Made by a program: the position numbers and the translations under genes. The notes beneath the pieces are model-generated. The model made no database searches and was not told where the DNA came from. It saw only the letters and a list, made by a program, of their open reading frames with translations. Below, one piece after another: positions 1-64,000 of a stretch of DNA of 64,000 nucleotides. Origin of the DNA: Candidatus Omnitrophota bacterium (lineage in GTDB: Bacteria; Omnitrophota; Gorgyraeia; Zapsychrales; JANLHA01); NCBI GenBank assembly GCA_040753435.1, contig JBFMEN010000058.1:18817-82816 (forward strand), given 5' to 3'. How positions within the stretch are numbered: position 1 is the stretch's first letter; each line of letters opens with the position of its first letter.

Positions 1-1
1 C

Positions 2-556
2 CTGCTCGGTTTTTTGGGAAAAGATTATGATATGCCGGTGGCCGTCTTATCGGCTCTTACGCTGGGGCTGTCCGTTGATTTCTCAATTCATTTTATTGAA
101 AGAGCGATGGCGGTCAATAAGAAGACGGGGGCATGGTCTCAAACTGCCGATGAAATGTTTAAGGGGCCGGGACGGGCAATTGTAAGAAATGCTCTTGTCG
201 TCGCTATCGGATTCCTTCCTTTGCTGGCAGCGCCCTTGGTCCCGTATAAAACTGTCGGTTTTTTTATGTTTATGATTATGGCGGTATCAGGCATCGCGGC
301 GTTATTTATTTTGCCCGCGATAGTGACCGTGTCCCCAAAATTAATTTTTGAAAAAGAAAACAAGGCCGGATGTAAATGTGCGCATTGTTTACTAACCGGT
401 TTTTTTGTTGCGGTCTCCGTGGCATATGTATTGTTCGGGTTTAACGTGAGAAAGTGGACTTTGATGACTTTTATCACGATTGGGGTGATTGTTTTTTCTT
501 CTGTTCTGTGTTATTTTGCTTCAAAATCAGCAAGATGTTTTAGCGAGGAGGAATAA
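2..556 (+). CDS. RND/MMPL-family exporter, C-terminal portion; the gene runs off the 5' edge of the window
   Basis: The frame is open to position 2. The translated C-terminus is a run of hydrophobic helices with Gly/Pro-rich connectors (…GFLPLLAAPLVPYKTVGFFMFMIMAVSGIAALFILPAIV…), typical of the last transmembrane bundle of MMPL/RND transporters. Confidence 0.5.
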   Translation: MLGFLGKDYDMPVAVLSALTLGLSVDFSIHFIERAMAVNKKTGAWSQTADEMFKGPGRAIVRNALVVAIGFLPLLAAPLVPYKTVGFFMFMIMAVSGIAALFILPAIVTVSPKLIFEKENKAGCKCAHCLLTGFFVAVSVAYVLFGFNVRKWTLMTFITIGVIVFSSVLCYFASKSARCFSEEE

Positions 557-557
557 G

Positions 558-1352
558 ATGAGAACATTGATCGTTGTTGTATTGGGGATAATGATGGCGG
601 CGGGGCAAGGCCTTGCCCAGGATTTGAGCGTCGATCAGATCGTCGAGAAAGCAAATTTTGCTGCATATTACGGCGGGGATGATGGATTGTCGGATGCGAA
701 CATGACGATCAAGGATGCACAGGGGCGGACACGCAACCGTGTCTTCCGCATTCTGCGTTATGATGTTGAGGATGGTGGGGAGCAGAGGTTTTATGTTTAT
801 TTTTATAAACCCACAGATGTATCACGTATGGTTTATATGGTTTGGAAGCACATCGGGCGTGACGATGATCGATGGCTTTATTTGCCAGCCATGGATTTGG
901 TGAGGAGAATCGCCTCCAGCGACAAGCGTTCAAGTTTTGTTGGGTCCCATTTTGTTTATGAGGACGTTTCCGGCCGGGGAACCCAGGCGGATACTCATAA
1001 GTTAATTGAGACAACTGATGAATATTATAAAGTCAGGAACATTCCGAAGGACACTAAAGGGGTTGAGTTCGCCTATTATGATGTGTGGATAAGAAAAGAT
1101 AATTTTCTTCCCTACAAGTCCGAGTATTATGACAGTCTGGATAAAATGTACCGCTCAATTGAAGCGATGGAAATTAAAGACATTGAAGGAATTCCTACGG
1201 TCGTAAAATCAGTGGCAAAGGATGCTACCAGGGGCGGTGAAACCACCATGGAATTCTCAAACATTGATTATAATGTTGGTTTTGATGCGAGTCTTTTCGA
1301 AGAAAGGTATTTGCGGCGGCCTGCGATGCAATGGCTGAAGGAGGCGCAGTGA
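558..1352 (+). CDS. LolA-like outer-membrane lipoprotein-sorting family protein (secreted)
   Basis: GGAGGA RBS precedes the ATG at 558, and the N-terminus is a signal peptide (MRTLIVVVLGIMMAAGQGLAQD). Size (~265 aa) and position directly downstream of an MMPL exporter match the LolA-like family commonly paired with MMPL pumps. The track's 489 start looks too early. Confidence 0.5.
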   Translation: MRTLIVVVLGIMMAAGQGLAQDLSVDQIVEKANFAAYYGGDDGLSDANMTIKDAQGRTRNRVFRILRYDVEDGGEQRFYVYFYKPTDVSRMVYMVWKHIGRDDDRWLYLPAMDLVRRIASSDKRSSFVGSHFVYEDVSGRGTQADTHKLIETTDEYYKVRNIPKDTKGVEFAYYDVWIRKDNFLPYKSEYYDSLDKMYRSIEAMEIKDIEGIPTVVKSVAKDATRGGETTMEFSNIDYNVGFDASLFEERYLRRPAMQWLKEAQ

Positions 1353-2620
1353 GATCTTTGTTAATCGGAATCATGGTTGTTTTGATAAACGCTGTTTCTT
1401 ATGCGGCGATCCCTGATATTAACGGTTTTGTTGAGACTGCGGGAGGAATTCGTTTGAGCGGGAATGATCATGGCGTCCGTCATCAGGATTATACCTTGTT
1501 CGAAACACGACTGCAGTTGAAAAAACGGCATTTTTTTGACCAGGGATATCTGGGTGAACACGGCGGCATGATGGACGTGAAGCTTGAGGGCCTGCTTGAC
1601 GGATATTTTGGATGGAAGACAAATGTGACGGCGCGTGAGCTCAATTTCGGGATCAGTCCCATACCCCAGATGGATCTGAAACTGGGACGGCAGGTGCTGA
1701 CTTGGGGAACAGGAGATTATTTGTTCGTTAACGATATGTTTCCAAAGGATTACATTTCCTTTTTTGCCGGCCGTGATGATGAATACTTGAAAAAGCCTTC
1801 AGATGCAGTTCGCTCTCTGTTTTATTTTGACGCGGTGAATGTCGATCTGGTTTTTATTCCTTTTGCCGAACAGAATACGACGCCTGAAGGCGACAGGTTA
1901 TCTTTTTATGATTCGTTTCAGGGAGGTCTGGCAGGGGAAGACTCCGACCGCCATCTCATTGAACCGCCCCATCAATTATCAAACAGCGAGGTGGCATTAC
2001 GTCTTTTCCGTTCTTTAGGAAGTTATGAGACGGCAGCTTATTTTTTTCATGGGTTTTGGAAAAATCCTAATAGTTACAAGGATGAAATTAATCGGCAGCT
2101 TTTTTATCCCAGGGTGAATGTTTATGGCGCCAGTATTCGCGGTCCCTGGATGGGGGGGATCGCCAATGCGGAAGCTGGTTATTACCATTCCCAGGAAGAC
2201 AGCGACGGGAATAACCGCCTTATTGCCAATTCCATGGCGAAAATTATGACAGGCTATTCAAAAGATCTGGGTTCGGATCTGCAGGTCGGAGTTCAGTATT
2301 TAGTGGAGAGGACACTGGACTATGATGCCTATGCGAGCAGCTTGCTGTCCCAGGACTTGAGTTTTGACGAGTATCGTCACTTGATCACCCAGAGAGTGAC
2401 AAAACTATTCAGAAATCAAACCGTTGAATGTTCATTGTTTAACTTTTATTCTCCGTCAGATCAGGACGGGTATTTAAGGGCGTCTATTTCTTATGACTGG
2501 GCCGATCAATGGAATGTAACGACGGGTATTAATATTCCGTGGGGCGACGATGAATACACAGAATTTGGGCAGATGCAGGATAATAAAAACGCTTACGTGC
2601 GGGTGAGGTATAGTTTTTAA
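1349..2620 (+). CDS. Outer-membrane beta-barrel-type protein of unknown family, partner of the MMPL/LolA-like pair
   Basis: GGAGG RBS precedes an in-frame GTG at 1349. The N-terminus is a signal peptide (LLIGIMVVLINAVSYAAIPD). The sequence has alternating amphipathic segments and ends …VRVRYSF with a terminal aromatic residue, as in OM barrels. It overlaps the upstream gene by 4 nt (translational coupling). Confidence 0.4.
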   Translation: MRSLLIGIMVVLINAVSYAAIPDINGFVETAGGIRLSGNDHGVRHQDYTLFETRLQLKKRHFFDQGYLGEHGGMMDVKLEGLLDGYFGWKTNVTARELNFGISPIPQMDLKLGRQVLTWGTGDYLFVNDMFPKDYISFFAGRDDEYLKKPSDAVRSLFYFDAVNVDLVFIPFAEQNTTPEGDRLSFYDSFQGGLAGEDSDRHLIEPPHQLSNSEVALRLFRSLGSYETAAYFFHGFWKNPNSYKDEINRQLFYPRVNVYGASIRGPWMGGIANAEAGYYHSQEDSDGNNRLIANSMAKIMTGYSKDLGSDLQVGVQYLVERTLDYDAYASSLLSQDLSFDEYRHLITQRVTKLFRNQTVECSLFNFYSPSDQDGYLRASISYDWADQWNVTTGINIPWGDDEYTEFGQMQDNKNAYVRVRYSF

Positions 2621-2716
2621 TTAAAAATTAAATTGGAAGAGGGGGATGGAAAAATTTTATTGATTTTCGGCTTTCCATCGTCCATAATCTATCTTCCTTT
2701 GTAAAGGATAACAATT

Positions 2717-2896
2717 ATGGAGAGGATGTTAAGAGGAATCGCAGGCTTTTTTATTTTGGCTTCCGTGGTCTTAGCCGTAACGATCCATCCGGCCTGGTTA
2801 TGGTTTACCGGTTTTGTGGGTTTAAACCTTTTGCAGTCATCAATTACCAACTGGTGTCCTATGATGTGGTTTTTAAGGCGGATTGGTGTCAAGTGA
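2717..2896 (+). CDS. DUF2892/YgaP-like small inner-membrane protein (59 aa), absent from the ORF track
   Basis: ATG at 2717 runs to TGA at 2894-2896. Translation is MERMLRGIAGFFILASVVLAVTIHPAWLWFTGFVGLNLLQSSITNWCPMMWFLRRIGVK: two TM helices, then the hallmark NWCP…(F/L) motif of DUF2892. It falls just below the track's 60-aa cutoff. The antisense 2689..2892 ORF is probably spurious. Confidence 0.55.
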   Translation: MERMLRGIAGFFILASVVLAVTIHPAWLWFTGFVGLNLLQSSITNWCPMMWFLRRIGVK

Positions 2897-3030
2897 TGGA
2901 ATCAAAAAGAGCCTCTTTTTAAATAGATTCTTTCAGAAATTTTCAGCTTTTTCAGGTCGCTCTGATATCTCGCCGTTGTTTTCGATCTCCTTAATTTTAA
3001 CACTACATGTAAGTATAATTACGTATTGAC

Positions 3031-3046
3031 ACACTATATATAGTGT
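3031..3046. promoter_or_regulatory. NrdR box (NrdR repressor binding site) upstream of nrdDG
   Basis: ACACTATATATAGTGT is a perfect 16-bp palindrome matching the published NrdR-box consensus acaCwAtATaTwGtgt. It lies ~60 nt upstream of the nrdD start. A TATAAT hexamer sits at 3015-3020 and a degenerate palindrome TACATGTA at 3004-3011. Confidence 0.7.
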
Positions 3047-3107
3047 GTATGATGTTATTTGTTCTTGCTCATATTTTTTTCCATTTTTTTATTAAAAGGA
3101 GGTTCCG

Positions 3108-5216
3108 GTGGGGCCGACAACAACTATCACGAAGATCATCAAGAGAGATGGCTCAATCGAGGATTTTGAACCGCAAAAGATTATTAGCGCGATTCAAAAG
3201 GCAGGAGAGGCGACTGGAGAATTTGGGGAAGTTGTTGCGCGAAATTTAACGATGCGGGTCGTTAACATTGCCCATCAAATGATGGCCAACCGGGCCCCGG
3301 CAGTTGAGGAAATTCAGGACATCGTTGAAGAAGTCCTTTTAACTTCTCCTTATAAAAAGACAGCTAAAGCTTACATTATTTACCGCGATCAGCATGCCAA
3401 GATCCGGGAAATTACTTCAGCAAGTCAAGTGGGCATGGTCGACCAGTACCTGGAACGACTGGATTGGAAGGTCAATGAAAATAGTAATATGTCATATTCT
3501 CTTCAGGGGCTGAATAATTATATTTCGACAGAGGTCACCAAAATTTATTGGCTTAATAAAATATATCCGCCTGAGATCCGTGACGGTCATCAGAACGGCG
3601 ATTTTCATATTCATGATCTGGGGCTTTTAAGCGTTTATTGCGTTGGATGGGATTTGCAGGACCTCTTAATGCAGGGTTTTCATGGCGCCTCAGGCAAGAT
3701 GGAATCTTCTCCGGCCAAACATTTTCGTACGGCCCTCGGGCAGATTGTCAATTTCTTCTATACATTGCAAGGCGAGGCAGCAGGCGCTCAGGCCTTTTCG
3801 AATTTCGATACTCTTTTGGCCCCGTTTATCCGATATGATAATCTTGCATACAAGGAAGTTAAGCAGGCCCTCCAGGAATTTATTTTTAACGTCAACGTTC
3901 CTACCAGGGTTGGGTTTCAGACGCCGTTTACCAATCTAACGCTTGATTTAACTGTTCCTTCTCACTTGGCCGACCAACCCGCTGTTTATTGCGGCAAACT
4001 GCAGAAGGAAACTTACCGGGAATTTCAGGCGGAAATGGATGTGTTGAACAAGGCGTTTCTGGAAGTGATGCTTGAGGGAGATGCTAAAGGAAGGGTCTTT
4101 ACGTTCCCGATTCCCACGTACAATATCACAAAGGATTTTGATTGGGATAATCCCAATATCGAATTGTTGTGGAAGATCACGGCAAAGTATGGAATTCCTT
4201 ATTTTGCCAATTTTGTCAATTCCGATATGAGCCCGGATGACGCCCGCAGCATGTGTTGCCGTCTTCGTCTTGATAACAGAGAGTTGCGCAAACGGGGCGG
4301 GGGGTTGTTTGGCGCTTCGCCTCAAACTGGTTCTGCCGGCGTTGTGACTATTAATCTTCCTCGATTGGGGTACACTTCAAATAATGCCGAGGAATTCTAT
4401 ATCCGGCTGGAGCAGCTGATGCTGCTGGCCAAGGAGAGCCTTGAGATCAAACGTAAGGTTCTGGAGGATTTCACCGACTCAGGATTGTATCCGTATTCCC
4501 GATATTATTTGCGTAATGTGAAGAGCCGGTTGGGGCAATATTGGAAAAACCACTTTTCAACAATAGGTCTCGTTGGCATGAATGAAGCCTGCATGAATCT
4601 TTTTGGGGAAGGAATTTCTTTGGAAAGGGGAAAGAAGTTTTCAGGAGAAGTTTTAGATTTCATGCGCAATAAACTGGTTCAATTCCAGGAAGAAACCGGG
4701 AATAACTATAATCTGGAAGCGACTCCGGCGGAAGGTGTTTCTTACCGAATGGCTCGTCGGGATAAAGAGGAATTTCCAGATATTATTTGCGCAAATGAAA
4801 ATGAATATAAAACAGGAAAAGACCCGTTTTATACCAATTCCACGCATTTACCTGTAAATTATTCTGACGATATCTTTGAAGTTCTGGATATTCAAGATGA
4901 TTTGCAGACAAAGTATACGGGAGGAACCGTTCTTCATATTTTTGTTGGAGAACGCATTAAAGATACTGAGGCACTGAAACAGTTCATCAAAACCGTTTGC
5001 ACCACATATCGTCTCCCGTATTTTACGATCAGCCCGACATTCAGTGTGTGTCCCAGTTGCGGGTATATTGCCGGGGAATATACTTTATGTCCAAAATGCG
5101 GGGATGAGTGTGAAGTTTATTCAAGGGTTGTCGGATATCTGAGACCGGTGAAGCAGTGGAATAATGGTAAGAAAGCTGAGTTCGATACACGGAAGACATA
5201 TAAGTTATGCGTATAG
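3108..5216 (+). CDS. nrdD: Anaerobic ribonucleoside-triphosphate reductase (class III RNR)
   Basis: AAAGGAGG RBS precedes a GTG start. There is an N-terminal ATP-cone (KIIKRDGSIEDFEPQKIISAIQKAG), a C-terminal Zn ribbon (CPSCGYIAGEYTLCPKCG) and the glycyl-radical motif SRVVGYLRPV. Confidence 0.92.
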   Translation: MGPTTTITKIIKRDGSIEDFEPQKIISAIQKAGEATGEFGEVVARNLTMRVVNIAHQMMANRAPAVEEIQDIVEEVLLTSPYKKTAKAYIIYRDQHAKIREITSASQVGMVDQYLERLDWKVNENSNMSYSLQGLNNYISTEVTKIYWLNKIYPPEIRDGHQNGDFHIHDLGLLSVYCVGWDLQDLLMQGFHGASGKMESSPAKHFRTALGQIVNFFYTLQGEAAGAQAFSNFDTLLAPFIRYDNLAYKEVKQALQEFIFNVNVPTRVGFQTPFTNLTLDLTVPSHLADQPAVYCGKLQKETYREFQAEMDVLNKAFLEVMLEGDAKGRVFTFPIPTYNITKDFDWDNPNIELLWKITAKYGIPYFANFVNSDMSPDDARSMCCRLRLDNRELRKRGGGLFGASPQTGSAGVVTINLPRLGYTSNNAEEFYIRLEQLMLLAKESLEIKRKVLEDFTDSGLYPYSRYYLRNVKSRLGQYWKNHFSTIGLVGMNEACMNLFGEGISLERGKKFSGEVLDFMRNKLVQFQEETGNNYNLEATPAEGVSYRMARRDKEEFPDIICANENEYKTGKDPFYTNSTHLPVNYSDDIFEVLDIQDDLQTKYTGGTVLHIFVGERIKDTEALKQFIKTVCTTYRLPYFTISPTFSVCPSCGYIAGEYTLCPKCGDECEVYSRVVGYLRPVKQWNNGKKAEFDTRKTYKLCV

Positions 5217-5899
5217 GCGGTTTTCAAAAAATTTCGCTCATTGATTATCCCGGCAAAATTTCGGCAGTGGTTTTTACCCAAGGCTGTAATTTTCGCTGCC
5301 CTTTTTGCCATAATGCCCATCTGGTTTTGCCTTCACTTTTCCGGGAGTCACTGTCTGAGGAGGAAATCATCGGTTTCCTGGCTTCAAGGACGGGGAGACT
5401 TCAGGGTGTTGTAATTACCGGCGGAGAACCCACTCTCCAGAATGATTTAAAAGATTTTATTAAAAAAATCAAGGTCATGGGTTATGCAGTGAAGCTTGAT
5501 ACCAATGGAAGCAGGCCGTTCATTCTTGAAGAACTGATCCGGCAAAAGCTCGTTGATTTTGTAGCCATGGATGTCAAAGCCCCCATTGAACGGTATAGGG
5601 AAGTCTCTGGCGTTAATGTTAATCCGGATTTTATTAAAAAGAGCATTGAATTGCTCATTAATTCCGGATTGCAGTACCAATTCCGGACTACCTTTACCAA
5701 ACCGCTTTTAAATGAAGTCGATCTTTCGGGTATCATGTCTCTAATCGGGCAAGGTGCCAAAAATTTTTGTCTCCAGCCTTTTGTTCCCCAGGAGAGCATT
5801 CTTGACGATACGCTGCTGGACAAAGCACAGTATCAGGATGAAGAATTCAACCTGTTGCGGAAATGCTGTGAGGAGACGATTGAGGCCTTGGCAGGGTAA
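5207..5899 (+). CDS. nrdG: Anaerobic RNR activating protein (radical SAM)
   Basis: Carries the CNFRCPFCHN (CxxxCxxC) cluster near the N-terminus and GGEPTL. It overlaps nrdD by 10 nt. Size is 230 aa. Confidence 0.85.
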   Translation: MRIGGFQKISLIDYPGKISAVVFTQGCNFRCPFCHNAHLVLPSLFRESLSEEEIIGFLASRTGRLQGVVITGGEPTLQNDLKDFIKKIKVMGYAVKLDTNGSRPFILEELIRQKLVDFVAMDVKAPIERYREVSGVNVNPDFIKKSIELLINSGLQYQFRTTFTKPLLNEVDLSGIMSLIGQGAKNFCLQPFVPQESILDDTLLDKAQYQDEEFNLLRKCCEETIEALAG

Positions 5900-6097
5900 A
5901 CGAATTCCTTCCGGTTTCTTTTCCAAAAATTAATTTAACTGTTTTTGAGCGGCTTAGTGTTTAACAAACACGCTTTATTTTTTAATAAGCAGTGGTATAA
6001 TAACCTAATTTCTTTTTCCCTAAATATTATCAAAGCCGTTTTTTACGGCATTAGATATGTCCGGTGTAACCTTTTTAAAACAATCGAGAGGAATGTT

Positions 6098-9000
6098 ATG
6101 AATAGGCAAAAAGTTACTATTGACGGAAATGAGGCAGCGGCTTACGTTGCTCATCGAGTTTCAGAAGTTGTCGCGATTTATCCGATCACGCCTTCTTCAC
6201 CTATGGGTGAATGGGCGGATGCGTGGACTGCCATGGGGCAGGCAAATATCTGGGGAACCGTTCCTCTTGTACAGGAAATGCAGAGTGAGGGGGGAGCTGC
6301 AGGTGCTGTTCATGGAGCTCTGCAGACCGGTTCCCTTACAACGACCTTCACAGCATCCCAAGGGTTATTGCTGATGATTCCAAATATGTTTAAGATCGCC
6401 GGTGAACTTACTCCGACTGTCTTTCACGTTACGGCCCGTTCGATAGCCTGTCAGGCGTTATCGATTTTTGGCGACCATTCTGATGTAATGGCCACCCGTT
6501 CGACAGGTTTTGCCATGATCGCGTCAAACTCCATCCAGGAAGTCATGGACATGGCGATGATTTCACATGCCGCAACACTGGAAGCCAAGGTTCCATTTCT
6601 CCATTTTTTTGATGGATTTCGTACATCCCATGAGGTCGCAAAGATAGAACAGCTGACTGGTGATGACATCCGCGCAATGATCGACGACAAATATGTCTTT
6701 GAGCACAGGATGCGCGCGCTTTCGCCGGATCACCCGGTTTTAAGAGGGACAGCGCAGAACCCGGACGTTTATTTCCAGGGCCGTGAAACGGTGAATCCTT
6801 ATTACAATAAATGCGCTGCGATTGTTCAAAAGACCATGGATAAGTTTGCCGGATTGACAGGGCGTCAGTATAAATTGTTTGATTATGTCGGGGCTCCCGA
6901 TGCCGAACGGGTGATTGTGCTGATTGGTTCGGGTGCAGAAGCCGTTGAAGAAAGCGTTGATTATTTGACCAAAAAGGGTGAAAAGATTGGCGTGGTCAAA
7001 GTTCGTTTATACAGACCTTTCTCCGGCGAAGCCTGCGTCGCCGCTTTTCCAAAAACGGTTAAGAAGATCGCCGTCCTCGACAGGACTAAAGAGCCGGGAG
7101 CAGGCGGGGAGCCGCTGTATCTCGACGTGGTAAACGCATTTGCAGAATTCGGGGATGGACGGTCGCCAAAAATTGTCGGCGGACGATACGGACTTTCTTC
7201 CAAAGAGTTTAATTCAGGGATGATCAAAGGGCTGTTTGACGAGCTGGCAAAGAGCGAGCCAAAGAACCATTTTACTGTTGGTATTAACGATGATGTCACT
7301 CACACCAGCATCGCCTACGATTCATCATTTTCTATTGAAGACCCGCAAGGTGTCCAGGCTGTATTTTATGGGTTAGGTTCGGATGGAACGGTTGGTGCGA
7401 ATAAAAATTCCATTAAAATTATTGGTGAAGAAACGAATAATTACGCCCAGGGCTATTTTGTTTATGATTCCAAAAAGGCCGGTTCCGTCACTGTTTCCCA
7501 TTTGCGGTTCGGTCCGAACCCCATTAAGGCGACGTATCTGGTTTCAGAAGCGAGTTTTGTGGGATGCCATCAGTTTTCTTTTCTTGAGAAATATGACGTG
7601 CTCGATCAGCTTAAAACAGGCGGGGTGTTCTTACTGAACAGTCAGTTTGATTCTGAAGCAGTTTGGGACCATCTTCCCAAAAACATCCAGGAGAAGATCA
7701 TTGAGAAAAAGGCGAACTTTTATGTTATTGACGCTTACCAGGTAGCCAGGGATACGGGAATGGGAGTGCGCATCAATACCATTATGCAGACTTGTTTCTT
7801 TGCTATTTCCGGCGTTTTACCCAAAGATGAAGCCATCGCCGCCATCAAGAGCGCAATCAAGAAAACTTATGGGAAAAAAGGCGAGGAGATCGTTCAGAAG
7901 AATTATAAGGCGGTCGATGAATCCCTGGCGCATCTTCATAAGGTCAAGGTTCCCGGGAAGGCAACCAGTACGATCGAAAGACCTCCGATCGTGTCAAATC
8001 AGGCGCCGCAGTTCGTCAAGGACGTGACCGCCATGATCATGGCCGGTAAAGGCGACAGTATATCCGTTTCCCAAATGCCTTGTGACGGCTCTTTTCCCAC
8101 GGGAACAACAAAATGGGAAAAGCGTAACATTGCCTTGGAAATTCCTGTTTGGGACCCTGAAACATGCATTCAGTGCGGTAAGTGTATTTCCGTCTGTCCG
8201 CATGCCACTATCCGCATGAAGGCCTATGATCCGAAACATTTGGAGCATGCTCCAAAGACATTTAAATCTGCTGATTCAAAAAATAAAGATTGGCCGGGAA
8301 TGAAGTTCACCATCCAGGTCGCGCCTGAAGATTGTACCGGCTGCGGCATTTGCGGTCAGGCTTGCCCCGCCAAAAACAAACAGGAGCCCAGTAAGAAAGC
8401 TATCAACATGGCTCCGCAGCCTCCTCTTCGTGAACAGGAAAGAGCGAACTGGGAATATTATCAATCAATTCCCGAAATGGACCGCACCATGGTTAAGAAA
8501 AACGCGACCAGGACGGTTCAGGCTCTCCAGCCGTTGTTTGAATTTTCCGGATGCTGCGCCGGGTGCGGGGAAACTCCTTACATCAAACTGGTGACGCAGC
8601 TTTTCGGTGATCGAATGGTCGTGGCTAATGCCACGGGTTGCTCGTCCATTTATGGCGGAAATCTTCCAACCACTCCTTACACAGTCAATTCCGAAGGACG
8701 TGGACCGGCCTGGTCCAATTCCTTATTTGAGGATAACGCGGAATTCGGGTTAGGCTTCCGTCTGACTATTGATAAGCAGGCTGAGTTCGCCCGCGAATTG
8801 GTGAAGAAACTTGCGTCGAAGATCGGCGATCAGCTGGCGGCAGCGATACTTGAATCCAATCAGTCCGAGGAAGAAGGAATATTCGCCCAGCGCCAGCGCG
8901 TTGAGGAACTGAAAAAGAAACTGGTTAATGATAAATCCATCGAAGCCCAGCATTTATTAAGCGTTGCCGACATGCTGGTCAAGAAAAGCGTATGGATTTT

Positions 9001-9652
9001 CGGAGGCGACGGTTGGGCATATGATATTGGTTATGGCGGCCTTGACCACGTTCTGGCTTCAGATCGAAATGTCAATGTCATGGTGTTGGATACGGAAGTT
9101 TATTCCAATACGGGAGGACAGGCATCGAAATCGACTCCAAGGGCGGCGGTTGCAAAATTTGCAGCGAGCGGAAAACCTCTGGCCAAGAAGGACCTTGCCC
9201 GTATGGCCATGACCTATGGTTCAGTTTATGTGGCGATGATTGCCTTTGGGGCCAACGACAACCAGGCGGTGAAGGCCTTGCTGGAAGCGGAAGCTTATGA
9301 CGGTCCGTCGTTGATCCTTGCCTACAGCCATTGTATCGCTCACGGCATTAATATGATCGCCGGCCTTGATAACCAGAAAGCCGCCGTCGATTGTGGACAC
9401 TGGCCGTTGTTCCGTTTTAATCCGGCTTTATTGGCTGAAGGCAAGAATCCATTGACGCTGGATTCCACTGCTCCAAAATCATCGTTTGAGGATTTCGCTT
9501 ACAAGCAGAATCGTTTTAACATGCTGACAAAGAGCCAGCCTGAAATGGCAAAAGAGTTGTTACGGATGGCTCAGCATGACGTCGAAACGAAATGGCGCAG
9601 CTATGCCGCGTTAAAAGATCAGTATGATGTTATGTTAGGTCTGAATAAGTAA
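6098..9652 (+). CDS. por: Pyruvate:ferredoxin (flavodoxin) oxidoreductase, single-polypeptide form
   Basis: Begins MNRQKVTIDGNEAAAYVAHRVSEVVAIYPITPSSPMGEW (PFOR N-terminus). Two ferredoxin-type CxxCxxCxxxCP motifs sit mid-protein, and a TPP-binding GDGW…D region near the C-terminus. GAGAGG RBS precedes the ATG at 6098; the track's 5945 start is upstream non-coding. Confidence 0.93.
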   Translation: MNRQKVTIDGNEAAAYVAHRVSEVVAIYPITPSSPMGEWADAWTAMGQANIWGTVPLVQEMQSEGGAAGAVHGALQTGSLTTTFTASQGLLLMIPNMFKIAGELTPTVFHVTARSIACQALSIFGDHSDVMATRSTGFAMIASNSIQEVMDMAMISHAATLEAKVPFLHFFDGFRTSHEVAKIEQLTGDDIRAMIDDKYVFEHRMRALSPDHPVLRGTAQNPDVYFQGRETVNPYYNKCAAIVQKTMDKFAGLTGRQYKLFDYVGAPDAERVIVLIGSGAEAVEESVDYLTKKGEKIGVVKVRLYRPFSGEACVAAFPKTVKKIAVLDRTKEPGAGGEPLYLDVVNAFAEFGDGRSPKIVGGRYGLSSKEFNSGMIKGLFDELAKSEPKNHFTVGINDDVTHTSIAYDSSFSIEDPQGVQAVFYGLGSDGTVGANKNSIKIIGEETNNYAQGYFVYDSKKAGSVTVSHLRFGPNPIKATYLVSEASFVGCHQFSFLEKYDVLDQLKTGGVFLLNSQFDSEAVWDHLPKNIQEKIIEKKANFYVIDAYQVARDTGMGVRINTIMQTCFFAISGVLPKDEAIAAIKSAIKKTYGKKGEEIVQKNYKAVDESLAHLHKVKVPGKATSTIERPPIVSNQAPQFVKDVTAMIMAGKGDSISVSQMPCDGSFPTGTTKWEKRNIALEIPVWDPETCIQCGKCISVCPHATIRMKAYDPKHLEHAPKTFKSADSKNKDWPGMKFTIQVAPEDCTGCGICGQACPAKNKQEPSKKAINMAPQPPLREQERANWEYYQSIPEMDRTMVKKNATRTVQALQPLFEFSGCCAGCGETPYIKLVTQLFGDRMVVANATGCSSIYGGNLPTTPYTVNSEGRGPAWSNSLFEDNAEFGLGFRLTIDKQAEFARELVKKLASKIGDQLAAAILESNQSEEEGIFAQRQRVEELKKKLVNDKSIEAQHLLSVADMLVKKSVWIFGGDGWAYDIGYGGLDHVLASDRNVNVMVLDTEVYSNTGGQASKSTPRAAVAKFAASGKPLAKKDLARMAMTYGSVYVAMIAFGANDNQAVKALLEAEAYDGPSLILAYSHCIAHGINMIAGLDNQKAAVDCGHWPLFRFNPALLAEGKNPLTLDSTAPKSSFEDFAYKQNRFNMLTKSQPEMAKELLRMAQHDVETKWRSYAALKDQYDVMLGLNK

Positions 9653-9778
9653 TTAAGAGCGAAAAGGGAAGGGCGGAAAGTGAATGGTAAAATATAAGGC
9701 GCAGGGGATAAGGCATTCTTTATTCCTTTTCGCCCTTCACTTTTCATTCTTTTTTATAATTGCGAAAGGGGGCGCGGT

Positions 9779-10765
9779 ATGGATTTGACTACAGTGTATA
9801 TGGGGCTTAATTTAAAGAACCCTTTAGTAGTTTCATCGTCCCCACTGACAAAAGAGTTCGATAACTTCAAAAAATTGGAAGATGCCGGTGTTTCAGCCAT
9901 TGTCTGTCATTCCATTTTTGAAGAGCAGATCTCCGAGGAAATCCGGGAACTTAACCGCAATCTTATTAATGGTACGGAGAGTTTTGCGGAAGCGTTAAGT
10001 TATTTTCCAGAGCCCCAGGAATTCAAGCTGGGACCGGATGATTATCTTGAAATGATACGAAAGGCAAAAGCGCAATTAAGCATTCCTGTGATTGGAAGCC
10101 TGAACGGACATACTGCCGGAGGATGGGTAGATTATGCCAGAAAGATTGAAGAGGCCGGGGCTGACGCAATTGAACTGAATGTTTTCTTTCTGCCGACGAG
10201 GGTTGAGACAACTCCGGATGATGTTGAGCGCAATTATGAAAAGATCGTTCATGATGTCAAGGCCAATGTAAAGATCCCGGTTGCCGTCAAAATGTCCCCT
10301 TACTTCAGCGCGCTGGCGAACATGGCGAAATCTCTTGTGGACGAGGGGGCCGATGCCCTGGTCCTTTTTAACCGGTTTTATCAACCGGATATCGATATTG
10401 AGACGCTGGAAGTTGATCCCAAAGTTATGTTAAGCACGCCATATGATTTGCTCCAGCCGCTTCGCTGGATCGGCATTCTTTATGGCCAGGTGAACGCCAG
10501 TTTCGCCGCAACCGGGGGAATTCATACCGCCCGGGATCTCATTAAAGTGATTATGGCAGGCGCCGATGCAGGAATGATGTGCTCGGCATTATTGGAGAAT
10601 GGAATCCGGCATGCCGCAACAGTGTTGAAGGAATTGAGCGAGTGGATGACCCGCCACGATTATGATTCCGTAAGGGGTATGAAAGGTGTTATGAGCCAGC
10701 AGAAATGCGCCCATCCGGAAGCCTTTGAACGCGCAAATTATATGAAGGTGCTTCAGAGTTATTAA
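9779..10765 (+). CDS. Dihydroorotate dehydrogenase-like (PyrD-family) protein
   Basis: DHOD/DHPD TIM-barrel signatures are present (…NPLVVSSSPLT…, KIPVAVKMSPY, FNRF…P, ATGGIHTARD). It lies directly downstream of PFOR. Confidence 0.6.
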   Translation: MDLTTVYMGLNLKNPLVVSSSPLTKEFDNFKKLEDAGVSAIVCHSIFEEQISEEIRELNRNLINGTESFAEALSYFPEPQEFKLGPDDYLEMIRKAKAQLSIPVIGSLNGHTAGGWVDYARKIEEAGADAIELNVFFLPTRVETTPDDVERNYEKIVHDVKANVKIPVAVKMSPYFSALANMAKSLVDEGADALVLFNRFYQPDIDIETLEVDPKVMLSTPYDLLQPLRWIGILYGQVNASFAATGGIHTARDLIKVIMAGADAGMMCSALLENGIRHAATVLKELSEWMTRHDYDSVRGMKGVMSQQKCAHPEAFERANYMKVLQSY

Positions 10766-10909
10766 GTTACATCTTTTTACACGCGTTACACCAGCGGCAA
10801 AGATCCAATAATTAAAGAAGAAGATGCTGAATCGTATCTGGAATTTGCTTCCTTGAATTATTTCAAGGAGTGGGGCAGGTACGGTCGCAGTAATTTAAAC
10901 GTTATGACA

Positions 10910-10940
10910 GGCGGGTTCCCAAGACCCGCCCTTCTTGTTG
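10910..10940 (+). terminator. Putative rho-independent terminator downstream of the por/DHOD-like unit
   Basis: GGCGGGT-tcccaag-ACCCGCC forms a 7-bp GC-rich stem, followed by a CTTCTTGTTG U-rich tract. Confidence 0.4.
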
Positions 10941-11047
10941 TGGGAAAAAACCTGATTTGAAAATGATCTTGAAAATTTTGCCTGATGCTTAAGAAGATAA
11001 AGAGTTTGTGTTAAAATGAACGCATACTTACAGAGAAAGAAGGGCCC

Positions 11048-13297
11048 ATGTCTCAGCGTTTTCGGCGGGAGATGCTTTCATTTCTGTTAGGTTTTTCCGC
11101 GATCATCATACAGACAATATTATTGCGCGTTTTCCAGACGGTATTTTATGGAAATGAGCTTTCCTATGCTGTTCTTTTGGGGTTCTGGCTTTTATGGGTC
11201 TCTTTTGGGAGTTTTCTTGCGACCCTTGTTTTTTCCAGCAATAAAGCGCCCGGCTCTCTTTGCATTTTATCATTCCTTGCCCTGGCCATGTCCGCGCCGG
11301 CTGTTATTTTCGGCGTCCGTTTTATTCATCCCGTCCTGAATATTTCTCAAGGAGAAATGATCGGCGTTCTGCCCATGGTTATTTCCGCGTTACTGGTAAC
11401 GGCGCCGGTGGGTTTTATTGTCGGCGCTATTTTTGTTTTGTTATGCCTGCAAAGTGGGCGATCTGAAGATTCAAAAGGGCTGGATCCTTCTTTCGTTTAC
11501 TTTCATGAATCTTGCGGCAGCGCGATAGGCGGCGCATTGGTGTCATTGATCTTGTTGCGTCTTTTGACCCCTGTCAGGAGCATGTTATTGTTATCGACCT
11601 TGATGGTTGCCGTCATTTTTGTATCATTGAAAAAAATGGAGGGCATCAAATGGGTAATGATCGCCGTTATATTTTTTCTGGCAAGTTTTCTGATATTGGA
11701 CTTTACTGTTGATCTCGATTTTCTTTCACAAGAGAAGCAATGGCCTTATGGTAAACTTGTGGCCGCTGAAGATTCTCCTTATGCCGGCATTGCCGTTGTC
11801 GAACTGGAAGGAGCGATGAGCGTTTTTCAGAATGGCGTGTTAAGCTTCACGACGAATGATTTTCTTTCCGCGGAAGAAAATGTCCACTTTCCATTGCTTG
11901 TGTATCCGGATCCGCAACGTGTCCTGTTAATAGGAGGCGGGCTTGGAGGTGAAATAGAAGAAATCCTCAAGCATCCGGACGTTTTGCTGGATTATGTGGA
12001 AATTGACCGGGAGATGGTCGATGTGGTGAAACTTTATTTGCCGAGGCCGGAATTTCTTAAGAATCCAAGGGTTCGGATTTATTATCAGGATCCAAGAAAT
12101 TTTATCAGAACAACATCGTCGATATATGATGTGGTGATCGTGAACGCCGGGGATCCTTTGACGGCGGGAACGAACAGGTTTTACACTCTTGAATTTTTGA
12201 CGGAACTGGATCGGGTTCTTGCGGTCGGCGGAATCGCCGGCTTTCGTGTTTCTTCTTCCGAGAATTATTTAAGCGACGAAAATTTATTATTTCTCCGGAC
12301 ATTATTTTCCACCTTTAAAAAAGTTTTCCCCGAAGTCCGTTCCATTCCCGGAGCAACCCATACTTTTCTGGTTTCGAATCTTGAAGATCGTATCGTTTTG
12401 GATGAAGACCAGCTTTCAAGTCAGCTCGCTATTCGCCAAATCAACAATCGATATGTTAATGAAAATACGCTTCCGTTTATTTTAGATGAGCGGCGGATTC
12501 AACAGATGGAAAAACTGTTGAAGTCAGAAGAAGGCCTGATCAACCGCGACCTTTTTCCCCGCGGCTATTTGTTTAATATTCTTTTGTGGTCGACTCATTT
12601 TAACGATGGTCTCAAGAAATTAGTCGTTTCTGTCCAGGCAACGCCCTCCTGGGCGTTAATTGCAATTGTTTCCATGATCTTGCTATCCGCCGGTTTTTTC
12701 TCGGCGAAAAAAAACCGTACCGGTGGAATAGATCTCGCTGTTACTGTTACAGGTTTTTCTGAAATTGTTTTTGAAATTGTTGTGATCCTGTCATTTCAAT
12801 CGCTTTACGGAATTGCTTACGAAAAGATCGGTCTGATTCTGGCGTCTTTTATGCTCGGACTGGTCGCCGGGGCGAGAAAATCCGCTTTTATGAATGCGGG
12901 CGACAAAGAGGAACTCATTGCCGTGTTCAGAAAACTTCAATTTGGAATTATAATTTATCCGCTTCTGTTGCCTGTCATTTTTGTCATATTCAGGGATATG
13001 AGGACAGCGCAAATGTTACCGTCGGTATTCATGTTTCTTTTCACGCTGATTCCGTTTATTGCCGGATTTTTAGGAGGAGCTCAGTATCCCGTAGCCATCG
13101 CCTTGAAGAAAAAAATAGCCGGTGAAACCGAAATGAAGAGCGCCGGATTTCTTTACGCGCTTGATGTTTTGGGAGCGGCCCTGGGCGCACTTCTAACCGG
13201 TGTTTTCTTGATTCCTCTCTTTGGAATTACCGCTGTTTGTGTTCTCTGCTCTTTCATGAGCGCCATCGTTTATTTATTTATCCCTGGAAAAAAGTAG
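11048..13297 (+). CDS. Polytopic membrane protein with an internal spermidine-synthase-like (SAM aminopropyl/methyltransferase fold) domain
   Basis: About 6 TM helices at the N-terminus. A central region carries the SpeE-like GGGLGGE…DYVEID…DVVIVNAGDP signature. Further TM helices follow at the C-terminus. Confidence 0.55.
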   Translation: MSQRFRREMLSFLLGFSAIIIQTILLRVFQTVFYGNELSYAVLLGFWLLWVSFGSFLATLVFSSNKAPGSLCILSFLALAMSAPAVIFGVRFIHPVLNISQGEMIGVLPMVISALLVTAPVGFIVGAIFVLLCLQSGRSEDSKGLDPSFVYFHESCGSAIGGALVSLILLRLLTPVRSMLLLSTLMVAVIFVSLKKMEGIKWVMIAVIFFLASFLILDFTVDLDFLSQEKQWPYGKLVAAEDSPYAGIAVVELEGAMSVFQNGVLSFTTNDFLSAEENVHFPLLVYPDPQRVLLIGGGLGGEIEEILKHPDVLLDYVEIDREMVDVVKLYLPRPEFLKNPRVRIYYQDPRNFIRTTSSIYDVVIVNAGDPLTAGTNRFYTLEFLTELDRVLAVGGIAGFRVSSSENYLSDENLLFLRTLFSTFKKVFPEVRSIPGATHTFLVSNLEDRIVLDEDQLSSQLAIRQINNRYVNENTLPFILDERRIQQMEKLLKSEEGLINRDLFPRGYLFNILLWSTHFNDGLKKLVVSVQATPSWALIAIVSMILLSAGFFSAKKNRTGGIDLAVTVTGFSEIVFEIVVILSFQSLYGIAYEKIGLILASFMLGLVAGARKSAFMNAGDKEELIAVFRKLQFGIIIYPLLLPVIFVIFRDMRTAQMLPSVFMFLFTLIPFIAGFLGGAQYPVAIALKKKIAGETEMKSAGFLYALDVLGAALGALLTGVFLIPLFGITAVCVLCSFMSAIVYLFIPGKK

Positions 13298-13390
13298 AAA
13301 TCCGTCTATAAATCAATACCTTCCGATAATATTGTTTCATGAAGGATGCCGTATAATTATTTTGAATAAAAATAAGAAGGAGCAGGCCGA

Positions 13391-14965
13391 ATGAAAGCGA
13401 GAAGGATCCTTGCAATTGGAATTGTGGCGTCTATTTTGTTAAGCCTTCCGCTGTTAGCGGCGCTTTTTATCGGCGAGCATTGGCGCCTTTTTTCATTTGT
13501 TCCTTTTGATATTTTTGATTGGTTGAGCAGGGTTATTCCCGGATACGTCATTACCGTTGTCATTGATGCGATGGTGCGTTTTATCGCGTTTTTTAATGTC
13601 GGACCTACGGATATAGCGGCGAAGATTATTGAACAATTGATGGGTATCGGTATTTTTATTTTTTTATTGGCCATCATCGGGTTTTTAAATACATGGGGAG
13701 TCATTCGTTTTTCGAAAAAAACCTTCTGGATTGGATTATGCTCAGGTCTTTTTTTATCATTTGCCTTGATTCCAATTCAATTGTTTCTGCGGTCTCCGAT
13801 GAGTGAAAATTTCTCGACCGCGTTTGCCCTGGTGATATGGGCCATCGTGCATGCTTTCTTTGTCCGACAAATCATTTCAGTCCAGAAACCGTTAACATGG
13901 TTGGCAGGATTGACGGGCTTTTCTGTATTGCTGGCGGGTACACTGATGATCGCGGGAAGGGCAATTCCGGCGGGTCCCGAAGGTTTAGCAATGGCAGACA
14001 GGCCTTTGAATGAGGTGCGCCCTTCAACAGAGGCTTTTGGAGTCATGAAAGCGGCCGCCTCGGCAGCGCAACGTTCCGGGATTTTCCCCGTTCCCGGAAC
14101 CAGAGAGGAAATCACGCCCAATGAAAAATTTTTCCGCATTGATATCAACACCCTGCCTCCCAGAATTAATCTTGGCAAATGGAAGGTTCGCGTTGAAGGC
14201 CTTTTTACCCGTGCCCGCGACCTTGCATTTGAGGACCTGATGAAGTATCCGGAAGTGACAGTAGCGGCGACTCTTTCCTGTATTTCCAATCCTGTTGGAG
14301 GGGACTTGATCAGCACCGGATTCTTTACCGGGGTCCGTTTGATTGATGTGCTTAAAGACCTTGGAATTCGAAAGGAAGCGAAGGCATTGGAGATCAGGGC
14401 CGAGGACGGTTATTATGAAACGGTAGTGTACGAGGACATGATCGATCCGCGTACACTCTTGGTTTACGGACTCAACGGAAAAACATTGTCGGTTGAACAA
14501 GGGTTTCCTCTCCGTATTTTTATTGCCAATCGTTATGGGATGAAGCAGCCGAAATGGATCACGCAGATTAAGGCCGTTGAAACTATTGATGAGGGATATT
14601 GGGTGGAAAGAGGATGGAGCTTTGAAGCGCATCCTCAAACAGTATCCGTTATTGATATTATCGTAAAAACCGCTCAATCTGACGGCACAATTCCGATCGG
14701 AGGGATAGCGTGGGCCGGTGACAGAGGGATCCAGAAGGTCGAAATTCAGATTGACGGGGGGGAGTGGACTGAGGTTAAACTCCTGAATCCGCCGCTGAGT
14801 CCGCTTGCATGGGTTTTATGGCGATATGACTGGCCATTTCAGCCAGGAAGACATACCTTTCGCGTCAGAGCTGTAGATGGAACCGGCAAAATACAGGCTG
14901 AAAATCGAAGCGATCCTCATCCCGCCGGTGCTACCGGATATCATCAAATCGAAATGACGTTTTAA
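13391..14965 (+). CDS. Membrane-anchored molybdopterin-dependent oxidoreductase (sulfite-oxidase / MsrP-YedY family catalytic domain)
   Basis: The N-terminal ~200 aa are hydrophobic TM helices. The C-terminal domain carries Moco-oxidoreductase signatures (GLNGKTLSVEQGFPLRIFIANRYGMKQPKWITQIKAV… and a following Ig-like dimerisation-type segment). Confidence 0.55.
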   Translation: MKARRILAIGIVASILLSLPLLAALFIGEHWRLFSFVPFDIFDWLSRVIPGYVITVVIDAMVRFIAFFNVGPTDIAAKIIEQLMGIGIFIFLLAIIGFLNTWGVIRFSKKTFWIGLCSGLFLSFALIPIQLFLRSPMSENFSTAFALVIWAIVHAFFVRQIISVQKPLTWLAGLTGFSVLLAGTLMIAGRAIPAGPEGLAMADRPLNEVRPSTEAFGVMKAAASAAQRSGIFPVPGTREEITPNEKFFRIDINTLPPRINLGKWKVRVEGLFTRARDLAFEDLMKYPEVTVAATLSCISNPVGGDLISTGFFTGVRLIDVLKDLGIRKEAKALEIRAEDGYYETVVYEDMIDPRTLLVYGLNGKTLSVEQGFPLRIFIANRYGMKQPKWITQIKAVETIDEGYWVERGWSFEAHPQTVSVIDIIVKTAQSDGTIPIGGIAWAGDRGIQKVEIQIDGGEWTEVKLLNPPLSPLAWVLWRYDWPFQPGRHTFRVRAVDGTGKIQAENRSDPHPAGATGYHQIEMTF

Positions 14966-15014
14966 TTTGGAAGTCTTTTCCGAATTCCCCCCGGGTTTTT
15001 TATGGATTTGCCCC

Positions 15015-15088
15015 AGAAAATAGCGGAACTCCAATCATCAAAAAATGAATAATGTGTCTATGATATCTCACGAAAGGAGGTGGTGTTT
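15015..15088 (+). repeat. Conserved ~75-nt leader/promoter element, copy A, upstream of small acidic protein A
   Basis: Shares exact blocks AGAAAATAGCGG, TATGATATCT and CGAAAGG(A/G)GGTGGT with copy B at 16356-16430, in the same order and with the same spacing to the start codon. Confidence 0.6.
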
Positions 15089-15268
15089 ATGGATAAGAGA
15101 AAAGATCCCAAGGCAAAACCTGTCAAAGAAATTAAACAGAAATCGCTGGAATGCGAGCCGGATGATGATGATTGCGAACCTTTTTTTGATACCGAAATTA
15201 CGGAAGTTAAAGAGGAATATCATAAAGAATACCACGAGCATGATGATTATGAGGATTTGGAAGAATAA
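15089..15268 (+). CDS. Small (59 aa) basic-N / acidic, Tyr-rich-C protein, paralog A
   Basis: AAAGGAGG RBS sits 8 nt upstream of the ATG. Translation is MDKRKDPKAKPVKEIKQKSLECEPDDDDCEPFFDTEITEVKEEYHKEYHEHDDYEDLEE, whose composition and layout mirror paralog B. Confidence 0.5.
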   Translation: MDKRKDPKAKPVKEIKQKSLECEPDDDDCEPFFDTEITEVKEEYHKEYHEHDDYEDLEE

Positions 15269-15305
15269 ATAAAAATTATTATTTTAACAACAAAGGAGGT
15301 TAACC

Positions 15306-16253
15306 GTGCCAGATGTAGTGAGTCTTATTTCATGGGGAGCGATTTTTGCTGGTGTTGTTTTGATCCTGGCGTTTCAATTTATGTTTTCAGTGCTTGATTT
15401 GGCCCTGGGACTTTCCAGGATTAAACCGGCGGAAAACGGAAAAGAGGCGGGAAAAGTTTTAAAAGGAACGGCCATCGGCTGGATTATCGGGAGTTTGGTT
15501 GCCGTTTTTCTGGGAACATGGGTCACTGGAAGTTTAACGGGAGATATTTCTCCGTTTGATGCCATGCTTCATGGTGTTGTGGTATGGGGATTGACGGTGG
15601 TGATTGGAGCCTTTATTATTTCAAGCGCCGCCGGGACAATGCTTGGGGGAGCCATGGGCCTGTTGATGAGCAGCATTACTTCTGCCGCGCGTGCCGCACG
15701 CAAAGCGATTCACGGGGCGGTACCGCAAATTCAGGAATCGGTTCAGGAGAGAGGCGGGATTGAACAGCAATGGGCTAAGATGCGCTCTCAAATTGAAGAA
15801 ATTCTGAGAGAAACTGGAAAACCGGAACTTCAACCGGAGCACATGAAAGCCCAGGTTCAGGCGGAAGCGCAACGGACAAAGGCTCAGGGACAACAAGCAT
15901 CCCAGGACCCCCAGCAAATTCGTCAGGAATTGGAATCGGCTTTAAAAAGGATTCTGGAAGAAGGAGTTAAAACCACCCGTGGAGTTGACAAAGAAGCAAT
16001 AGCCAATGTCATCGAAAAACAAACGCATATGAGCCATGAGAAGGCTCAATCCACGGCTGATCGATGGGTATCGACTTACGAGCAGACAATTCCCAAGGTC
16101 CAGGAAAAGGTTGAGATGGCCAAGGAAAAAGCGGAAGAGGCTGCACAAAAGACTTCTGAAGTGGTCAGCAGTGCAGCGAAATGGTCCTTTGTGATGCTTT
16201 TTTTAACATTAATTATTGCCGCTTTAGGCAGTTGGGTCGGAACTTTAACCTGA
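15306..16253 (+). CDS. Membrane protein: 4 N-terminal TM helices, long charged Q/E/K-rich coiled-coil-like segment, C-terminal TM helix
   Basis: AGGAGG RBS precedes a GTG start. The hydrophobic N-terminus (…AIFAGVVLILAFQFMF…GWIIGSLVAVFLGTWV…VVVWGLTVVIGAFII…) is followed by a ~170-aa hydrophilic helical region and a terminal WSFVMLFLTLIIAALGSWVG helix. No family was recognised. Confidence 0.5.
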   Translation: MPDVVSLISWGAIFAGVVLILAFQFMFSVLDLALGLSRIKPAENGKEAGKVLKGTAIGWIIGSLVAVFLGTWVTGSLTGDISPFDAMLHGVVVWGLTVVIGAFIISSAAGTMLGGAMGLLMSSITSAARAARKAIHGAVPQIQESVQERGGIEQQWAKMRSQIEEILRETGKPELQPEHMKAQVQAEAQRTKAQGQQASQDPQQIRQELESALKRILEEGVKTTRGVDKEAIANVIEKQTHMSHEKAQSTADRWVSTYEQTIPKVQEKVEMAKEKAEEAAQKTSEVVSSAAKWSFVMLFLTLIIAALGSWVGTLT

Positions 16254-16355
16254 GACTGATATATAGCGGACAATTTCAGTTTAAGAAATCATGAATTGTC
16301 CGCTTTTTTATAATTTGTCAATGCCTCTTTGAAATTCGTTTTGGGGACTTTTAAT

Positions 16356-16430
16356 AGAAAATAGCGGCATGAGGAACATCACAAAATAATGTTTCGTGAA
16401 TATGATATCTGGCGAAAGGGGGTGGTCATA
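16356..16430 (+). repeat. Conserved ~75-nt leader/promoter element, copy B
   Basis: See copy A; the same three conserved blocks occur in the same order. Confidence 0.6.
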
Positions 16431-16574
16431 GTGGATAGAAAAAATGAAAGGCAGAAGGAAAATAAGAAGAAAAAGAAAGAGGTTTCCGATGACTATGAGG
16501 ATTGGAAAGCTGTTTATGGGAATGAAAGCTATGCTAATCCCGATGATTTTGCTGAATATGAAGAGGAAGAGTAG
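16431..16574 (+). CDS. Small basic-N / acidic, Tyr-rich-C protein, paralog B
   Basis: GTG at 16431 is preceded by a GGGGGTGG RBS-like block. Translation is (M)DRKNERQKENKKKKKEVSDDYEDWKAVYGNESYANPDDFAEYEEEE. The track's upstream ATG at 16389 lies inside the conserved leader and lacks an RBS. Confidence 0.45.
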   Translation: MDRKNERQKENKKKKKEVSDDYEDWKAVYGNESYANPDDFAEYEEEE

Positions 16575-16675
16575 GAACTTAAGAATTTAAACGATCCGTT
16601 TTCCGTATCAACCTGCTAAATCGTCAGCTTGGCGATAAAATTTTGCGTGATGAAATTTGCTTTTCGCTGGCAGCC

Positions 16676-16705
16676 GGTCATTTAAAAAATGACCAAAGAT
16701 TTTTT
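16676..16705 (+). terminator. Putative terminator after paralog B
   Basis: GGTCATTT-aaa-AAATGACC forms an 8-bp stem followed by AAGATTTTTT. Confidence 0.35.
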
Positions 16706-16868
16706 CCACGTAAAGCGCTGCGGCACAAGCCGTAAATTTCAAAAGAGTTTTTAAGAATTCTCGACGTGTCATAATATGATTTTTATTAGATTAGATTGCA
16801 GGACGCATGACACAAGACACATGAAAAAATTGGGTTTTGTGTCCTGTGTCGTGAGTCCTGTCGCTTGT

Positions 16869-17846
16869 TCACTTCCATATCCCCGGAATTTTTTCACCGC
16901 AGTTTCCGCAACGGCCTTCAACGATATTATTTTGTAAAATCCTGAATCCCGCCCGCTCAATTAATATTTTTTTGCAAGAAGGACAATACGTGCTGTTGCC
17001 CGCATGGCCCGGAATGTTTCCGACATAAACGTATTTAAGACCGGTTTCTCTGCCGATCTCCCATGCCCTGTCGAGAATTGAGGTCGGCGTGGGCGGGAGA
17101 TTTTTGAGCTGATGCATCGGCCAGAATTTAGAAAAGTGAAGAGGGGTATCTTCACCGCAGTAATCCTTTACCCATTTGCACAGGTCTCTGATATCGGTTT
17201 CACGGTCGTTCCATGTCGGGACAACCAAATTAGTGATTTCGACCCAAACATGATTTTTTTTCATAGTGATGATGGCATCTTGCACTGGTTTGAGACTGGC
17301 CTGACTCATTCGTTGATAGAATTGGTCAGTGATGCCTTTCAAGTCAACATTGGCTGCATGAACATGAGGGCATAAATCAATCAGCGGTTGTTGATTAATA
17401 TAACCGGCAGTGACAAGGACGTTCAGTATTCCTGAGATATTTGCTAGTTTGCTTGTATCGTAGGTGTATTCATAAAAAACCACAGGATCCGAATAGGTGT
17501 AGGCGATGGAGCGACAGCGTTCGGATAAGGCGGCCTGGACAGTTTGTTCCGGAGATAAATTATAATTGGTGAGCGCTTCAGGGGGTTGCTGGGAAATCTG
17601 CCAGTTTTGACAGTACTTGCAATGCAAGTTACATCCGGCTGTAGCAATTGAAAACGAAGAAGAGCCGGGCAGGACATGAAAAAGAGGCTTTTTTTCAATA
17701 GGGTCCACATGAATGGAGCAAGGGCTTCCGTATACGAGGGTTTGCAGTTTTCCGTCAAGGTTCAGCCGTACTCTGCAATCCCCACGCTGTCCGGGTTTTA
17801 ACCGGCAAGCCCTTGGACAAAGGAGACATTCAATCGTTTTCTTCAT
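16869..17846 (-). CDS. AmmeMemoRadiSam-system-type radical SAM enzyme (AmrS / PFL-activase-like)
   Basis: The N-terminus CLLCPRACRLKPGQRGDCRVRLNLDGKLQTLVYG…HVDPIEKKPLFHVLPGSSSFSIATAGCNLHCKYCQNWQIS follows the AmrS family pattern. It has a radical SAM CxxxCxxC cluster plus an extra N-terminal Cys cluster and a C-terminal Zn-ribbon-like CPSC…CGNC. Confidence 0.7.
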   Translation of the reverse strand: MKKTIECLLCPRACRLKPGQRGDCRVRLNLDGKLQTLVYGSPCSIHVDPIEKKPLFHVLPGSSSFSIATAGCNLHCKYCQNWQISQQPPEALTNYNLSPEQTVQAALSERCRSIAYTYSDPVVFYEYTYDTSKLANISGILNVLVTAGYINQQPLIDLCPHVHAANVDLKGITDQFYQRMSQASLKPVQDAIITMKKNHVWVEITNLVVPTWNDRETDIRDLCKWVKDYCGEDTPLHFSKFWPMHQLKNLPPTPTSILDRAWEIGRETGLKYVYVGNIPGHAGNSTYCPSCKKILIERAGFRILQNNIVEGRCGNCGEKIPGIWK

Positions 17847-19323
17847 GGTCGACCGTGCGCCAGTATTTAGCAGGGGAAGGAGTAATACCTTCCTCTTCGA
17901 GTTTTTTCAGGACATCCTGAATGTTACTATAAGCTTTAGTATCTTCGTTGACAATGGTTTTCCGGACCGGTGTCTTCCCGGTAATCGAATAAATGGAATT
18001 TGCGACAACAAAAATGAGCAGGATTACAGAAAAACCCGTCGCCAGTATAAAAAAGTTATTCTGAATCCGGTTGCTTTTTAAGACTGAATCTGAATGGCAA
18101 TGGTCACAATAAAAACATTCCGCGCAATCCGTGCAGGGATAAGAAGATGATGAACGTTTTTTTAAAATTTTAAACTGCGAGAACAGCGCGAGAACAGCGC
18201 CGAAAGGGCATAGATATTTGCACCAGAAACGTTGATAAAAAAAAGAGGCGCCCATAACTGCCGCCGCCAGAAGCCATGCCCCGATAGACCGAGTCCCGTT
18301 AAATACGGTCAGATAAACCTCGATCGCGCCTAAACCAGAATGTGCGAACCAGAGACTTGAACTCAGGATCAGGATCAGTGAAACATATTTAATCCAGCGA
18401 CAGATAGTATCTGTTTTAAGATTTGGGCTGGCTGTGCGCTTGAAGAGCTTTTTATTGATATGAAAAAGAAGTTCTTCGACGAAAGCAAACGGGCAGATTC
18501 CGGAGCAATAAATACGTCCGAGAAGAAAAGCCGTAATGAACGCCCCAAATAGCAGCAGGTAAAGGTCAGGCTGGGATGTCAGGGCCGGGAGCTGCCCCAG
18601 AACGGTTCCGGCCACATGCATGAGCGAAAGCATGTTGCCCGTGATAAGACCGATGATGATGAATCCTGAGGACAATGTTAACCAGCGGAGAATCGGATTT
18701 TTTTTCAGGCAACCAACAACAGCCAGAATAAAAATTAATGTCAAGGCCGGGATTAACAGGAGTTTGTCGGGTTTAAGGATACGAGTTCGGTTGATGGATT
18801 CGTTTTGAATTTTTCTTGATAAAAGGGAAGGCAAAACTTTTGTGGCCGCTTGATTGATTGTTTCAAGCACGGCCCGGCTTGTTATGGTAGCGCCGCTAAT
18901 TCCATCGATATCGTCCGAAAGGGTTAAGGGACTTTCAATATTTTTACCAATTAATTGTTGCATGAAATCAGGAAGGGAGGATGTCAATCCCGGAGTTTCA
19001 TGGTGCTGTAAGATTTGTGCGGTGATGATTTTTCCATTTGGGTCAATCACAACAACCAGATGGATTGGACCTGCATAACCGGAGACGCCGGTGACAATAT
19101 CTGAAGTGAAAAAATAATATCCGATCAGATTATGATCCTTGTCAAATACCTGATAACAGGGGAAATCTGTGGCGGCCGGCCGGGTAAAAACTGCCTGGGG
19201 GAAAAAGTCTCCAGTGCCTGGACGGGGAATATTTTCCCGGGTTTTGGTTGAAGTGAACCTGGAAATCGTCCCGAAAGAAACGATAATCAAGAAAAGGATC
19301 AGGAAAAGACGATAAGGTTTCAT
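17830..19323 (-). CDS. NosR/NapH-like membrane redox protein: periplasmic FMN-binding domain + TM helices + polyferredoxin (CxxxCP) domain
   Basis: A signal/anchor (MKPYRLFLILFLIIVSF) is followed by an FMN_bind signature (DGISGATITSRAV), multiple TM helices, then CSGICPFAF, CKYLCPFGAV and CTDCAECFYCDHC iron-sulfur motifs. It overlaps the downstream AmrS gene by 17 nt. Confidence 0.6.
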   Translation of the reverse strand: MKPYRLFLILFLIIVSFGTISRFTSTKTRENIPRPGTGDFFPQAVFTRPAATDFPCYQVFDKDHNLIGYYFFTSDIVTGVSGYAGPIHLVVVIDPNGKIITAQILQHHETPGLTSSLPDFMQQLIGKNIESPLTLSDDIDGISGATITSRAVLETINQAATKVLPSLLSRKIQNESINRTRILKPDKLLLIPALTLIFILAVVGCLKKNPILRWLTLSSGFIIIGLITGNMLSLMHVAGTVLGQLPALTSQPDLYLLLFGAFITAFLLGRIYCSGICPFAFVEELLFHINKKLFKRTASPNLKTDTICRWIKYVSLILILSSSLWFAHSGLGAIEVYLTVFNGTRSIGAWLLAAAVMGASFFYQRFWCKYLCPFGAVLALFSQFKILKKRSSSSYPCTDCAECFYCDHCHSDSVLKSNRIQNNFFILATGFSVILLIFVVANSIYSITGKTPVRKTIVNEDTKAYSNIQDVLKKLEEEGITPSPAKYWRTVDHEEND

Positions 19324-19423
19324 GTGTAATTATTTTAAGCACAGGGGTTTAAGAATGCAATGGAAAAAGAGGAGATTGATGATATAATTTAGCCTGTAAT
19401 TTCAATCATTTAATCGTATATTA

Positions 19424-20212
19424 ATGAATAAAAATTTTAGTTACATTTATGGCCCCGTTTATTCCTGGCGATTGGGAGTGTCTTTGGGGATTGATCCAAT
19501 CGGTCAGAAAAGGAAATATTGCAATTTTAACTGTGTTTATTGTCAGTTGGGGAAGACCCCTGTGCTGACAGGAAAGCGCAGCGTTTTTGTCCCTGCCCGT
19601 GCGGTCCTGGATGAAGTTAATGCGCTTGACCCCAATCTCAAACTGGACTATCTGACTTTCTCCGGTCGCGGGGAACCTACCCTGGCAAACAATCTGGGCG
19701 AAATGATTGATCTGTTGAAGCAACACCGACGGGAGAAAATCGCCGTCATTACAAACTCCGGATTAATGGGAAATCCCGGGGTCCGTTCGGATCTTTTAAA
19801 AGCGGATTTTGTCCTGGCAAAACTTGATGCCTGCGAGGAGAAATCTTTTGAAACGGTAGACAGGCCGTTGCCTTCTCAAACGCTGTCATCGATTGTTGAT
19901 GGCCTGAAGATGTTTTCCAAAGAGTTTAAAGGGAAGCTGGCATTACAGATGATGTTTATCGACCTGAACAAACATTGTGCGCCAGAAATGGCCAGAATAG
20001 CTGAGGAGATCGATCCGGATGAAATTGAATTGAATACTCCTCTTCGCCCCTGTGCCGTCCGGCCTCTTTCCAGTGAAGAAATGCTTGAGATTAAATCATT
20101 TTTTCATCGCTCAACCGTGATGGTTTATGAGCGGGAAAAGAAAGACGTTACGGCCATGGATGAAAAACAGACTGTGCGGCGTCATGGAAAATATCTGGAA
20201 GAAAATGAGTAA
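19424..20212 (+). CDS. Small radical SAM protein (262 aa), family not resolved
   Basis: GPVYSWRLGVSLGIDPIG…CNFNCVYCQLG has a CxxxCxxC cluster at residues ~33-40, and GEPTL is also present. It reads directly into the histidine kinase gene with a 2-nt gap. Confidence 0.6.
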   Translation: MNKNFSYIYGPVYSWRLGVSLGIDPIGQKRKYCNFNCVYCQLGKTPVLTGKRSVFVPARAVLDEVNALDPNLKLDYLTFSGRGEPTLANNLGEMIDLLKQHRREKIAVITNSGLMGNPGVRSDLLKADFVLAKLDACEEKSFETVDRPLPSQTLSSIVDGLKMFSKEFKGKLALQMMFIDLNKHCAPEMARIAEEIDPDEIELNTPLRPCAVRPLSSEEMLEIKSFFHRSTVMVYEREKKDVTAMDEKQTVRRHGKYLEENE

Positions 20213-20214
20213 GG

Positions 20215-20922
20215 ATGGAAGAATATTCCCCGGAAAAAATTGTTGAGCTTGAAAACAAGGTAAGATCGTTGCCCCAGCGGATTATTGAGGTCCAGGAGGC
20301 CGAACGGCATCGGATCGCGAAAGAGATCCACGATGATCTGGGACAGTCATTGGCCGCGCTCAAGATGCTCATACAGTCCAGCGTTCTTCCGGAATATATT
20401 ACTGATGCATCTAACCGCAGGGCTTATCAGCGCGTCGTTGATTATATCGATGAGATTATCGAAAAGACGCGGGACATCGCCACTGCCCTGCGGCCCAAGA
20501 TCATTGAAACTATGGGATTGACCCGGGCAATTAAAAAGATGCTGGCCGGGTTTCGTAAAAATAAAGGACTTCATATCAAAGCCCAGGTTGGTAATCTCAA
20601 TGACATCAAGTTCGAAAGTTCTTCCATTAATCTGTATCGTATCGTTCAGGAAGCCCTGGCCAATTTGTATCATCATGCAGAAGCGACAAGTGTTGAAGTG
20701 CTCTTCCGGCGAGGGAAACAATCTTTGACCATGACCATTAAAGATAATGGTAAGGGTTTTTTCCCACATAAGGCATCAAAAGGAACAGGTCATGCGAGTA
20801 AACACGGGCTGTCGACCATGTATGAAAGGGCCAGGCTTTTAGGGGGAGAGCTGGAGATTGAGTCTGAGCCGGGAAAAGGGACTCTGATCCGTCTGCACAT
20901 TCCAATTTCGATTAAAGAGTAG
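20215..20922 (+). CDS. Cytoplasmic sensor histidine kinase, HisKA_3/NarX-type, no sensor or TM domain
   Basis: A coiled-coil N-terminus leads to an H-box (ERHRIAKEIHDDLGQSLAALKM) and an HATPase_c domain (N, G1, G2 boxes). It is only 235 aa. Confidence 0.8.
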   Translation: MEEYSPEKIVELENKVRSLPQRIIEVQEAERHRIAKEIHDDLGQSLAALKMLIQSSVLPEYITDASNRRAYQRVVDYIDEIIEKTRDIATALRPKIIETMGLTRAIKKMLAGFRKNKGLHIKAQVGNLNDIKFESSSINLYRIVQEALANLYHHAEATSVEVLFRRGKQSLTMTIKDNGKGFFPHKASKGTGHASKHGLSTMYERARLLGGELEIESEPGKGTLIRLHIPISIKE

Positions 20923-20930
20923 GGGACAGT

Positions 20931-21587
20931 ATGGATGAAAAATCCATTAAAATCATTCTGGCCGACGATCACTTGATGTTTCGCGCGGGTTTAAAGACCT
21001 TGATCGAGCGCTCAGACCGTTTTCTTGTTGTCGATGAGGCAAGCAATGGCGAAGAGCTCCTGGCAAAACTGAAAGGGGGGCGATGCGATCTCGTCGTTAT
21101 GGACCTTTCGATGCCAAAAATGGGAGGCTTGGAGGCGCTCAGCAAGATTGCGGCAAAGTATCCGCGAATCAGGGTCCTTGTGCTGACAATGCAGAAAGAC
21201 ACGCATTATTTTCATCGCACCATGTCGACAGGAGCCTGCGGATATGTTTTGAAAGATGACGCCTTTGAGCAGCTTGTCGAGGCGATCGATATTATTTTGA
21301 CTGGTAAAGAGTTTGTTTCTCCATCGATCAGATCATTGCTTGACGAGCAAAGCGGCGAGACGGTTAAAGAAGAGAAGGTTCTCCCGCCTGTTGATTTGCT
21401 CACGAAGAGGGAGCGCCAGGTGTTGAAACTTATCGCTTCCGGGGATGCCAATAAAAATATCGCCAAACAGCTTGGTATCAGCATTCGGACGGTGGAAGTC
21501 CATCGTTCAAACCTGATCAGGAAACTGGGAATCAAAACCACGGCGGGTTTGGTTAAATATTCGATGGCGGAAGCGTTTAAAGAATAA
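20931..21587 (+). CDS. NarL/LuxR-family response regulator (REC + HTH)
   Basis: The REC domain begins IKIILADDHLMFRAGL…DLVVMDLSMP. The C-terminal LuxR HTH is LTKRERQVLKLIASGDANKNIAKQLGISIRTVEVHRSNLIRKLG. Confidence 0.85.
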   Translation: MDEKSIKIILADDHLMFRAGLKTLIERSDRFLVVDEASNGEELLAKLKGGRCDLVVMDLSMPKMGGLEALSKIAAKYPRIRVLVLTMQKDTHYFHRTMSTGACGYVLKDDAFEQLVEAIDIILTGKEFVSPSIRSLLDEQSGETVKEEKVLPPVDLLTKRERQVLKLIASGDANKNIAKQLGISIRTVEVHRSNLIRKLGIKTTAGLVKYSMAEAFKE

Positions 21588-21683
21588 GCGTTGCTTGTAT
21601 TTAATATGAATTTTTTCTTTTTTTATCGTCAGACTTGTTTATACTAATAACATAATATTAAAATATAACACGTTACAAAAGAT

Positions 21684-22124
21684 ATGAGTGAAGAAAATTC
21701 ATCCCAGGCCCATCAGGATAATCAGAAAGCGGAACAGCCAAACGAACAGAAGCCCGAAGGTCTCCGTAAAATTTTGAATTCGTTTGACGAGAAACCGGGC
21801 GATTCTGGACCTGACGAGAGCGGGGCACAGCCTCCGAAGGAAGAAGATTCTCCTGAAGAGCTGCCTTTACCGCCTCTGAAAGAGGAGACGCCCCAGGCTG
21901 AGGCTGTTTCTGAAACCACGGCTCCTGAAATCAAAGAACAGCACGAGAAGACAGGATCGAGCGATGAACTCTCGCCGGCCATACCCCCTGATTCCAGGGA
22001 GGGGGACGCTTCCCGGATTGATCCTGAACAAATCATTTCTGAAGCGATGAAAAAGCTTGATAAATTACTCGAAGAGATCAAAAAGAATGAGTTTAAGCCT
22101 GATGAGCACGTTAATGAAGGGTGA
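21684..22124 (+). CDS. Acidic, Pro/Glu/Ser-rich low-complexity protein (likely intrinsically disordered)
   Basis: An ORF with strongly biased composition (EEDSPEELPLPPLKEETPQAEAVSETTAPEIKE…). No domain was recognised, and its coding status rests on ORF length and context only. Confidence 0.35.
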   Translation: MSEENSSQAHQDNQKAEQPNEQKPEGLRKILNSFDEKPGDSGPDESGAQPPKEEDSPEELPLPPLKEETPQAEAVSETTAPEIKEQHEKTGSSDELSPAIPPDSREGDASRIDPEQIISEAMKKLDKLLEEIKKNEFKPDEHVNEG

Positions 22125-22152
22125 CATTCTTTAATCCGATTGATATGGAAAA

Positions 22153-24273
22153 ATGCAAATCATCAGCCGCTTTAAAAGTTTTTTAACCTCATCGTTATTC
22201 CTTCCGTTCATATTATCATTCGCTGTCTGGATTTTTGCCTTTCGTGGATTTGTATTCGGCTCTCTTGCCTTTGTTGAAGATGCCGTCTCATATCTCAATC
22301 AGACTAAATTTTTGACAGATTCCATGCTCCAGGGCACGTTGCTTCTATGGAGCAGTGAAGCTTTCGGAATGCCCAATGACTTTTTTCTATTGCGTCTGGG
22401 CGCCTTTAATCCGTTGTTCGTCATAATCACGCTGCTGAGATCTGCGGGAATTCCTTTCTTTGTTGTCTATGTCTGGTCCATGGCCGGATATTATTTTCTG
22501 GGGTGCTGCGGGTTTTATTTTCTTTCAAAGCGAATAACTGGACACCGGCTGGCCGCATTGATGGGATTTCTGTTATTATATTTCTCCGCGCTCGGCACGA
22601 GGATCTTTGATTCTTACATTATTCTTGTCTTTGTTCCGTTAATGTGGTTTTTCTTTTTCATCGTGGATTTCTTCACCGCGCCTTCAAGGAAAAGTTTCAT
22701 CGGTAGCGTTTTTACCATGATGCTTTTGTTGAGCACATATATCCCGTTTTACTTCCTGTTTATCTTGCTGGTTTTCCTGGTATTTATGGCAGTGGTTTTT
22801 CCAAAAAAATTTTTAAACAAAACCAGCCAATTAGTTTCATTTATCGCAAGCAACAAGATTCTTTGTTTCTGCGGGCTCATTGCGCTGCTTGTAGCCTTGA
22901 TCCCGGGAGTTTTCTTTTTTCAGTCTTCACACAGAGGGGAGTTTGTTATGCCGTTACGGCATGATTTGCTTTCGTCAAATGACGCGGCGCTTGAAGTTCA
23001 TCCCAGGGTGACATCAACATGGGCCTCGATTGAGGATATTGCTTTTTCAAATTATTTTACCGATTTGCGTCAAATGAAATTCGCCATTATCTATGTGCCG
23101 TTTTTGACCTGGATTTTGTTAAGTCTTGGCCTGTTAACAAAAATGACAAAACGTTTTTTATTTTATTTTCTGTTCGCAGGTTTTTTTCTGGCTCTGGGAA
23201 TTCCGCAAGACCTTCCGTTATATCAGTTTTTGCATGAGCGCATTTTCTTTTTTAAATATTTCCGGAATCTTCATTTTTTTTTATGGTGGGTGATCCTTCC
23301 TGTGATGTTTCTGTTAATTGCAGAACAAACCGGGCAAATTTTAGGAATGCTGAAACACCGACGAAGATTCGATTTAATTGTCCTGTTAGCGCTGCACATA
23401 ATGTGGTTATACGTGATTTTTAAACAACCGGATTATATTTTATCCACCGTCATTTCCATTCTGCTCAGCTGGATTTTTTTCACGTTGATCTGGCTGGGGG
23501 CGGATCAAAAAAAGGTGCTTTGGCTCGGATTAGGCGCTATGGTTGTTTTTTCCGCGCAACCGCTCGAAGTGTTTTTTCATTTAAGTTCTAATTCGAAAAG
23601 CAAAGAGCAGCCGTATTATTTCGAGCGAATCAAAGAAAAGTCATCTTATCTGAATGATGCGCTTGATGCTTCCGGCGCAGTGTCGTTTTATATCGCCATG
23701 AATCAGGTTGTTACTCTACAAAATAATCTTCCGCCGGAAATTTTTTATCGTTATTCATTGCCGGAATTTGTTGTTTACGATCAGTTCAAAATGCTTAAGG
23801 AACCCGCAGACTGGAATGAGATTTCGGATTCTTTTAAAGGGGAGAGAAATATTGTTTTCGTTGAAGACTGGGACGAGAAATTTTTACTTGCCGGGAAGCA
23901 GAAGCGCCGGATTCCCATTGAAGGACCCGGGCAAGGCGTTAATGTTATTTCCGACCGGCCCAATCAGTTAAAGGTTGAAACATTTTTTGACCAGCCCAAG
24001 CTCCTGGTTTTCAATGATACATTCTCGCCCCATTGGAAGGCAGACATTGATGGAGTCTCAACCCGGGTTTATAAAGCGAATCTGGCGTTTAAAGGGGTTT
24101 ACGTTCCTGACGGGAAGCATACTGTCACCTTGCGTTTCGAAAAACATTTATGGATCAATCGGGGCGTCTGGCTGGTTTTTATGTCTGTATTTGCAGCGTT
24201 ATTATTTTTTTCATTAACCGATAAACGGTTTTGTGGCGAATGCGATGAAAGCCTTTTTCCAAAAAATTGTTAG
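22153..24273 (+). CDS. YfhO-like polytopic membrane protein (GT-C-type glycosyltransferase family)
   Basis: About 14 predicted TM helices precede a C-terminal soluble domain ending …FSPHWKADIDGVSTRVYKANLAFKGVYVPDGKHTVTLRFE, which matches the conserved Y.PGWKA.VDG…RAN.AF..V.VP.G.H.V.F.Y tail of YfhO-family proteins. Confidence 0.55.
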   Translation: MQIISRFKSFLTSSLFLPFILSFAVWIFAFRGFVFGSLAFVEDAVSYLNQTKFLTDSMLQGTLLLWSSEAFGMPNDFFLLRLGAFNPLFVIITLLRSAGIPFFVVYVWSMAGYYFLGCCGFYFLSKRITGHRLAALMGFLLLYFSALGTRIFDSYIILVFVPLMWFFFFIVDFFTAPSRKSFIGSVFTMMLLLSTYIPFYFLFILLVFLVFMAVVFPKKFLNKTSQLVSFIASNKILCFCGLIALLVALIPGVFFFQSSHRGEFVMPLRHDLLSSNDAALEVHPRVTSTWASIEDIAFSNYFTDLRQMKFAIIYVPFLTWILLSLGLLTKMTKRFLFYFLFAGFFLALGIPQDLPLYQFLHERIFFFKYFRNLHFFLWWVILPVMFLLIAEQTGQILGMLKHRRRFDLIVLLALHIMWLYVIFKQPDYILSTVISILLSWIFFTLIWLGADQKKVLWLGLGAMVVFSAQPLEVFFHLSSNSKSKEQPYYFERIKEKSSYLNDALDASGAVSFYIAMNQVVTLQNNLPPEIFYRYSLPEFVVYDQFKMLKEPADWNEISDSFKGERNIVFVEDWDEKFLLAGKQKRRIPIEGPGQGVNVISDRPNQLKVETFFDQPKLLVFNDTFSPHWKADIDGVSTRVYKANLAFKGVYVPDGKHTVTLRFEKHLWINRGVWLVFMSVFAALLFFSLTDKRFCGECDESLFPKNC

Positions 24274-25168
24274 ATCGTCCGGATGGCTGTTCTCGCGGGC
24301 AGGGTTCTTTTATCTGGCCGTGTTTCTGGCGATGGGCATGTTCATTGATATCGAAAAGATCTGGGGCAACGCAAGGATCCGGTCAATGAATCGAATCATG
24401 CCGTTGTTCGAGGACCTGGCTTCAAACCTGGTCGCCGGCAAGTCCCTGACTTTCGATCAATGGCAAGAATATGCTTTGTACTATCAAAAGATTTCGGAGT
24501 TGATACCGGCCGATCCCGGCGCTTATTTTTTCCTTGGTTATTGTTTGAGTCATTTGAACAGGGAGGAAGAAGCTCTTTCCAATTTTGAAAAAGCCGTTCA
24601 AAAGGCGCCCGGAGTTTTTTGGTTCGAATATAATCTCGCGATGGCCTATTATAAAAAAGCTGATTATGAAAAAGCGGGCGAGTTTTTTCGCAGAAGCATT
24701 GATTCAGGGGCAGCAGCCGCGCAATTTTATATGAGAAATTCCACGCTATATAAACAAGTTCTTGCAAGCGCGTTGAGACAGGGGTTTGATCCCGAGACAT
24801 CGTTTAACGCATCTTTTGCGCATGCCCATATCATGACGGCACGTTGTCTTTATGAATTGGGAAAGTACGATCAGGCTATTCAGTTAGCCTATTATCATTT
24901 GAGACGGGGACTGGGAGCGCCGCAAGATTATTATTATCTGATTGCTTTAAGCCTGAAAGCAACTGGAAAGCTGACAGATATGATGTCAGTGCTTCAGCTT
25001 TTGCTGAAACATGACCCGGATCATCTTGGCGCTTGGCAGATGATGCGGGAGTTTTTTATCAGGGTTCAGGACTTGGAGAATGTGAAGCGCGCCGAACTTA
25101 AGCTGGAGTATCTGCGGAAAGATGGACCGGATGTTGATAAGGCGGTGAGACAACAAAAGCTCATGTGA
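24233..25168 (+). CDS. TPR-repeat protein (start uncertain)
   Basis: Repeated TPR-like helices are visible (…AYFFLGYCLSHLNREEEALSNFEKAVQKAP…YNLAMAYYKKADYEKAGEFFRRSI…). It overlaps the YfhO-like gene by ~40 nt at the track's start; later in-frame ATGs are possible. Confidence 0.55.
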   Translation: MANAMKAFFQKIVRSSGWLFSRAGFFYLAVFLAMGMFIDIEKIWGNARIRSMNRIMPLFEDLASNLVAGKSLTFDQWQEYALYYQKISELIPADPGAYFFLGYCLSHLNREEEALSNFEKAVQKAPGVFWFEYNLAMAYYKKADYEKAGEFFRRSIDSGAAAAQFYMRNSTLYKQVLASALRQGFDPETSFNASFAHAHIMTARCLYELGKYDQAIQLAYYHLRRGLGAPQDYYYLIALSLKATGKLTDMMSVLQLLLKHDPDHLGAWQMMREFFIRVQDLENVKRAELKLEYLRKDGPDVDKAVRQQKLM

Positions 25169-25271
25169 TTTATTTTTTTTGTCATGTTGAATTCTTTTTC
25201 CGTTTATTGTCTCTTATTTGTTTAATGCTATACTAAGTTAAAACAGAATCACAATTAGTAACGGGGGCCTT

Positions 25272-25667
25272 ATGCCAAAACGAATCCTGGTGGTCGATGA
25301 TGAGGAAGATATCGTTGCAATCCTTAAAGCCAGACTGGAGAATGCCGGTTATGAGGTAGATGTGGCCTACGACGGAAAGCAGGGATTAGAGAAAATCAGG
25401 GAGCGTAAACCGGATCTGGCGATTTTTGACATTATGATGCCGGAAATTAATGGTTCGACTCTCTGCGGCATGCTGAAATTCGATGAACGGTTTAAGGATA
25501 TTGCGATTATTATTTTAACAGCGAAAGGACGGGAACTGGACAAAGAGATTTCCCATACCGTTGGCGCTGATGCCTATATGGTCAAACCTTTTGAAACACA
25601 AGTTCTTCTGGATACTGTCGCTCATCTGTTGACAGGAGCGGATGATCGGGGGGGAGTAATCCAATAA
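25272..25667 (+). CDS. Stand-alone receiver (REC-only, CheY-like) response regulator
   Basis: KRILVVDDEEDIV…DLAIFDIMMPEINGSTLCGMLK…AYMVKPF; no output domain is present. Confidence 0.85.
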   Translation: MPKRILVVDDEEDIVAILKARLENAGYEVDVAYDGKQGLEKIRERKPDLAIFDIMMPEINGSTLCGMLKFDERFKDIAIIILTAKGRELDKEISHTVGADAYMVKPFETQVLLDTVAHLLTGADDRGGVIQ

Positions 25668-25672
25668 ACAAG

Positions 25673-26053
25673 ATGAGTAAAAATTTTTCTATTTTAGTTA
25701 TTGATGATAATCCCACGGACTTGAAGCTCATTTCTTCTCTCCTGGCAAATAACGGCTATGATGTGTCTTCTGCCCAGGAAGCTCCTGCCGGAATAGAGCT
25801 TGCCATGCAAATGCGCCCAGATCTGATTATTCTCGATGTCATGATGCCGATTATCAATGGGTATAATATTTGCCGTTTAATTAAGGACCAGGCTGAATAT
25901 TCAGGAATTCCTATTGTGCTGCTAACGTCGCGTTCTAATGAAGAAGATCACCGGATCGGCCGGGAGGCGGGGGCTGACGCTTATATCTCAAAACCCTTCG
26001 ACTCTGAAGGGCTTCTGTGTACCATAAAAGATCTGCTGAATAACTATGCTTAA
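25673..26053 (+). CDS. Second stand-alone receiver (REC-only) response regulator
   Basis: ILVIDDNPTDLKLISSLL…DLIILDVMMPIINGYNICRLIK…AYISKPF. Confidence 0.85.
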   Translation: MSKNFSILVIDDNPTDLKLISSLLANNGYDVSSAQEAPAGIELAMQMRPDLIILDVMMPIINGYNICRLIKDQAEYSGIPIVLLTSRSNEEDHRIGREAGADAYISKPFDSEGLLCTIKDLLNNYA

Positions 26054-26843
26054 ACTGTTTGAAAAAATCGGTATAGCGGTTAAGGAATGGGCGACTGTGT
26101 CTATCGGATTTATGAGGCTCTTTGCTGATGCCTGCTACTGGATTGTCTTCGGCCCGTCCCGCCAAAAGCCGGTTAAGAGAGCTCCTCTTTTTGAACAAAT
26201 GGTTTTTATGGGGACGAAATCCATCGTGATTGTTTTTTTTGTTTGTTTCTTCACGGGGATTGTCCTCGCCATGCAGTCAGCGTATCAATTGGAAAAAATG
26301 GGGGGGCTCATTTATGTGGCCAGTTTGGTATCGATCGCGATTTGCCGTGAGTTGGGACCTGTATTGACGGCGCTTGTTCTTGCAGGAAGAATCGGGGCCG
26401 CGATCACGGCCGAAATCGGTTCGATGAAAGTCAATGAGCAGATTGAGGCGCTCGAAACCATGGGAATCAATCCAGTGCGTTTTCTTGTTGCGCCTAAAGT
26501 TCTGGCGCTGTTTTTGATGTTGCCTTGTTTAACAGTAGTGGGCGATTTGGCCGGCATATTTGGCGGATACCTTGTCGGGGTCGGAGATCTCAAGATCAAT
26601 TCATATCTTTATATGCAGGTGGCGTTCAAGTTTTTGAGCTTGAAAGATATTTATACGGGCTTATCCAAAGCATTCGTCTTTTCTCTGATCATTTCATTGG
26701 TAGGGACGTACCAAGGGCTGAATACAAAAGGCGGAGCGGTTGGAGTAGGAAGGGCAACGACGATCAGCGTGGTGACGAGTTTTATCATGATCATTATCGC
26801 AGATTGTCTCATAACGGGAATTTATTATTACTGGAACGTTTAA
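26046..26843 (+). CDS. mlaE: Mla/Ttg2-type ABC transporter permease
   Basis: Polytopic permease with conserved MlaE segments (…TGIVLAMQSAYQLEKMGGLIYVASLVSIAICRELGPVLTALVLAGRIGAAITAEIGSMKVNEQIEAL…). Confidence 0.85.
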   Translation: MLKLFEKIGIAVKEWATVSIGFMRLFADACYWIVFGPSRQKPVKRAPLFEQMVFMGTKSIVIVFFVCFFTGIVLAMQSAYQLEKMGGLIYVASLVSIAICRELGPVLTALVLAGRIGAAITAEIGSMKVNEQIEALETMGINPVRFLVAPKVLALFLMLPCLTVVGDLAGIFGGYLVGVGDLKINSYLYMQVAFKFLSLKDIYTGLSKAFVFSLIISLVGTYQGLNTKGGAVGVGRATTISVVTSFIMIIIADCLITGIYYYWNV

Positions 26844-26872
26844 ATATTGGCGGCCGGGAGTTATGGCCGTAG

Positions 26873-27667
26873 TTGTTTATGAACGAAGAATATCCTATTG
26901 CCATTTCCGTTCAAAATTTGACGAAATCTTTTAATCGCCGGACAATACTTGAGGAAGTAAACCTCGATATCCGCCGCGGGGAGATCTTTGTTATCATGGG
27001 CGGTTCAGGCTGCGGGAAAAGCACTTTGTTGCGGCTGATGACAGGGGCGATTAAACCCGATATCGGAAAGGTTGAATTCAATAACCAGGACCTGACCATG
27101 TTGTCTGAGGTGGAACTGGAGAAAGTGAAGAGGCGTTTCGGCATGAGCTTTCAAAGCGCGGCCTTGCTTGACTTTATGTCTGTTGAAGATAATGTCAGTC
27201 TTCCTTTAAGGGAACATACCCGGCTAGGAAAGAAGATTATCGATATTATCGTCAGAATGAAGCTTGGCCTTGTCGGGATGCAGGGTTTTGAAAAAATGAT
27301 GCCCAATGAACTTTCGGGAGGGATGCGTAAACGTGTCGGCCTGGCGCGGGCCATTGCAATGGATCCAGAGGTTGTTTTTTATGATGAGCCTTCTGCCGGT
27401 CTTGATCCGATTGCCTGCGCTGTTGTTGATCAATTGATCGTGGACCTCAGCAAAAAACTTTTATTGACCTCAGTCGTCGTCACACATAATATGGACAGTG
27501 TGTTCCGAATCGCAGACAGGATCGGGATGTTATATAGAGGGAGACTGCTTGAAGTCGGGACCCCGGAGCAGATCAAAAATTCATCCAATCCCGTGGTTCA
27601 GCAGTTTATTCAGGGAAAATTGTCCGGCCCCATAGATATAAGGGCCCATGAGGATATGGCATCATAA
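26873..27667 (+). CDS. mlaF: Mla-type ABC transporter ATP-binding protein
   Basis: Walker A (GGSGCGKST), the ABC signature (LSGGMRKRVGLARA), Walker B (VFYDEPSAGLDP) and an H-loop are all present. Confidence 0.85.
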   Translation: MFMNEEYPIAISVQNLTKSFNRRTILEEVNLDIRRGEIFVIMGGSGCGKSTLLRLMTGAIKPDIGKVEFNNQDLTMLSEVELEKVKRRFGMSFQSAALLDFMSVEDNVSLPLREHTRLGKKIIDIIVRMKLGLVGMQGFEKMMPNELSGGMRKRVGLARAIAMDPEVVFYDEPSAGLDPIACAVVDQLIVDLSKKLLLTSVVVTHNMDSVFRIADRIGMLYRGRLLEVGTPEQIKNSSNPVVQQFIQGKLSGPIDIRAHEDMAS

Positions 27668-27678
27668 AGGAGCCAGGT

Positions 27679-28386
27679 ATGAAGATCAACAATGAAATGC
27701 GAATCGGTATATTTTTTGTTTCCGTCATAATTATTCTTGGAATATTGACTTGGCGCGCCGGCGATATCAAAATTCGAAACGGCGGCTATGAGGTCATGGT
27801 GCATTTCAAAAATATCGATGGGGTTGCCCTCAATGCTCCTGTCACAGTTAACGGACTTGAGGTCGGGAGGGTTTCCGGTATCAATATCCTTTATGGGCAA
27901 GAGACTATTATGCAGGTGAAATTATGGATGCAGGATCATGTCAAACTTCATGAAGGAGCGCAGGCTTTTATTAAAAATCTGGGGTTTCTGGGAGAAAAAT
28001 ATGTCGGGCTGACAACGGGTGATGACACAAAGGCTTTTTTAAAGCCCGGCTCGATCATCCGGGGGGATGAGCCTCCGAGTTTTGAAAAACTTTTAAGCCA
28101 GGGAGACAAGATCGCCCTTAATCTGGAAAGCATTTCCACTCAGCTTGACGAACGTCTCAAGAATAACGCCCGGTCCATCGACAGCATTATCCTGAATCTT
28201 GACACGACTGTAAAAGACTTTGCCTCGATTTCGGCAATTATAAAAGAGAGACTGGAAAATAACGGGGGTTCTATCGACGAGATTGTCTCTAACGTTAATA
28301 TGGCCACCAAGAATCTGGAGGAGATGAGTTTTGATTTGAAGGAAAATCCGTGGAAACTTTTATATAAAGGCAAGCCAAGAAAATGA
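27679..28386 (+). CDS. mlaD: MCE-domain periplasmic substrate-binding protein
   Basis: An N-terminal TM anchor is followed by an MCE domain (…YEVMVHFKNIDGVALNAPVTVNGLEVGRV…). Confidence 0.8.
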   Translation: MKINNEMRIGIFFVSVIIILGILTWRAGDIKIRNGGYEVMVHFKNIDGVALNAPVTVNGLEVGRVSGINILYGQETIMQVKLWMQDHVKLHEGAQAFIKNLGFLGEKYVGLTTGDDTKAFLKPGSIIRGDEPPSFEKLLSQGDKIALNLESISTQLDERLKNNARSIDSIILNLDTTVKDFASISAIIKERLENNGGSIDEIVSNVNMATKNLEEMSFDLKENPWKLLYKGKPRK

Positions 28387-28571
28387 AAATGAATTATCAT
28401 TGCCCTGTTTGCCGCATGGATTTTAACAGCGACTTTGAGGATTATATCCATCATGTGGAATCTGAAATCGTTGAATTGATTAAGCGTGATCATCCGGAAT
28501 GGTCGATTTCTGATGGAACTTGTCCCAAGTGCTATAAGTATTATAAAAAGGAATTACGTGGAGAATCTTAA
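28383..28571 (+). CDS. Small zinc-ribbon protein (62 aa)
   Basis: The CPVC…CPKC pairs (MKMNYHCPVCRMDF…SDGTCPKCYKYYKK) are present. It overlaps the mlaD stop by 4 nt (ATGA). Confidence 0.45.
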   Translation: MKMNYHCPVCRMDFNSDFEDYIHHVESEIVELIKRDHPEWSISDGTCPKCYKYYKKELRGES

Positions 28572-28588
28572 ACTGACTGGAGGGAGCG

Positions 28589-29422
28589 ATGAAAAGTGTG
28601 ATGAAAATAATTAAGTGGATCTTGATTGTTGTGCTGGTTTTGATTGTCATTCTGCTGATTGGGCGGAATGTTATTGTGAAACAAGTCGCCAAATTTGTGG
28701 TCAGCGCCAAAACAGATCTGAGCATGGACATTCAGAAGCTTGATATTGGGCTTTTTTCTTCCCATCTGGATGTTCAGGGTCTTAAAATCTATAACCCTCA
28801 AGGGTTCCAGGATCCGGTTATGCTGGACCTTCCAAGGTTGTACATTGATTATAATTTATCTGAGATTATCGGAGGTAAATTACACCTGCCGGTTGTTATT
28901 TTTCATTTGAATGAGTTCGTACTCATTAAGCAGGCCGACGGCACCTCGAATATTGATTCCCTGAAAGAGTTCGGCGGCAAGGAGAAACCCGCTGAACCTG
29001 AACCTGTCGCAAAGCCGGAGGAAGGGAAAGAGCCGATGGATTTTCAAATCGATCAGCTTGATCTTAAAATCGGCAAGGTTGTGCTTAAAGAGTATTCGGG
29101 CAAAGCGAAGCCTTCCGTTAATGTTTATGATATTAACCTGGAGCAGCGGTATGAGAACGTTATCAGCACGCGCAGGTTTGTGACCGCACTGCTTCTGGAG
29201 CACATGAATCAGTTTGTTCTTCAGGCGATCCAAAACGTCGGGCTGGATGAGGTCAGAGGGCTTTTGGGTGATTCCGTTGATGCGATTGGGAAATTCGGGA
29301 AAGAGGCGGTTAATGCGGTAACCGGCGTCGGTAAAGGAGCCATCGGAGAAGCAGAAAAGATTTTAAAAGGTACGAAAGAAGGCCTTGAAAATATTATTAA
29401 GTTGCCTTTTGGCGGTAAGTAA
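28589..29422 (+). CDS. AsmA-like / DUF748-like membrane-anchored protein (putative inter-membrane lipid-transport family)
   Basis: An N-terminal TM anchor (IIKWILIVVLVLIVILLIG) is followed by a beta-rich repetitive domain (…DLSMDIQKLDIGLFSSHLDVQGLKIYNP…LHLPVVIFHLNEFVLIKQADG…). The assignment is tentative. Confidence 0.35.
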   Translation: MKSVMKIIKWILIVVLVLIVILLIGRNVIVKQVAKFVVSAKTDLSMDIQKLDIGLFSSHLDVQGLKIYNPQGFQDPVMLDLPRLYIDYNLSEIIGGKLHLPVVIFHLNEFVLIKQADGTSNIDSLKEFGGKEKPAEPEPVAKPEEGKEPMDFQIDQLDLKIGKVVLKEYSGKAKPSVNVYDINLEQRYENVISTRRFVTALLLEHMNQFVLQAIQNVGLDEVRGLLGDSVDAIGKFGKEAVNAVTGVGKGAIGEAEKILKGTKEGLENIIKLPFGGK

Positions 29423-29424
29423 TA

Positions 29425-30099
29425 ATGAATTTAACAGGAAGTTTTACTGATTTATTTATTGTTTTCACCGCCGGGGTTATCGTTTCATTCACTCCGTGCG
29501 TTTATCCTGTTATGCCGTTGACGGCTGCTTTTATCGCCAGGGCCAATACCACCGGAAGCCATATTCGCGCATTTTTTCTTTCCCTGGTCTTTGTTTCAGG
29601 TCTTGCTGTTACTTACAGCATTTTTGGCATCGGCGCGGCCTTGGCGGGAAAGGTTTTCGGCCAATTCCAGAACCAGCCGTGGATGTACGGGATCATTTCG
29701 GCCCTGCTGTTGTTTTTTGCGTTGATCACCCTCGATATTTTGTCGCTGCCTTATTTCGGCCTTTCCATCCAGAGCAGGATTAAACCAGGGAATATATGGG
29801 CTGTCCTTTTGTTTGGAGCAACCTCTGGCCTTGTCGTGGGTCCCTGCACAGCGCCGATTCTTGGAACAATCCTGATTTATATCGCGGCAAGAGAAAATTT
29901 TTATTATGGCGCTTTCCTGATGCTTTTGTTTTCGTATGGCGTCGGGTTTTCATTGATCCTTGTCGGAACCTTTAGCGGAGCATTGTCGATTTTGCCAAAA
30001 ACAGGCCCTTGGATGATTCAGGTCAAGCATGTGAGCGGATTTATCATTCTCGCGGCTGCATCCTGGTTCTTTTTAAAAGCAATTGGAATAATTATTTAA
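29425..30099 (+). CDS. CcdA/DsbD-family transmembrane thiol-disulfide electron transporter
   Basis: Six TM helices carry the two conserved cysteines in SFTPCVYPVMPL and VVGPCTAPILG. Confidence 0.7.
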   Translation: MNLTGSFTDLFIVFTAGVIVSFTPCVYPVMPLTAAFIARANTTGSHIRAFFLSLVFVSGLAVTYSIFGIGAALAGKVFGQFQNQPWMYGIISALLLFFALITLDILSLPYFGLSIQSRIKPGNIWAVLLFGATSGLVVGPCTAPILGTILIYIAARENFYYGAFLMLLFSYGVGFSLILVGTFSGALSILPKTGPWMIQVKHVSGFIILAAASWFFLKAIGIII

Positions 30100-30101
30100 C
30101 G

Positions 30102-30174
30102 TTTAGGGTTTGGTTTTTTATGAATCATAAATGCAAAAGAACGGGGTCATTTTTTAAACCATAAGCGCTAAACC
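30102..30174. promoter_or_regulatory. Candidate operator motifs upstream of the EndoQ-like gene
   Basis: GTTTAGGGTTT at 30102-30112 and the near-palindromic TAAGCGCTAAACC at 30162-30174; both motifs recur upstream of the adjacent UvrD-like gene. Confidence 0.4.
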
Positions 30175-30186
30175 ACAAACATTTTT

Positions 30187-31470
30187 ATGATATACTTCGC
30201 GGACCTTCATATACATTCCAGATACTCGAGAGCGACCTCAAAAAGTTTGGATCTTGAGGAGCTGGCTTATTGGGCCCGACTGAAGGGGATCCAGGTGATC
30301 GGGACGGGGGACTGCCTTCATCCGGAATGGATGAAAGAGCTGAAAACCAGACTTGAACCCGCGGAACCAGGTCTTTTCAAATTGAAGTCTGCGTATGAAC
30401 GTGATGTGAAACGAAGGTTGCCGGCTGCTTGCCAGGGTGAGGTTAGATTCTTGCTGTCGACGGAGATATCAAGCATTTATAAAAAAGATAATAAAGTCAG
30501 AAAAGTTCATAATGTTTTGTTTTTTCCATCATTTGAAATAGCTGACAATGTCTTCAAGCGCCTGGATCGGATCGGGAATTTACATTCCGATGGAAGACCC
30601 ATCCTGGGGCTGGACGCCAGGGATTTGCTTGAGATCGTTTTGGAAGCAGACGCTTCAAACGTTCTGGTTCCGGCGCACATCTGGACTCCATGGTTTTCAG
30701 TTCTCGGCTCAAAGAGCGGATTTGATTCCATTGAAGAATGTTTTGAGGACCTGACTACCTGTATTTTTGCCCTGGAGACAGGGCTGTCTTCAGACCCATT
30801 GATGAACTGGCGGTTGAGCAAGCTTGATGCCTTCGTCATGATGTCGAATTCCGACGCTCATTCGGCGCCCAATCTTGGACGCGAATCAACGATGTTTGAT
30901 ACAGACCTTTCTTATCCGGCCATGATGGACGCGATGAGAAACAATTCAAAGGGACTTGCGGGAACGGTTGAGTTTTTTCCCGAGGAAGGGAAATATCATT
31001 ATGACGGCCATCGCGCCTGTCACTGCCGGCTCCATCCAAAAGAAACGATTGTTCATAAAGGAGTTTGCCCGGTCTGCGGTCAAGGCGTTACGGTCGGGGT
31101 CATGACCAGGGTTGAAGAACTTGCGGACCATCCCGAGGGCCGGAAATCTCCGCGCGGGCGTCCTTATTACAGTTTGATCCCTTTGCCTGAAATTATAGGC
31201 GCGGCCCGCGGCATGGGTGTCGGCTCTAAATCCGTCCAGGAGACGTATGAGACCGCGCTTCGGGAACTTGGCCCGGAAATGAAGATTTTGATGGAACTTC
31301 CGATTGAAGCTATCGGCGAGGTTACGGGTGGGTTGATTGCCGAAGGCGTCAATCGAGTTCGCCAGGGCAAGGTGAGTATTGCCGCCGGATATGACGGCGA
31401 ATACGGGACCATTAATATTTTTTCTGAACAGGAGAGACAAGGGTCAAAAGGACAGATGACCCTTTTTTAG
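30187..31470 (+). CDS. Endonuclease Q-like PHP-domain nuclease (TIGR00375-type)
   Basis: N-terminal YFADLHIHSRYSRATS (PHP HxH metal site); central Zn finger HRACHCRLHPKETIVHKGVCPVCG; C-terminus …GQMTLF. Confidence 0.65.
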   Translation: MIYFADLHIHSRYSRATSKSLDLEELAYWARLKGIQVIGTGDCLHPEWMKELKTRLEPAEPGLFKLKSAYERDVKRRLPAACQGEVRFLLSTEISSIYKKDNKVRKVHNVLFFPSFEIADNVFKRLDRIGNLHSDGRPILGLDARDLLEIVLEADASNVLVPAHIWTPWFSVLGSKSGFDSIEECFEDLTTCIFALETGLSSDPLMNWRLSKLDAFVMMSNSDAHSAPNLGRESTMFDTDLSYPAMMDAMRNNSKGLAGTVEFFPEEGKYHYDGHRACHCRLHPKETIVHKGVCPVCGQGVTVGVMTRVEELADHPEGRKSPRGRPYYSLIPLPEIIGAARGMGVGSKSVQETYETALRELGPEMKILMELPIEAIGEVTGGLIAEGVNRVRQGKVSIAAGYDGEYGTINIFSEQERQGSKGQMTLF

Positions 31471-31499
31471 TTTTTATTCCCGTTTGTTTAATTAAACTC

Positions 31500-31635
31500 T
31501 AAGCGCTAAACCCGGGATTCTAAACAATTTCAAAATTAGAAATTCAAGATCCGAGCTTTTTATTTTTGATTAAGTTCCGGTCATTGGGTTTTCAGCATTT
31601 GCTATTGTTTAGGGTTTAGAGTCCCTGGTTTAGAG
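31500..31635. promoter_or_regulatory. Candidate operator motif cluster upstream of the UvrD-like gene
   Basis: TAAGCGCTAAACC at 31500-31512, TCTAAAC at ~31520, GTTTAGGGTTTAG at 31607-31619 and GGTTTAGAG at 31627-31635. These are the same GGTTTAG/CTAAACC heptamer and TAAGCGCTAAACC block found upstream of the EndoQ-like gene. Confidence 0.4.
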
Positions 31636-31651
31636 ATTGTGTAATAATTTT

Positions 31652-33163
31652 ATGTTTACAGACCTGAATGAAGATCAGTTGAAGGCTGTTCACAGTCAGG
31701 CGCGAAGTCTGTTGATTGTCGCCGGTCCGGGGACCGGTAAAACCCACACGCTAGTCCGGCGGATCCTGTCCAGGATTCATGCCCTCCCGCCAGCGACGAG
31801 AATTTCGGCGATCACGTTTACAAATAAATCCACGGATGAGATGCGCACGCGCCTGGCCTCGCAAATTTCTGATATGAATAAAATTTTTATCGGGACTTTT
31901 CATCAGTTCTGTTTAATGATCCTGAAAGATTATTTCAACATTTCATTTGCCGTCATTGACAGGGAGGCATGTGAGACCCTGACCGGTTCCATTTGGCCAG
32001 AGTTTCCTATGTCCCGGCGCAAACGAAATCTGGAAGAGATTTCGCGCTGGAAGAACACATCTTTTGATGATCAAATTCCGCCCCTGGTTCATCAATATCA
32101 ACAGGCACTGCGCGCGGGAAAACAGTATGATTTTGATGATCTGCTGTTGGAAACGCTGATCCGTTTGCGAGAAGATCATGACGTGCTTGAACGGGTCAGA
32201 AAAGATTTTTATGATGTGTACATTGATGAGTACCAGGATATCAATTTGCTGCAGCATGAACTGTTGGTCCTGTTGATCGGAGACGATCAATCTATTACTG
32301 CGATCGGTGATCCTGATCAGGCAATTTATGGTTTCCGCGGTTCGGATGTTAAATTTTTTCATTCCTTTACGAAAGACTTCCCCGATGCCGAAGTCCTTTA
32401 TTTGCGCCGCAATTATCGTAACGCATCCGATCTTTTGTCAGCTTCAAGACAGATCATTAAAGTCAGCGGATATCGGGATATCCCCGCCCAGGTCGCATCT
32501 ATTTATCAAAAAGGAAGCCTGGTTATACATTCCGCATTGACGGATAAGGCCGAAGCCGAGTTTATTGTTCATTCGATTGAGAAAATGACCGGCGGAATCA
32601 GCATGTTTTCCCGGGATTCACAAAGAGTCGGGGAGGACGATGAGGGGAAATTTTCTTTCGGCGATATTGCTGTTCTATTTCGCTTGAAAAGCCAGGCGAG
32701 AGAATCGATCAAGGCCCTGGAGAGAAGCGGAATTCCCTTCCATTTTAATGGTCTTATTCGAGAGAATGGGATGGATATCGACGATGATCTTTTTGATCAG
32801 CACTTTGAGGAGGGCGGTTATCAACCGGAAAAGATTTCGTTGATGACTCTGCATGCATCCAAGGGGCTGGAATTTCCTTGTGTGTTTATTTGTGGCTGTG
32901 AAAAGGGCCTGATGCCTTTGAATTTGCTGAAAATGAAATCTGACGATGAGGAGGAGCGGCGGCTTTTTTACGTCGGAATGACGCGGGCGAAAGAACGCTT
33001 GATTTTTACACATGCAAAAAAAAGAATGCTTTATGGAAAGACCTTAAATCCCGAACCTTCCCCATATCTTCAAGATATCGAGGAATCGCTAAAGAATTAT
33101 ACAGCGTCTCAATATTTAAAGAAAAAACAGAAGGCCGATGACGGGCAGATGACTCTTTTTTAA
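31652..33163 (+). CDS. Short UvrD/PcrA-family (SF1) DNA helicase
   Basis: Walker A (AGPGTGKTH), motif II (YIDEYQD), TLHASKGLEF and YVGMTRAKERL are present. At ~500 aa it is much shorter than canonical UvrD (2B domain reduced). C-terminus is …DDGQMTLF. The ATG at 31652 is preferred over the track's TTG at 31637. Confidence 0.75.
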   Translation: MFTDLNEDQLKAVHSQARSLLIVAGPGTGKTHTLVRRILSRIHALPPATRISAITFTNKSTDEMRTRLASQISDMNKIFIGTFHQFCLMILKDYFNISFAVIDREACETLTGSIWPEFPMSRRKRNLEEISRWKNTSFDDQIPPLVHQYQQALRAGKQYDFDDLLLETLIRLREDHDVLERVRKDFYDVYIDEYQDINLLQHELLVLLIGDDQSITAIGDPDQAIYGFRGSDVKFFHSFTKDFPDAEVLYLRRNYRNASDLLSASRQIIKVSGYRDIPAQVASIYQKGSLVIHSALTDKAEAEFIVHSIEKMTGGISMFSRDSQRVGEDDEGKFSFGDIAVLFRLKSQARESIKALERSGIPFHFNGLIRENGMDIDDDLFDQHFEEGGYQPEKISLMTLHASKGLEFPCVFICGCEKGLMPLNLLKMKSDDEEERRLFYVGMTRAKERLIFTHAKKRMLYGKTLNPEPSPYLQDIEESLKNYTASQYLKKKQKADDGQMTLF

Positions 33164-33192
33164 AGCCACAAGTCGCCGGGCCGCATGTTTAT

Positions 33193-33231
33193 GTCACGAG
33201 AATAAAATAATTTTACGTTTGTTCTTGTGAC
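33193..33231. terminator. Putative bidirectional terminator hairpin between convergent UvrD-like and metF genes
   Basis: GTCACGAGAA…(19-nt AT-rich loop)…TTCTTGTGAC forms a 10-bp stem with one G-U pair. Confidence 0.3.
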
Positions 33232-33239
33232 CAGTGACT

Positions 33240-34109
33240 TTACTTGATTTCGTTTAGAATGTCCGCGGCAGGATAATATTTGTTGAGTGTGTAGAAGTGG
33301 ATTCCGGGCGCCCCTCCCGCCAGCAGGTCCTTGCATTGTTCTATGGCAAAAGCCTTGCCAGCTTCAAGGGTTTTCTCAGGGTCATGCTGAATTGGTTCGA
33401 AGATCTCTTTTATACGGGGGGGAATGGTAATATGGTCATGTTTTGAAAATTCCTGCAGCCGTTCGTAATTCGCAATGGGAAGAACCCCTGGAATGATTCT
33501 CGCCGTCACCCCGATATCCGTCAATCTCCGGACATAATTAAAATAAAATTGATTATCCAGAAAAAATTGAGTGATAACAAAGTCACCACCCTGGGCGAGT
33601 TTGTTCTTTAGAAAGAAGGCATCTTTTTCCAGACTTGGAGCCAATGGGTGTCCTTCTGGGAAACCGGCTACTCCAATTCCAAAATGATCGCCAAAGTTAT
33701 GTCTGATAAAGGAGCAAAGCTCGTAACTGAAGCGGAAGTTCTCGGGTCCAGGGGTCCAGCCGGGATATTCTTTGGGCGGATCACCGCGGAGAGCCAGAAT
33801 ATTACGAATTCCTCTTTTTTCGATATCTTCAATGATCGTTTTAATCTGGTTGCGTGTATTAAGCACGCATGTAAGATGGGCAACAGCCGGTATACCAAAC
33901 TGGTCCTGGACATGTTGGGCGATTTCAAATGTTTTATCGCGGTTACCTCCGCCAGCGCCATAAGTACAGGAAATAAAATCTGGTTTCAACTCAGCCATTT
34001 GACCGATTGTCGCCAAAAGATTCTCATAGCCCTTTTCTGTTTTTGGGGGGAAGAATTCGAATGAAAAGGTCCTTGATTTTTTGCTGAATATTGTTGTTAG
34101 TTTTTCCAT
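33240..34109 (-). CDS. metF: 5,10-methylenetetrahydrofolate reductase
   Basis: FSFEFFPPKTEKG…SCTYGAGGG…AVAHLTC…LALRGDPP are canonical MetF motifs. Confidence 0.9.
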   Translation of the reverse strand: MEKLTTIFSKKSRTFSFEFFPPKTEKGYENLLATIGQMAELKPDFISCTYGAGGGNRDKTFEIAQHVQDQFGIPAVAHLTCVLNTRNQIKTIIEDIEKRGIRNILALRGDPPKEYPGWTPGPENFRFSYELCSFIRHNFGDHFGIGVAGFPEGHPLAPSLEKDAFFLKNKLAQGGDFVITQFFLDNQFYFNYVRRLTDIGVTARIIPGVLPIANYERLQEFSKHDHITIPPRIKEIFEPIQHDPEKTLEAGKAFAIEQCKDLLAGGAPGIHFYTLNKYYPAADILNEIK

Positions 34110-34228
34110 AGAAATTTAATAAAACCGTTGTGAATTGGGAACATTATAGCATGCTTTTATCATATGTATAATACATATATACATATTTTTAAATTATGAT
34201 AAGATAAAAAACATTATAGGAGATTATT

Positions 34229-35305
34229 ATGTCTGATTGTGTGTTGGTTACAGGAGCATCCGGATTGATCGGGTCCCAAACTGTAGAGTTTTTTGCGGAA
34301 AAAGGATTCAAAGTCATTGGTATTGATAATGATATGCGCGCTTATTTCTTTGGTCCCGATGGCTCGACCTTATGGCGAAAAGTTGAACTTCAGAAGAAGT
34401 TTTCATCCTATGAACATCATGGTATTGATATTCGCGACAATGAGCAGTTAAAACATGTCTTTGAAGACTTTTCAGGAAACATCAAACTTATTGTCCATAC
34501 AGCCGCACAGCCTTCCCATGACTGGGCCGCGAGGGAGCCTTTGACTGATTTTGGGATTAATGCCTTCGCAACTCTCAACCTTCTTGAACTCACCCGCAAA
34601 CATTGCCCCAGGGCAATATTTATTTTCACCAGCACAAACAAAGTTTATGGAGATACCCCGAATTTTTTGCCATTGATAGAAAAGGAAACGCGTTGGGAGT
34701 TACCGGAAGGTCACCGATTTTTTGATGGAATTGACGAGACCATGAGCATTGATCAAAGCAAACATTCATTATTTGGGGCTTCGAAAGTGGCAGGGGATAT
34801 CCTTGTTCAGGAATATGGGAGATATTTCGGGATGAAAACAGCTTGTTTTCGGGGGGGATGTCTCACCGGTCCGAATCATTCAGGGGCGGAACTTCATGGG
34901 TTTTTATCCTATTTAATGAAATGTTGCGTTGAAAACCGTGTTTACAAAATTTTCGGCTATAAAGGCAAACAGGTTCGAGACAATATCCACTCTTTTGATT
35001 TAGTGAATGCTTTTTGGCATTTTTATCAAAATCCCAGGGAGGGTGAGGTTTATAATAGAGGCGGAGGCCGGGCCAACAGTTGTTCTATTCAAGAGGCAGT
35101 GGCCATTTGTGAAGAGGTTTCCGGGAAAAAACTCCGGACGGAATATGTGGAAACAAACCGTTCAGGAGATCATATCTGGTATATCTCGTCTTTGAGAAAA
35201 TTCATCAATCATTATCCCGGTTGGAGCATCACCATTAATCTAAAGGAGATATTGAAACAAATCCACATGCAGCTATCGAATGACAGCGAAAGGGAAAGAT
35301 TATGA
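34229..35305 (+). CDS. NAD-dependent sugar-nucleotide epimerase/dehydratase (CDP-paratose-2-epimerase-like SDR)
   Basis: Rossmann motif [12 protein letters not shown], an extended-SDR fold, and the catalytic YxxxK region (FGASKVAGD). Confidence 0.6.
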
Positions 35306-36243
35306 TTCATCATGAGGACAAAATCTATGTAGCCGGCCATCGGGGGATGGTTGGATCGGGTTTGGTCCGATTGCTTCATGAACGCGGCTTTCAAAACCTT
35401 GTCCTTAAAACCCATGAGGAGCTTGATTTATGTGACCAGAAAGCTGTGGCGGAATTTATGGCGCAAGAGAGACCCGATGTCGTGATTCTTGCCGCCGCTC
35501 GTGTCGGCGGTATCAAAGAGAATATGACCCACCTGGCCGAATTTCTTTACCAGAATTTGATGATTGAGACGAATGTGATCCACCAGTCGTATTTGAATGA
35601 TGTCCGCAAGCTTTGTTTTTTGGGAAGTTCGTGCATCTATCCCCGCGAATGCCCTCAGCCGATTAAGGAAGAATATTTAATGACCGGGCCGCTGGAACCG
35701 ACGAATGAGGGTTATGCTATCGCTAAGATCGCCGGAATGAAAATGGTCGAATTCTATCGTCGTCAATACCATCTCCAATGGATAAGCATCATGCCTTGTA
35801 ATTTATATGGCACGAATGACTCTTTTGATCTGGAAAGATCCCACGTGTTGTCGGCTTTGGTGAAAAAATTTGTGGATGCGGTCGATGACGGGAAAGAGGT
35901 TGTTGAAGTCTGGGGAACCGGTGCGGCCTTAAGGGAGTTTTTGCATGTTGATGACGCCGCAGATGGGATTTTATTTATTATGGATAATTATGATGGGGAC
36001 AAGACCATTAATTTGGGAAGCGGAACAGAAATCTCAATCAAGAATTTGGTGGATTTAGTAAAGATTTTAAGCGGTTATCAGGGCGGGATTCATTGGGATA
36101 ATGAAAAACCAGACGGAATGCTGCGGAAATGTATGGATGTTTCCCGGTTGAAATCTTTGGGGTGGAGACCGAAGATTTCTCTGGAGCAGGGAATCGAAAG
36201 AACGATTAAAGAGTACCGCCGGTTAAAAACCGTAAAGCAATAA
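35302..36243 (+). CDS. fcl: GDP-L-fucose synthase (GDP-4-keto-6-deoxymannose 3,5-epimerase/4-reductase)
   Basis: [19 protein letters not shown]…[14 protein letters not shown]…[35 protein letters not shown]…FLGSSCIYP is near-colinear with E. coli Fcl. Confidence 0.9.
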
Positions 36244-36258
36244 AGGAAGGCGTGTCAC

Positions 36259-37026
36259 ATGGATGAACGGAAGCGGGTTAGGGTTCTTGATATTTTGGTG
36301 GATGTGATTGATATGGATATTGCAATTGATCGTGTTGAATCATGGATCAGGCAGAGAAAGAAAAGCTATATTTGTGTGGTTCCGGTTTCGACGATCGTTG
36401 AAGCTGTTGATGATAAGGATTATCGCCGGATTATCAACAATGCGGATATGGTCACGCCTGATGGAATGCCTATTGTCTGGAGCGGCCGGTTTAAAGGACA
36501 TTCGAAGATCAAAAGGGTCTGCGGCCCTGATTTTATGAAGAAAATCTGCAAGGATCCTTGTCTTGCTCACTGGAAACATTTTTTTCTTGGGACGACCCCG
36601 GCTACTTTAAAAAGGCTTGAGCGTAAACTCCGCCAATGGAATCCCGATATCCAGGTATGCGGTTCTTATGCCCCACCCGTTGACGAAAAAGCCCGGGCTG
36701 AAGATGAAAGCATTATTGCGCAAATTAACGGGGTCCAGCCCGACATTTTATGGGTGGGGATGGGCGCGCCCAAACAGGATTACTGGATGAAGCTGAATCG
36801 TGAACGGCTTGATGTTCCGGTGATGATTGGAGTGGGAGCCGCTTTTGATTTTCTGGCCGGGGTCAAGCCACGTGCGCCTGAATGGATGCAGCGAATCGGC
36901 ATGGAATGGTTTTTCCGCCTGTGTTGTGAGCCGAGAAGATTATGGCGGCGTTATGTCATTGGAAATGCAAGATTTTGTTTTGAAATGTTTAAAGAAATCT
37001 TCAGATTGAGGAACGTTAAGTCATAA
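36259..37026 (+). CDS. WecB/TagA/CpsF-family glycosyltransferase
   Basis: …ADMVTPDGMPIVW…ILWVGMGAPKQDYWM… matches GT26-family signatures. Confidence 0.75.
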   Translation: MDERKRVRVLDILVDVIDMDIAIDRVESWIRQRKKSYICVVPVSTIVEAVDDKDYRRIINNADMVTPDGMPIVWSGRFKGHSKIKRVCGPDFMKKICKDPCLAHWKHFFLGTTPATLKRLERKLRQWNPDIQVCGSYAPPVDEKARAEDESIIAQINGVQPDILWVGMGAPKQDYWMKLNRERLDVPVMIGVGAAFDFLAGVKPRAPEWMQRIGMEWFFRLCCEPRRLWRRYVIGNARFCFEMFKEIFRLRNVKS

Positions 37027-37280
37027 ATAACGGTATGAATAGTAATTCTGATTTACACCATCCCATGGGAAGTTTCCGTTACAAGAAAAATCCGGCGATA
37101 CCGGAAACCGGTATGTGCGTTTGAAGTTTTGATCCATATGATGATAAATCATTTGGGTAAAGTCAGGGGCTGCGTCCGTTTTGATCCGGAAAGGGTTGGT
37201 GATTTTTGGGGAGTTCCTGAGGCGCGCCAGATTATTATTTTTATCGATTGTTTTTAACCGCGACGAGAAAGGTGGGAAGA

Positions 37281-38120
37281 ATGATCGCAAAGATTGAAGA
37301 CCTGAAAAACAAGGCCGTTGAGATCAGAAAGCGAATGCTCGAGATGTGTATCAAAGCGGAGACCGGGCACGTTACTTCGTCGCTTTCATGCATCGACCTC
37401 CTGGTCGTTTTATATTATAGCGGTCACATGCATCATGATCCCCGCAATCCTGAATGGTCCGAACGGGACCGCTTTATTCTAAGTAAAGGCCAGGCCAGTC
37501 CGGCGCTGTACACCATTCTTGCGGATTGCGGTTATTTTAGCGAAAAGGATTTGGACAGCTTCGCCCAACCCGGAGGAAAGTTCGGAGTCCATCTTCAGGA
37601 CAGTGTTCCTGGGATTGAAATCACATCTGGTTCTCTGGGACAGGGATTCGGCACAGCGGCAGGGATGGCGCTGGGCGCTAAAATGGACCGCGATTTGCAC
37701 CTGGTCTTTACACTACTCGGCGACGGGGAGTGTTATGAAGGATCTATTTGGGAGACGGCCATGTTCGCGGCGCATAACCGTTTGAATAATCTGATCGCTA
37801 TTGTCGACCGGAACTATTTGTGCGTGACGGATTTTACCGAAAATCTGATTGAGCTTGAACCGATGAAGAGCAAGTGGGAGTCGTTCGGATGGGATGTGAC
37901 CTGGATTAACGGGCATTCGATGGAAGAGTTCATGACGGCATTGAATTCTGTCCGGTCCCGTCGTTCCAGCCGCCCGCTTGCGATTATTGCCGATACGGTC
38001 AAAGGGGAGGGAGTCGAATCGTTGTGTTACAATCCGCTTTGGCACGGCATCGCTCCCAAAGGAGCCGCGGCGATACGGGCGATGAGTGAATTTGAAAGGA
38101 GATTCTGCGGATATGAATAA
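37281..38120 (+). CDS. Transketolase, N-terminal (TPP-binding) subunit of a split transketolase
   Basis: …GHVTSSLSCIDLLVVLYY…GQGFGTAAGMALGAKM…LLGDGECYEGSIWE…; an RBS precedes the ATG at 37281. Confidence 0.8.
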   Translation: MIAKIEDLKNKAVEIRKRMLEMCIKAETGHVTSSLSCIDLLVVLYYSGHMHHDPRNPEWSERDRFILSKGQASPALYTILADCGYFSEKDLDSFAQPGGKFGVHLQDSVPGIEITSGSLGQGFGTAAGMALGAKMDRDLHLVFTLLGDGECYEGSIWETAMFAAHNRLNNLIAIVDRNYLCVTDFTENLIELEPMKSKWESFGWDVTWINGHSMEEFMTALNSVRSRRSSRPLAIIADTVKGEGVESLCYNPLWHGIAPKGAAAIRAMSEFERRFCGYE

Positions 38121-39048
38121 TATGAATTCTACCACTCAACGGGACGCGTTCTGGGATACCCTTTATGAAATGGCTCACGAGGACAAATCAATTGTGGTCG
38201 TTACGGCCGATATGGGAGCCCCGGCGCTCGATAAATTCCGTAAGGATTATCCCTCTCAATTTGTCAATGTCGGTATTGCCGAACAGAATGGAATTCTGGT
38301 GGCGGCCGGATTGGCCTTAACAGGAAAGAAGGTTTTTGCTTACGCCATCGCGCCGTTTATTACCCTTCGCTGCCTTGAACAGATCCGCGTTAATGACGCC
38401 ATCATGAAAATTCCAATTAATATAGTTGGGGTAGGGGCAGGGTTCGGATATCAGGATTCCGGTCCGACCCACCATATCATTGAAGACATCGCCGTAATAA
38501 GGTCCATGCCGAATGTCCAGATTCAAAGTGTTTCAGACAGCGTGATGGCGGCTGCTATGCCGAAGTTATGTTGCCAATTATCAACCACCCGCTATATCCG
38601 CCTGGATCGTTTGATTCTTCCGGCCCTTTATGATGAGGGCGCCGATTTTTCAAATGGGTTTGCAGTGTTGAAAGAGGGATCTGTGTATGTGGTAGCCACG
38701 GGAAGCATGGTGCATGTGGCCCTGGAAGTCTCCGGGAGACTGGAAAAGGAAAATTTTCGCCTGGGCGTGATCGACGCTTACCAGATCCCGCTTTCGTTAA
38801 ATTTGACTGATATTTTAAAAACGACCAAACGCGTCATTACCCTTGAAGAACATTTTCTGCCCGGAGGTTTGGGGAGCGCGGTTTGTGAACTTTTGCAGGA
38901 TCAAGAGGTGAATATCCCGGTTAAGCGTATCGGAATCACCCATCAAAAGCAGTATTGTTATGACTACGGCGGGCGCGATGCTATCCGCAAGTATTATGAC
39001 ATTGATCCGGACAGCGTGTTCCTGAAGATTAAAGAATATCTGGCTTGA
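38113..39048 (+). CDS. Transketolase, C-terminal (pyrimidine-binding) subunit
   Basis: …VVVTADMGAPALDKF…QFVNVGIAEQNGILVAAGLAL… plus a C-terminal transketolase_C-like region. It overlaps the N-subunit gene by ~8 nt; the exact start is uncertain. Confidence 0.75.
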   Translation: MNNMNSTTQRDAFWDTLYEMAHEDKSIVVVTADMGAPALDKFRKDYPSQFVNVGIAEQNGILVAAGLALTGKKVFAYAIAPFITLRCLEQIRVNDAIMKIPINIVGVGAGFGYQDSGPTHHIIEDIAVIRSMPNVQIQSVSDSVMAAAMPKLCCQLSTTRYIRLDRLILPALYDEGADFSNGFAVLKEGSVYVVATGSMVHVALEVSGRLEKENFRLGVIDAYQIPLSLNLTDILKTTKRVITLEEHFLPGGLGSAVCELLQDQEVNIPVKRIGITHQKQYCYDYGGRDAIRKYYDIDPDSVFLKIKEYLA

Positions 39049-39211
39049 GAAAATCCAAAATCCGAAATTTGAAGGAAATTTAAAGCTGAAAACAGGAATA
39101 ATTTATTGTTTCTTGAATTTGTGATTTCAGGCTTCCTTCGGATTTCGCCTGCCTGCCGGCAGGGATTTATACTTTCGGATTTAACTTAATTCAAAAAAGG
39201 AATTAGTTTGG

Positions 39212-40693
39212 ATGTCCAGAGATGTTGTCCTCGTAAATCCCAGTAATAAAAAACAGGTTTATGCTACTGTCAGTGATTCTCTTGTCGGAATAGAACCTCC
39301 GCTGTGGACTGCGCTTTTAGCCGCTTTCCTTAAGGAGAGGGGCTTTTCAGTCGCCATTATCGATGCCGATGCTGAAAACTACAGTCCCGAAGAAACGGCG
39401 GACAGGGTCCTGGAATATGATCCGTTGCTGGTAGGACTTGGAGCGATCGGCTCAAACCCTTCCGCGGCTTCCACGCCCAAGATGGCCGCTGTCCGTGCTG
39501 TTGGGCAGTTACTGAAACAACGGGCGCCTGATTTAAGAAGTATCATTTATGGAATCCATCCTTCCGGTCTCCCTGAACAGACCTTGAGGGAGGAACCGGT
39601 TGATTTTCTTTGCCGGGGTGAAGCCTTTTTCCCCTTTGCCGAGTTTTTGAAACGGCTTAAAAAGGGAGACTGCGGGCCGGAGTATGATATTAAAGGGCTA
39701 TGGTATCGTCGAGGTAATACGATTGTGGATCATGGCTGGGCAGACATCGTACAGGATCTGGATTCGCTTCCTTTTGCCTCATGGGATCTTTTGCCAATGA
39801 ACAAATACCGCGCCCATAACTGGCATTGTTTCGGCCACATCAATGAACGTTCTCCATACGCGATGATCCACACAAGTCTCGGATGTCCCTATCATTGCCA
39901 TTACTGCAATATTCACGCGCTTTACGCCGGGAAGCCGGGCATCCGTTATCGGAGTCCTGAAAAGGTGGTGGAAGAAATCGATTTGCTTGTTGAACGATAT
40001 GGAATCAGGCATCTTAAATTCCTGGATGAATTGTTCATCATGAAACATCCGCGAGTCGAGAAGATTTGTGATTTGCTGATTGAGCGGAATTATGGTTTGA
40101 ATATCTGGGCCTACGCGCGCATCGACACGGTGACACCTGAATTACTAAAAAAAGCCAGGGCTGCCGGTATTAACTGGGTTTGTTACGGGATCGAGGCGGG
40201 AAGCAAGAACGTTCGGACCGGCGTATCGAAAGGGAGATTTGACCAGGAGGCGATTGACCGCGCGGTAAAGATGGCTTATGACGCGGGTATGTATATTCTG
40301 GGCAACTTTATGTTCGGCCTTCCTGATGACGACATGAGTACGATGCATGAAACGTTTGAATTGGCGAAAACTATCAACTGCGAATACATCAACTTTTATA
40401 CGACGATGGCTTATCCCGGATCGCCTCTCTATGATGACGCCGTAAAACAGGGACTGCGTCTGCCGGAAACATGGCTGGGTTTTTCCCAATTCAGCCGACA
40501 GACCGTACCGCTGCCGACGAAATATTTATCTCCCGAGGATGTGCTGGGTTTTCGGGACCGGGCTTTTGTCGAATATTTCAGCCGGCCTGAATATCAGGAA
40601 AAAATTCTCCGCATATTCGGGCAGGAAACTGTTGATCACGTAAAGCGCCTGTTAACAAAACCTTTACAACGTGATTTATTGGTTAGCAAATAA
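39212..40693 (+). CDS. B12-binding-domain radical SAM enzyme (class B radical SAM methyltransferase-like)
   Basis: An N-terminal cobalamin-binding Rossmann-like segment (VVLVNPS…LAAFLKERGFSVAIIDAD) is followed by the radical SAM cluster TSLGCPYHCHYCNI. Confidence 0.7.
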   Translation: MSRDVVLVNPSNKKQVYATVSDSLVGIEPPLWTALLAAFLKERGFSVAIIDADAENYSPEETADRVLEYDPLLVGLGAIGSNPSAASTPKMAAVRAVGQLLKQRAPDLRSIIYGIHPSGLPEQTLREEPVDFLCRGEAFFPFAEFLKRLKKGDCGPEYDIKGLWYRRGNTIVDHGWADIVQDLDSLPFASWDLLPMNKYRAHNWHCFGHINERSPYAMIHTSLGCPYHCHYCNIHALYAGKPGIRYRSPEKVVEEIDLLVERYGIRHLKFLDELFIMKHPRVEKICDLLIERNYGLNIWAYARIDTVTPELLKKARAAGINWVCYGIEAGSKNVRTGVSKGRFDQEAIDRAVKMAYDAGMYILGNFMFGLPDDDMSTMHETFELAKTINCEYINFYTTMAYPGSPLYDDAVKQGLRLPETWLGFSQFSRQTVPLPTKYLSPEDVLGFRDRAFVEYFSRPEYQEKILRIFGQETVDHVKRLLTKPLQRDLLVSK

Positions 40694-41821
40694 ATGGACT
40701 TAAACCGGCAGGATTGCCTGAAAAAAACATTTGCTGAAGATCTGCGGATTAAACGGCAATCCGAATTAGACGGGGTGATCGTCGGTTACTGGTCTTATTA
40801 TGAAAATCAATGTCTGAATAATCAGCGGTTCCTGCGTTCAGATTTCGGCACCAATGAAAATTGTTTGAAAAAATACAACGAGCTTTACGCGCGGGGTAGG
40901 GAAGAGAAGATCCATTTCCTGAGCCTCGACTTGATTGACGATTTCTCCAAGGTGGATCTTTTTGTTTTCTCGGACGTTCCGAAAAAGAACAGCCTGCTTG
41001 CCAAGAAGGCTTATGCCCAGAACAAGCCCATGTTTTTAATCCTTGAAGAGTCAGCGGTTGTCTATCCGAGAAACTGGGACTTGAAGAACCATGAGCCATT
41101 CGAGAAAATTCTGACCTGGGATGACAGGTTTGTCGATAATAAAAAATATTTTAAATTTAACCATTATTTTATCGCAACGCGAACAGTTCCCAGAAATATT
41201 GATGAAAAAAAGAAACTTTGCGTGACTATCGCGGCCAATAAAAAGTCGGCTCATCCTCTTGAACTCTATTCGGAAAGGGAACGCGCGATCCGGTGGTTTG
41301 AAAAATATCATCCGGAAGATTTTGACCTTTACGGTTTCGGCTGGGATGAACGGGCTTTTCCTATGGATATCCCGTTGATCAGATTATTAAACGGGCGCAA
41401 GATGAAGTTTCTCCGCAAATATCTCGCGCCGAAGTATCCGTCCTGGAGAGGCACTGTTAAAAAAAAGAGCGATATTCTCGGCCGATACTGGTTTTCGATC
41501 TGTTATGAAAACGCGAGGGATATTACCGGTTATATTTTGGAAAAGATATTCGATTGTTTTTTTTGCGGGACTGTTCCGGTCTACCGCGGCGCCGACAACA
41601 TCGGTGATTATATTCCCAAAGAATGCTATCTGGACCAGCGGGATTTCAAAAATTATGATGAGTTATATGACGTGATGAAGCGCATGTCACGGGAGGAGTA
41701 TCTGTCTTATCTGGACAACATTGAAGCGTTTTTAAACAGCGAAGCGGCCGGGATTTTCTCCAGTGAATATTTTGTCGGGCTTGTTTTGACCGAAATCCGA
41801 AAGTCATTAAATAAAGGATGA
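40694..41821 (+). CDS. GT10-like (alpha-1,3-fucosyltransferase-type) glycosyltransferase, tentative
   Basis: The C-terminal region YWFSICYENARDITGYILEKIFDCFFCGTVPVYRG resembles the conserved FENS…YVTEK…VPVV motif block of family GT10 fucosyltransferases. Confidence 0.45.
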   Translation: MDLNRQDCLKKTFAEDLRIKRQSELDGVIVGYWSYYENQCLNNQRFLRSDFGTNENCLKKYNELYARGREEKIHFLSLDLIDDFSKVDLFVFSDVPKKNSLLAKKAYAQNKPMFLILEESAVVYPRNWDLKNHEPFEKILTWDDRFVDNKKYFKFNHYFIATRTVPRNIDEKKKLCVTIAANKKSAHPLELYSERERAIRWFEKYHPEDFDLYGFGWDERAFPMDIPLIRLLNGRKMKFLRKYLAPKYPSWRGTVKKKSDILGRYWFSICYENARDITGYILEKIFDCFFCGTVPVYRGADNIGDYIPKECYLDQRDFKNYDELYDVMKRMSREEYLSYLDNIEAFLNSEAAGIFSSEYFVGLVLTEIRKSLNKG

Positions 41822-41824
41822 AGT

Positions 41825-42739
41825 ATGGGATTGCTTCCGGGGCATTTGCATATACTCGCGATTGAGCAGGGGAAACGGCCTTGTATTGACGGGGACGTGC
41901 TGACTTTGGGTGAGCAGGCGGTGTATGCGACTTTAAAAGAAGTTCATGAAATTTACCGGCGGCATGATCTGGCGTTAAATGAACTCCCTGATGATTTCGA
42001 TACGGCAAACAAAATCCCCGCCTGGAAACAGACAGTTTATGAAAAGAATACCAATGCCCATGCCGCTTTGACGCTGCTTGGGGCAAGGCGCGTTTATTCC
42101 GTTGATGTGAATGATTATGAGAATCCTGATTTTATTTTTGATTTAAATGATAAAGTTGACAATGCCTTTCACGAAAGGTTCGACGTCGTCTTTGATTGCG
42201 GGACGCTGGAACATGTATTTAACGTTCCCGAAGCACTGAAGAACATTTGCCGTATGCTTAAACCAGGAGGCATGGTCGTCCTGATGAATCCGGCCAGCAA
42301 CGCCGTTGATCATGGTTTTTATTCTTTCAGCCCGACGTTATTCTATGATTTTTTTCAATCGAACGGATTTCAGGAATTCAGTTGTTATTTAATGGAAGTG
42401 AATAATTATAATTACCTGAAAAAGGGACGGGTTTTCCGTTACAAACAGGTCGGGAGGGAATATCCGTTGAACCTCGCGCAAGGCATGGATGTCTGCTTCT
42501 TCGCAAAGAAACGCAAATCGTTGACTGAAGTCGAGTATAACCCGCCGGCCCAATCCGTTTATCCGGCATATTTCTGGAATAAAGAAAAGTATCGAGAAGG
42601 TCTTTTTAAAACGACGAAGATGAAGGAATTATTAAAAAAGATTGAGCTGACCACATCATCCTTCAGACCGGTTTGGATCGACAGGTTGGTGAAGGACAGA
42701 AAGCGGCGAGCCGGTTTGGAGTATCTGGGAAGGTTCTAG
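41825..42739 (+). CDS. Class I SAM-dependent methyltransferase
   Basis: FDVVFDCGTLEHVFNVPEALKNICRMLKPGGMVVLMNP is methyltransferase motif II/III-like. Confidence 0.6.
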   Translation: MGLLPGHLHILAIEQGKRPCIDGDVLTLGEQAVYATLKEVHEIYRRHDLALNELPDDFDTANKIPAWKQTVYEKNTNAHAALTLLGARRVYSVDVNDYENPDFIFDLNDKVDNAFHERFDVVFDCGTLEHVFNVPEALKNICRMLKPGGMVVLMNPASNAVDHGFYSFSPTLFYDFFQSNGFQEFSCYLMEVNNYNYLKKGRVFRYKQVGREYPLNLAQGMDVCFFAKKRKSLTEVEYNPPAQSVYPAYFWNKEKYREGLFKTTKMKELLKKIELTTSSFRPVWIDRLVKDRKRRAGLEYLGRF

Positions 42740-44434
42740 ATGATCAAAGAGGAAATTAAAAAATTCAGAGTTTTGTATCTGATACTGAGGCCTGCGTTCA
42801 GGGCTGGCCGTTATTTAAAGGAACTGACGCGATATTTTTTGGCCAGATTTTTTTCCCGCCCCTATTTTGGGCGTTACATGCTGGCGGGATTGGCATGGCC
42901 GGAGCGTCAGGAGGCCATGAAAAGTTTGTTAAGAAAAGAATTGGCCGCCTCCGGCAAGGAATTCAATATTCTGGAAATAGGGACATGGGCCGGCTCTTCT
43001 GCTTTTATCTGGGCCGGCATTTGTAAAGAAGAGGGAAAGGGCAAAATTTTTTGTGTCGACCATTGGCGGGCTTCGCCAAACAGTCCCGAAGTAATGAAAA
43101 AGGCTGTCAAAAATGACCGCATTTTTAACTTGTTTTTACATAACATGAGAGCGGGTGGGCATGAGAATGTTTTTTCGTTGAGGGGACCCAGTGATGAGTT
43201 GCTGAAAGTATTAAAGCCTGAAAGTTTTGATTTTATTTATGTCGATGGAGACCACGGCTATTCCCAGGCCAGAAAAGATATCCTTAGCGCCGTTTCATTG
43301 TTAAAGGATGGGGGAATTATATGCGGAGATGATTTGGACGTCCATCCAGATTCCGTCGAACAGGAATTTCTTCAACAGCATAAAGAAGAGGATTATGTCC
43401 AGTACCCGTCCACCGGGGAATATTTACATCCGGGGGTAGCGCTGGTCATTAAAGAGATATTTGATGAGGTTGACTGTTGGAACGGGTTTTGGGCTGTTAG
43501 AAAGAATCAATCCGGCTGGGAAAAAACAGGTCTGAAAACAGCCGGCGCCGGTTCTCTTGAAATCAGTGGTTTTGATTTTTTTATTGATCGTGAAAAAGGA
43601 AAGCCTTGTCTGGTTGCTGGTAACGCCCCGAGCATTCAGAGTTTTCCTTTCAACGATTTTAAAGGTGTTTCGATCTTGATGAATTCAGGGCCCGTGTTAT
43701 TGAAAGGGAAAATAGCTCCTGATTATTGGATGTCCGCCAATTATTATTATCCGATCCCTGATAAAGACTTTCATGAGATTAATCGTTATATGAATACGGT
43801 TTTTATTTTTTCAGATACGGCTGTTTATCTTAAAAGAAACTCTTATAACCATTCTTCTATTGATCAGAAATTAAATATCCCCTGGTTCGCTTTTGATGTT
43901 TTTCACAGCAATGGAGAACCGTGCCAGCCACGGCGTGGATGTTGCGAGGTCCTGAAACAGTATCCGGACCGCCTCAGCATTTTTGAATTTTTAAAAAAGC
44001 ATTATCAGACGCGATCGACGATGCCCACGCCGAATACGGCCGTCGTTTTTTCCCTCGCGTTTGCCGTCTTGATGGGCTGTTCTCCGATCTATGTCAACGG
44101 AGTTGAGCTTCCTCAACAGATGAAAGATTACCGGCAGGGCGGATTTTTAGGGTTATGCGGAAGCGCGAATCCTTATGCCAACGGAATATATAATTGGTAT
44201 TTAATCCTTGGCGCATGGATAAAAAAGTGGTTCCTGAAGAAAGAAGCACCTTCTGCATTTGTCGAGAATATCGACGATACCCTTGAAGCCTTTCGTTATT
44301 TATATGATGTCGCCTGTTTCAGGGGGCAGAAGATTTATAATTTGAGCGAGACTTCCTTGCTTGAGAAGGAAAAAGTGTTGCCGTATCTTGATCCGGACAA
44401 GGTTCGTCCTAATCCGCTAAACAGGAAGGGCTAA
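42740..44434 (+). CDS. Class I SAM-dependent methyltransferase (TylF/Methyltransf_24-like) with ~300-aa C-terminal domain of unknown function
   Basis: …FNILEIGTWAGSSAFIWA…FDFIYVDGDHGYSQARKDILSAVSLLKDGGIICGDDL…. Confidence 0.6.
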   Translation: MIKEEIKKFRVLYLILRPAFRAGRYLKELTRYFLARFFSRPYFGRYMLAGLAWPERQEAMKSLLRKELAASGKEFNILEIGTWAGSSAFIWAGICKEEGKGKIFCVDHWRASPNSPEVMKKAVKNDRIFNLFLHNMRAGGHENVFSLRGPSDELLKVLKPESFDFIYVDGDHGYSQARKDILSAVSLLKDGGIICGDDLDVHPDSVEQEFLQQHKEEDYVQYPSTGEYLHPGVALVIKEIFDEVDCWNGFWAVRKNQSGWEKTGLKTAGAGSLEISGFDFFIDREKGKPCLVAGNAPSIQSFPFNDFKGVSILMNSGPVLLKGKIAPDYWMSANYYYPIPDKDFHEINRYMNTVFIFSDTAVYLKRNSYNHSSIDQKLNIPWFAFDVFHSNGEPCQPRRGCCEVLKQYPDRLSIFEFLKKHYQTRSTMPTPNTAVVFSLAFAVLMGCSPIYVNGVELPQQMKDYRQGGFLGLCGSANPYANGIYNWYLILGAWIKKWFLKKEAPSAFVENIDDTLEAFRYLYDVACFRGQKIYNLSETSLLEKEKVLPYLDPDKVRPNPLNRKG

Positions 44435-44914
44435 ATGACTCTTAAAGATATCGATTTGATTGTTTATGACTTTGATGGCGTAATGACGGACAATCGCGTC
44501 CTTGTTTTTCAAAATGGACAGGAAGCTGTTTTTTGCAACCGTTCTGACGGAATGGCTGTTTCTTTTTTAAAAGAGAAAGGAGTCCGTCAGGTTATCCTTT
44601 CGACTGAGGAAAACGGGGTGGTTTCAGCCCGGGCCAGAAAACTTGGCATTGAATGTATTCAGAATGCCCATGACAAGAAAAAAGAACTTGTTGGTTTCGT
44701 CAAAAAAAACGGGATAGATCTTGAAAAGGTTTTGTATATCGGCAATGACCTTAACGACCTTGAGGCGATGAAGGTAGCCGGTTATGCCATGTGCCCCGAG
44801 GATGCCGCGGATGAAATCAAAAATTTAGTTAATCAGGTTATTCCGGAAAAAGGGGGGCATGGTGTTATTCGACGATTATGGGATATTTTAACCACAGGTG
44901 AAAAAGATGAATAG
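44435..44914 (+). CDS. HAD-IIIA sugar-phosphate phosphatase (KdsC / nonulosonate-9-phosphate phosphatase-like)
   Basis: DLIVYDFDGVMTDN carries the HAD motif I (DxDGV). The size is 159 aa, and YIGNDLNDLEAM is motif IV. Confidence 0.75.
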   Translation: MTLKDIDLIVYDFDGVMTDNRVLVFQNGQEAVFCNRSDGMAVSFLKEKGVRQVILSTEENGVVSARARKLGIECIQNAHDKKKELVGFVKKNGIDLEKVLYIGNDLNDLEAMKVAGYAMCPEDAADEIKNLVNQVIPEKGGHGVIRRLWDILTTGEKDE

Positions 44915-45662
44915 GGCGATTTTTATTACAGTGAGAACTGGCTCATCCCGTCTTCCTCAAAAGGCCTTGAAAGAGATTTGCGGTGCGCCGGCCATCGTTC
45001 AGTTGATCAGAAGGGTGAGGCATTCGGTCATGGCAGAAGGGATCGTTCTTTGCACAACAGAGCTTCCGGAAGATGATATATTAGTCGAGATTGCGAAAAA
45101 TGAAGAGATCGGCTTTTTCAGGGGAAGCGTGAAAGATAAATTAATAAGATGGCATGGCGCGGCCAGTCAATTCAAAGTTGAATTTTTCGTGACTGCCGAC
45201 GGGGACGATCTTTTATGTGAACCGGAACTGATCGACCTGGCTTTCCGGCAGTATGAGAGGGAATCGCCCGATTTTATTGAAGGAACAGGGCTTGTCTGCG
45301 GATCATTTACTTATGGGATAAAGGCCTCGGCGTTAAGTAAGGTTTGCGAAATTAAAGATTCAGAAGATACTGAAATGATGTGGGTTTATTTTAAGGACAC
45401 CGGTTTGTTCGAGTGCGCCGAATTGAAAGATGTTCCCGATATTTTTAAAAGACCGGAAATCCGGATGACGCTGGATTATGAGGACGATCTCAGGTTTTTC
45501 AGGACGATCTTCAATCATTTTAAAGGCGGATATGCCGGCCTTCGGGAAGTGATCGAGTATCTGGATCAACATCCCGACGTGATTAAGATCAATCAGTATC
45601 TTCAGGAAAGGTTTCTCGAGAACCAGAAGAAAAGGACAACGTTGATTTTAAAAAGGAAGTAA
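44898..45662 (+). CDS. CMP-sugar cytidylyltransferase (NeuA/SpsF-like, CTP_transf_3 fold)
   Basis: AIFITVRTGSSRLPQKAL… is an N-terminal glycine/arginine nucleotide-binding loop typical of acylneuraminate/KDO cytidylyltransferases. Confidence 0.65.
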   Translation: MKKMNRAIFITVRTGSSRLPQKALKEICGAPAIVQLIRRVRHSVMAEGIVLCTTELPEDDILVEIAKNEEIGFFRGSVKDKLIRWHGAASQFKVEFFVTADGDDLLCEPELIDLAFRQYERESPDFIEGTGLVCGSFTYGIKASALSKVCEIKDSEDTEMMWVYFKDTGLFECAELKDVPDIFKRPEIRMTLDYEDDLRFFRTIFNHFKGGYAGLREVIEYLDQHPDVIKINQYLQERFLENQKKRTTLILKRK

Positions 45663-45665
45663 GGC

Positions 45666-46883
45666 ATGGATAAACTGACCAACCCGATCAAATATCTCGG
45701 CAATGAACTGGAGTACTTGAAAAAGGTCCTGGAGTCCGAAAGCTGGTCGGCGACCGCAGGCAGCTGGAACCGGGTTTTTGAAAAGGCCTTTGCTGAAAAA
45801 TGCGGGGTCCAATACGCTGTGGCGATGAATTCGGGCACTTCAACCCTTCATGCTGCTCTGGAAGCGGCGGGGGTTGGGCCAGGAGATGAAGTGATCTCTC
45901 CGGCTTTGACTGTTTTCATGAATACATCTTCCACCATTCATGCCAACGCTGTTCCTGTTTACGCAGATATCGATCCTCTGACATGGACAATCGATCCAAA
46001 GGATGTGGTTAAAAAAATTACCGCAAAGACAAAAGCCATTATGCCCGTCGCGCTTTATGGCCTCCCTCCTGATATGGATCCGATAATGGAATTGGCAGAC
46101 AAGCATGGTCTGGTCGTGATAGAAGATAACGCGCAGTGTTTCGGGAGTCTTTATAAGGGCAGAAAGACCGGTACCATCGGGCACATGGCAAGTTACAGTT
46201 TTGAAAATACAAAACATATTTCCTGCGGAGAAGGCGGCGCCGTTATTACCAATGATGAAATTTTAGCGGAAAAAGTGAGAAAGGTCGGAGGGCATGGATT
46301 CAAGAATTTAACTGCCTCAGAGGGGAGAGTCCGTTTGAGGGCTGAAGAGTTCCAGCATCCGGATTATAAAAGGCACAGTGAATTGGGGTGGAATTACCGT
46401 TTACCCGAATTTAACGCGGCCGTGGCCCTGGCCCAGCTGGAACGCGTTGATGAGCTTGTCCGGTTGCGGATAGAATCCGCCAATATGTTCATTGACGTGA
46501 TGAGGGAGTGTGACTTTTTGAAGCCGCAAGCGGAGCCGGACGGATATACCAATACATATTACACTCTCGGAGTTCTTTATGAAGGAGAGGAAAAACTTGG
46601 GGTCTCCTGGAAAGAATTCAGAAAAAGGTATGTTGATATGGGAGGAGACGGTATCTATGGCGCATGGAGTGTGCCGTATCTCGAACCCGTGATGGTTAAC
46701 AGGACTTATGTGAAACGTTGTCCATGGGTGTATGAACGCGTTCGATACGGAAAGGGGTTGTGCCCAACGGCTGAACGGATTCAGCCCAGACTGATGCAGT
46801 TCAAGACAAATTACAGGGATCTGGATCTGGCCAGACAAAAGGCCGATATTTTAAAAAGACTTATTCGGGAATTAAAAAAGTAA
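45666..46883 (+). CDS. DegT/DnrJ/EryC1/StrS-family PLP-dependent sugar aminotransferase
   Basis: …YAVAMNSGTSTLHAALEAAGVGPGDEVISPALTVF… and an active-site region around …SFENTKHISCGEGGAV…. Confidence 0.8.
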   Translation: MDKLTNPIKYLGNELEYLKKVLESESWSATAGSWNRVFEKAFAEKCGVQYAVAMNSGTSTLHAALEAAGVGPGDEVISPALTVFMNTSSTIHANAVPVYADIDPLTWTIDPKDVVKKITAKTKAIMPVALYGLPPDMDPIMELADKHGLVVIEDNAQCFGSLYKGRKTGTIGHMASYSFENTKHISCGEGGAVITNDEILAEKVRKVGGHGFKNLTASEGRVRLRAEEFQHPDYKRHSELGWNYRLPEFNAAVALAQLERVDELVRLRIESANMFIDVMRECDFLKPQAEPDGYTNTYYTLGVLYEGEEKLGVSWKEFRKRYVDMGGDGIYGAWSVPYLEPVMVNRTYVKRCPWVYERVRYGKGLCPTAERIQPRLMQFKTNYRDLDLARQKADILKRLIRELKK

Positions 46884-46892
46884 AAGGAACAT

Positions 46893-47948
46893 ATGTTCGA
46901 TATCGGATTTTATCAGAAAATTTATGATTTAAAATACCGTCTGATGGGCGGGGAAAAGGTCGGCCGTGATTTTCTGTGGGAGATGCTGGAACAGAGCCGT
47001 TCCAGAACGCCGGTAGTTTATAATATTGAAACGACGAACGCCTGTAACATGAAATGCGCGATGTGTCCCCGGACAACGATGATGACCCGCAAGATAGAGA
47101 CAATGTCTCTGGGCCTCTTTGAGAAAGTCGTTGATCAGCTTTCGGCGTTTTCAAATGATGAATGGGGGCGCTGGCAGGACTTCGCGGAAGCAAAGTACAA
47201 GGTCAGCCGTCAGGGAATGAGCGAAAACCATTTCTTTCTTTATGTGATCCCCAAAGTAATCGTGCTGCATGGTTATGGGGATCCGTTGCTAGATAAATAT
47301 ATGCCTGAAAGGGTGAAGATGCTGACGGAGAGGGGAATAGAGTCATATTTCAGCTGCAATCCGGCCAACATCAGTATTGATAAAACTCTTGAGATGTTTG
47401 AGAACGGATTGGGCTATATTAAATATTCGGTTGAGAGTGTTGACGACATGAAACATAAAAAGATCAGGGGAGAGGCTTCTGATTTCTCTAAAAGTTATGA
47501 AAAGATATGCCGTTTGCTGAAATACAAGAAGGACAAAATGTATAAGACCGCGATTGTGATTACCATGCTTAACCTTTATGGAAAAAATCAGGAGGCGGAG
47601 TTCGTGGAGCTTAAGAAAGCGTTTGAAGGCCAGGATGTGTATCTCTATTTAAAAAGTCAGGATCAGCAATGGTATCAGAAAGAATATTACGGAACGAAAT
47701 CGATTCACTGGCTTGAATTCTGTCAGTTCCCCTGGTCATCTATGACGGTCAAATCAAATGGCGAAGCCGCCATGTGCGTCGAAGATTTCAACAATGAAAT
47801 TATTTTGGGGGATTGCGGCCGCGAAACCCTGGCAGATATCTGGAACGGGCCGCGTTATGAGCGGCTGAGGAGAGACCATTTTAATAAAACCCCGGGGATT
47901 AAGTGCACCGAGCAATGCGATATGAAATTATTTAACAGTTGTTTTTAA
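46893..47948 (+). CDS. Radical SAM / SPASM-type domain enzyme embedded in the sugar pathway
   Basis: TTNACNMKCAMCPRTT is the CxxxCxxC cluster. The C-terminal Cys-rich segment (…AAMCVED…GDCG…CTEQCDM) is an auxiliary-cluster/SPASM-like region. Confidence 0.65.
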   Translation: MFDIGFYQKIYDLKYRLMGGEKVGRDFLWEMLEQSRSRTPVVYNIETTNACNMKCAMCPRTTMMTRKIETMSLGLFEKVVDQLSAFSNDEWGRWQDFAEAKYKVSRQGMSENHFFLYVIPKVIVLHGYGDPLLDKYMPERVKMLTERGIESYFSCNPANISIDKTLEMFENGLGYIKYSVESVDDMKHKKIRGEASDFSKSYEKICRLLKYKKDKMYKTAIVITMLNLYGKNQEAEFVELKKAFEGQDVYLYLKSQDQQWYQKEYYGTKSIHWLEFCQFPWSSMTVKSNGEAAMCVEDFNNEIILGDCGRETLADIWNGPRYERLRRDHFNKTPGIKCTEQCDMKLFNSCF

Positions 47949-47968
47949 AGTAATAACCGGAGAAAAAA

Positions 47969-48829
47969 ATGAAATTTTCGGAACTCAAAAGTTTGTATCT
48001 TATTGCAGAGATCGGGATTAATCATAACGGCGATATGCAGATCGCCAAGAAACTGATCGATGCCACTCATGCATGTTCATGGCACTGCGTCAAGTTTCAA
48101 AAACGTAATCCGGACGTATGCGTTCCGGAAGATCAAAAGAATGTAATGAGGGATACGCCCTGGGGACGAATGACATATCTGGAATACAAGTACCGCATGG
48201 AGTTCGGTAAGGAGGAGTACGATTACATTGACAAGTACTGCCGTGAAAAGCCCATCTCCTGGACGGCATCGGTATGGGATATGGACAGCCTCGGGTTTCT
48301 TTTGAATTACGATGTCCCGTTCATAAAGATCCCGTCCGCTCATTTGACGAACAAAGAGATGCTGGAGGCGTGCGGGAAGTCGGGCAAATCAATAATCCTC
48401 TCAACCGGGATGTCCACTCTCGATGAAATCGATTCGGCCGTGGATCTTTTAAGAAAACTCGATGTGGACTTTTTGCTGATGCACACTAATTCCAGTTATC
48501 CCACGCCCACCAATGAATTAAATCTTAACTGTATCAAAACTTTACGTGAACGATACGGCTGTGAGATCGGCTACAGCGGGCATGAGTATGGTTTGGAACC
48601 GACTGTTTTTGCCGCTGTTCTCGGAGCGAAAGTCATCGAGCGCCATATTACTCTCGATCATGAAATGTGGGGGACCGATCAGAAGGCCAGTATCGCTCCT
48701 ATGGGCATGGATATGCTTTATAAGCGTATCAGAGATGTTTCGGCCATTTTAGGGGATGGCCTGAAAAGGGTCACGGAGAGTGAGATTTCCGTCATTCAGC
48801 GGTTGAGAGGAAATACCATTAAAAAATGA
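47969..48829 (+). CDS. NeuB-family nonulosonic/ulosonic acid synthase (PEP-condensing), no C-terminal SAF domain
   Basis: LIAEIGINHNGDMQIAKKLIDA…VKFQ…YSGHEYGLEPTVFAAVLGAKVIERHITLD is colinear with the NeuB catalytic TIM barrel. It ends at 286 aa. Confidence 0.8.
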   Translation: MKFSELKSLYLIAEIGINHNGDMQIAKKLIDATHACSWHCVKFQKRNPDVCVPEDQKNVMRDTPWGRMTYLEYKYRMEFGKEEYDYIDKYCREKPISWTASVWDMDSLGFLLNYDVPFIKIPSAHLTNKEMLEACGKSGKSIILSTGMSTLDEIDSAVDLLRKLDVDFLLMHTNSSYPTPTNELNLNCIKTLRERYGCEIGYSGHEYGLEPTVFAAVLGAKVIERHITLDHEMWGTDQKASIAPMGMDMLYKRIRDVSAILGDGLKRVTESEISVIQRLRGNTIKK

Positions 48830-50313
48830 AAGAAAAAAGAGATTTTATAGTGATCGGATTAGGCAATATTCTGCATACTCTGATAGTATTCGCCTCGATC
48901 CGTTTAATGACATTTTTCCTTTCGCCAAAAGAGATGGGGGAATATTCATTATTTTATGCTTTCGGCACCATGTTTTTTTCATTGTTCATTGTTCCGGCGT
49001 CACTTTACATGCAGCGAAAGGTATTGGAATGGGCGGAAGCCGGCACACTCGCGGCGTATACTCAAAAGTTTTTGATTTATCTTTCAGCCGTCGGGATTTT
49101 ATCCGGGGCCCTGGCAGTCTTGATAAAAATTGTATTTGATATTGCCCTGCCTTTTTCTAACAGCACGTTTTTTATCCTGGTGAGCGCGGTCACTGTTTTC
49201 ATGAACGGCAACGCTTTTTTTTTCAGCACGTTCAATCTGTTTCAGATGCGGTTCAAATATGTGATATTTTCTTCGTTGACGGCCCTGTTCATTTTTATCG
49301 GAGGTGCAGTTTTCGTATTTTCCTTCGGCAGAAATTCTTTTAACTGGATATCCGGCCAGGTTGTCGGTCATCTTTTGATGATGGCGTTAAGCGGCATCCT
49401 TTTTTTCCGTTTTATATCATCAAAAGAGAGCAGGAAAGGTCTATGGACATGGTCGCGAAATAAAGAAGATATTTCTGGTTTTTTAACTTTTGTTTTTCCA
49501 GTCGTAGCCGGAAGTTTTGTTCTGTGGATTCAAAGCGAATCTTACCGGTTTTTCCTTGGAAGGTTGGCGGGAGTAGAAATGCTGGGGCTTTTTTCTGTAG
49601 GCTTCACCATGGCCAACCGGGTGGTTGAAAAGTTTGATACACAGTTCTCCAATTTTTATAATCCGATTTTTTATAAAGATATTATTGCCAATGACAGTGA
49701 TGAGCAGAAGATAAAGGCATGGGCCAATTACGCTCAAATGTACATCCCCTCGATCTTGATCGCCGTGCTGTTCGTCTTTTCTTCTGCGTCTTTGCTGGAA
49801 AAGATCCTCATCGACCCGCAGTATCACGGGGTTTCCGTAGAAACAATCCGCTGGGGAAGTGTGGTCATGGGACTTTTTTCTCTTTTGTCGTTGTACCGGA
49901 TGATCGGTATCGCCAAATTAAAAATGGAAGGAATTCTTATCCCCTATATTCTTGGCGCTGCCGTGATGACTTTTTCCATCGTTTTTCTGGCGCCTCTTGC
50001 GCCTGTCACGGGAACAGGCTTTTCAATGGCGGCAGGCGCCTTTGTCTCTACCTTCACATTGCATATTGAAATGAAGAAGATCCTTCCCGTAAGGTTTCCA
50101 AAGAAGATGTTATTGAAGACATCGCTTTTTTCCGTCCCGCTGATCAGTTATTTAATGATTGATTCCTGTGTTCCTAAAGATCTCATCAGTTGTTTGTTTT
50201 TCCTGATCGTTTTGGGAGGATATACGGCGTTTTCCATTTTCTATCTTACAAACAATGAAATCAGTTCAAGAAATCTTAAAAATAATGCGGATTTAATAAA
50301 GGTGGCGCAGTGA
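48826..50313 (+). CDS. Wzx-type polysaccharide/oligosaccharide flippase (MOP superfamily)
   Basis: About 12-14 TM helices; the N-terminal segment …LGNILHTLIVFASIRLMTFFLSPKEMGEY… is typical of PST-family flippases. Confidence 0.65.
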   Translation: MKEKRDFIVIGLGNILHTLIVFASIRLMTFFLSPKEMGEYSLFYAFGTMFFSLFIVPASLYMQRKVLEWAEAGTLAAYTQKFLIYLSAVGILSGALAVLIKIVFDIALPFSNSTFFILVSAVTVFMNGNAFFFSTFNLFQMRFKYVIFSSLTALFIFIGGAVFVFSFGRNSFNWISGQVVGHLLMMALSGILFFRFISSKESRKGLWTWSRNKEDISGFLTFVFPVVAGSFVLWIQSESYRFFLGRLAGVEMLGLFSVGFTMANRVVEKFDTQFSNFYNPIFYKDIIANDSDEQKIKAWANYAQMYIPSILIAVLFVFSSASLLEKILIDPQYHGVSVETIRWGSVVMGLFSLLSLYRMIGIAKLKMEGILIPYILGAAVMTFSIVFLAPLAPVTGTGFSMAAGAFVSTFTLHIEMKKILPVRFPKKMLLKTSLFSVPLISYLMIDSCVPKDLISCLFFLIVLGGYTAFSIFYLTNNEISSRNLKNNADLIKVAQ

Positions 50314-51296
50314 ACTGTGAATCTGCCATGGTTTCAATTATCATGCCTGTTTATAATGCACGGGCTTTCATCGCTGAAAGCATTGAATCTGTTTTGGGGC
50401 AGAGTTATGGCCATTGGGAATTGATCATTGTGGACGATTGCTCCCGGGATGATACCGTTCGTATTGCCCGGCGGTATGAGGATGTGGATTCACGGGTACG
50501 GGTCGTTACGTTAACCCAGAACAGCGGCCGGCCGGCTGTTGCGCGCAATCATGGTTTGCGGCTGGCCAGTGGGCAATATGCGGCATTTCTGGATGCCGAT
50601 GATCTCTGGAATCCCGGAAAGCTCAAGCGACAGGTGGAGTTCTTTCAGGATAAACCCGGGAAGGCCCTCGTCTTTGGGAAGTTCAGGGTTATGTGCAACG
50701 ATCCCCGTTTTGACGGTAAAGAGATTGGCCCGTCAAAGGGTATAAATTGGGAAAAATCGGTTTACGAACGTTTGTTAAAGTATGATTTTATTGTGAATTC
50801 TTCCGTCATGATCGATCTGACAAATATCGCGCAAGAAGAACATTTTTTCGATGAAGATCCGAAACTGGCTTTTGTTGAAGACTGGGATTTGTGGTTACGA
50901 ATAGCCAGGAACGGTCTTTTCGGCTATATTCCTGAAACATCAGGCATTTACCGGATGCACGGGGCAAATTTTTCATTGGGCCCGGCAAGGCTGGATCGTG
51001 CAATGGCCGTTGTCGATAAACACGTCGCCAAAGGTTTTGTTGACCACGTTGCCGCCGATCGCGCCAGGGCCAATATTTTGTTCACGGTTGCCTGGAGCAT
51101 TGTTGATCAGGATGCGTCAAAGGCCGGAAAATTATTCGGGAAGGCGATGCGCCTGGCCAAAGTGTTTTCAAAGATTTACTTGATGAACGCGCTCGGACGT
51201 TTTCTTGCATTATTTCCAGGTGTGTGCGTATGGATGAAGCAGAACTCAATTGACCGCAAGGTTGGAAAATTATTTTTTAACCACCAGGATTTATAA
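50310..51296 (+). CDS. Family 2 glycosyltransferase
   Basis: VSIIMPVYNARAFIAESIESVLGQSY…LIIVDDCSRDDT…FLDADD (DXD). Confidence 0.8.
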   Translation: MNCESAMVSIIMPVYNARAFIAESIESVLGQSYGHWELIIVDDCSRDDTVRIARRYEDVDSRVRVVTLTQNSGRPAVARNHGLRLASGQYAAFLDADDLWNPGKLKRQVEFFQDKPGKALVFGKFRVMCNDPRFDGKEIGPSKGINWEKSVYERLLKYDFIVNSSVMIDLTNIAQEEHFFDEDPKLAFVEDWDLWLRIARNGLFGYIPETSGIYRMHGANFSLGPARLDRAMAVVDKHVAKGFVDHVAADRARANILFTVAWSIVDQDASKAGKLFGKAMRLAKVFSKIYLMNALGRFLALFPGVCVWMKQNSIDRKVGKLFFNHQDL

Positions 51297-51298
51297 CC

Positions 51299-52024
51299 AT
51301 GACGGATTATAAAGAATATCTTTCACAAATAAGGTTTAATTTTCTTCAACCGCATCATGTCGTTCCGGAAAAGGCCCATAAGATTTTTTCTTTGCTGTCT
51401 AAAACAGGAATCGACCTTGAGATGGCTAATACACGTTTGCCGGATCGGTCTCTTTTGTTAAAAGCAGGATTCAAAAAACTTTGCCGTATTCCCAGAATGT
51501 CGACCTTTGCCGTCGGTGCGCTTATTCAACGCGGCGTTTTTTTAATGCCGGAGGGAAGCGCGTTTGTTAATGTGGGAGTTTGGCATGGGTTTACCCTCTT
51601 GTCCGGGATGATGGGTAATCCGGACAAGAGATGCATCGGCATTGATAATTTTTCCGAGTTCGGCGGGCCGAGAGAAGAATTTTTAAAAAGATTTTCCAGG
51701 CACAAGAGCGACAGGCATTTTTTTTATGAAGAGGATTATCGCGTGTATTTTACAAAGCATCATCAGGATCCCATCGGCTTTTATATTTATGATGGAGAGC
51801 ACAGTTATCAGAATCAGCTGGAAGGCCTGAAGGCCGCGGAACCTTTTTTGTGCAAAGGGGCCGTGATCCTGGTCGATGACACGAATTGGCCGGAACCCTA
51901 TCAGGCAAGTCTCGATTTTATCAGGCAAAGCCGGTATCGATATGAGGTGCTGTTCGATCAAAAGACAGCGGTTAAGACCCATCCGACTTTCTGGAATGGT
52001 ATTTTTATCTTTCGCAGATTATAG
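51299..52024 (+). CDS. TylF/MycF-like class I SAM-dependent (O-)methyltransferase
   Basis: …VNVGVWHGFTLLSG…FYIYDGEHSYQNQLEGLKAAEPFLCKGAVILVDDTNW…. Confidence 0.6.
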   Translation: MTDYKEYLSQIRFNFLQPHHVVPEKAHKIFSLLSKTGIDLEMANTRLPDRSLLLKAGFKKLCRIPRMSTFAVGALIQRGVFLMPEGSAFVNVGVWHGFTLLSGMMGNPDKRCIGIDNFSEFGGPREEFLKRFSRHKSDRHFFYEEDYRVYFTKHHQDPIGFYIYDGEHSYQNQLEGLKAAEPFLCKGAVILVDDTNWPEPYQASLDFIRQSRYRYEVLFDQKTAVKTHPTFWNGIFIFRRL

Positions 52025-52044
52025 GATCAAACCAGGGAAGCTGA

Positions 52045-53199
52045 ATGAAAATCCTCGTTGTTCATAACCAGTATCTTTTTCCAGGGGGAGAGGACCAAAT
52101 CGTAACTTCAGAGACGGATCTGCTTAAGCGCATGGGGCATGAAGTCATCGTTTATACCAGGGCGAATGAGGAGGCCAGGAAAAAACCGGTCCGTGCCTTG
52201 ATAGAAGGGCTATTAGGGTCGCGAAAGACTTATCAGGACCTGGCCGCGTTGATTAAAGAACACCGCCCTGATGTGGCGCATATCCACAATCCTTTTTTTA
52301 TGATGACGGCTTCCGCATATGAAGCGTGTTTTGATTGCAGTGTCCCCGTCGTTCAAAGTCTTCATAATTACCGTTTCCTTTGCGCCAACGGGCTTTTGTT
52401 TTATAAGGGAAAGGTTTGCGATAAATGTCTGTCGGGAAATTATCGTCAGGCTGTTTTTTCCCGTTGTGTTCATGGTTCTCTTTTAAAGACGGCCGTTTTT
52501 AAAGGAGTTTTAAGAGTCTATCGAAAGCGGAAGATTTTACAAAAGATCAGCAGGTTTATCGCTCCGAGCAAGTTTTGTAAGGAGCTCTACTGCAGTTATG
52601 CAGGACTTGATCAGGCAAAGGTCATTGTTAAGCCTCATTTTGTTGAGGACCACGGATATTCTCAGGAACCGGGTGAGTATGCTTTATATGTTGGAGCCAT
52701 TCGCGAGTATAAAGGAGTGGAGATTCTATTGCGGGCGTGGCAGTCGGTTAAGTCGATTCCTTTAAAATTAGTCGGAGCTATTCCTTCCGGAAATATATTT
52801 TCAGAAGAGTTGATGAAACAGGAGAATGTCGAATTTCTTGGCGAATTGTCATTTAAAGAGACATTGGCGGTGATGCGGAAGGCATCATTTGTTATTGTTC
52901 CGTCGCTATGTTATGAGACGTTCAACCGCGTTATCATTGAAGCCTATGCTTTGGGGAAAACGGTCATTGCAAGCAACATCGGCGCCATTCGTGAACGGGT
53001 CGCTGACGGGGAAACAGGGCTGCTTTTTGAAACCGGCGATAGTGATGACCTTGCCAGGAAGATTGGAGAGTTAAAGGCAAATCCCGATCGTCTTAAGGTT
53101 TTCAGCGACAAGGCCCGGCGCGTTTATGAGCGCTTTTATACACCCCAGCGGAATTACGAGCAGTTGATGACCGTTTATCATCAAGCAACGGGAATGTGA
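52045..53199 (+). CDS. GT4-family (group 1) glycosyltransferase
   Basis: The C-terminal E…E motif region is ETFNRVIIEAYALGKTVIASNIGAIRERVADGETGLLFE. Confidence 0.8.
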   Translation: MKILVVHNQYLFPGGEDQIVTSETDLLKRMGHEVIVYTRANEEARKKPVRALIEGLLGSRKTYQDLAALIKEHRPDVAHIHNPFFMMTASAYEACFDCSVPVVQSLHNYRFLCANGLLFYKGKVCDKCLSGNYRQAVFSRCVHGSLLKTAVFKGVLRVYRKRKILQKISRFIAPSKFCKELYCSYAGLDQAKVIVKPHFVEDHGYSQEPGEYALYVGAIREYKGVEILLRAWQSVKSIPLKLVGAIPSGNIFSEELMKQENVEFLGELSFKETLAVMRKASFVIVPSLCYETFNRVIIEAYALGKTVIASNIGAIRERVADGETGLLFETGDSDDLARKIGELKANPDRLKVFSDKARRVYERFYTPQRNYEQLMTVYHQATGM

Positions 53200-53280
53200 T
53201 ACGGGAGGAATATTTTGATTATTATCCTGATTCTTGCTATTTTAATAATATTATTCATTTAAAATTAATCGAGGTTGTCA

Positions 53281-54702
53281 ATGGGACGTTTTGGAAAATT
53301 TTGTATCCGGATGATTTACATGTTGACTGACGCCTGTTTTGGCTATCTGGCGATCTTTCTTGCATGTTTAATCCGTTCTCACAAGGTCCCGTTTAATGTC
53401 AATCTGCATAGTGTTTTATTCGATGCGGAGAATCCGTTCAGACTTGTTTTTGCGTTGTGGCTTTTGATGGTCATTATTATAAACCGCGCCCATCGCTTAT
53501 ATCATACGGACCGGATGTCGAGTGAAATCAGTGAATTGCTGAAAGTCCTTCAGTCCAATTTCATCGGGATGGTGCTGGTTATCGTCGCCAGTTATCTTTT
53601 GAAAGTAGAGGGGCTTCCGAGAACGGTTGTAGCTATCGGATTCCTGTTGATGGCCCTGTTTTTTTCTCTGTGGCGGGTTATCAAGCGGTTTATCGTCGAA
53701 TCGCTTGTGATTCGAGGATACAATAACCGGAATGTTTTGATCATCGGCGCCGGCAAGGCGGGAAGAGGATTGAAGGAAGAAATCGAACGGTATCCTGGAA
53801 TGGGGCTGCGCGTGAAGGGATTCCTGGATGACGCTCCGGAACATGTTGATGAAGATCTGCGGGGCCTTGTTTTAGGGAAGATTATTGATTTTCGTCGTAT
53901 CGCAACCCAATATTTTATTGACCACGTCTTTGTGACGGCTTATCACACTGAAGAAGTTTTTTTAAAGCTGTTGCTGCAGGCCCGGAAATTCGGCATTGCG
54001 GTTGATGTCGTTCCATTTGGTTACCGCATGATTTCAGGGGATCTTGTGAAGCACAATATAGGATTTGTTCCGCTATTGTCATATTCTCCAAACGGAAAAG
54101 GCCAGCATAATATCGGGAAGAGAATTTTTGATTTGATCGTTGCGTGGTCAGGGTGTATCTTGCTGGCCGTCCCTTTTTTAGCGATCGGGATTCTTATTAT
54201 CCTTGATGGCGCCGGTCCTGTCTTTTATTTTTCTGAACGCTTCGGACGGGGAGGCAAGCGTTTTAAAATGATGAAGTTCCGGACCATGATTGTGGGTGCG
54301 GATCGGATGCAGGAAGAACTCCGGGAGCGAAATGAGGCGGATGGGCCCATTTTTAAAATGCGCGATGATCCGCGGGTGACCCGATTCGGAAAGTTTTTAA
54401 GGAAATACAGCCTGGATGAATTGCCGCAGCTTTTCAATGTCATTAAAGGAGACATGAGCCTCGTCGGCCCGAGACCGTTTCCTGTTGATCAGATTGAATC
54501 AAGTGATTTGCGCCAGTTGCGCCGTCTTGGTGTACGTCCCGGAATTACAGGCCTGTGGCAGGTGAAAGGACGAAGCGACGCTCCCTTCGGGCGGTTGCTT
54601 CGCTGGGACATCTGGTATATCAATAACTGGTCCTTTGGACTGGATTTAAGCATTCTCTGGCAAACAATCCCCGCCGTGGTTAAGGGAAGAGGAGCGTACT
54701 AA
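53281..54702 (+). CDS. Polyprenyl-phosphate sugar-1-phosphate transferase (WbaP/WcaJ-type initiating transferase)
   Basis: N-terminal TM helices and a Rossmann-like domain precede the C-terminal bacterial sugar-transferase domain (…[25 protein letters not shown]…SLVGPRP…PGITGLWQV). The ATG at 53281 is preferred over the track's TTG at 53275. Confidence 0.85.
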
Positions 54703-54767
54703 ACTGCAGCGAAGAGCGAGAATCGAAGAGGGATAAGAAAAGAAGTTCTAAAGAAAGGAAAAGATCT

Positions 54768-55778
54768 ATGTCACAAAAAACCGCGCTGATTACCGGCGTT
54801 ACTGGCCAGGACGGATCTTATTTAACGGAATTTTTATTGAATCGAGGGTATAAAGTTTACGGGCTCATCCGGCGTTCGAGTTCTTTCAACACCGGAAGGA
54901 TCGATCATTTGTATCAGGATGTGCACATCAAGGATGCAAATTTGCGTCTTGTTTACGGCGATTTAAGCGATGCGAGTTCTTTGTCCCGTCTGCTGAAGGG
55001 TATCGACCCAGATGAGATCTACAATCTGGGCGCCCAAAGCCATGTGCGGGTAAGTTTCGATATCCCTGAATATACTGCGGATATTACAGCGTTAGGGACA
55101 ATCCGTTTGCTGGAGGCGATTCGCGACACCGGGATCAGAACTAAATTTTATCAGGCATCAAGTTCAGAGATGTTCGGCAAGGTTCAGGAAATTCCGCAAA
55201 AGGAGACGACACCTTTTTATCCACGCAGTCCTTATGGTGCGGCGAAGGTCTATGCCTATTGGATGACTGTGAATTACAGGGAGGCTTATAAGTTATTTGC
55301 CTGTAACGGCATCCTTTTTAATCACGAATCCCCAAGACGGGGGGAAACATTCGTTACCAGAAAAATTACCAAAGCGCTTGCCCGTATTAAACATGGGGTT
55401 CAGGACAAGTTGTATCTGGGAAATCTGGACGCGAAGAGAGATTGGGGCTATGCGGATGATTATGTCGAGGCTATGTGGTTGATGCTTCAAGCCGGTGAGC
55501 CGGATGATTATGTGATCGCCACGGGAGAGACACATTCTGTTCGTGAATTTTTACAAGAGGCCTTCGGGTATGCCGGACTGGACTGGAAGAAATATGTTGA
55601 AATCGATTCGAGATATTTGCGGCCGACCGAGGTTGACATTCTTATCGGTGACAGTACAAAAGCCCGGCAAAAGCTTGGATGGAAACCGCGTGTGGCTTTT
55701 AAAGAACTGGTCAAAATGATGGTTGAGGCGGACATGAGATCGGTCGAAAAAGAACTTTACGGGACGAAAAAGATGTAA
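54768..55778 (+). CDS. gmd: GDP-mannose 4,6-dehydratase
   Basis: [46 protein letters not shown]… is near-colinear with E. coli Gmd. Confidence 0.9.
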
Positions 55779-55821
55779 AATCAGGCATTGCCTACCGTTG
55801 AAAGGAAGGGAATCTCTCTCT

Positions 55822-57486
55822 ATGACAGGACAAAAACTCTTCAGATTTATTTTTTCGGTTTTGATTGGCGCTGGCGTTCTTGCATTTATAAGCGGGAGTT
55901 CGCTTGCCAATAATTTATCAATCAGCAATGTCTCTTTGGAAGATCGGGATGCAGGCGGGAATACCGCGGTGGTTGAATTTGATATTTCCTGGCAAAACTC
56001 ATGGCGTAATGACATCAACCGTGACGCAGTCTGGGTTTTTTTAAAAGTCTGTAAAGGCACAGCTTGCTCACCGGATGCCAATGTGGCATGGACACACGGG
56101 ATGCTGGCTACAGCCGGCGATAACCCTGCAGATAGCGCTCCGGGAGATAACGCGGACATGAATATTTACGTGACAAGCGATCTTGTCGGGGCGTTTTTAT
56201 ATCGTAAATCATCCGGCAACGGGACAATGTCTGCCAATGATGTACAGCTGAGGCTGGATTACGGGGCTTCCCCGACAAGCGCAGGGGATACGGACCAGAT
56301 CCAGGTCAGGGTCTTTGGCATCGAAATGGTGTATATTCCGGAGGGGGATTTTTATATCGGGGATGGGAACGGGACGAGCGAGTCAACCAGTGCCTTTCAC
56401 AGCGGTACGGGGAACGCCGCGGTGCAGATTACATCGGCGTTGACCGGGGATATCAGGGTAGACGCCGGCACTTACGACGATACACAGATTGAGAATACCG
56501 GAATCGGCATCGACGGTGACGGCGGGTTGGACACGGATGACAACGGCAGCGTGGATAACGCGAATTTCCCTACCGGCTGGACAGAGTTTTATTTAATGAA
56601 GTATGAAATGAACCAGGCGCAGTACCGGGATTTTTTGAACACGCTGACCCAGGAACAACAGAACACCCGCACGGGTACAGATTTAAGTGCGGAAGGCGCT
56701 TCGGGATATTATGTAATGCACAATGCAACTACCTCCAGTTTTCGCGAGACAATAAAAGCGGGTGACGATCCTGCCGACGGCATGCCGTATACCTTTGGCT
56801 GTGATCTGAATGACAACGAGGTTCTTGATGAATATGACGACGGCGAGTGGATTGCGATGCATTATTTGACGTGGATGGATTTGTGCGCCTACGCGGACTG
56901 GGCGGGGTTAAGGCCCATGACAGAACTTGAGTTTGAGAAGGCGGCGCGCGGTTCCCGGGACGAAATTTACGGGGAATACAGCTGGGGTACGACCTCGGCT
57001 ACCCAGGCCGATAGTACGGTTGTGAACAGCGGGCAATCAAACGAGGCGGCAAGCACAACCGGCTCGGGACTGGCAAACTATAGTGCGCTGACTATTCTGG
57101 GACCATTACGGACAGGATTCGCGGCAACCTCTTCGACAAACCGGACAGGGGCCGGGGCAGGGTATTACGGAGTGATGGAGTTGAGCGGCAATATCGGAGA
57201 AAGGACAGTCACCGTGGGCAATACTGATGGAAGATCATTTGAAGGAACCCATGGGGACGGAGTGTTGACGGCAAGCGCAAGTTATGAAGGCAATGCTACC
57301 AATACTGACTGGCCCGGGATTGATGATGTCCAGGAAAGGGGCGTGACTGGCGCCAGCGGCAGCGGTATTCGGGGGGGGCAGTGGTTCGCCAATGAAGATG
57401 ACATGTACATATCGTACCGTTACAATGCGGCCAATCCAACCACGCGCACCAGCGAATACGGGGGACGATGCGCACGGGGGCTTTAA
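55822..57486 (+). CDS. Secreted protein with C-terminal FGE/SUMF1-like (formylglycine-generating-enzyme superfamily) domain and large N-terminal domain of unknown function
   Basis: A signal peptide (MTGQKLFRFIFSVLIGAGVLAFISGSSLA) follows the RBS. The FGE-superfamily blocks YLMKYEMNQAQYRDFLN, WMDLCAYADWAGLRPMTELEFEKAARGS and GGQW are present. The ATG at 55822 is preferred over the track's TTG at 55798. Confidence 0.55.
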   Translation: MTGQKLFRFIFSVLIGAGVLAFISGSSLANNLSISNVSLEDRDAGGNTAVVEFDISWQNSWRNDINRDAVWVFLKVCKGTACSPDANVAWTHGMLATAGDNPADSAPGDNADMNIYVTSDLVGAFLYRKSSGNGTMSANDVQLRLDYGASPTSAGDTDQIQVRVFGIEMVYIPEGDFYIGDGNGTSESTSAFHSGTGNAAVQITSALTGDIRVDAGTYDDTQIENTGIGIDGDGGLDTDDNGSVDNANFPTGWTEFYLMKYEMNQAQYRDFLNTLTQEQQNTRTGTDLSAEGASGYYVMHNATTSSFRETIKAGDDPADGMPYTFGCDLNDNEVLDEYDDGEWIAMHYLTWMDLCAYADWAGLRPMTELEFEKAARGSRDEIYGEYSWGTTSATQADSTVVNSGQSNEAASTTGSGLANYSALTILGPLRTGFAATSSTNRTGAGAGYYGVMELSGNIGERTVTVGNTDGRSFEGTHGDGVLTASASYEGNATNTDWPGIDDVQERGVTGASGSGIRGGQWFANEDDMYISYRYNAANPTTRTSEYGGRCARGL

Positions 57487-57550
57487 GAAACACAAGAATG
57501 AAAGAAAGTTGGTGTTTTTTCATCGCTCAAATCCGGATCATTTTCAAAAA

Positions 57551-57578
57551 TTGACAAACGAAAGGCTTTGGATATAAT
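57551..57578 (+). promoter_or_regulatory. Sigma70-type promoter for pgk-tpiA-secG
   Basis: TTGACA at 57551-57556, a 16-nt spacer, then TATAAT at 57573-57578, ~60 nt upstream of pgk. Confidence 0.6.
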
Positions 57579-57641
57579 ACTGAAGTTATTTTCGGCCCTT
57601 TATATTTATAATACTAACTTTATTAGGGAAAGAGGTTGTAG

Positions 57642-58823
57642 ATGAATAAAAAGACGGTTAAAGACCTGGCTCTTAAGGGCAAAAAAGTGATTGTGCGTGT
57701 AGATTTTAATGTCCCCCTTGATGAGAAACTCAACATTACCGATGACCTCCGGATTCAATCTTCTTTACCGACCATTAAATATATTCTTGAAGAAGGAGCT
57801 TCGAAGGTTATATTGATGAGTCATTTGGGCAGGCCAAAAGCCAAGGTTGTGGATTCGATGCGGCTGACTCCGGCAGCTAAAAGACTTGAAGAACTTCTTG
57901 GCCAAAAGGTTCTAAAACTTGACGAGTGTGTTGGTCCGGATGTAAAAAAAGCCATTGATGCATCAAAAGAGAAAGTGATCTTGCTGGAGAACCTTCGTTT
58001 TCATAAAGAAGAAGAAGCCAATGATCCGGGATTTGCCAGGCAACTGGCCGAGCTTGCCGATATTTATGTCAATGATGCCTTCGGAACAGCTCACCGTGCG
58101 CATGCTTCGACGGAAGGGATAACAAAGTATCTTCCTTCGGCGGCGGGATTCCTTTTGGAAAAGGAAATTCAATTCTTAATCGGAGCGGTACAATCTCCCA
58201 AGAGGCCTTTTGTGGTGATCCTGGGCGGGGCCAAGGTTTCCTCAAAGATCGCCCTGATTGAAAATATTCTAACAAAAGCCGACAAGGTTGTTATCGGCGG
58301 TGGCATGGCATACACTTTTTTAAAAGCCCGGGGGATTGAAATCGGAAAATCATTGTTTGAACCGGAAACCCTGGCTGTGGCAAAAAACATCTTGAAAAAG
58401 GCAGACGAGAAGGGCGTTAAAATTATTCTTCCTGACGATTATGTCGTTGTGACCGATTTTGATAAACCTCAGGAGAAGAAGGTTGTTTCCGGGAACATCG
58501 ACCCTGATTGGGAAGGGGTTGACATCGGGCCCGGGAGCATCAGGAAATTTACGGCGGCTATTGCAGATGCAAAGACGATCGTTTGGAACGGACCGGTCGG
58601 CGTTTTTGAGATCGATGCCTATGCCGAGGGGACAAAAAAAATAGCCGAGTTTATAGCCGGTCTTGATGCCGTATCTATCGTAGGCGGAGGAGATACAGCA
58701 GCCGCTGTAGCCAAATTTAATCTGGAAAGCGGGATGACACATATTTCAACCGGAGGCGGAGCTTCTCTGGAATTGCTTGAAGGGAAAGAACTGCCGGGAC
58801 TGGTTGCTTTGAATGATAAATAA
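57642..58823 (+). CDS. pgk: Phosphoglycerate kinase
   Basis: …KKVIVRVDFNVPLDE…RIQSSLPTIKYILEEGASKVILMSHLGRPK… is canonical. Confidence 0.95.
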   Translation: MNKKTVKDLALKGKKVIVRVDFNVPLDEKLNITDDLRIQSSLPTIKYILEEGASKVILMSHLGRPKAKVVDSMRLTPAAKRLEELLGQKVLKLDECVGPDVKKAIDASKEKVILLENLRFHKEEEANDPGFARQLAELADIYVNDAFGTAHRAHASTEGITKYLPSAAGFLLEKEIQFLIGAVQSPKRPFVVILGGAKVSSKIALIENILTKADKVVIGGGMAYTFLKARGIEIGKSLFEPETLAVAKNILKKADEKGVKIILPDDYVVVTDFDKPQEKKVVSGNIDPDWEGVDIGPGSIRKFTAAIADAKTIVWNGPVGVFEIDAYAEGTKKIAEFIAGLDAVSIVGGGDTAAAVAKFNLESGMTHISTGGGASLELLEGKELPGLVALNDK

Positions 58824-58918
58824 TTAACATGTGCTCCGGAGCAAATGTTCCCCGGATTTTTGTTAATCGGGGAACGGGGTTCAGGGGAGTTGGGGAACTT
58901 AAAAGAGGAGTTATTTAA

Positions 58919-59686
58919 ATGAGAAAGCTGTTTGTCGCAGGAAACTGGAAAATGAACAACACGATCACCCAGGCAATTGAACTGGTTAATGGGCTGAAGC
59001 GTGAAATCGGCGATGTTGAAGAGGTGGACATGGCGGTTTGCCCAACAGCGGTTTGTCTGGTTGAAACCGTTGATACGGCGGTGGATTCGAATATTAAAGT
59101 TGGCGCTCAAAATATTTATTGGGAAGATTCCGGGGCTTTTACCGGGGAAATTTCTGCTTCGATGGTTAAGGAAGCAGGCGCCACTTACGTGATTCTCGGC
59201 CATTCCGAGCGCCGGCAGTTCTTTGGCGATACCAATGAAACAGTGAATAAAAAGATTAGAGCTGCGTTATCTCACGGGTTGCTTCCAATTGCCTGCATTG
59301 GAGAGAGTTTGGAAGAGCGTGAGGCTGGAAAGACAATGGCCGTGATTCAGGAACAATGTGCAGGAACATTCGCGGGGTTAACGGCTGAGGAAATGGAAAA
59401 AATCACGGTCGCCTATGAGCCGATTTGGGCGATTGGAACAGGTAAGACTGCGACATCGCAGCAAGCCCAGGAAGTACATGCATTTATCCGTAAATGGCTT
59501 GAAGGAAGATTCGGTCAGGAGACTGCGCAAGTAATTCGAATTCAATATGGCGGAAGCGTTAAGCCCGAAAACACAGCTGATTTATTATCCCAATCTGATA
59601 TTGACGGTGCCCTGGTCGGCGGCGCAAGTCTGAAAGTAGATTCTTTCAGCGGGATCATTAAATCGGCGGCAAGGATTAGAAAATAA
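58919..59686 (+). CDS. tpiA: Triosephosphate isomerase
   Basis: FVAGNWKMN, AYEPIWAIGTGKTAT and GGASLK are present. Confidence 0.95.
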   Translation: MRKLFVAGNWKMNNTITQAIELVNGLKREIGDVEEVDMAVCPTAVCLVETVDTAVDSNIKVGAQNIYWEDSGAFTGEISASMVKEAGATYVILGHSERRQFFGDTNETVNKKIRAALSHGLLPIACIGESLEEREAGKTMAVIQEQCAGTFAGLTAEEMEKITVAYEPIWAIGTGKTATSQQAQEVHAFIRKWLEGRFGQETAQVIRIQYGGSVKPENTADLLSQSDIDGALVGGASLKVDSFSGIIKSAARIRK

Positions 59687-59726
59687 AAGATTCGGAGTGA
59701 CTACATAAGAATGTGAGGTTAAAAGC

Positions 59727-60095
59727 ATGACAGGACTTTTTATTTTTGTTCACGTATTAGTATGTGTGATGCTGATTGTGATCATACTGATGCAGTCGGG
59801 ACGAGGCGGCGGTTTGACCGAAGGGTTTGCAGCGGCAGAGTCTGTTTTTGGCGCTAAAACAAATGAGTTTATGATCAAGGCAACAGCGATTGCCGGAATT
59901 ATTTTTTTAGTAACTAGTCTGACGCTGGCCCATTTGTCCTCACGGGCAGAGCGATCTATTATGGCTGATCAAGAGCAGAAAATGGAGCAAGAGATGGAAA
60001 CTCTGCCTTTGCTGCCGGATGACGTCAAGTCCCCGGAAGCAGGGCCAATTGAAGACATGGAAAATCCTTCTCCGGTTACCGTTCCTGAAAACTAG
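59727..60095 (+). CDS. secG: Preprotein translocase subunit SecG
   Basis: LIVIILMQSGRGGGL is the SecG signature; two TM helices, 122 aa. Confidence 0.85.
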   Translation: MTGLFIFVHVLVCVMLIVIILMQSGRGGGLTEGFAAAESVFGAKTNEFMIKATAIAGIIFLVTSLTLAHLSSRAERSIMADQEQKMEQEMETLPLLPDDVKSPEAGPIEDMENPSPVTVPEN

Positions 60096-60308
60096 ATCGG
60101 CATCAAAACGTTTCCACTCTCTAAAATGGCATTGGAAATGGTGGCAGGGTGATTAAGCCGACAGAATGTTTTTCACTGTCGTATTGAATGATGGCAGAAT
60201 GGTTGAATAGGAGTGAGTTCAGAGAGGGATGTCTTCTTGATTTTTAAGATGATTACTTTCAAAATCGCTTTAAATCCTATCCTTACCCCCGGTGGAAAAG
60301 GAGATTTT

Positions 60309-62042
60309 ATGAGTTTCCTATTTCGAAAAGGATTTTTGTTGTTTCTTTCTTTTCTTCTGTTCACCGGGATCACTCCGCCAGATTCTTTTTCTGAAACGGA
60401 CAAACATGGCGGGGTCCTTGTTATCGCCTCAAGCAGCGACCCAAAATCCTTCAATCCCATCATGGCGAAAGAAACAACGACATCGATGATCACGTCAATG
60501 ATTTTTGAAGGTTTGACCAGACTGGATGGCGAAACCCTCGAAGTAAAACCTCAATTGGCCGAAAGGTGGAGTGTCAGTCATGACGGGCTGATGTGGACAT
60601 TTTATTTACGCAAGGATGTGAAGTGGAATGACGGCCACCCGTTTACAGCTGATGATGTGGTCTTTACTTTTAAAGACCTTGTCTATAACGATAATATACC
60701 AAGTTCCGCGCGTGATATTTTCACGATTGATGGACAACGTTTTGACGTGAGGAAGGTAGATGAATATACAGTGCAGTTTATTCTTCCTGTTCGGTTCGCT
60801 CCTTTTTTAAGTTCATTAAGCCAGGAGATATTGCCAAAGCACCGTTTGGAAAAGACGGTTTCTTCCGGTGATTTTAATTTTACTTGGGGGATTGATGCTG
60901 ATCCGGACGATGTTGTCGGCACAGGGCCTTTCAAATTGAAGCGCTATTATCCCGGCGAAAGGGTGGTTTTTGAACGTAATCCGCATTACTGGAAACGCTC
61001 TGAGGAAGATGGCTCTTTGCCATATCTTGATGGCATTGTTCTCCTGATTGTTCAGAATCAGGACGCAGTCGTTTTGAAATTCCTGGAAAATGAAGTCGAT
61101 TATTGTGAGGTCCGCGGCATCGATTATCCGGTCCTTAAACCTCTCGAAGAACAAAAGAATTTCACGTTGTTTGAAGCCGGACCGGATTTTGGCAGCAATT
61201 TTCTGGTCTTTAACCAGTCGTTAGCCGTTGATCCGTTGACACAAAAGCCAGTCATTTCCGGGAATAAATTGCGATGGTTCAGGGACACTGACTTTCGCCG
61301 CGCCGTAGCTCACGCTATTGATAAAGAAAAGATGGTGATGATTATCAAGAATGGATTAGGTTATCCCCAGCGTTCCGCCATGAGTCCTTCTTCGGGGGTT
61401 TTTTACACGGATGAAGTCAGAAACTATCCTTATAGTATAGAGACAGCCCGGAGCATTCTTTCAGTTGCCGGTTATCGCGACAGGGACAACGATGGCATCA
61501 TCGAAGATATGCAAGGGGTTCCGGTGGAATTTAATCTTTACACGAACGCCGGCAATCCGGAGCGCGAACAGATTGCCGCGATGATCCGCCATGATCTTGC
61601 CCTTCTTGGAATGAAAGTCAATTTTATCAGTATGGAATTTAATACCCTTATTCAAAAACTGAATTCAACATTCGACTGGGATGCTGTCATTATGGGACTG
61701 ACAGGGGGCATAGAACCACATTTCGGGAAGAATGTCTGGCACTCCAGCGGACAGCTTCATCTGTGGTATCCCAATCAAAAACAACCTTCGACGGAATGGG
61801 AAAAAAGAATTGATACGGTTTTTAATCTGGGGGTCCAGGAACTTGATCAGGAGAAACGCAAGAGGCTTTATGATGAATGGCAGATGATTGTTTCTGAACA
61901 GTTGCCGTTAATATACACTGTTTTGGGAGAGAATATGTTTGCAGTTAGAAATCGGTTTGGCAATCTTCGTCCGACTGCTTATGGGGGGGCGTTTCATAAC
62001 TTGGAAGAAATATATGTGAAACAAGTAACAAGTGACAAGTGA
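60309..62042 (+). CDS. ABC transporter periplasmic substrate-binding protein, family 5 (oligopeptide/dipeptide/nickel type)
   Basis: An AAAGGAG RBS and signal peptide (MSFLFRKGFLLFLSFLLFTG) precede SBP_bac_5 blocks (…FNPIMAKETTTSMITSMIFEGLTRLD…). The track's 60213 start includes non-coding leader. Confidence 0.8.
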   Translation: MSFLFRKGFLLFLSFLLFTGITPPDSFSETDKHGGVLVIASSSDPKSFNPIMAKETTTSMITSMIFEGLTRLDGETLEVKPQLAERWSVSHDGLMWTFYLRKDVKWNDGHPFTADDVVFTFKDLVYNDNIPSSARDIFTIDGQRFDVRKVDEYTVQFILPVRFAPFLSSLSQEILPKHRLEKTVSSGDFNFTWGIDADPDDVVGTGPFKLKRYYPGERVVFERNPHYWKRSEEDGSLPYLDGIVLLIVQNQDAVVLKFLENEVDYCEVRGIDYPVLKPLEEQKNFTLFEAGPDFGSNFLVFNQSLAVDPLTQKPVISGNKLRWFRDTDFRRAVAHAIDKEKMVMIIKNGLGYPQRSAMSPSSGVFYTDEVRNYPYSIETARSILSVAGYRDRDNDGIIEDMQGVPVEFNLYTNAGNPEREQIAAMIRHDLALLGMKVNFISMEFNTLIQKLNSTFDWDAVIMGLTGGIEPHFGKNVWHSSGQLHLWYPNQKQPSTEWEKRIDTVFNLGVQELDQEKRKRLYDEWQMIVSEQLPLIYTVLGENMFAVRNRFGNLRPTAYGGAFHNLEEIYVKQVTSDK

Positions 62043-62203
62043 CAAGAAAAATTTAAAACAAAGAATTCAAAAACTGAAATTTAAATTTTACATATCGAAT
62101 GACTTGTATTGTTCCGGGGATTGATTATAAAAGATTCTTTTCTAAAAAAGTTGCGTTTATCAGATCTCCTTATCACATGTAACTTGTAACTATTAAAAGA
62201 ATT

Positions 62204-63175
62204 ATGACCAAATATATCTTAAAACGTTTTTTGATTGCGATTCCGATGCTGTTCATGATGGCGTTTCTGACATTTCTTTTAATGCAGAAAACGGCGGGAA
62301 GTTATTACGACCTTTTGAAAATGGATCCGCGGATTTCTCCTCAAACGATTGAAAGATATGTCCAGTTGTACCAGTTAGATAAGCCTTTGGTTATTCAGTT
62401 TCTGAATTGGGCCAAAAATCTTTTCCGTTTTGAATTCGGATATTCATTTTATTACAACATCCCCGTCTCAAAGGTTATCGGCGGACGCCTCTGGAATACA
62501 TTTATTCTGTCATTTTCCGCTATCCTGGTGACATGGCTTGTGGCGATTCCTTTGGGGATTTTAGCTGCCCTTAATCGCAATCGTTGGCTCGACCGGTTGA
62601 TCCAAATTTTTTCTTATGCGGCGTTATCGACTCCCGGTTTTTTTCTCGGAATGCTGCTGCTTTTTTTTGCAAGTAAAACAGGCTGGCTTCCGATCGGCGG
62701 CATGCACAGCGCTCGTTATGAGCAAATGATGTGGTTTGAGCGGGCCTGGGATCTTATGAAGCACATGATTATTCCCGTTACGGCATTATCTGTCGCATCA
62801 ATCGGAGCGCTCCAGCGGATTATGCGGGGAAACATGCTTGAAGTTTTGGGACAACAATATATTTTGTCGGCGCGGGCGAAAGGCATTCCCGAGCATCGCG
62901 TGATTTATTTCCATGCGCTGCGTAACGCAGTCAATCCACTAATCACTCTTTTAGGGTATGAGTTTTCCGCGCTGTTAAGCGGAGCCGCTCTTCTGGAAAT
63001 TATCACTTCCTGGCCGGGTCTCGGTTCGCTTATGTTGACCGCAGTTCGATCAAAGGATATTTACCTGGTCATGGCCAGCTTCATGATGGGGTCAGTATTG
63101 TTTTTAATAGGGAATCTTGTCGCGGATATTCTGTTAGCCAATTCCGATCCGAGGATAAGATATGAGGAAATCTAG
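62204..63175 (+). CDS. ABC transporter permease (OppB/DppB-type)
   Basis: Polytopic permease with an EAA-like loop region (…ILSARAKGIPEHRVIYFHALRNAVNPLITL…). Confidence 0.85.
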   Translation: MTKYILKRFLIAIPMLFMMAFLTFLLMQKTAGSYYDLLKMDPRISPQTIERYVQLYQLDKPLVIQFLNWAKNLFRFEFGYSFYYNIPVSKVIGGRLWNTFILSFSAILVTWLVAIPLGILAALNRNRWLDRLIQIFSYAALSTPGFFLGMLLLFFASKTGWLPIGGMHSARYEQMMWFERAWDLMKHMIIPVTALSVASIGALQRIMRGNMLEVLGQQYILSARAKGIPEHRVIYFHALRNAVNPLITLLGYEFSALLSGAALLEIITSWPGLGSLMLTAVRSKDIYLVMASFMMGSVLFLIGNLVADILLANSDPRIRYEEI

Positions 63176-64000
63176 TTACGGTGCAATGATGAAAAAACAT
63201 CAGAGTGAATTTCAGATTGCCCTGCATAGTTTCTGGAGAAACCGCTTCGCAGCGATTTGCCTGGGCGTCCTTATCTTGCTTTATATTTCAGCGATATTTG
63301 CCGACTTTCTAGCTCCGTATTCTTATGATACTGAAGACCGGCAATATTCTTATGCTCAACCCATGAAAATCAACTGGCGGGATGAAAAGGGACACTGGCG
63401 CTGGCCGTTTGTGTTCGGAGTTAATATAACGTTTAATGAATTTCATGGGCGGGATTATGAAATTGATAATACGCAAAAATATCCGTTGCGTTTTTTTGTT
63501 GAGGGAGAGGAATATAAACTGTTTGGGATTTTTGCATCAAACATAAGGCTGTTCGGGGTCAAAGAGCCTGGACGTATTTATCTGCTGGGTGCTGATTCGC
63601 GCGGGCGGGACCTCTTATCAAGAATCCTCTATGGAGGCAGGGTGTCTTTATCCATAGGGCTGATCGGCGTAGCGATTTCTTTTACCATCGGTTTGCTGGT
63701 TGGCGGGATATCAGGATATTATGGAGGTCGTATTGATAACGTTCTTATGCGGATTTGCGAACTGTTCATGATGGTTCCAGGATTTTATCTGCTGCTGGCA
63801 TTACGCGCTGTTGTTCCTGCGAGTTTTAATTCTGTTCAGGTTTATTTCTCGATCATTATAATTTTATCGTTTATTGGATGGGCTGGTCTGGCCAGGATCA
63901 TTCGGGGCATGGCCCTATCATTACGCGAGCGGGAATATGTCCTTGCGGCCAAAACCATGGGGCTTTCCGATTTTCAGATTATTGTGCGGCATATTCTGCC
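63162..64000 (+). CDS. ABC transporter permease (OppC/DppC-type), 3' end beyond the window
   Basis: ATG at 63162 overlaps the upstream stop. The translation is a TM-rich permease (…SLSIGLIGVAISFTIGLLVGGISGYYGGRIDNVLMRICELFMMVPGFYLLLALRAV…). It is absent from the ORF track because it is open to the window edge. Confidence 0.7.
   Translation, partial: MRKSSYGAMMKKHQSEFQIALHSFWRNRFAAICLGVLILLYISAIFADFLAPYSYDTEDRQYSYAQPMKINWRDEKGHWRWPFVFGVNITFNEFHGRDYEIDNTQKYPLRFFVEGEEYKLFGIFASNIRLFGVKEPGRIYLLGADSRGRDLLSRILYGGRVSLSIGLIGVAISFTIGLLVGGISGYYGGRIDNVLMRICELFMMVPGFYLLLALRAVVPASFNSVQVYFSIIIILSFIGWAGLARIIRGMALSLREREYVLAAKTMGLSDFQIIVRHIL

Follow-up and report, generated by a model that had tools for sequence, protein, structure and literature searches.

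Two-carbon branching by thiamine-dependent enzymes is known from yersiniose A, in which YerE acts on CDP-3,6-dideoxy-4-keto-glucose and YerF is the reductase, and from avilamycin, in which AviB1 and AviB2 are the E1-type branching enzymes. Radical modification of sugars is represented by the class B C-methyltransferases GenK and Fom3, the substrate of Fom3 being nucleotide-activated, and by AprD4/AprD3 of apramycin C3'-deoxygenation, a sugar-acting radical SAM enzyme paired with an SDR. AprD4 does not bind cobalamin (PMC12931638). In Campylobacter jejuni, capsular GDP-heptose is modified by a set that includes GmhA, HddA, GmhB, HddC, the C4-dehydrogenase Cj1427, the HS:5 C3-dehydratase and Cj1428-type C4-reductases (PMC10680097).

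The window analysed here, a 64-kb stretch of DNA from a Candidatus Omnitrophota bacterium, contains a same-strand, Wzx-type glycan-assembly island of surface-sugar genes (approximately 34229-55778). Four nearly abutting ORFs, all on the plus strand, lie within positions 39212-44434 (39212-40693, 40694-41821, 41825-42739 and 42740-44434; the last is ORF4). It is proposed, with a probability of about 0.5, that this block is the junction of three modules and not a single 'methyl-fucose' unit, as which the original prediction had read it. That reading overlooked the conserved partners of the radical SAM enzyme, the sialyltransferase-like domain in ORF4 and the CMP-ulosonic-acid pathway.

Gene content of the island

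The island comprises the following features, with supporting matches in brackets:

34229..35305, +, NDP-sugar epimerase-like SDR, closest to CDP-tyvelose 2-epimerase (Pfam Epimerase; PDB 9rl0, 121 bits)
35302..36243, +, Fcl-like GDP-4-keto-6-deoxy-sugar epimerase/reductase, SDR2 (NCBIfam Fcl 432.8 bits, cut-off 500; PDB: 308 bits against E. coli Fcl 1bws, 299 bits against 7anh)
36259..37026, +, WecG/TagA/CpsF-family glycosyltransferase (Pfam Glyco_tran_WecG 213 bits; NCBIfam TIGR00696 above cut-off)
37248..38120, +, split transketolase N-terminal, thiamine-diphosphate-binding subunit, TktN (Pfam Transketolase_N; NCBIfam transketolase 261 bits)
38086..39048, +, split transketolase C-terminal, pyrimidine-binding subunit, TktC (NCBIfam transketolase 165 bits, DXS 137 bits)
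39212..40693, +, radical SAM enzyme with a B12-binding domain, B12-rSAM, whose family is large, widespread and unnamed (Pfam)
40694..41821, +, GT10-family (fucosyltransferase-like) glycosyltransferase (Pfam GT10 above cut-off; PDB)
41825..42739, +, divergent class I SAM methyltransferase MT1 (Pfam Methyltransf_12/23/11/31 above cut-offs)
42740..43549, +, Methyltransf_24 N-terminal domain of the 564-aa protein, a predicted fusion (Pfam 73.6 bits)
43550..44434, +, predicted sialyltransferase/Maf-like (MptE-like, DUF115) C-terminal domain of the same protein (family Pfam, fold)
44435..44914, +, HAD phosphatase, KdsC/Kdn-9-P phosphatase-like (NCBIfam KDN-9-P phosphatase 93.9 bits, KdsC 85 bits, both below cut-offs)
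44898..45662, +, CMP-sugar-type cytidylyltransferase (Pfam CTP_transf_3 54.6 bits)
45666..46883, +, DegT-family aminotransferase with catalytic Lys, LegC/PseC-like (Pfam 282 bits; NCBIfam LegC 216, PseC 209 bits)
46893..47948, +, radical SAM/SPASM protein (Pfam Radical_SAM and SPASM)
47969..48829, +, NeuB-family ulosonic acid synthase without a C-terminal SAF domain (Pfam NeuB 238 bits; NCBIfam NeuB alignment limited to positions 2-274 of 329)
48826..50313, +, Wzx-type flippase (Pfam Polysacc_synt, weak; 36% identical homolog in the same context in locus L083)
50310..51296, +, GT2 glycosyltransferase (Pfam 132 bits)
51299..52024, +, third methyltransferase, Methyltransf_24 (Pfam 38.7 bits)
52045..53199, +, GT4 glycosyltransferase (Pfam)
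53275..54702, +, initiating polyprenyl-phosphate glycosyl-1-phosphate transferase (Pfam Bac_transf 216 bits; NCBIfam TIGR03025 385 bits, above cut-off)
54768..55778, +, GDP-mannose 4,6-dehydratase, gmd (Pfam GDP_Man_Dehyd 500 bits)

The four ORFs and their domain assignments made earlier were borne out by Pfam (B12-binding radical SAM, GT10, class I methyltransferase and a Methyltransf_24-containing protein), and the gmd and Fcl-like genes claimed for the two ends of the island are both present (Pfam, NCBIfam, PDB).

The B12-radical SAM enzyme and its partners

The B12-rSAM has the B12-binding domain and radical SAM core of GenK and Fom3 (Pfam B12-binding 60.8 bits, cut-off 32.1; Radical_SAM 61.8 bits, cut-off 29.5), and its CX3CX2C motif (C225, C229 and C232) is invariant in 25 homologs. 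An identical protein (100%) occurs in an NCBI Omnitrophota MAG, hundreds of homologs share 55-75% identity, 547 GTDB species give matches, and the family was present at 46-72% identity in 80/80 retrieved GTDB loci from many phyla. The radical C-methylation predicted earlier did not come through the comparison with methylase families: the best NCBIfam profiles are those of the non-methylases HpnJ (155 bits) and BchE (146 bits), whereas every methylase model has a lower score, far short of its own cut-off, which sets the enzyme apart from GenK and Fom3. AprD4 is the top PDB match by sequence (E 2.8e-16) and the top fold match of the AF2 model (pLDDT 87.7; E 1.4e-24, TM 0.71/0.76), with a small lead over TsrM, MgmA and CysS, and in the fold search also OxsB. 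However, identity to AprD4 is only 21%, and the NCBIfam AprD4 model aligns with core residues 194-415 only, at 72.8 bits against a family cut-off of 500, while the HpnJ and BchE models also align over the N-terminal domain. Because the nearest characterised relatives of the family are non-methylases, C-methylation is possible but unproven; we estimate GenK-type methylation and a non-methylating reaction (AprD4-type dehydration or HpnJ-type rearrangement) to be equally probable, each slightly short of an even chance, with other chemistry taking the small remainder.

Neighbourhoods were counted from ORFs called in this analysis and BLAST clusters, not from curated annotation. The conserved neighbours of the family are a two-subunit thiamine enzyme (in the window the split transketolase, 37248-39048), a Cj1427-like C4-dehydrogenase, HddA/HddC-like genes, a His-type 3-dehydratase and an Fcl-like reductase. 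Within seven genes of the rSAM in 52 well-flanked loci (at least four genes present on each side), a DegT-family protein was found in 49, a thiamine beta subunit in 43, an HddA-like protein in 43 and all three in 37; Fcl-like orthologs (about 50% identity) adjoin the B12-rSAM in 42 loci. HddA, HddC, GmhA and GmhB of the cassette were identified by NCBIfam, and its C4-dehydrogenase (SDR1) scores 370 bits against PDB 6vo6, which we take to be Cj1427. The PLP-lysine column is occupied by His in 64 of the 72 DegT proteins from cassette loci, as in bona fide RfbH, and these His-type proteins are predicted to be ColD/RfbH-like sugar 3-dehydratases; in contrast, the DegT protein of the window (45666..46883) has Lys (SFENTK). 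In 26 loci the thiamine alpha subunit is of the pyruvate-dehydrogenase-E1-alpha type (334 bits). The canonical cassette, with HddA-like, HddC-like, GmhA/GmhB, 6vo6-like SDR, His-type DegT and Fcl-like proteins, resembles the C. jejuni GDP-heptose pathway, which however has neither a radical SAM nor a thiamine enzyme.

The closest counterparts of the window's TktN (74% identity, co-linear in L003 with the C-terminal subunit and B12-rSAM), TktC (62-66%) and rSAM (61-62%) form a co-linear trio in loci L003 and L004 that runs on into HddA-HddC; synteny with the window breaks directly after the rSAM. Comparative genomics shows, as judged from sequence, that the rSAM and the split transketolase are inherited as this trio and that the rSAM and the Fcl-like reductase belong to the same nucleotide-sugar pathway. 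The closest relative, L001, keeps the first SDR of the island (34229..35305) in synteny and an intact, 72% identical rSAM at the same island position, but has no transketolase. The 64-kb window, which differs from C. jejuni in lacking heptose-activation genes, has no HddA, HddC, Cj1427-like SDR, GmhA/GmhB or His-type dehydratase; it carries a truncated cassette, one whose substrate in this bacterium is uncertain. In Aliarcobacter skirrowii (L165; RfbF-RfbG-TktN-TktC-SDR-RfbH) a homologous split transketolase lies between equivalog-level RfbG and RfbH, an arrangement that by analogy would follow the yersiniose logic. Homologs of the GT10, methyltransferase, HAD and CMP-transferase genes occur in zero or one of 82 rSAM-family loci; the GT10 and methyltransferases, first taken for functional partners of the rSAM, give way to the transketolase and the GDP-heptose/3-dehydratase cassette.

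The GT10 transferase, the methyltransferases and ORF4

As predicted, the B12-rSAM lies directly upstream of the GT10 ORF, its stop codon abutting the GT10 start codon. The GT10-like similarity is upheld in profile searches: the Pfam Glyco_transf_10 C-terminal domain matches residues 256-341 only (38.6 bits, cut-off 23.9), and all PDB matches are GT10 fucosyltransferases (H. pylori FucT 2nzw, E 3e-14; FUT9; plant FucTA), with similarity confined to about 90 residues. The donor-binding motif block is shared with H. pylori alpha-1,3-fucosyltransferase (YWFSICYEN...GYILEK in the window, YKFNLCFEN...GYVTEK in FucT), Asn273, Tyr280, Glu283 and Lys284 corresponding to N240, Y246, E249 and K250. In contrast, the N-terminal, acceptor-side two thirds resisted alignment even with a family profile, so that the acceptor domain and catalytic base have no aligned counterpart. 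The ORF has 929 homologs, with full-length matches at 41-59% identity, and GT10-like homologs recur together with gmd-like and fcl-like genes. A grouping of B12-rSAM, MT1 homolog, transketolase pair and GT10-like gene does recur in a few distant loci: full-length MT1 homologs (36-40% identity) adjoin a B12-rSAM in L095-L097, L096 has the order MT1-B12-TktN-TktC-GT10, and in L163 a GT10 homolog of 59% identity directly follows a B12-rSAM. However, at only 25-34% identity the rSAMs beside GT10 in L163 and L096 belong to other subfamilies.

ORF4 had been assigned as a class I methyltransferase, which holds for its N-terminal part (Methyltransf_24, residues 78-198 only); residues 271-564 form a separate domain, and in a whole-protein search homologs cover at most 52% of the sequence. 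The 564-aa protein is predicted to be a fusion whose C-terminal 294 residues are a sialyltransferase/Maf-like domain. The family of this domain (200 representatives) consists mostly of stand-alone proteins of about 240-325 aa, and 41 of 50 members match Pfam MptE-like; the window's own domain reaches 19.9 bits, below the cut-off of 34.6. In a Foldseek search with its AF2 model (pLDDT 90), the top 16 matches are Cst-II/Cst-I (GT42), Maf nonulosonic-acid transferases and Pasteurella sialyltransferase (PDB 1ro7 and 5mu5 among the Cst and Maf folds), at TM-scores of just 0.46-0.51. Among the 56 loci related by this domain, 43 also encode a NeuB homolog, and the order GT10-D115-(HAD)-NeuB recurs in L083 and L164. 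Cst-II/Cst-I and Maf are the nearest folds to the domain, which is genomically linked to NeuB but differs from them in its 12-16% sequence identity, its fusion to Methyltransf_24 and the lack of a flagellin context. The third methyltransferase (51299-52024), described as TylF-like, matches Methyltransf_24 but not TylF PF05711, and the name is therefore true at clan level only; no PDB or NCBIfam match was found.

Proposed assembly and alternative explanations

We propose that module 1 remodels a sugar skeleton by the split transketolase, the B12-rSAM and the Fcl-like reductase. The thiamine enzyme would add a two-carbon branch to an NDP-4-keto sugar, most simply GDP-4-keto-6-deoxymannose supplied by gmd, and the rSAM would carry out a radical step at an unactivated carbon of that sugar. 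This resembles yersiniose A and avilamycin biosynthesis in combining a 4-keto, often 3-deoxy, NDP-sugar with a thiamine enzyme and an SDR reductase; it departs from yersiniose A in having a split transketolase or E1 alpha/beta pair in place of an acetolactate-synthase-type flavoprotein, in its GDP-linked sugar and in the additional B12-rSAM. In module 2, the GT10 enzyme would transfer either L-fucose, made through gmd and fcl, or the remodelled 6-deoxy sugar from a GDP-sugar donor. In module 3, the ORF4 C-terminal domain may, to judge by its fold, its family and its gene neighbours, transfer a CMP-activated ulosonic acid, whose pathway is probably encoded by the five genes downstream (HAD phosphatase, cytidylyltransferase, Lys-type aminotransferase, rSAM-SPASM and NeuB), and the Methyltransf_24 domain of ORF4, MT1 and the third methyltransferase would O-methylate the glycan.

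The rSAM could instead be an AprD4-like dehydratase, acting without cobalamin methyl transfer, that deoxygenates a sugar diol to a keto or aldehyde product for extension by the thiamine enzyme. The top rank of AprD4 by sequence and fold, its sugar substrate and the carbonyl acceptor required by thiamine carboligases argue for this, but the core-only fit of the AprD4 model, the small fold margin and a His-type C3-dehydratase already in the cassette for deoxygenation make it unlikely. A model in which the rSAM is a C-methylase of the GenK/Fom3 type with a fucose-type GDP-sugar as substrate, which GT10 then transfers and the two methyltransferases O-methylate, the four genes forming one unit while the transketolase stands apart, would agree with the good B12-binding score, the touching codons, the gene orders of L163 and L096 and the fact that methylases are the majority of characterised B12-rSAMs (PMC12931638). 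We regard it as distinctly unlikely, given that the rSAM's own family lacks GT10 and methyltransferase homologs in 81-82 of its 82 loci, the GT10-adjoining rSAMs are of other subfamilies, HpnJ and BchE outscore every methylase profile, and half of ORF4 is sialyltransferase-like.

Two further explanations concern the transketolase. Some archaea and anaerobes use split transketolases for housekeeping, and the cassette in most cases represents a GDP-heptose pathway, so that the pair might merely supply sedoheptulose-7-phosphate for heptose synthesis, chemically unconnected to the rSAM; this is very unlikely, as the E1-alpha-type subunit of 26 loci is incapable of making that compound, the A. skirrowii pair sits in a CDP-3,6-dideoxyhexose pathway without heptose genes, and the pair is kept in the window despite their absence. 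That the trio is a remnant of a recombination-cut cassette contributing nothing to the glycan would fit the missing partner genes and the synteny break, but is highly improbable: none of its three ORFs is disrupted and all are well conserved, L001 retains its rSAM at the equivalent position, and the missing genes may sit elsewhere in the genome.

Returning to the three-module reading, the GT10 profile matches, gmd, the Fcl-like gene and three SAM methyltransferase domains together make the fucosylated, multiply methylated glycan of the original prediction plausible. The likely product is an O-methylated glycan that carries an ulosonic acid together with fucose or a modified 6-deoxy sugar. The rSAM/thiamine cassette matters because it is widespread yet uncharacterised.

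Layout of the glycan island

The glycan island runs along one strand of the window from ~34229 to ~55778, and its genes follow one another in this order.

From ~34229, + strand: SDR, Fcl-like SDR and WecG-type glycosyltransferase
37248-38120, + strand: TktN, N-terminal subunit of a split transketolase
38086-39048, + strand: TktC, C-terminal subunit of the same transketolase
39212-40693, + strand: ORF1, B12-radical SAM protein
40694-41821, + strand: ORF2, GT10-like protein
41825-42739, + strand: ORF3, methyltransferase MT1
42740-44434, + strand: ORF4, 564-aa protein
44435-48829, + strand: HAD phosphatase (Kdn-9-P/KdsC-like), CMP-type cytidylyltransferase, Lys-type DegT aminotransferase, rSAM-SPASM protein and NeuB lacking the C-terminal SAF domain
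Beyond 48829, + strand: Wzx flippase and GT2
51299-52024, + strand: third Methyltransf_24 protein
Onwards to ~55778, + strand: GT4, polyprenyl-phosphate sugar-phosphate transferase and gmd

The four central ORFs (ORF1-ORF4) nearly abut on the + strand, at exactly the coordinates and with the domains of the original prediction, except that ORF4 proved to have two domains, a methyltransferase and a sialyltransferase-like one. ORF1 matches the Pfam B12-binding (PF02310, 60.8 bits, cut-off 32.1) and Radical_SAM (61.8 bits) families; ORF2 matches the GT10 C-terminal domain (PF00852, 38.6 bits against a cut-off of 23.9) at residues 256-341 only; ORF3 exceeds the cut-offs of four class I methyltransferase families; and ORF4 matches Methyltransf_24 (73.6 bits) at residues 78-198 only. 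The third Methyltransf_24 protein scores 38.7 bits, and the Rossmann-type domain of class I SAM methyltransferases is present in this protein, in MT1 and in the N-terminus of ORF4. The Fcl-like protein reaches 432.8 bits with NF047922 from NCBIfam (cut-off 500), which is below the GDP-L-fucose synthase threshold, and it is about equally close to E. coli Fcl (308 bits) and to 7anh (299 bits), a chain deposited as GDP-L-fucose synthase.

An Rfam search of the whole window for riboswitches and other families found none, and promoter and terminator scans did no better than shuffled expectation and so gave no operon boundaries. In the 163-bp gap between TktC and ORF1 there is a small GC-rich hairpin (CCTGCC-TGCC-GGCAGG, 39148-39163), although terminator-like sites are not enriched over the region as a whole. 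Directly after gmd, 55798-57486 encodes a 562-aa protein with an FGE-sulfatase (formylglycine-generating-enzyme-like) domain.

The B12-radical SAM family and its gene neighbourhood

A protein with 100% identity to ORF1 is encoded on an 89-kb contig of an NCBI 'Candidatus Omnitrophota' MAG. ORF1 belongs to a large family (7073 matches at E <= 1e-10, hundreds of them at 55-75% identity) in which no match carries an informative name. When a single genome was scanned for each GTDB species, 547 relatives were recovered; the best 80 of these share 46-62% identity with ORF1 and come from Omnitrophota, Planctomycetota, Desulfobacterota, Chloroflexota, Nitrospirota, Cyanobacteria (including the cultured Tumidithrix elongata and Floridaenema fluviatile), Elusimicrobia, CPR bacteria, Nanoarchaeota and Methanoperedenaceae. 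The radical SAM core is evident from a CX3CX2C [4Fe-4S] motif (C225, C229, C232) that is invariant in 25 homologs, and the N-terminal B12-binding domain is supported by PF02310 and by the alternating strands and helices of the AF2 model; a PDB sequence search with this N-terminal domain alone gave chance-level matches only.

ORF1 had been expected to cluster with the cobalamin-dependent sugar C-methylases, an expectation that the comparison with named families went against. Its nearest NCBIfam profiles are HpnJ (155 bits over nearly the full length) and BchE (146 bits), neither of which is a methylase; the equivalog cut-offs of 578 and 481, respectively, are not reached, and there is no hopanoid or bacteriochlorophyll context. 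Every methylase model scores lower than these two and far below its own cut-off: Sden_1168 (108/575), PhpK (84/600), the RiPP C-methyltransferase (80/282), MgmA (70/360), KedN5 (32/700), HpnR (30/650) and the Trp-2-C-methyltransferase (25/500). The AprD4 model NF033070 likewise matches below cut-off and over the core only (72.8 bits against 500). The top PDB sequence matches are AprD4 (E 2.8e-16) and MgmA 9ccb (E 1.1e-13), and the nearest fold to the AF2 model (pLDDT 87.7) is again AprD4 (E 1.4e-24, TM 0.71/0.76, 21% identity), with TsrM, MgmA, OxsB, CysS and TokK close behind. Of the two sequence matches, 9ccb is a glutamine C-methyltransferase and AprD4 does not bind cobalamin (PMC12931638). 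The profile and PDB matches therefore weaken the predicted methylase assignment. Radical C-methylation still appears to be one of two possibilities of roughly equal weight, since the B12-binding domain is well conserved and since GenK-type methylation of an unactivated carbon would fit sugars of the yersiniose, erwiniose and caryophyllose type. These compounds make up a known family of 3-deoxy, 4-C-branched, chain-extended sugars.

The genes recurring around the family were identified by calling ORFs in the retrieved loci and clustering them by BLASTP. Fifty-two loci have four or more genes on each side of the radical SAM gene; in these, a DegT-family protein lies within seven genes of it in 49, a thiamine enzyme beta subunit (Transket_pyr/Transketolase_C) in 43 and an HddA-like GHMP kinase in 43, all three occurring jointly in 37. 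Within six genes of the radical SAM gene in the 80 loci, the thiamine enzyme has a transketolase N subunit as its alpha partner in 26 cases and a subunit of the pyruvate dehydrogenase E1 alpha type (334 bits against the PDH E1 alpha model) in another 26. By NCBIfam, the kinase is closest to HddA and the accompanying nucleotidyltransferase to HddC, and two other clusters are GmhA and GmhB. Orthologs of the window's 'fcl' gene (~50% identity) occur in 42 of the family's loci. A MAFFT alignment with an equivalog-level RfbH (723 bits) as its anchor shows that 64 of the 72 DegT-family proteins carry His at the column of the PLP lysine, where aminotransferases have Lys; His at this position characterises the ColD/E1 sugar 3-dehydratases. 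The SDR most often found directly 5' of the radical SAM gene scores 370 bits against PDB 6vo6, which we take to be Cj1427. The function of Cj1427 has been described, and the work on C. jejuni HS:5 uses a C3-dehydratase on its product in a reaction containing PLP and L-glutamate (PMC10680097). From the neighbour counts, the NCBIfam and PDB identities and the His-type DegT, we conclude that the canonical cassette is a predicted sequence of GDP-heptose activation, C4 oxidation, C3 deoxygenation, the thiamine enzyme, the B12-radical SAM protein and an Fcl-like reductase.

In 15 of the 80 loci at least one extra B12-radical SAM gene of another subfamily is found no more than six genes from the family member, and several such genes often share one glycan locus in these organisms, which are mostly anaerobes. 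Within the same distance, 21 of the 80 loci have a polyprenyl-phosphate hexose transferase (AglJ/ArnC-like GT2, cluster c6), so some organisms may attach the modified sugar to a lipid carrier for a transfer step outside the cytoplasm.

For the thiamine enzyme, the best explanation is the addition of a two-carbon branch to an NDP-4-keto sugar, a role proposed by analogy with YerE, the two-carbon branching enzyme of yersiniose biosynthesis. This reading draws on the interchange of E1-type and transketolase-type alpha subunits, on the retention of the transketolase pair in the window without heptose genes, and on a locus of Aliarcobacter skirrowii, where homologs of TktN and TktC (44% and 35% identity) are flanked by an equivalog-level CDP-glucose 4,6-dehydratase and RfbH and also adjoin an SDR and a GT10-like gene. 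The order in this cultured bacterium (GCA_033796225.1, locus L165, 3172-10026) is RfbF-RfbG-TktN-TktC-SDR-RfbH-GT10, with the GT10-like gene coming directly after RfbH; the locus is a candidate yersiniose-like pathway to a branched 3,6-dideoxyhexose, in which the split transketolase would take the place of YerE. A freshwater metagenome locus (L096, 1764-10334) encodes a DUF115-like protein, an ABC exporter, MT1, a B12-radical SAM protein, TktN, TktC, a GT10-like protein and a GT2, the last ORF cut by the contig end. Its MT1, radical SAM, TktN, TktC and GT10-like proteins match those of the window over the full or nearly full length at 34-39% identity, and its DUF115-like protein at 30% over 192 residues; this arrangement indicates that the pairing of radical SAM protein and transketolase spans radical SAM subfamilies.

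A recombination mosaic in the window

TktN, TktC and the radical SAM protein of the window are co-linear with, and each closest to, the same trio in two homologous loci, L003 and L004 (74%, 62-66% and 61-62% identity, respectively). There the trio is followed by HddA-HddC; in the window synteny stops at the radical SAM stop codon, which is also the start of the GT10-like gene. Elsewhere in the window, a search for HddA, HddC, the Cj1427-like SDR, GmhA/GmhB, the E1-alpha subunit and the polyprenyl-phosphate GT2 gave no match below E = 0.13, and the window contains no His-type dehydratase. Its sole DegT protein carries Lys (SFENTK) and is at most 39% identical to the DegT proteins of the radical SAM loci, among which the median is ~43-47%; by these sequence features it is not of the cassette type. 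Conversely, homologs of the GT10-like protein, both methyltransferases, the HAD phosphatase, the cytidylyltransferase, NeuB and the rSAM-SPASM protein appear in none or one of the family's 82 loci. The closest relative locus (L001) has a radical SAM protein 72% identical to ORF1 and the same UvrD-MTHFR-SDR-Fcl-like-WecG flank, and it lacks the transketolase and has sulfate-activation genes, a sulfotransferase, a His-type DegT and a GT10 gene. On this comparison of synteny with L003/L004 and L001, the island is, as far as gene order tells, a recombination mosaic, and the historical and functional partners of the radical SAM protein are predicted to be the genes upstream of it. The suggestion that ORF1-ORF4 form one functional group is wrong for the radical SAM protein, and it is incomplete for ORF4.

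In L001, a related Omnitrophota contig, the middle genes (11522-16720) are swapped for APS kinase, CysD/CysN-like proteins and a sulfotransferase. The island has the appearance of a hypervariable, recombining glycan locus beside MTHFR and UvrD-helicase genes.

Transferases, the ulosonic-acid module and the proposed glycan

ORF2 is named GT10 by NCBI and has 929 full-length homologs at 41-59% identity. The predicted GT10 similarity held in profile searches: besides the Pfam match, the single sequence and a profile of 33 members alike retrieve only five GT10 fucosyltransferases from the PDB, among them H. pylori FucT, FUT9 and plant FucTA. Every match is confined to one ~90-residue block (the family profile aligns residues ~254-343 only) and includes the alpha-1,3-FucT motif, YWFSICYEN...GYILEK against YKFNLCFEN...GYVTEK in FucT. 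The catalytic base of H. pylori FucT, which we take to be Glu95, is situated in its N-terminal acceptor domain. The GT10-like homologs share their loci with gmd- and fcl-like genes or with other pathways for NDP-6-deoxy sugars, and a transketolase pair, NeuB or a B12-radical SAM gene from another subfamily is often nearby. A mix resembling that of the window (GT10-like, B12-rSAM-like, DUF115-like, NeuB, DegT, fcl and gmd) recurs in marine and other metagenomes from unrelated organisms (L118-L128, L131, L133, L134, L154 and L158), where the B12-rSAM-like proteins are 24-36% identical to ORF1.

With the whole 564-aa protein as query, no homolog extends over more than 52% of it, and the part covered is the methyltransferase half. 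Residues 271-564, searched exhaustively, gave 200 representatives, most of them free-standing proteins of ~240-325 aa. Pfam MptE-like (DUF115, PF01973) is matched by 41 of 50 aligned members at E <= 0.01 (best 5.5e-10), the window copy scoring 19.9 bits, below the gathering score of 34.6. The predicted model of this domain (AF2, pLDDT 90) has a sialyltransferase-like fold: its top 16 PDB matches in Foldseek are CMP-sialic-acid transferases and Maf, including Cst-II, Cst-I and a Pasteurella sialyltransferase (probability 1.0, TM 0.36-0.52). Linkage to nonulosonic-acid synthesis is seen in a metagenome scan made with a closer subset of the family alignment, in which 43 of the 56 loci of at least 5 kb encoding the domain also carry a homolog of NeuB, with as much as 53% identity to that of the window; the order GT10-like, DUF115-like domain, (HAD), NeuB is repeated in two loci (L083 and L164). 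Given the Pfam family, the fold matches and the NeuB linkage, we read ORF4 as a putative CMP-ulosonic-acid transferase fused to a methyltransferase, which would serve the five-gene ulosonic-acid pathway immediately downstream (44435-48829). In that pathway the HAD phosphatase implies a phosphorylated substrate, as in Kdn synthesis, and the rSAM-SPASM protein and aminotransferase, a pair likened to BtrN/aminotransferase logic, could make an amino-ulosonic acid without oxygen.

Most likely the island builds a Wzx-flipped repeat unit. The phosphoglycosyl transferase would initiate this unit and five transferases (WecG-type, GT10, sialyltransferase-like, GT2 and GT4) would extend it; its sugars would be L-fucose or a remodelled GDP-6-deoxy sugar together with a ulosonic acid, possibly aminated, and its O-methyl groups would come from the three methyltransferase domains. 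The fucosylated, methylated glycan of the original prediction is accordingly plausible in view of gmd, the Fcl-like gene and these domains; its radical C-methylation is one option of two. A more far-reaching proposal, to which we give a probability of about 30%, is that the B12-radical SAM protein and the two-subunit thiamine enzyme belong to an unrecognised pathway, present in many phyla of mostly anaerobes, that would convert GDP-heptose (GDP-6-deoxyhexose in the window) to a 3-deoxy, C-branched, radical-modified 'higher' sugar of the yersiniose/erwiniose/caryophyllose type; the GT10 protein of the window would then transfer this non-fucose sugar beside a ulosonic acid from the new methyltransferase-sialyltransferase fusion. 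A conversion of heptose plus C2 plus C1 to bradyrhizose, a carbocyclic C10 sugar, was considered and dropped, the sole paper to propose its gene cluster making no mention of radical SAM or transketolase.

Radical SAM sugar tailoring is itself known chemistry, represented in antibiotics by GenK, AprD4 and DesII; to our knowledge it is hardly documented for cell-surface glycans. A literature search on radical SAM, cobalamin and a heptose/transketolase/O-antigen cassette found nothing relevant, and we found no paper on the radical SAM/thiamine/heptose cassette. The family occurs in several hundred species of bacteria and archaea, always in glycan loci and with recurring, chemically coherent partners. 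The presence of the cassette in the cultured T. elongata and F. fluviatile, and of a related transketolase/GT10 locus in A. skirrowii, makes its function directly testable and, with the breadth of the family, a tractable lead. In Omnitrophota, the methyltransferase-sialyltransferase-like fusion and the module of SAF-less NeuB, HAD and rSAM-SPASM proteins point to an unusual ulosonic acid. The function of the cassette, once defined, would name thousands of 'radical SAM protein' annotations and could reveal an anaerobic route to branched or chain-extended sugars.

Follow-up and report, generated by a model that had tools for sequence, protein, structure and literature searches.

Sialic, legionaminic and pseudaminic acids and Kdn belong to the nonulosonic acids, which are key determinants of cell surfaces; to our knowledge, the textbook routes to them rely on NAD(P)-, PLP- and acetyl-CoA-dependent steps alone. 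In the Kdn pathway of Bacteroides thetaiotaomicron, a KDN-9-P synthase, the phosphatase BT1713 and a CMP-Kdn synthetase form the same combination of NeuB, C0 HAD and cytidylyltransferase as the locus described here, but that pathway has neither a radical SAM enzyme nor an aminotransferase, and the proteins of our locus score below the equivalog cutoffs. The legionaminic and pseudaminic acid systems (LegC/PseC, LegI/PseI and LegF/PseF) share the clustering of a DegT aminotransferase, a NeuB-family synthase and a CMP-activating enzyme; there, however, the amino groups are put on nucleotide-hexoses after 4,6-dehydration and before condensation, no HAD phosphatase or radical SAM enzyme takes part, and our proteins miss the cutoffs widely and lack the SAF domain. 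The Kdo8N pathway of Shewanella follows the logic proposed below, in that a hydroxyl is oxidised by the alcohol oxidase KdnB before transamination by the DegT-family enzyme KdnA. Its oxidant is a metal-dependent alcohol dehydrogenase and not a radical SAM enzyme, and it starts from 8-carbon Kdo made by a KdsA-type synthase, whereas the cassette here uses a NeuB-family synthase.

Among radical SAM enzymes acting on sugars, AprD4 (with AprD3 in the C3' deoxygenation of apramycin) and DesII (desosamine) give a keto product, on which AprD3 as a reductase or DesV as an aminotransferase then acts; neither has sequence-level similarity to the radical SAM protein studied here. In the synthesis of the 2-deoxystreptamine of butirosin, BtrN, a Twitch radical SAM enzyme with one Cys4 cluster, works with the DegT aminotransferase BtrS(BtrR), and its net reaction of secondary alcohol to ketone to amine is the one proposed for our locus. 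Our literature search found nothing joining radical SAM or SPASM enzymes with nonulosonic-acid, sialic-acid or NeuB pathways, and we found no curated model that does so, in agreement with the earlier note on this DNA, which had placed such an enzyme outside the canonical routes.

Organization of the gene cassette and its surroundings

The window analysed was a 64,000-nucleotide stretch of a Candidatus Omnitrophota contig. Its ORF list contained five intact, tightly packed genes on the + strand between 44435 and 48829 (Table 1), exactly the co-directional, packed or overlapping set described in the earlier note, with spacings of -17, +3, +9 and +20 nt in order. Direct reading found the catalytic motifs intact in all five proteins, and Pfam upheld the domain calls made for them previously (phosphatase, cytidylyltransferase, aminotransferase, radical SAM and NeuB). 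None of the five reached a curated NCBIfam equivalog cutoff in the profile search, and the HMM classification gave no clean fit to a known pathway.

Table 1. Features of the cassette and neighbouring genes in the window
Feature	Position	Strand	Basis
Methyltransf_24 + GT42-like two-domain protein, 564 aa	42740..44434	+	Pfam, AF2, Foldseek
C0-type HAD phosphatase, putatively of KdsC / KDN-9-P phosphatase kind, 159 aa	44435..44914	+	NCBIfam, PDB, DxD
CTP_transf_3 cytidylyltransferase (putative CMP-sugar synthetase type), 254 aa	44898..45662	+	Pfam CTP_transf_3
DegT/DnrJ/EryC1-family PLP aminotransferase, 405 aa	45666..46883	+	Pfam 281.8 bits
Radical SAM enzyme, predicted Twitch-type C-terminal domain, 351 aa	46893..47948	+	Pfam Radical_SAM + SPASM
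NeuB-family PEP-condensing ulosonic acid synthase without SAF, 286 aa	47969..48829	+	Pfam NeuB
Wzx-like polysaccharide flippase	48826..50313	+	weak sub-cutoff Pfam matches, glycan context
GDP-mannose 4,6-dehydratase (GMD)	54768..55778
FGE-sulfatase-domain protein	55798..57486

The phosphatase matched Hydrolase_3/HAD in Pfam and scored below cutoff with both of its best NCBIfam matches, the top-scoring KDN-9-PPhBT (93.9 bits, cutoff 180) and KdsC (85.2 bits, cutoff 106.95). It has the DxD motif (D12/D14) and a size that fits the cap-less ~160-aa fold, and its closest PDB relatives are KdsC and BT1713-type phosphatases, including 3e81. The cytidylyltransferase (54.6 bits with CTP_transf_3) retains R13, S16, R18 and K22 of the R-x-x-S-x-R-x-P-x-K loop; KdsB and PseF models gave at most 36 bits against cutoffs of 155-281, and the PDB search returned one match, 6oew ("Cytidylyltransferase"). 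Judged from the sequence, its true start is likely the ATG at 44907, which follows AGGTG, rather than the GTG at 44898. The aminotransferase belongs to the DegT family with the catalytic lysine K183 present within SFENTK, and not to LegC or PseC, for which it scored 215.6 bits (the best NCBIfam score, cutoff 420) and 208.6 bits (cutoff 423.5), respectively. Its best PDB matches are perosamine synthetases (E ~1e-60), and other relatives include the BtrR-type Gln:2-deoxy-scyllo-inosose aminotransferase (2c7t, aligned with residues 20-358) and the Kdo8N transaminase, the KdnA structure 5k8b being a clear homologue (E 6.5e-44).

The synthase is a NeuB family member (PF03102, 238 bits over residues 29-265) in which the catalytic Glu (E14) and the metal-binding His residues (H205 and H226) are present. 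Pfam gave no SAF match in this protein, and because the NeuB_NnaB profile was matched only over positions 2-274 of 329, the C-terminal SAF part is absent, as the earlier note had noticed. With scores of 243.9 bits for NeuB_NnaB (TIGR03569, cutoff 399.65) and 165.2 bits for PseI (TIGR03586, cutoff 340.25) and no SAF domain, which would bring the substrate-binding Arg, it is neither a NeuB/NnaB nor a PseI equivalog. Its best PDB match, 6ncs, is a 290-aa chain too short for a SAF domain. The literature mentions NeuB proteins that lack SAF only as an "environmental" class.

Around the cassette are genes for a Wzx-like flippase, GT2, GT1, Bac_transf and GT10-like proteins and, 6 kb downstream, GMD; the surface-glycan setting proposed earlier is therefore real. 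The Wzx-like gene, which overlaps the NeuB stop by 4 nt, ties the cassette to the surface glycan; its product scored below cutoff with Polysacc_synt (22.6 bits, cutoff 28.2) and Polysacc_synt_3 (19.7 bits, cutoff 23) and is 37% identical to the flippase-like gene of a related locus, L104.

On the other side, the stop codon of the two-domain gene adjoins the HAD start with a gap of 0 nt; this gene belongs to the module and falls upstream of the interval covered by the earlier note. Its N-terminal part is a SAM methyltransferase (Methyltransf_24, residues 78-198), and its C-terminal domain of ~285 aa (43574-44431) stands alone as a ~280-aa protein in 16 homologues. PDB and Pfam sequence searches with the C-terminal domain gave no match above threshold. 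With its AF2 model (pLDDT 85.4), the top 16 PDB matches in Foldseek were all sialyltransferases, 15 of them Cst-I/Cst-II (E 9e-7 to 1e-4, with moderate TM of 0.37-0.52); a Pasteurella multocida sialyltransferase had E 5.8e-4. Its motif CLVAGNAPS resembles AGNGPS of Cst-II. A homologue again lies directly before HAD-NeuB in L104. On the strength of the modelled fold, this GT42-like domain is a candidate transferase for a CMP-ulosonic acid.

The radical SAM enzyme and its predicted Twitch-type domain

The radical SAM protein matched Pfam Radical_SAM at 50.9 bits (cutoff 29.5) and SPASM at 47.5 bits, and no NCBIfam model came near its cutoff. Superfamily membership is given by the above-cutoff Pfam match, a GGE-like motif and the CX3CX2C motif for the SAM-binding [4Fe-4S] cluster (C51-x3-C55-x2-C58), which shows no variation among 120 close and 19 distant relatives; the HGYGDPLL of the protein aligns with HFYGEPLL of BtrN. 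In the C-terminal part the same relatives conserve four cysteines (C277, C295, C338 and C342), and C308 and C350 are not conserved. Because the conserved C-terminal cysteines number four, the 3+4 universal pattern predicts one auxiliary cluster of the Twitch type and not a full SPASM domain with its seven-Cys motif and two auxiliary clusters, C277 and C295 being matched to C169 and C187 of BtrN; the Pfam SPASM match reflects a shared half-motif. Thus, the "SPASM radical SAM" of the earlier note keeps its radical SAM part and becomes Twitch-type in the other. The ORF is intact and not a pseudogene because it aligned end to end with more than 100 homologues.

The comparison with BtrN, DesII and AprD4 suggested in the earlier note gave a divided answer. 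BtrN was the only sequence-level relative in the PDB, with residues 277-328 aligned to BtrN 169-220 and E 2e-10 for the Twitch segment when the family profile was used. The alignment covered three short segments only, with an overall identity of ~16% and TM of ~0.44-0.61, and the genomic context differs; the protein is therefore not a BtrN orthologue, and that it works like BtrN is put forward as a hypothesis. It is ~100 aa longer than BtrN, has a conserved 40-aa N-terminal helix pair and carries an insert of ~40 aa after CX3CX2C. Its presumed substrate is an anionic ulosonic acid or CMP ester in a surface-glycan setting, whereas that of BtrN is a cationic aminocyclitol and butirosin an antibiotic. 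By fold (AF2 model, pLDDT 86.9), the top Foldseek matches were DesII (best), BtrN, SuiB and BlsE, the sugar-modifying DesII, BtrN and BlsE being within the top seven; anSME and SkfB were also among the matches, and AprD4 (6fd2) ranked 46th.

Recurrence of the cassette and alternation of its partner genes

The same gene combination was found at ~95 loci in at least six phyla, a count that includes related metagenome contigs and so overstates independence. No protein of the cassette is more conserved than the radical SAM enzyme, whose family is tight, with 63-67% identity across Omnitrophota, Chloroflexota, Planctomycetota, Desulfobacterota, Negativicutes and DPANN archaea. Linkage was counted in the 44 loci that had 3 kb or more of flanking sequence on each side, a gene being scored when it lay within 5 kb of the radical SAM gene; CTP_transf_3 was present in 44 of 44, NeuB in 43 and a KdsC-like HAD in 40-42. 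Because the family is co-located with these genes across phyla, the presence of the radical SAM gene in the cassette is no accident, and the enzyme's treatment as a true pathway member in the earlier note was borne out.

The partner was an SDR in 28 of the 44 loci and DegT in 9; no locus had both and 7 had neither (Fisher p = 1.6e-5 for the exclusion, calculated over loci that are not independent). Two loci (L091 and L074) share HAD, NeuB and radical SAM proteins with 94, 87 and 83% identity, and one has CTP-HAD and SDR where the other has CTP and DegT. A class III aminotransferase adjoins the radical SAM gene in a Nanoarchaeota locus, a class IV aminotransferase lies one gene away from a 49%-identical relative, and an SDR directly follows a 35%-identical relative even without NeuB nearby. 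The radical SAM proteins of DegT and SDR loci are 66% similar between groups and 69% within. Most DegT-type loci have no nearby 4,6-dehydratase-like gene that could supply a ketone. This alternation of SDR and aminotransferase points to a keto intermediate. The earlier reasoning from the aminotransferase to an amino sugar is thus qualified: DegT is present here, but other members of this radical SAM family are paired with an SDR in its place. A GFO_IDH_MocA oxidoreductase is a further component of the majority architecture, and in L104 a GFO_IDH_MocA protein, a xylose-isomerase-like (AP_endonuc_2) TIM barrel and an SDR replace DegT and the radical SAM enzyme.

A proposed pathway and its alternatives

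We give about an even chance to a route to a CMP-activated amino-ulosonic acid in which the ketone to be transaminated comes from a BtrN-like radical SAM dehydrogenase. The observed basis of this reading is the gene content, the intact motifs, the Twitch cysteine pattern, the affinity to BtrN, the linkage and the alternating partners. The region 42740-48829 would then be a single operon-like module whose Kdn/sialic-acid-like product, a CMP-activated amino-3-deoxy-2-ulosonic acid, is made, modified and transferred for a Wzx-dependent surface glycan. The SAF-less NeuB would condense PEP with a phosphorylated aldose, possibly mannose-6-P, the KdsC/KDN-9-P-type HAD would take off the phosphate, and the CTP_transf_3 enzyme would form the CMP-sugar. 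The Twitch radical SAM enzyme, via the 5'-deoxyadenosyl radical, would abstract a carbinol hydrogen and its Cys4 auxiliary cluster would accept the second electron, so that one secondary hydroxyl group of the ulosonate becomes a ketone, as in the BtrN reaction. DegT would convert this ketone into an amine (in sister loci an SDR would reduce the same ketone), and the GT42-like domain would transfer the sugar; that this domain is encoded directly upstream of the cassette speaks for the use of a CMP-sugar. We infer the substrate, the attacked carbon, the order of activation, oxidation and transamination, and dehydrogenase over dehydratase chemistry.

The main rival, which we consider unlikely, makes the radical SAM enzyme a 1,2-diol dehydratase or lyase like AprD4 or DesII. 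Acting on two adjacent hydroxyls of the ulosonate, for instance those of a glycerol-like side chain, it would yield a deoxy-ketone, from which DegT would give an amino-dideoxy sugar and the SDR a deoxy sugar. The alternating partners fit this equally well, radical SAM plus SDR also matching an AprD4/AprD3-type dehydratase and reductase. Radical chemistry is truly required for deoxygenation and not for simple alcohol oxidation, the best Foldseek match DesII is a lyase, and the replacement set of L104 resembles an IolG/IolE-type oxidise-dehydrate-reduce set and could equally be a dehydrogenase/dehydratase/reductase deoxygenation route. Against a dehydratase, the Cys4 auxiliary site is conserved in every member of the family. 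We know of no such cluster in DesII and AprD4, the characterised sugar lyases/dehydratases. The 3+4 cysteines and the sole PDB sequence relative, a dehydrogenase, instead favour oxidation, low as the identity to BtrN is, and AprD4 is distant by fold. The GFO_IDH_MocA protein of the majority architecture could itself make the ketone, which also weighs against the BtrN-like dehydrogenase.

A further difficulty for that dehydrogenase is the GMD gene downstream together with the perosamine synthetases as best matches of DegT. They suit a rather improbable reading in which the product of the radical SAM enzyme does not go to the aminotransferase. The enzyme might then act on the ulosonate or a precursor by HygY/NeoN-like C-H epimerisation or by rearranging the carbon skeleton, and DegT would aminate a 4-keto-6-deoxy nucleotide sugar made elsewhere, such as the GMD product on the way to GDP-perosamine; that the best NCBIfam match of DegT is the LegC family is also in favour of this reading. 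Twitch-type radical SAM epimerases exist, and the non-cluster Cys155 is invariant in the close family. In distant relatives that keep the SDR pairing, however, the position of Cys155 holds R, Y, M, V, A or T, DegT orthologues (49-70% identity) are neighbours of the radical SAM gene where the visible part of the locus has no dehydratase-like gene, and the SDR/aminotransferase exclusivity and the three unrelated aminotransferase folds would be left unexplained. That the enzyme is a mere neighbour, an anSME-, SkfB- or SuiB-like maturase of a peptide or protein such as the FGE-sulfatase-domain protein of the same cluster, is highly improbable. SPASM/Twitch enzymes mostly modify peptides or proteins, and anSME, SuiB and SkfB are among its fold matches, but the co-location with NeuB/HAD/CTP genes (43-44 of 44 loci, several phyla) is independent of any sulfatase or precursor peptide, and the family has one predicted auxiliary cluster against two in anSME.

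Carried beyond this locus, the BtrN-like dehydrogenase leads to a tentative generalization, to which we give somewhat less than an even chance: mainly in anaerobes (Omnitrophota, Anaerolineae, Planctomycetota, Desulfobacterota, Negativicutes and DPANN archaea), a "keto hub" built on a Twitch radical SAM dehydrogenase, whose substrate would be a Kdn-like ulosonic acid that may be bound to CMP, with interchangeable aminotransferases of three folds or SDRs converting the ketone into undescribed amino-, epi- or deoxy-ulosonic acids on surfaces. Such a hub could, for example, lead from Kdn to a neuraminic-acid-type sugar independently of NAD. A radical SAM step shared by the cassettes of at least six phyla would be new to the enzymology of nonulosonic acids and would predict sugars not yet described in mostly uncultured organisms. 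The products expected from the two leading mechanisms differ in mass, and the small size of the five genes would permit their heterologous reconstitution. The family, at present without a curated model, offers a handle for genome annotators, and one of its members occurs in a cultured isolate, Pelolinea submarina.

Organisation and setting of the cassette

The earlier note had described five co-directional, tightly packed or overlapping genes, and the ORF calls placed all five at identical coordinates on the plus strand, with intergenic distances of −17, +3, +9 and +20 nt. The domain types named for them, and the missing SAF domain in NeuB, were all matched by Pfam. The stop of the gene upstream of the HAD phosphatase, at 44434, abuts the phosphatase start. 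At the other end, NeuB and the Wzx-like gene downstream share 4 nt across the NeuB stop. For the cytidylyltransferase, the ATG at 44907, preceded by AGGTG, is a more probable start than the GTG at 44898. Catalytic motifs were intact in all five proteins, and the radical SAM ORF, for which a pseudogene had been considered, aligned with its homologues over the full length. A promoter and terminator scan of the window gave counts near the shuffled expectation.

Features of the window, with positions in window coordinates
Feature	Position	Strand	Basis
427-aa ORF, no Pfam family at E <= 1e-3	30187-31470		
SDR epimerase	35302-36243		
Transketolase, N-terminal half	37248-38120		
Transketolase, C-terminal half	38086-39048		
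B12-binding radical SAM protein	39212-40693		
GT10-like protein (fucosyltransferase C-terminal domain)	40694-41821		
564-aa protein, N-terminal Methyltransf_24 domain	42740-44434	+	Pfam
HAD phosphatase (Hydrolase_3)	44435-44914	+	Pfam
CTP_transf_3 cytidylyltransferase	44898-45662	+	Pfam
DegT_DnrJ_EryC1 aminotransferase	45666-46883	+	Pfam
Radical_SAM plus SPASM protein	46893-47948	+	Pfam
NeuB synthase without SAF	47969-48829	+	Pfam
GDP-mannose 4,6-dehydratase	54768-55778		
562-aa protein, C-terminal FGE-sulfatase (formylglycine-generating-enzyme-like) domain	55798-57486		

The window has a protein match of 100% identity in a Candidatus Omnitrophota MAG. The cassette sits within a plus-strand polysaccharide locus of ~23 kb (34229-57486), which includes two SDR epimerase/dehydratases, a WecG-type transferase, a GT10-like protein, three methyltransferases, a Wzx-like flippase, GT2, GT1 and a Bac_transf initiating transferase. 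Also in the locus is a split transketolase whose halves overlap, with a B12-binding radical SAM protein next in line (region 37248-40693); the same trio occurs near the radical SAM/DegT cassette in comparison loci L019 and L027, and locus L104 has the C-terminal transketolase half. The trio suggests a two-carbon branch or a C-methyl modification of a sugar. Similarly, the genes for the GT10-like protein, the GDP-mannose 4,6-dehydratase and the SDR epimerase point to a GDP-fucose or 6-deoxyhexose branch in this glycan. The FGE-sulfatase-domain protein lies at the end of the locus, and the 427-aa ORF stands between genes for a DsbD-like membrane protein and a UvrD helicase.

Relation to known pathways

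The earlier note had held the route to be non-canonical, and every cassette protein scored far below the curated NCBIfam cutoffs, none being an equivalog of any enzyme characterised so far. The nearest models, all below cutoff, were KDN-9-P phosphatase and KdsC for the phosphatase, LegC/PseC for the aminotransferase and NeuB/PseI for the synthase, and none was near cutoff for the radical SAM protein. Full-text searches, beyond whose coverage further journals may lie, found no description of a radical SAM/SPASM enzyme in nonulosonic or sialic acid pathways, and the literature mentions SAF-less NeuB proteins solely as a class seen in environmental bacteria (PMC8208679). Since there are neither equivalog scores nor a literature description, the cassette appears to be a newly seen variant.

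The synthase, phosphatase and cytidylyltransferase core is common to the cassette and the Kdn-type route. The Kdn and animal sialic acid routes convert a phosphorylated aldose to an ulosonate-phosphate, as is implied for the cassette, and the radical SAM/DegT combination can be likened to BtrN/BtrS, an alcohol-to-amine pair. The KdnB/KdnA route to Kdo8N follows a parallel logic, whereas the cassette differs by its presumed radical SAM oxidant and its NeuB-family synthase.

Linkage of the radical SAM family to ulosonic acid genes

The comparison loci came from reference genomes (13, of which 10 had a full-length family member), metagenomes (80) and, for several, exact-protein look-up; their ORFs were called and then clustered, and cytidylyltransferases were counted from phmmer seeds. 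By their records, the family members originate, among others, from Omnitrophota, Anaerolineae, Sedimentisphaerales/Planctomycetia, Desulfobacterota and Negativicutes/Veillonellaceae as well as from archaea (Nanoarchaeota/Woesearchaeota), and the carriers include an isolate, Pelolinea submarina (Anaerolineae), whose cassette is of the SDR type. The putative radical SAM ulosonic acid cassette is widespread and not peculiar to the window genome. The radical SAM protein is its most conserved member, with 63-67% identity to the window copy in all loci; the corresponding ranges are 34-65% for NeuB, 29-54% for the phosphatase, 25-36% for the cytidylyltransferase and 49-70% for DegT.

For the 44 loci that extend 3 kb or more to both sides of the radical SAM gene, the neighbours in a 5-kb radius were counted. 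A CTP_transf_3 gene was present in all 44, NeuB in 43 and a KdsC-like HAD phosphatase in 40-42. An SDR of ~271 aa was found in 28 loci and DegT in nine, never both together, and seven had neither (Fisher p = 1.6e-5 for the exclusion, indicative only because the loci are phylogenetically related). Two architectures prevail. The majority type runs from GFO_IDH_MocA and the SDR over a CTP_transf_3::HAD fusion and the radical SAM gene to SAF-less NeuB and a KpsS-like Capsule_synth protein. The window type contains HAD, NeuB, cytidylyltransferase, DegT and radical SAM genes, whose order varies, and a B12-radical SAM gene often accompanies them.

Anaerolineae-type contigs (L014, L025, L040, L043, L058, L064 and others) share a conserved cluster of ~15 genes, for example L043:1886-17047. 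It runs from a ~311-aa unknown protein, GT2, GFO_IDH_MocA, SDR and a CTP_transf_3::KdsC-HAD fusion through radical SAM, SAF-less NeuB, KpsS-like Capsule_synth (~540 aa) and a second CTP_transf_3 to a PGDH-like 2-hydroxyacid dehydrogenase, a second SDR, an MptE-like/DUF115 protein and GT2; such loci have up to four cytidylyltransferase genes each. In the Desulfobacterota loci L002 (3873-6149), L003, L004, L034 and L048, NeuB is fused to SAF and a xylose-isomerase-like TIM barrel (AP_endonuc_2) in one 758-aa protein, which has ~130 additional aa at its N-terminus.

Alternation of the SDR and aminotransferase partners

The radical SAM proteins of DegT-type and SDR-type loci are 66% identical to each other (up to 84%), about as similar as within each type (69%). 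Loci L091 and L074 are closely related (HAD 94%, NeuB 87%, radical SAM 83%, downstream methyltransferase 82% identity), and the segment from NeuB to the radical SAM gene holds cytidylyltransferase and DegT in one of them, a CTP::HAD fusion and SDR in the other. In L015 (Nanoarchaeota), one of the seven loci with neither partner, a class III aminotransferase adjoins the radical SAM gene. Among remote relatives, one of 49% identity lies in a NeuB/B12-radical SAM/cytidylyltransferase cluster that also has GT29 and MptE-like genes and, one gene off, a class IV aminotransferase, another of 43% directly follows a GFO_IDH_MocA gene, and a third of 35% has an SDR immediately downstream and no NeuB nearby. 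SDR and aminotransferase partners alternate even with remote relatives, which is most simply read as the radical SAM enzyme making a carbonyl for subsequent transamination or reduction. An extended-SDR dehydratase as an alternative ketone source was absent from most DegT-type loci.

The locus around the 49%-identical relative (L099:193-13638) holds GT29, a eukaryote-type sialyltransferase family, MptE-like, SAF-less NeuB, B12-radical SAM, class IV aminotransferase, two CTP_transf_3, KdsA-like DAHP_synth_1 and transaldolase/FSA-family genes. L015 has a second radical SAM/SPASM gene (1770-2816, minus strand), just 23% identical, adjoining methyltransferases and a CDP-alcohol phosphatidyltransferase.

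Predicted clusters and fold of the radical SAM protein

The earlier note had called this protein a SPASM enzyme; the radical SAM domain and the Pfam SPASM match stood, but the seven-Cys SPASM pattern did not, the four auxiliary Cys being of Twitch type. Of its 11 Cys, exactly seven were universal in a set of 120 close homologues and 19 relatives with identities as low as 27%. C51/C55/C58 form the predicted SAM cluster, and since only C277/C295/C338/C342 are conserved beyond it, one auxiliary cluster is predicted. BtrN was the sole PDB protein detected by sequence. Residues 277-328 align with BtrN 169-220, so that C277 and C295 coincide with C169 and C187, which are auxiliary-cluster ligands in BtrN, and the CX3CX2C and GGE-like segments also align; absent from BtrN are a conserved pair of N-terminal helices and a ~40-residue insert. 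The AF2 model (pLDDT 86.9, pTM 0.88) was nearest in fold to DesII, BtrN, SuiB, BlsE, SkfB and anSME, with weak matches (TM ~0.45-0.55) and AprD4 at rank 46.

An exhaustive search of 50%-identity representatives showed a compact family of one main cluster and ~20 full-length clusters at 34-49% identity, beyond which lie generic radical SAM/SPASM proteins. The whole family counts ~1500 members. Cys155 is invariant in the close family; its role as an epimerase hydrogen donor was dropped, as it is replaced in relatives of 35-47% identity that retain the SDR pairing. Family members were not found in the phage and plasmid collections (for phages, by tblastn), the best matches being distant radical SAM/SPASM proteins of at most 26% identity, some on Brachyspira plasmids.

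A candidate transferase upstream and the related locus L104

The C-terminal ~285 residues of the 564-aa protein occur elsewhere as a stand-alone protein without Pfam assignment. The AF2 model of this domain (pLDDT 85.4) had only sialyltransferases as top PDB fold matches, namely Cst-II/Cst-I of GT42 (E down to 9e-7), then the P. multocida sialyltransferase and, more weakly, ST8SiaIII; the match was by fold search, and a sequence search of the PDB gave none. In L104, a stand-alone homologue again lies between a GT10-like gene and HAD-NeuB-CTP. This recurring position of the GT42-like domain supports the cassette as supplier of a CMP-ulosonic acid donor and the extension of the putative functional unit to 42740-48829 with a candidate GT42-like transferase.

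L104 and the window share the frame GT10/transferase/HAD/NeuB/Wzx at 34-54% identity. L104 lacks the radical SAM gene, and an AP_endonuc_2 TIM barrel (xylose-isomerase-like), GFO_IDH_MocA and SDR replace DegT and radical SAM; this set is possibly the NAD-dependent equivalent of the radical SAM step. A TylF-type methyltransferase also stands in the radical SAM place (L104:8001-14387, SDBT01001808.1).

Proposed chemistry and alternatives

The phosphatase is consistently beside NeuB or fused to the cytidylyltransferase, and hence the substrate would be a phosphorylated aldose, which NeuB would convert to an ulosonate-phosphate. In our preferred model, in which we place middling confidence, the radical SAM enzyme would, like BtrN, take two electrons from one secondary alcohol of the ulosonate, and DegT would then transaminate the product; neighbouring methyltransferases might methylate the amine, and the GT42-like domain would transfer the sugar last. 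The dehydrogenase reading is supported by BtrN being the sole PDB relative by sequence and by a Cys4 auxiliary site that all members conserve; we know of no such site in the sugar lyase/dehydratase enzymes DesII and AprD4. These two are relevant to the main rival, a diol dehydratase giving a deoxy-ketone, which we regard as possible at a clearly lower level: the SDR pairing resembles AprD4/AprD3, DesII is the top fold match, and the GFO, TIM-barrel and SDR set of L104 looks like an NAD-dependent deoxygenation equivalent. The close packing of the cytidylyltransferase, DegT and radical SAM genes, together with numerous invariant Arg/Lys (among them R60, R66, K254 and R326), speaks mildly for a substrate that is anionic and possibly CMP-bound.

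Less likely and rather doubtful is a role, for example in epimerisation, that leaves the aminotransferase unsupplied, and a protein-maturase role is very unlikely; an anSME-like maturase for the FGE-sulfatase-domain protein was rejected in view of the gene linkage counts and of the family having one auxiliary cluster. For the window genome alone, DegT is possibly a GDP-perosamine synthase fed by the GDP-mannose 4,6-dehydratase gene, but orthologous DegT adjoins radical SAM in loci where no dehydratase-like gene is seen, which weakens this reading. As another aminotransferase and radical SAM pair, cyanophage S-SCSM2R is reported to have an AHBA_syn/DegT-type aminotransferase (ORF305) adjoining a radical SAM "maturase" (ORF306) (PMC12801897).
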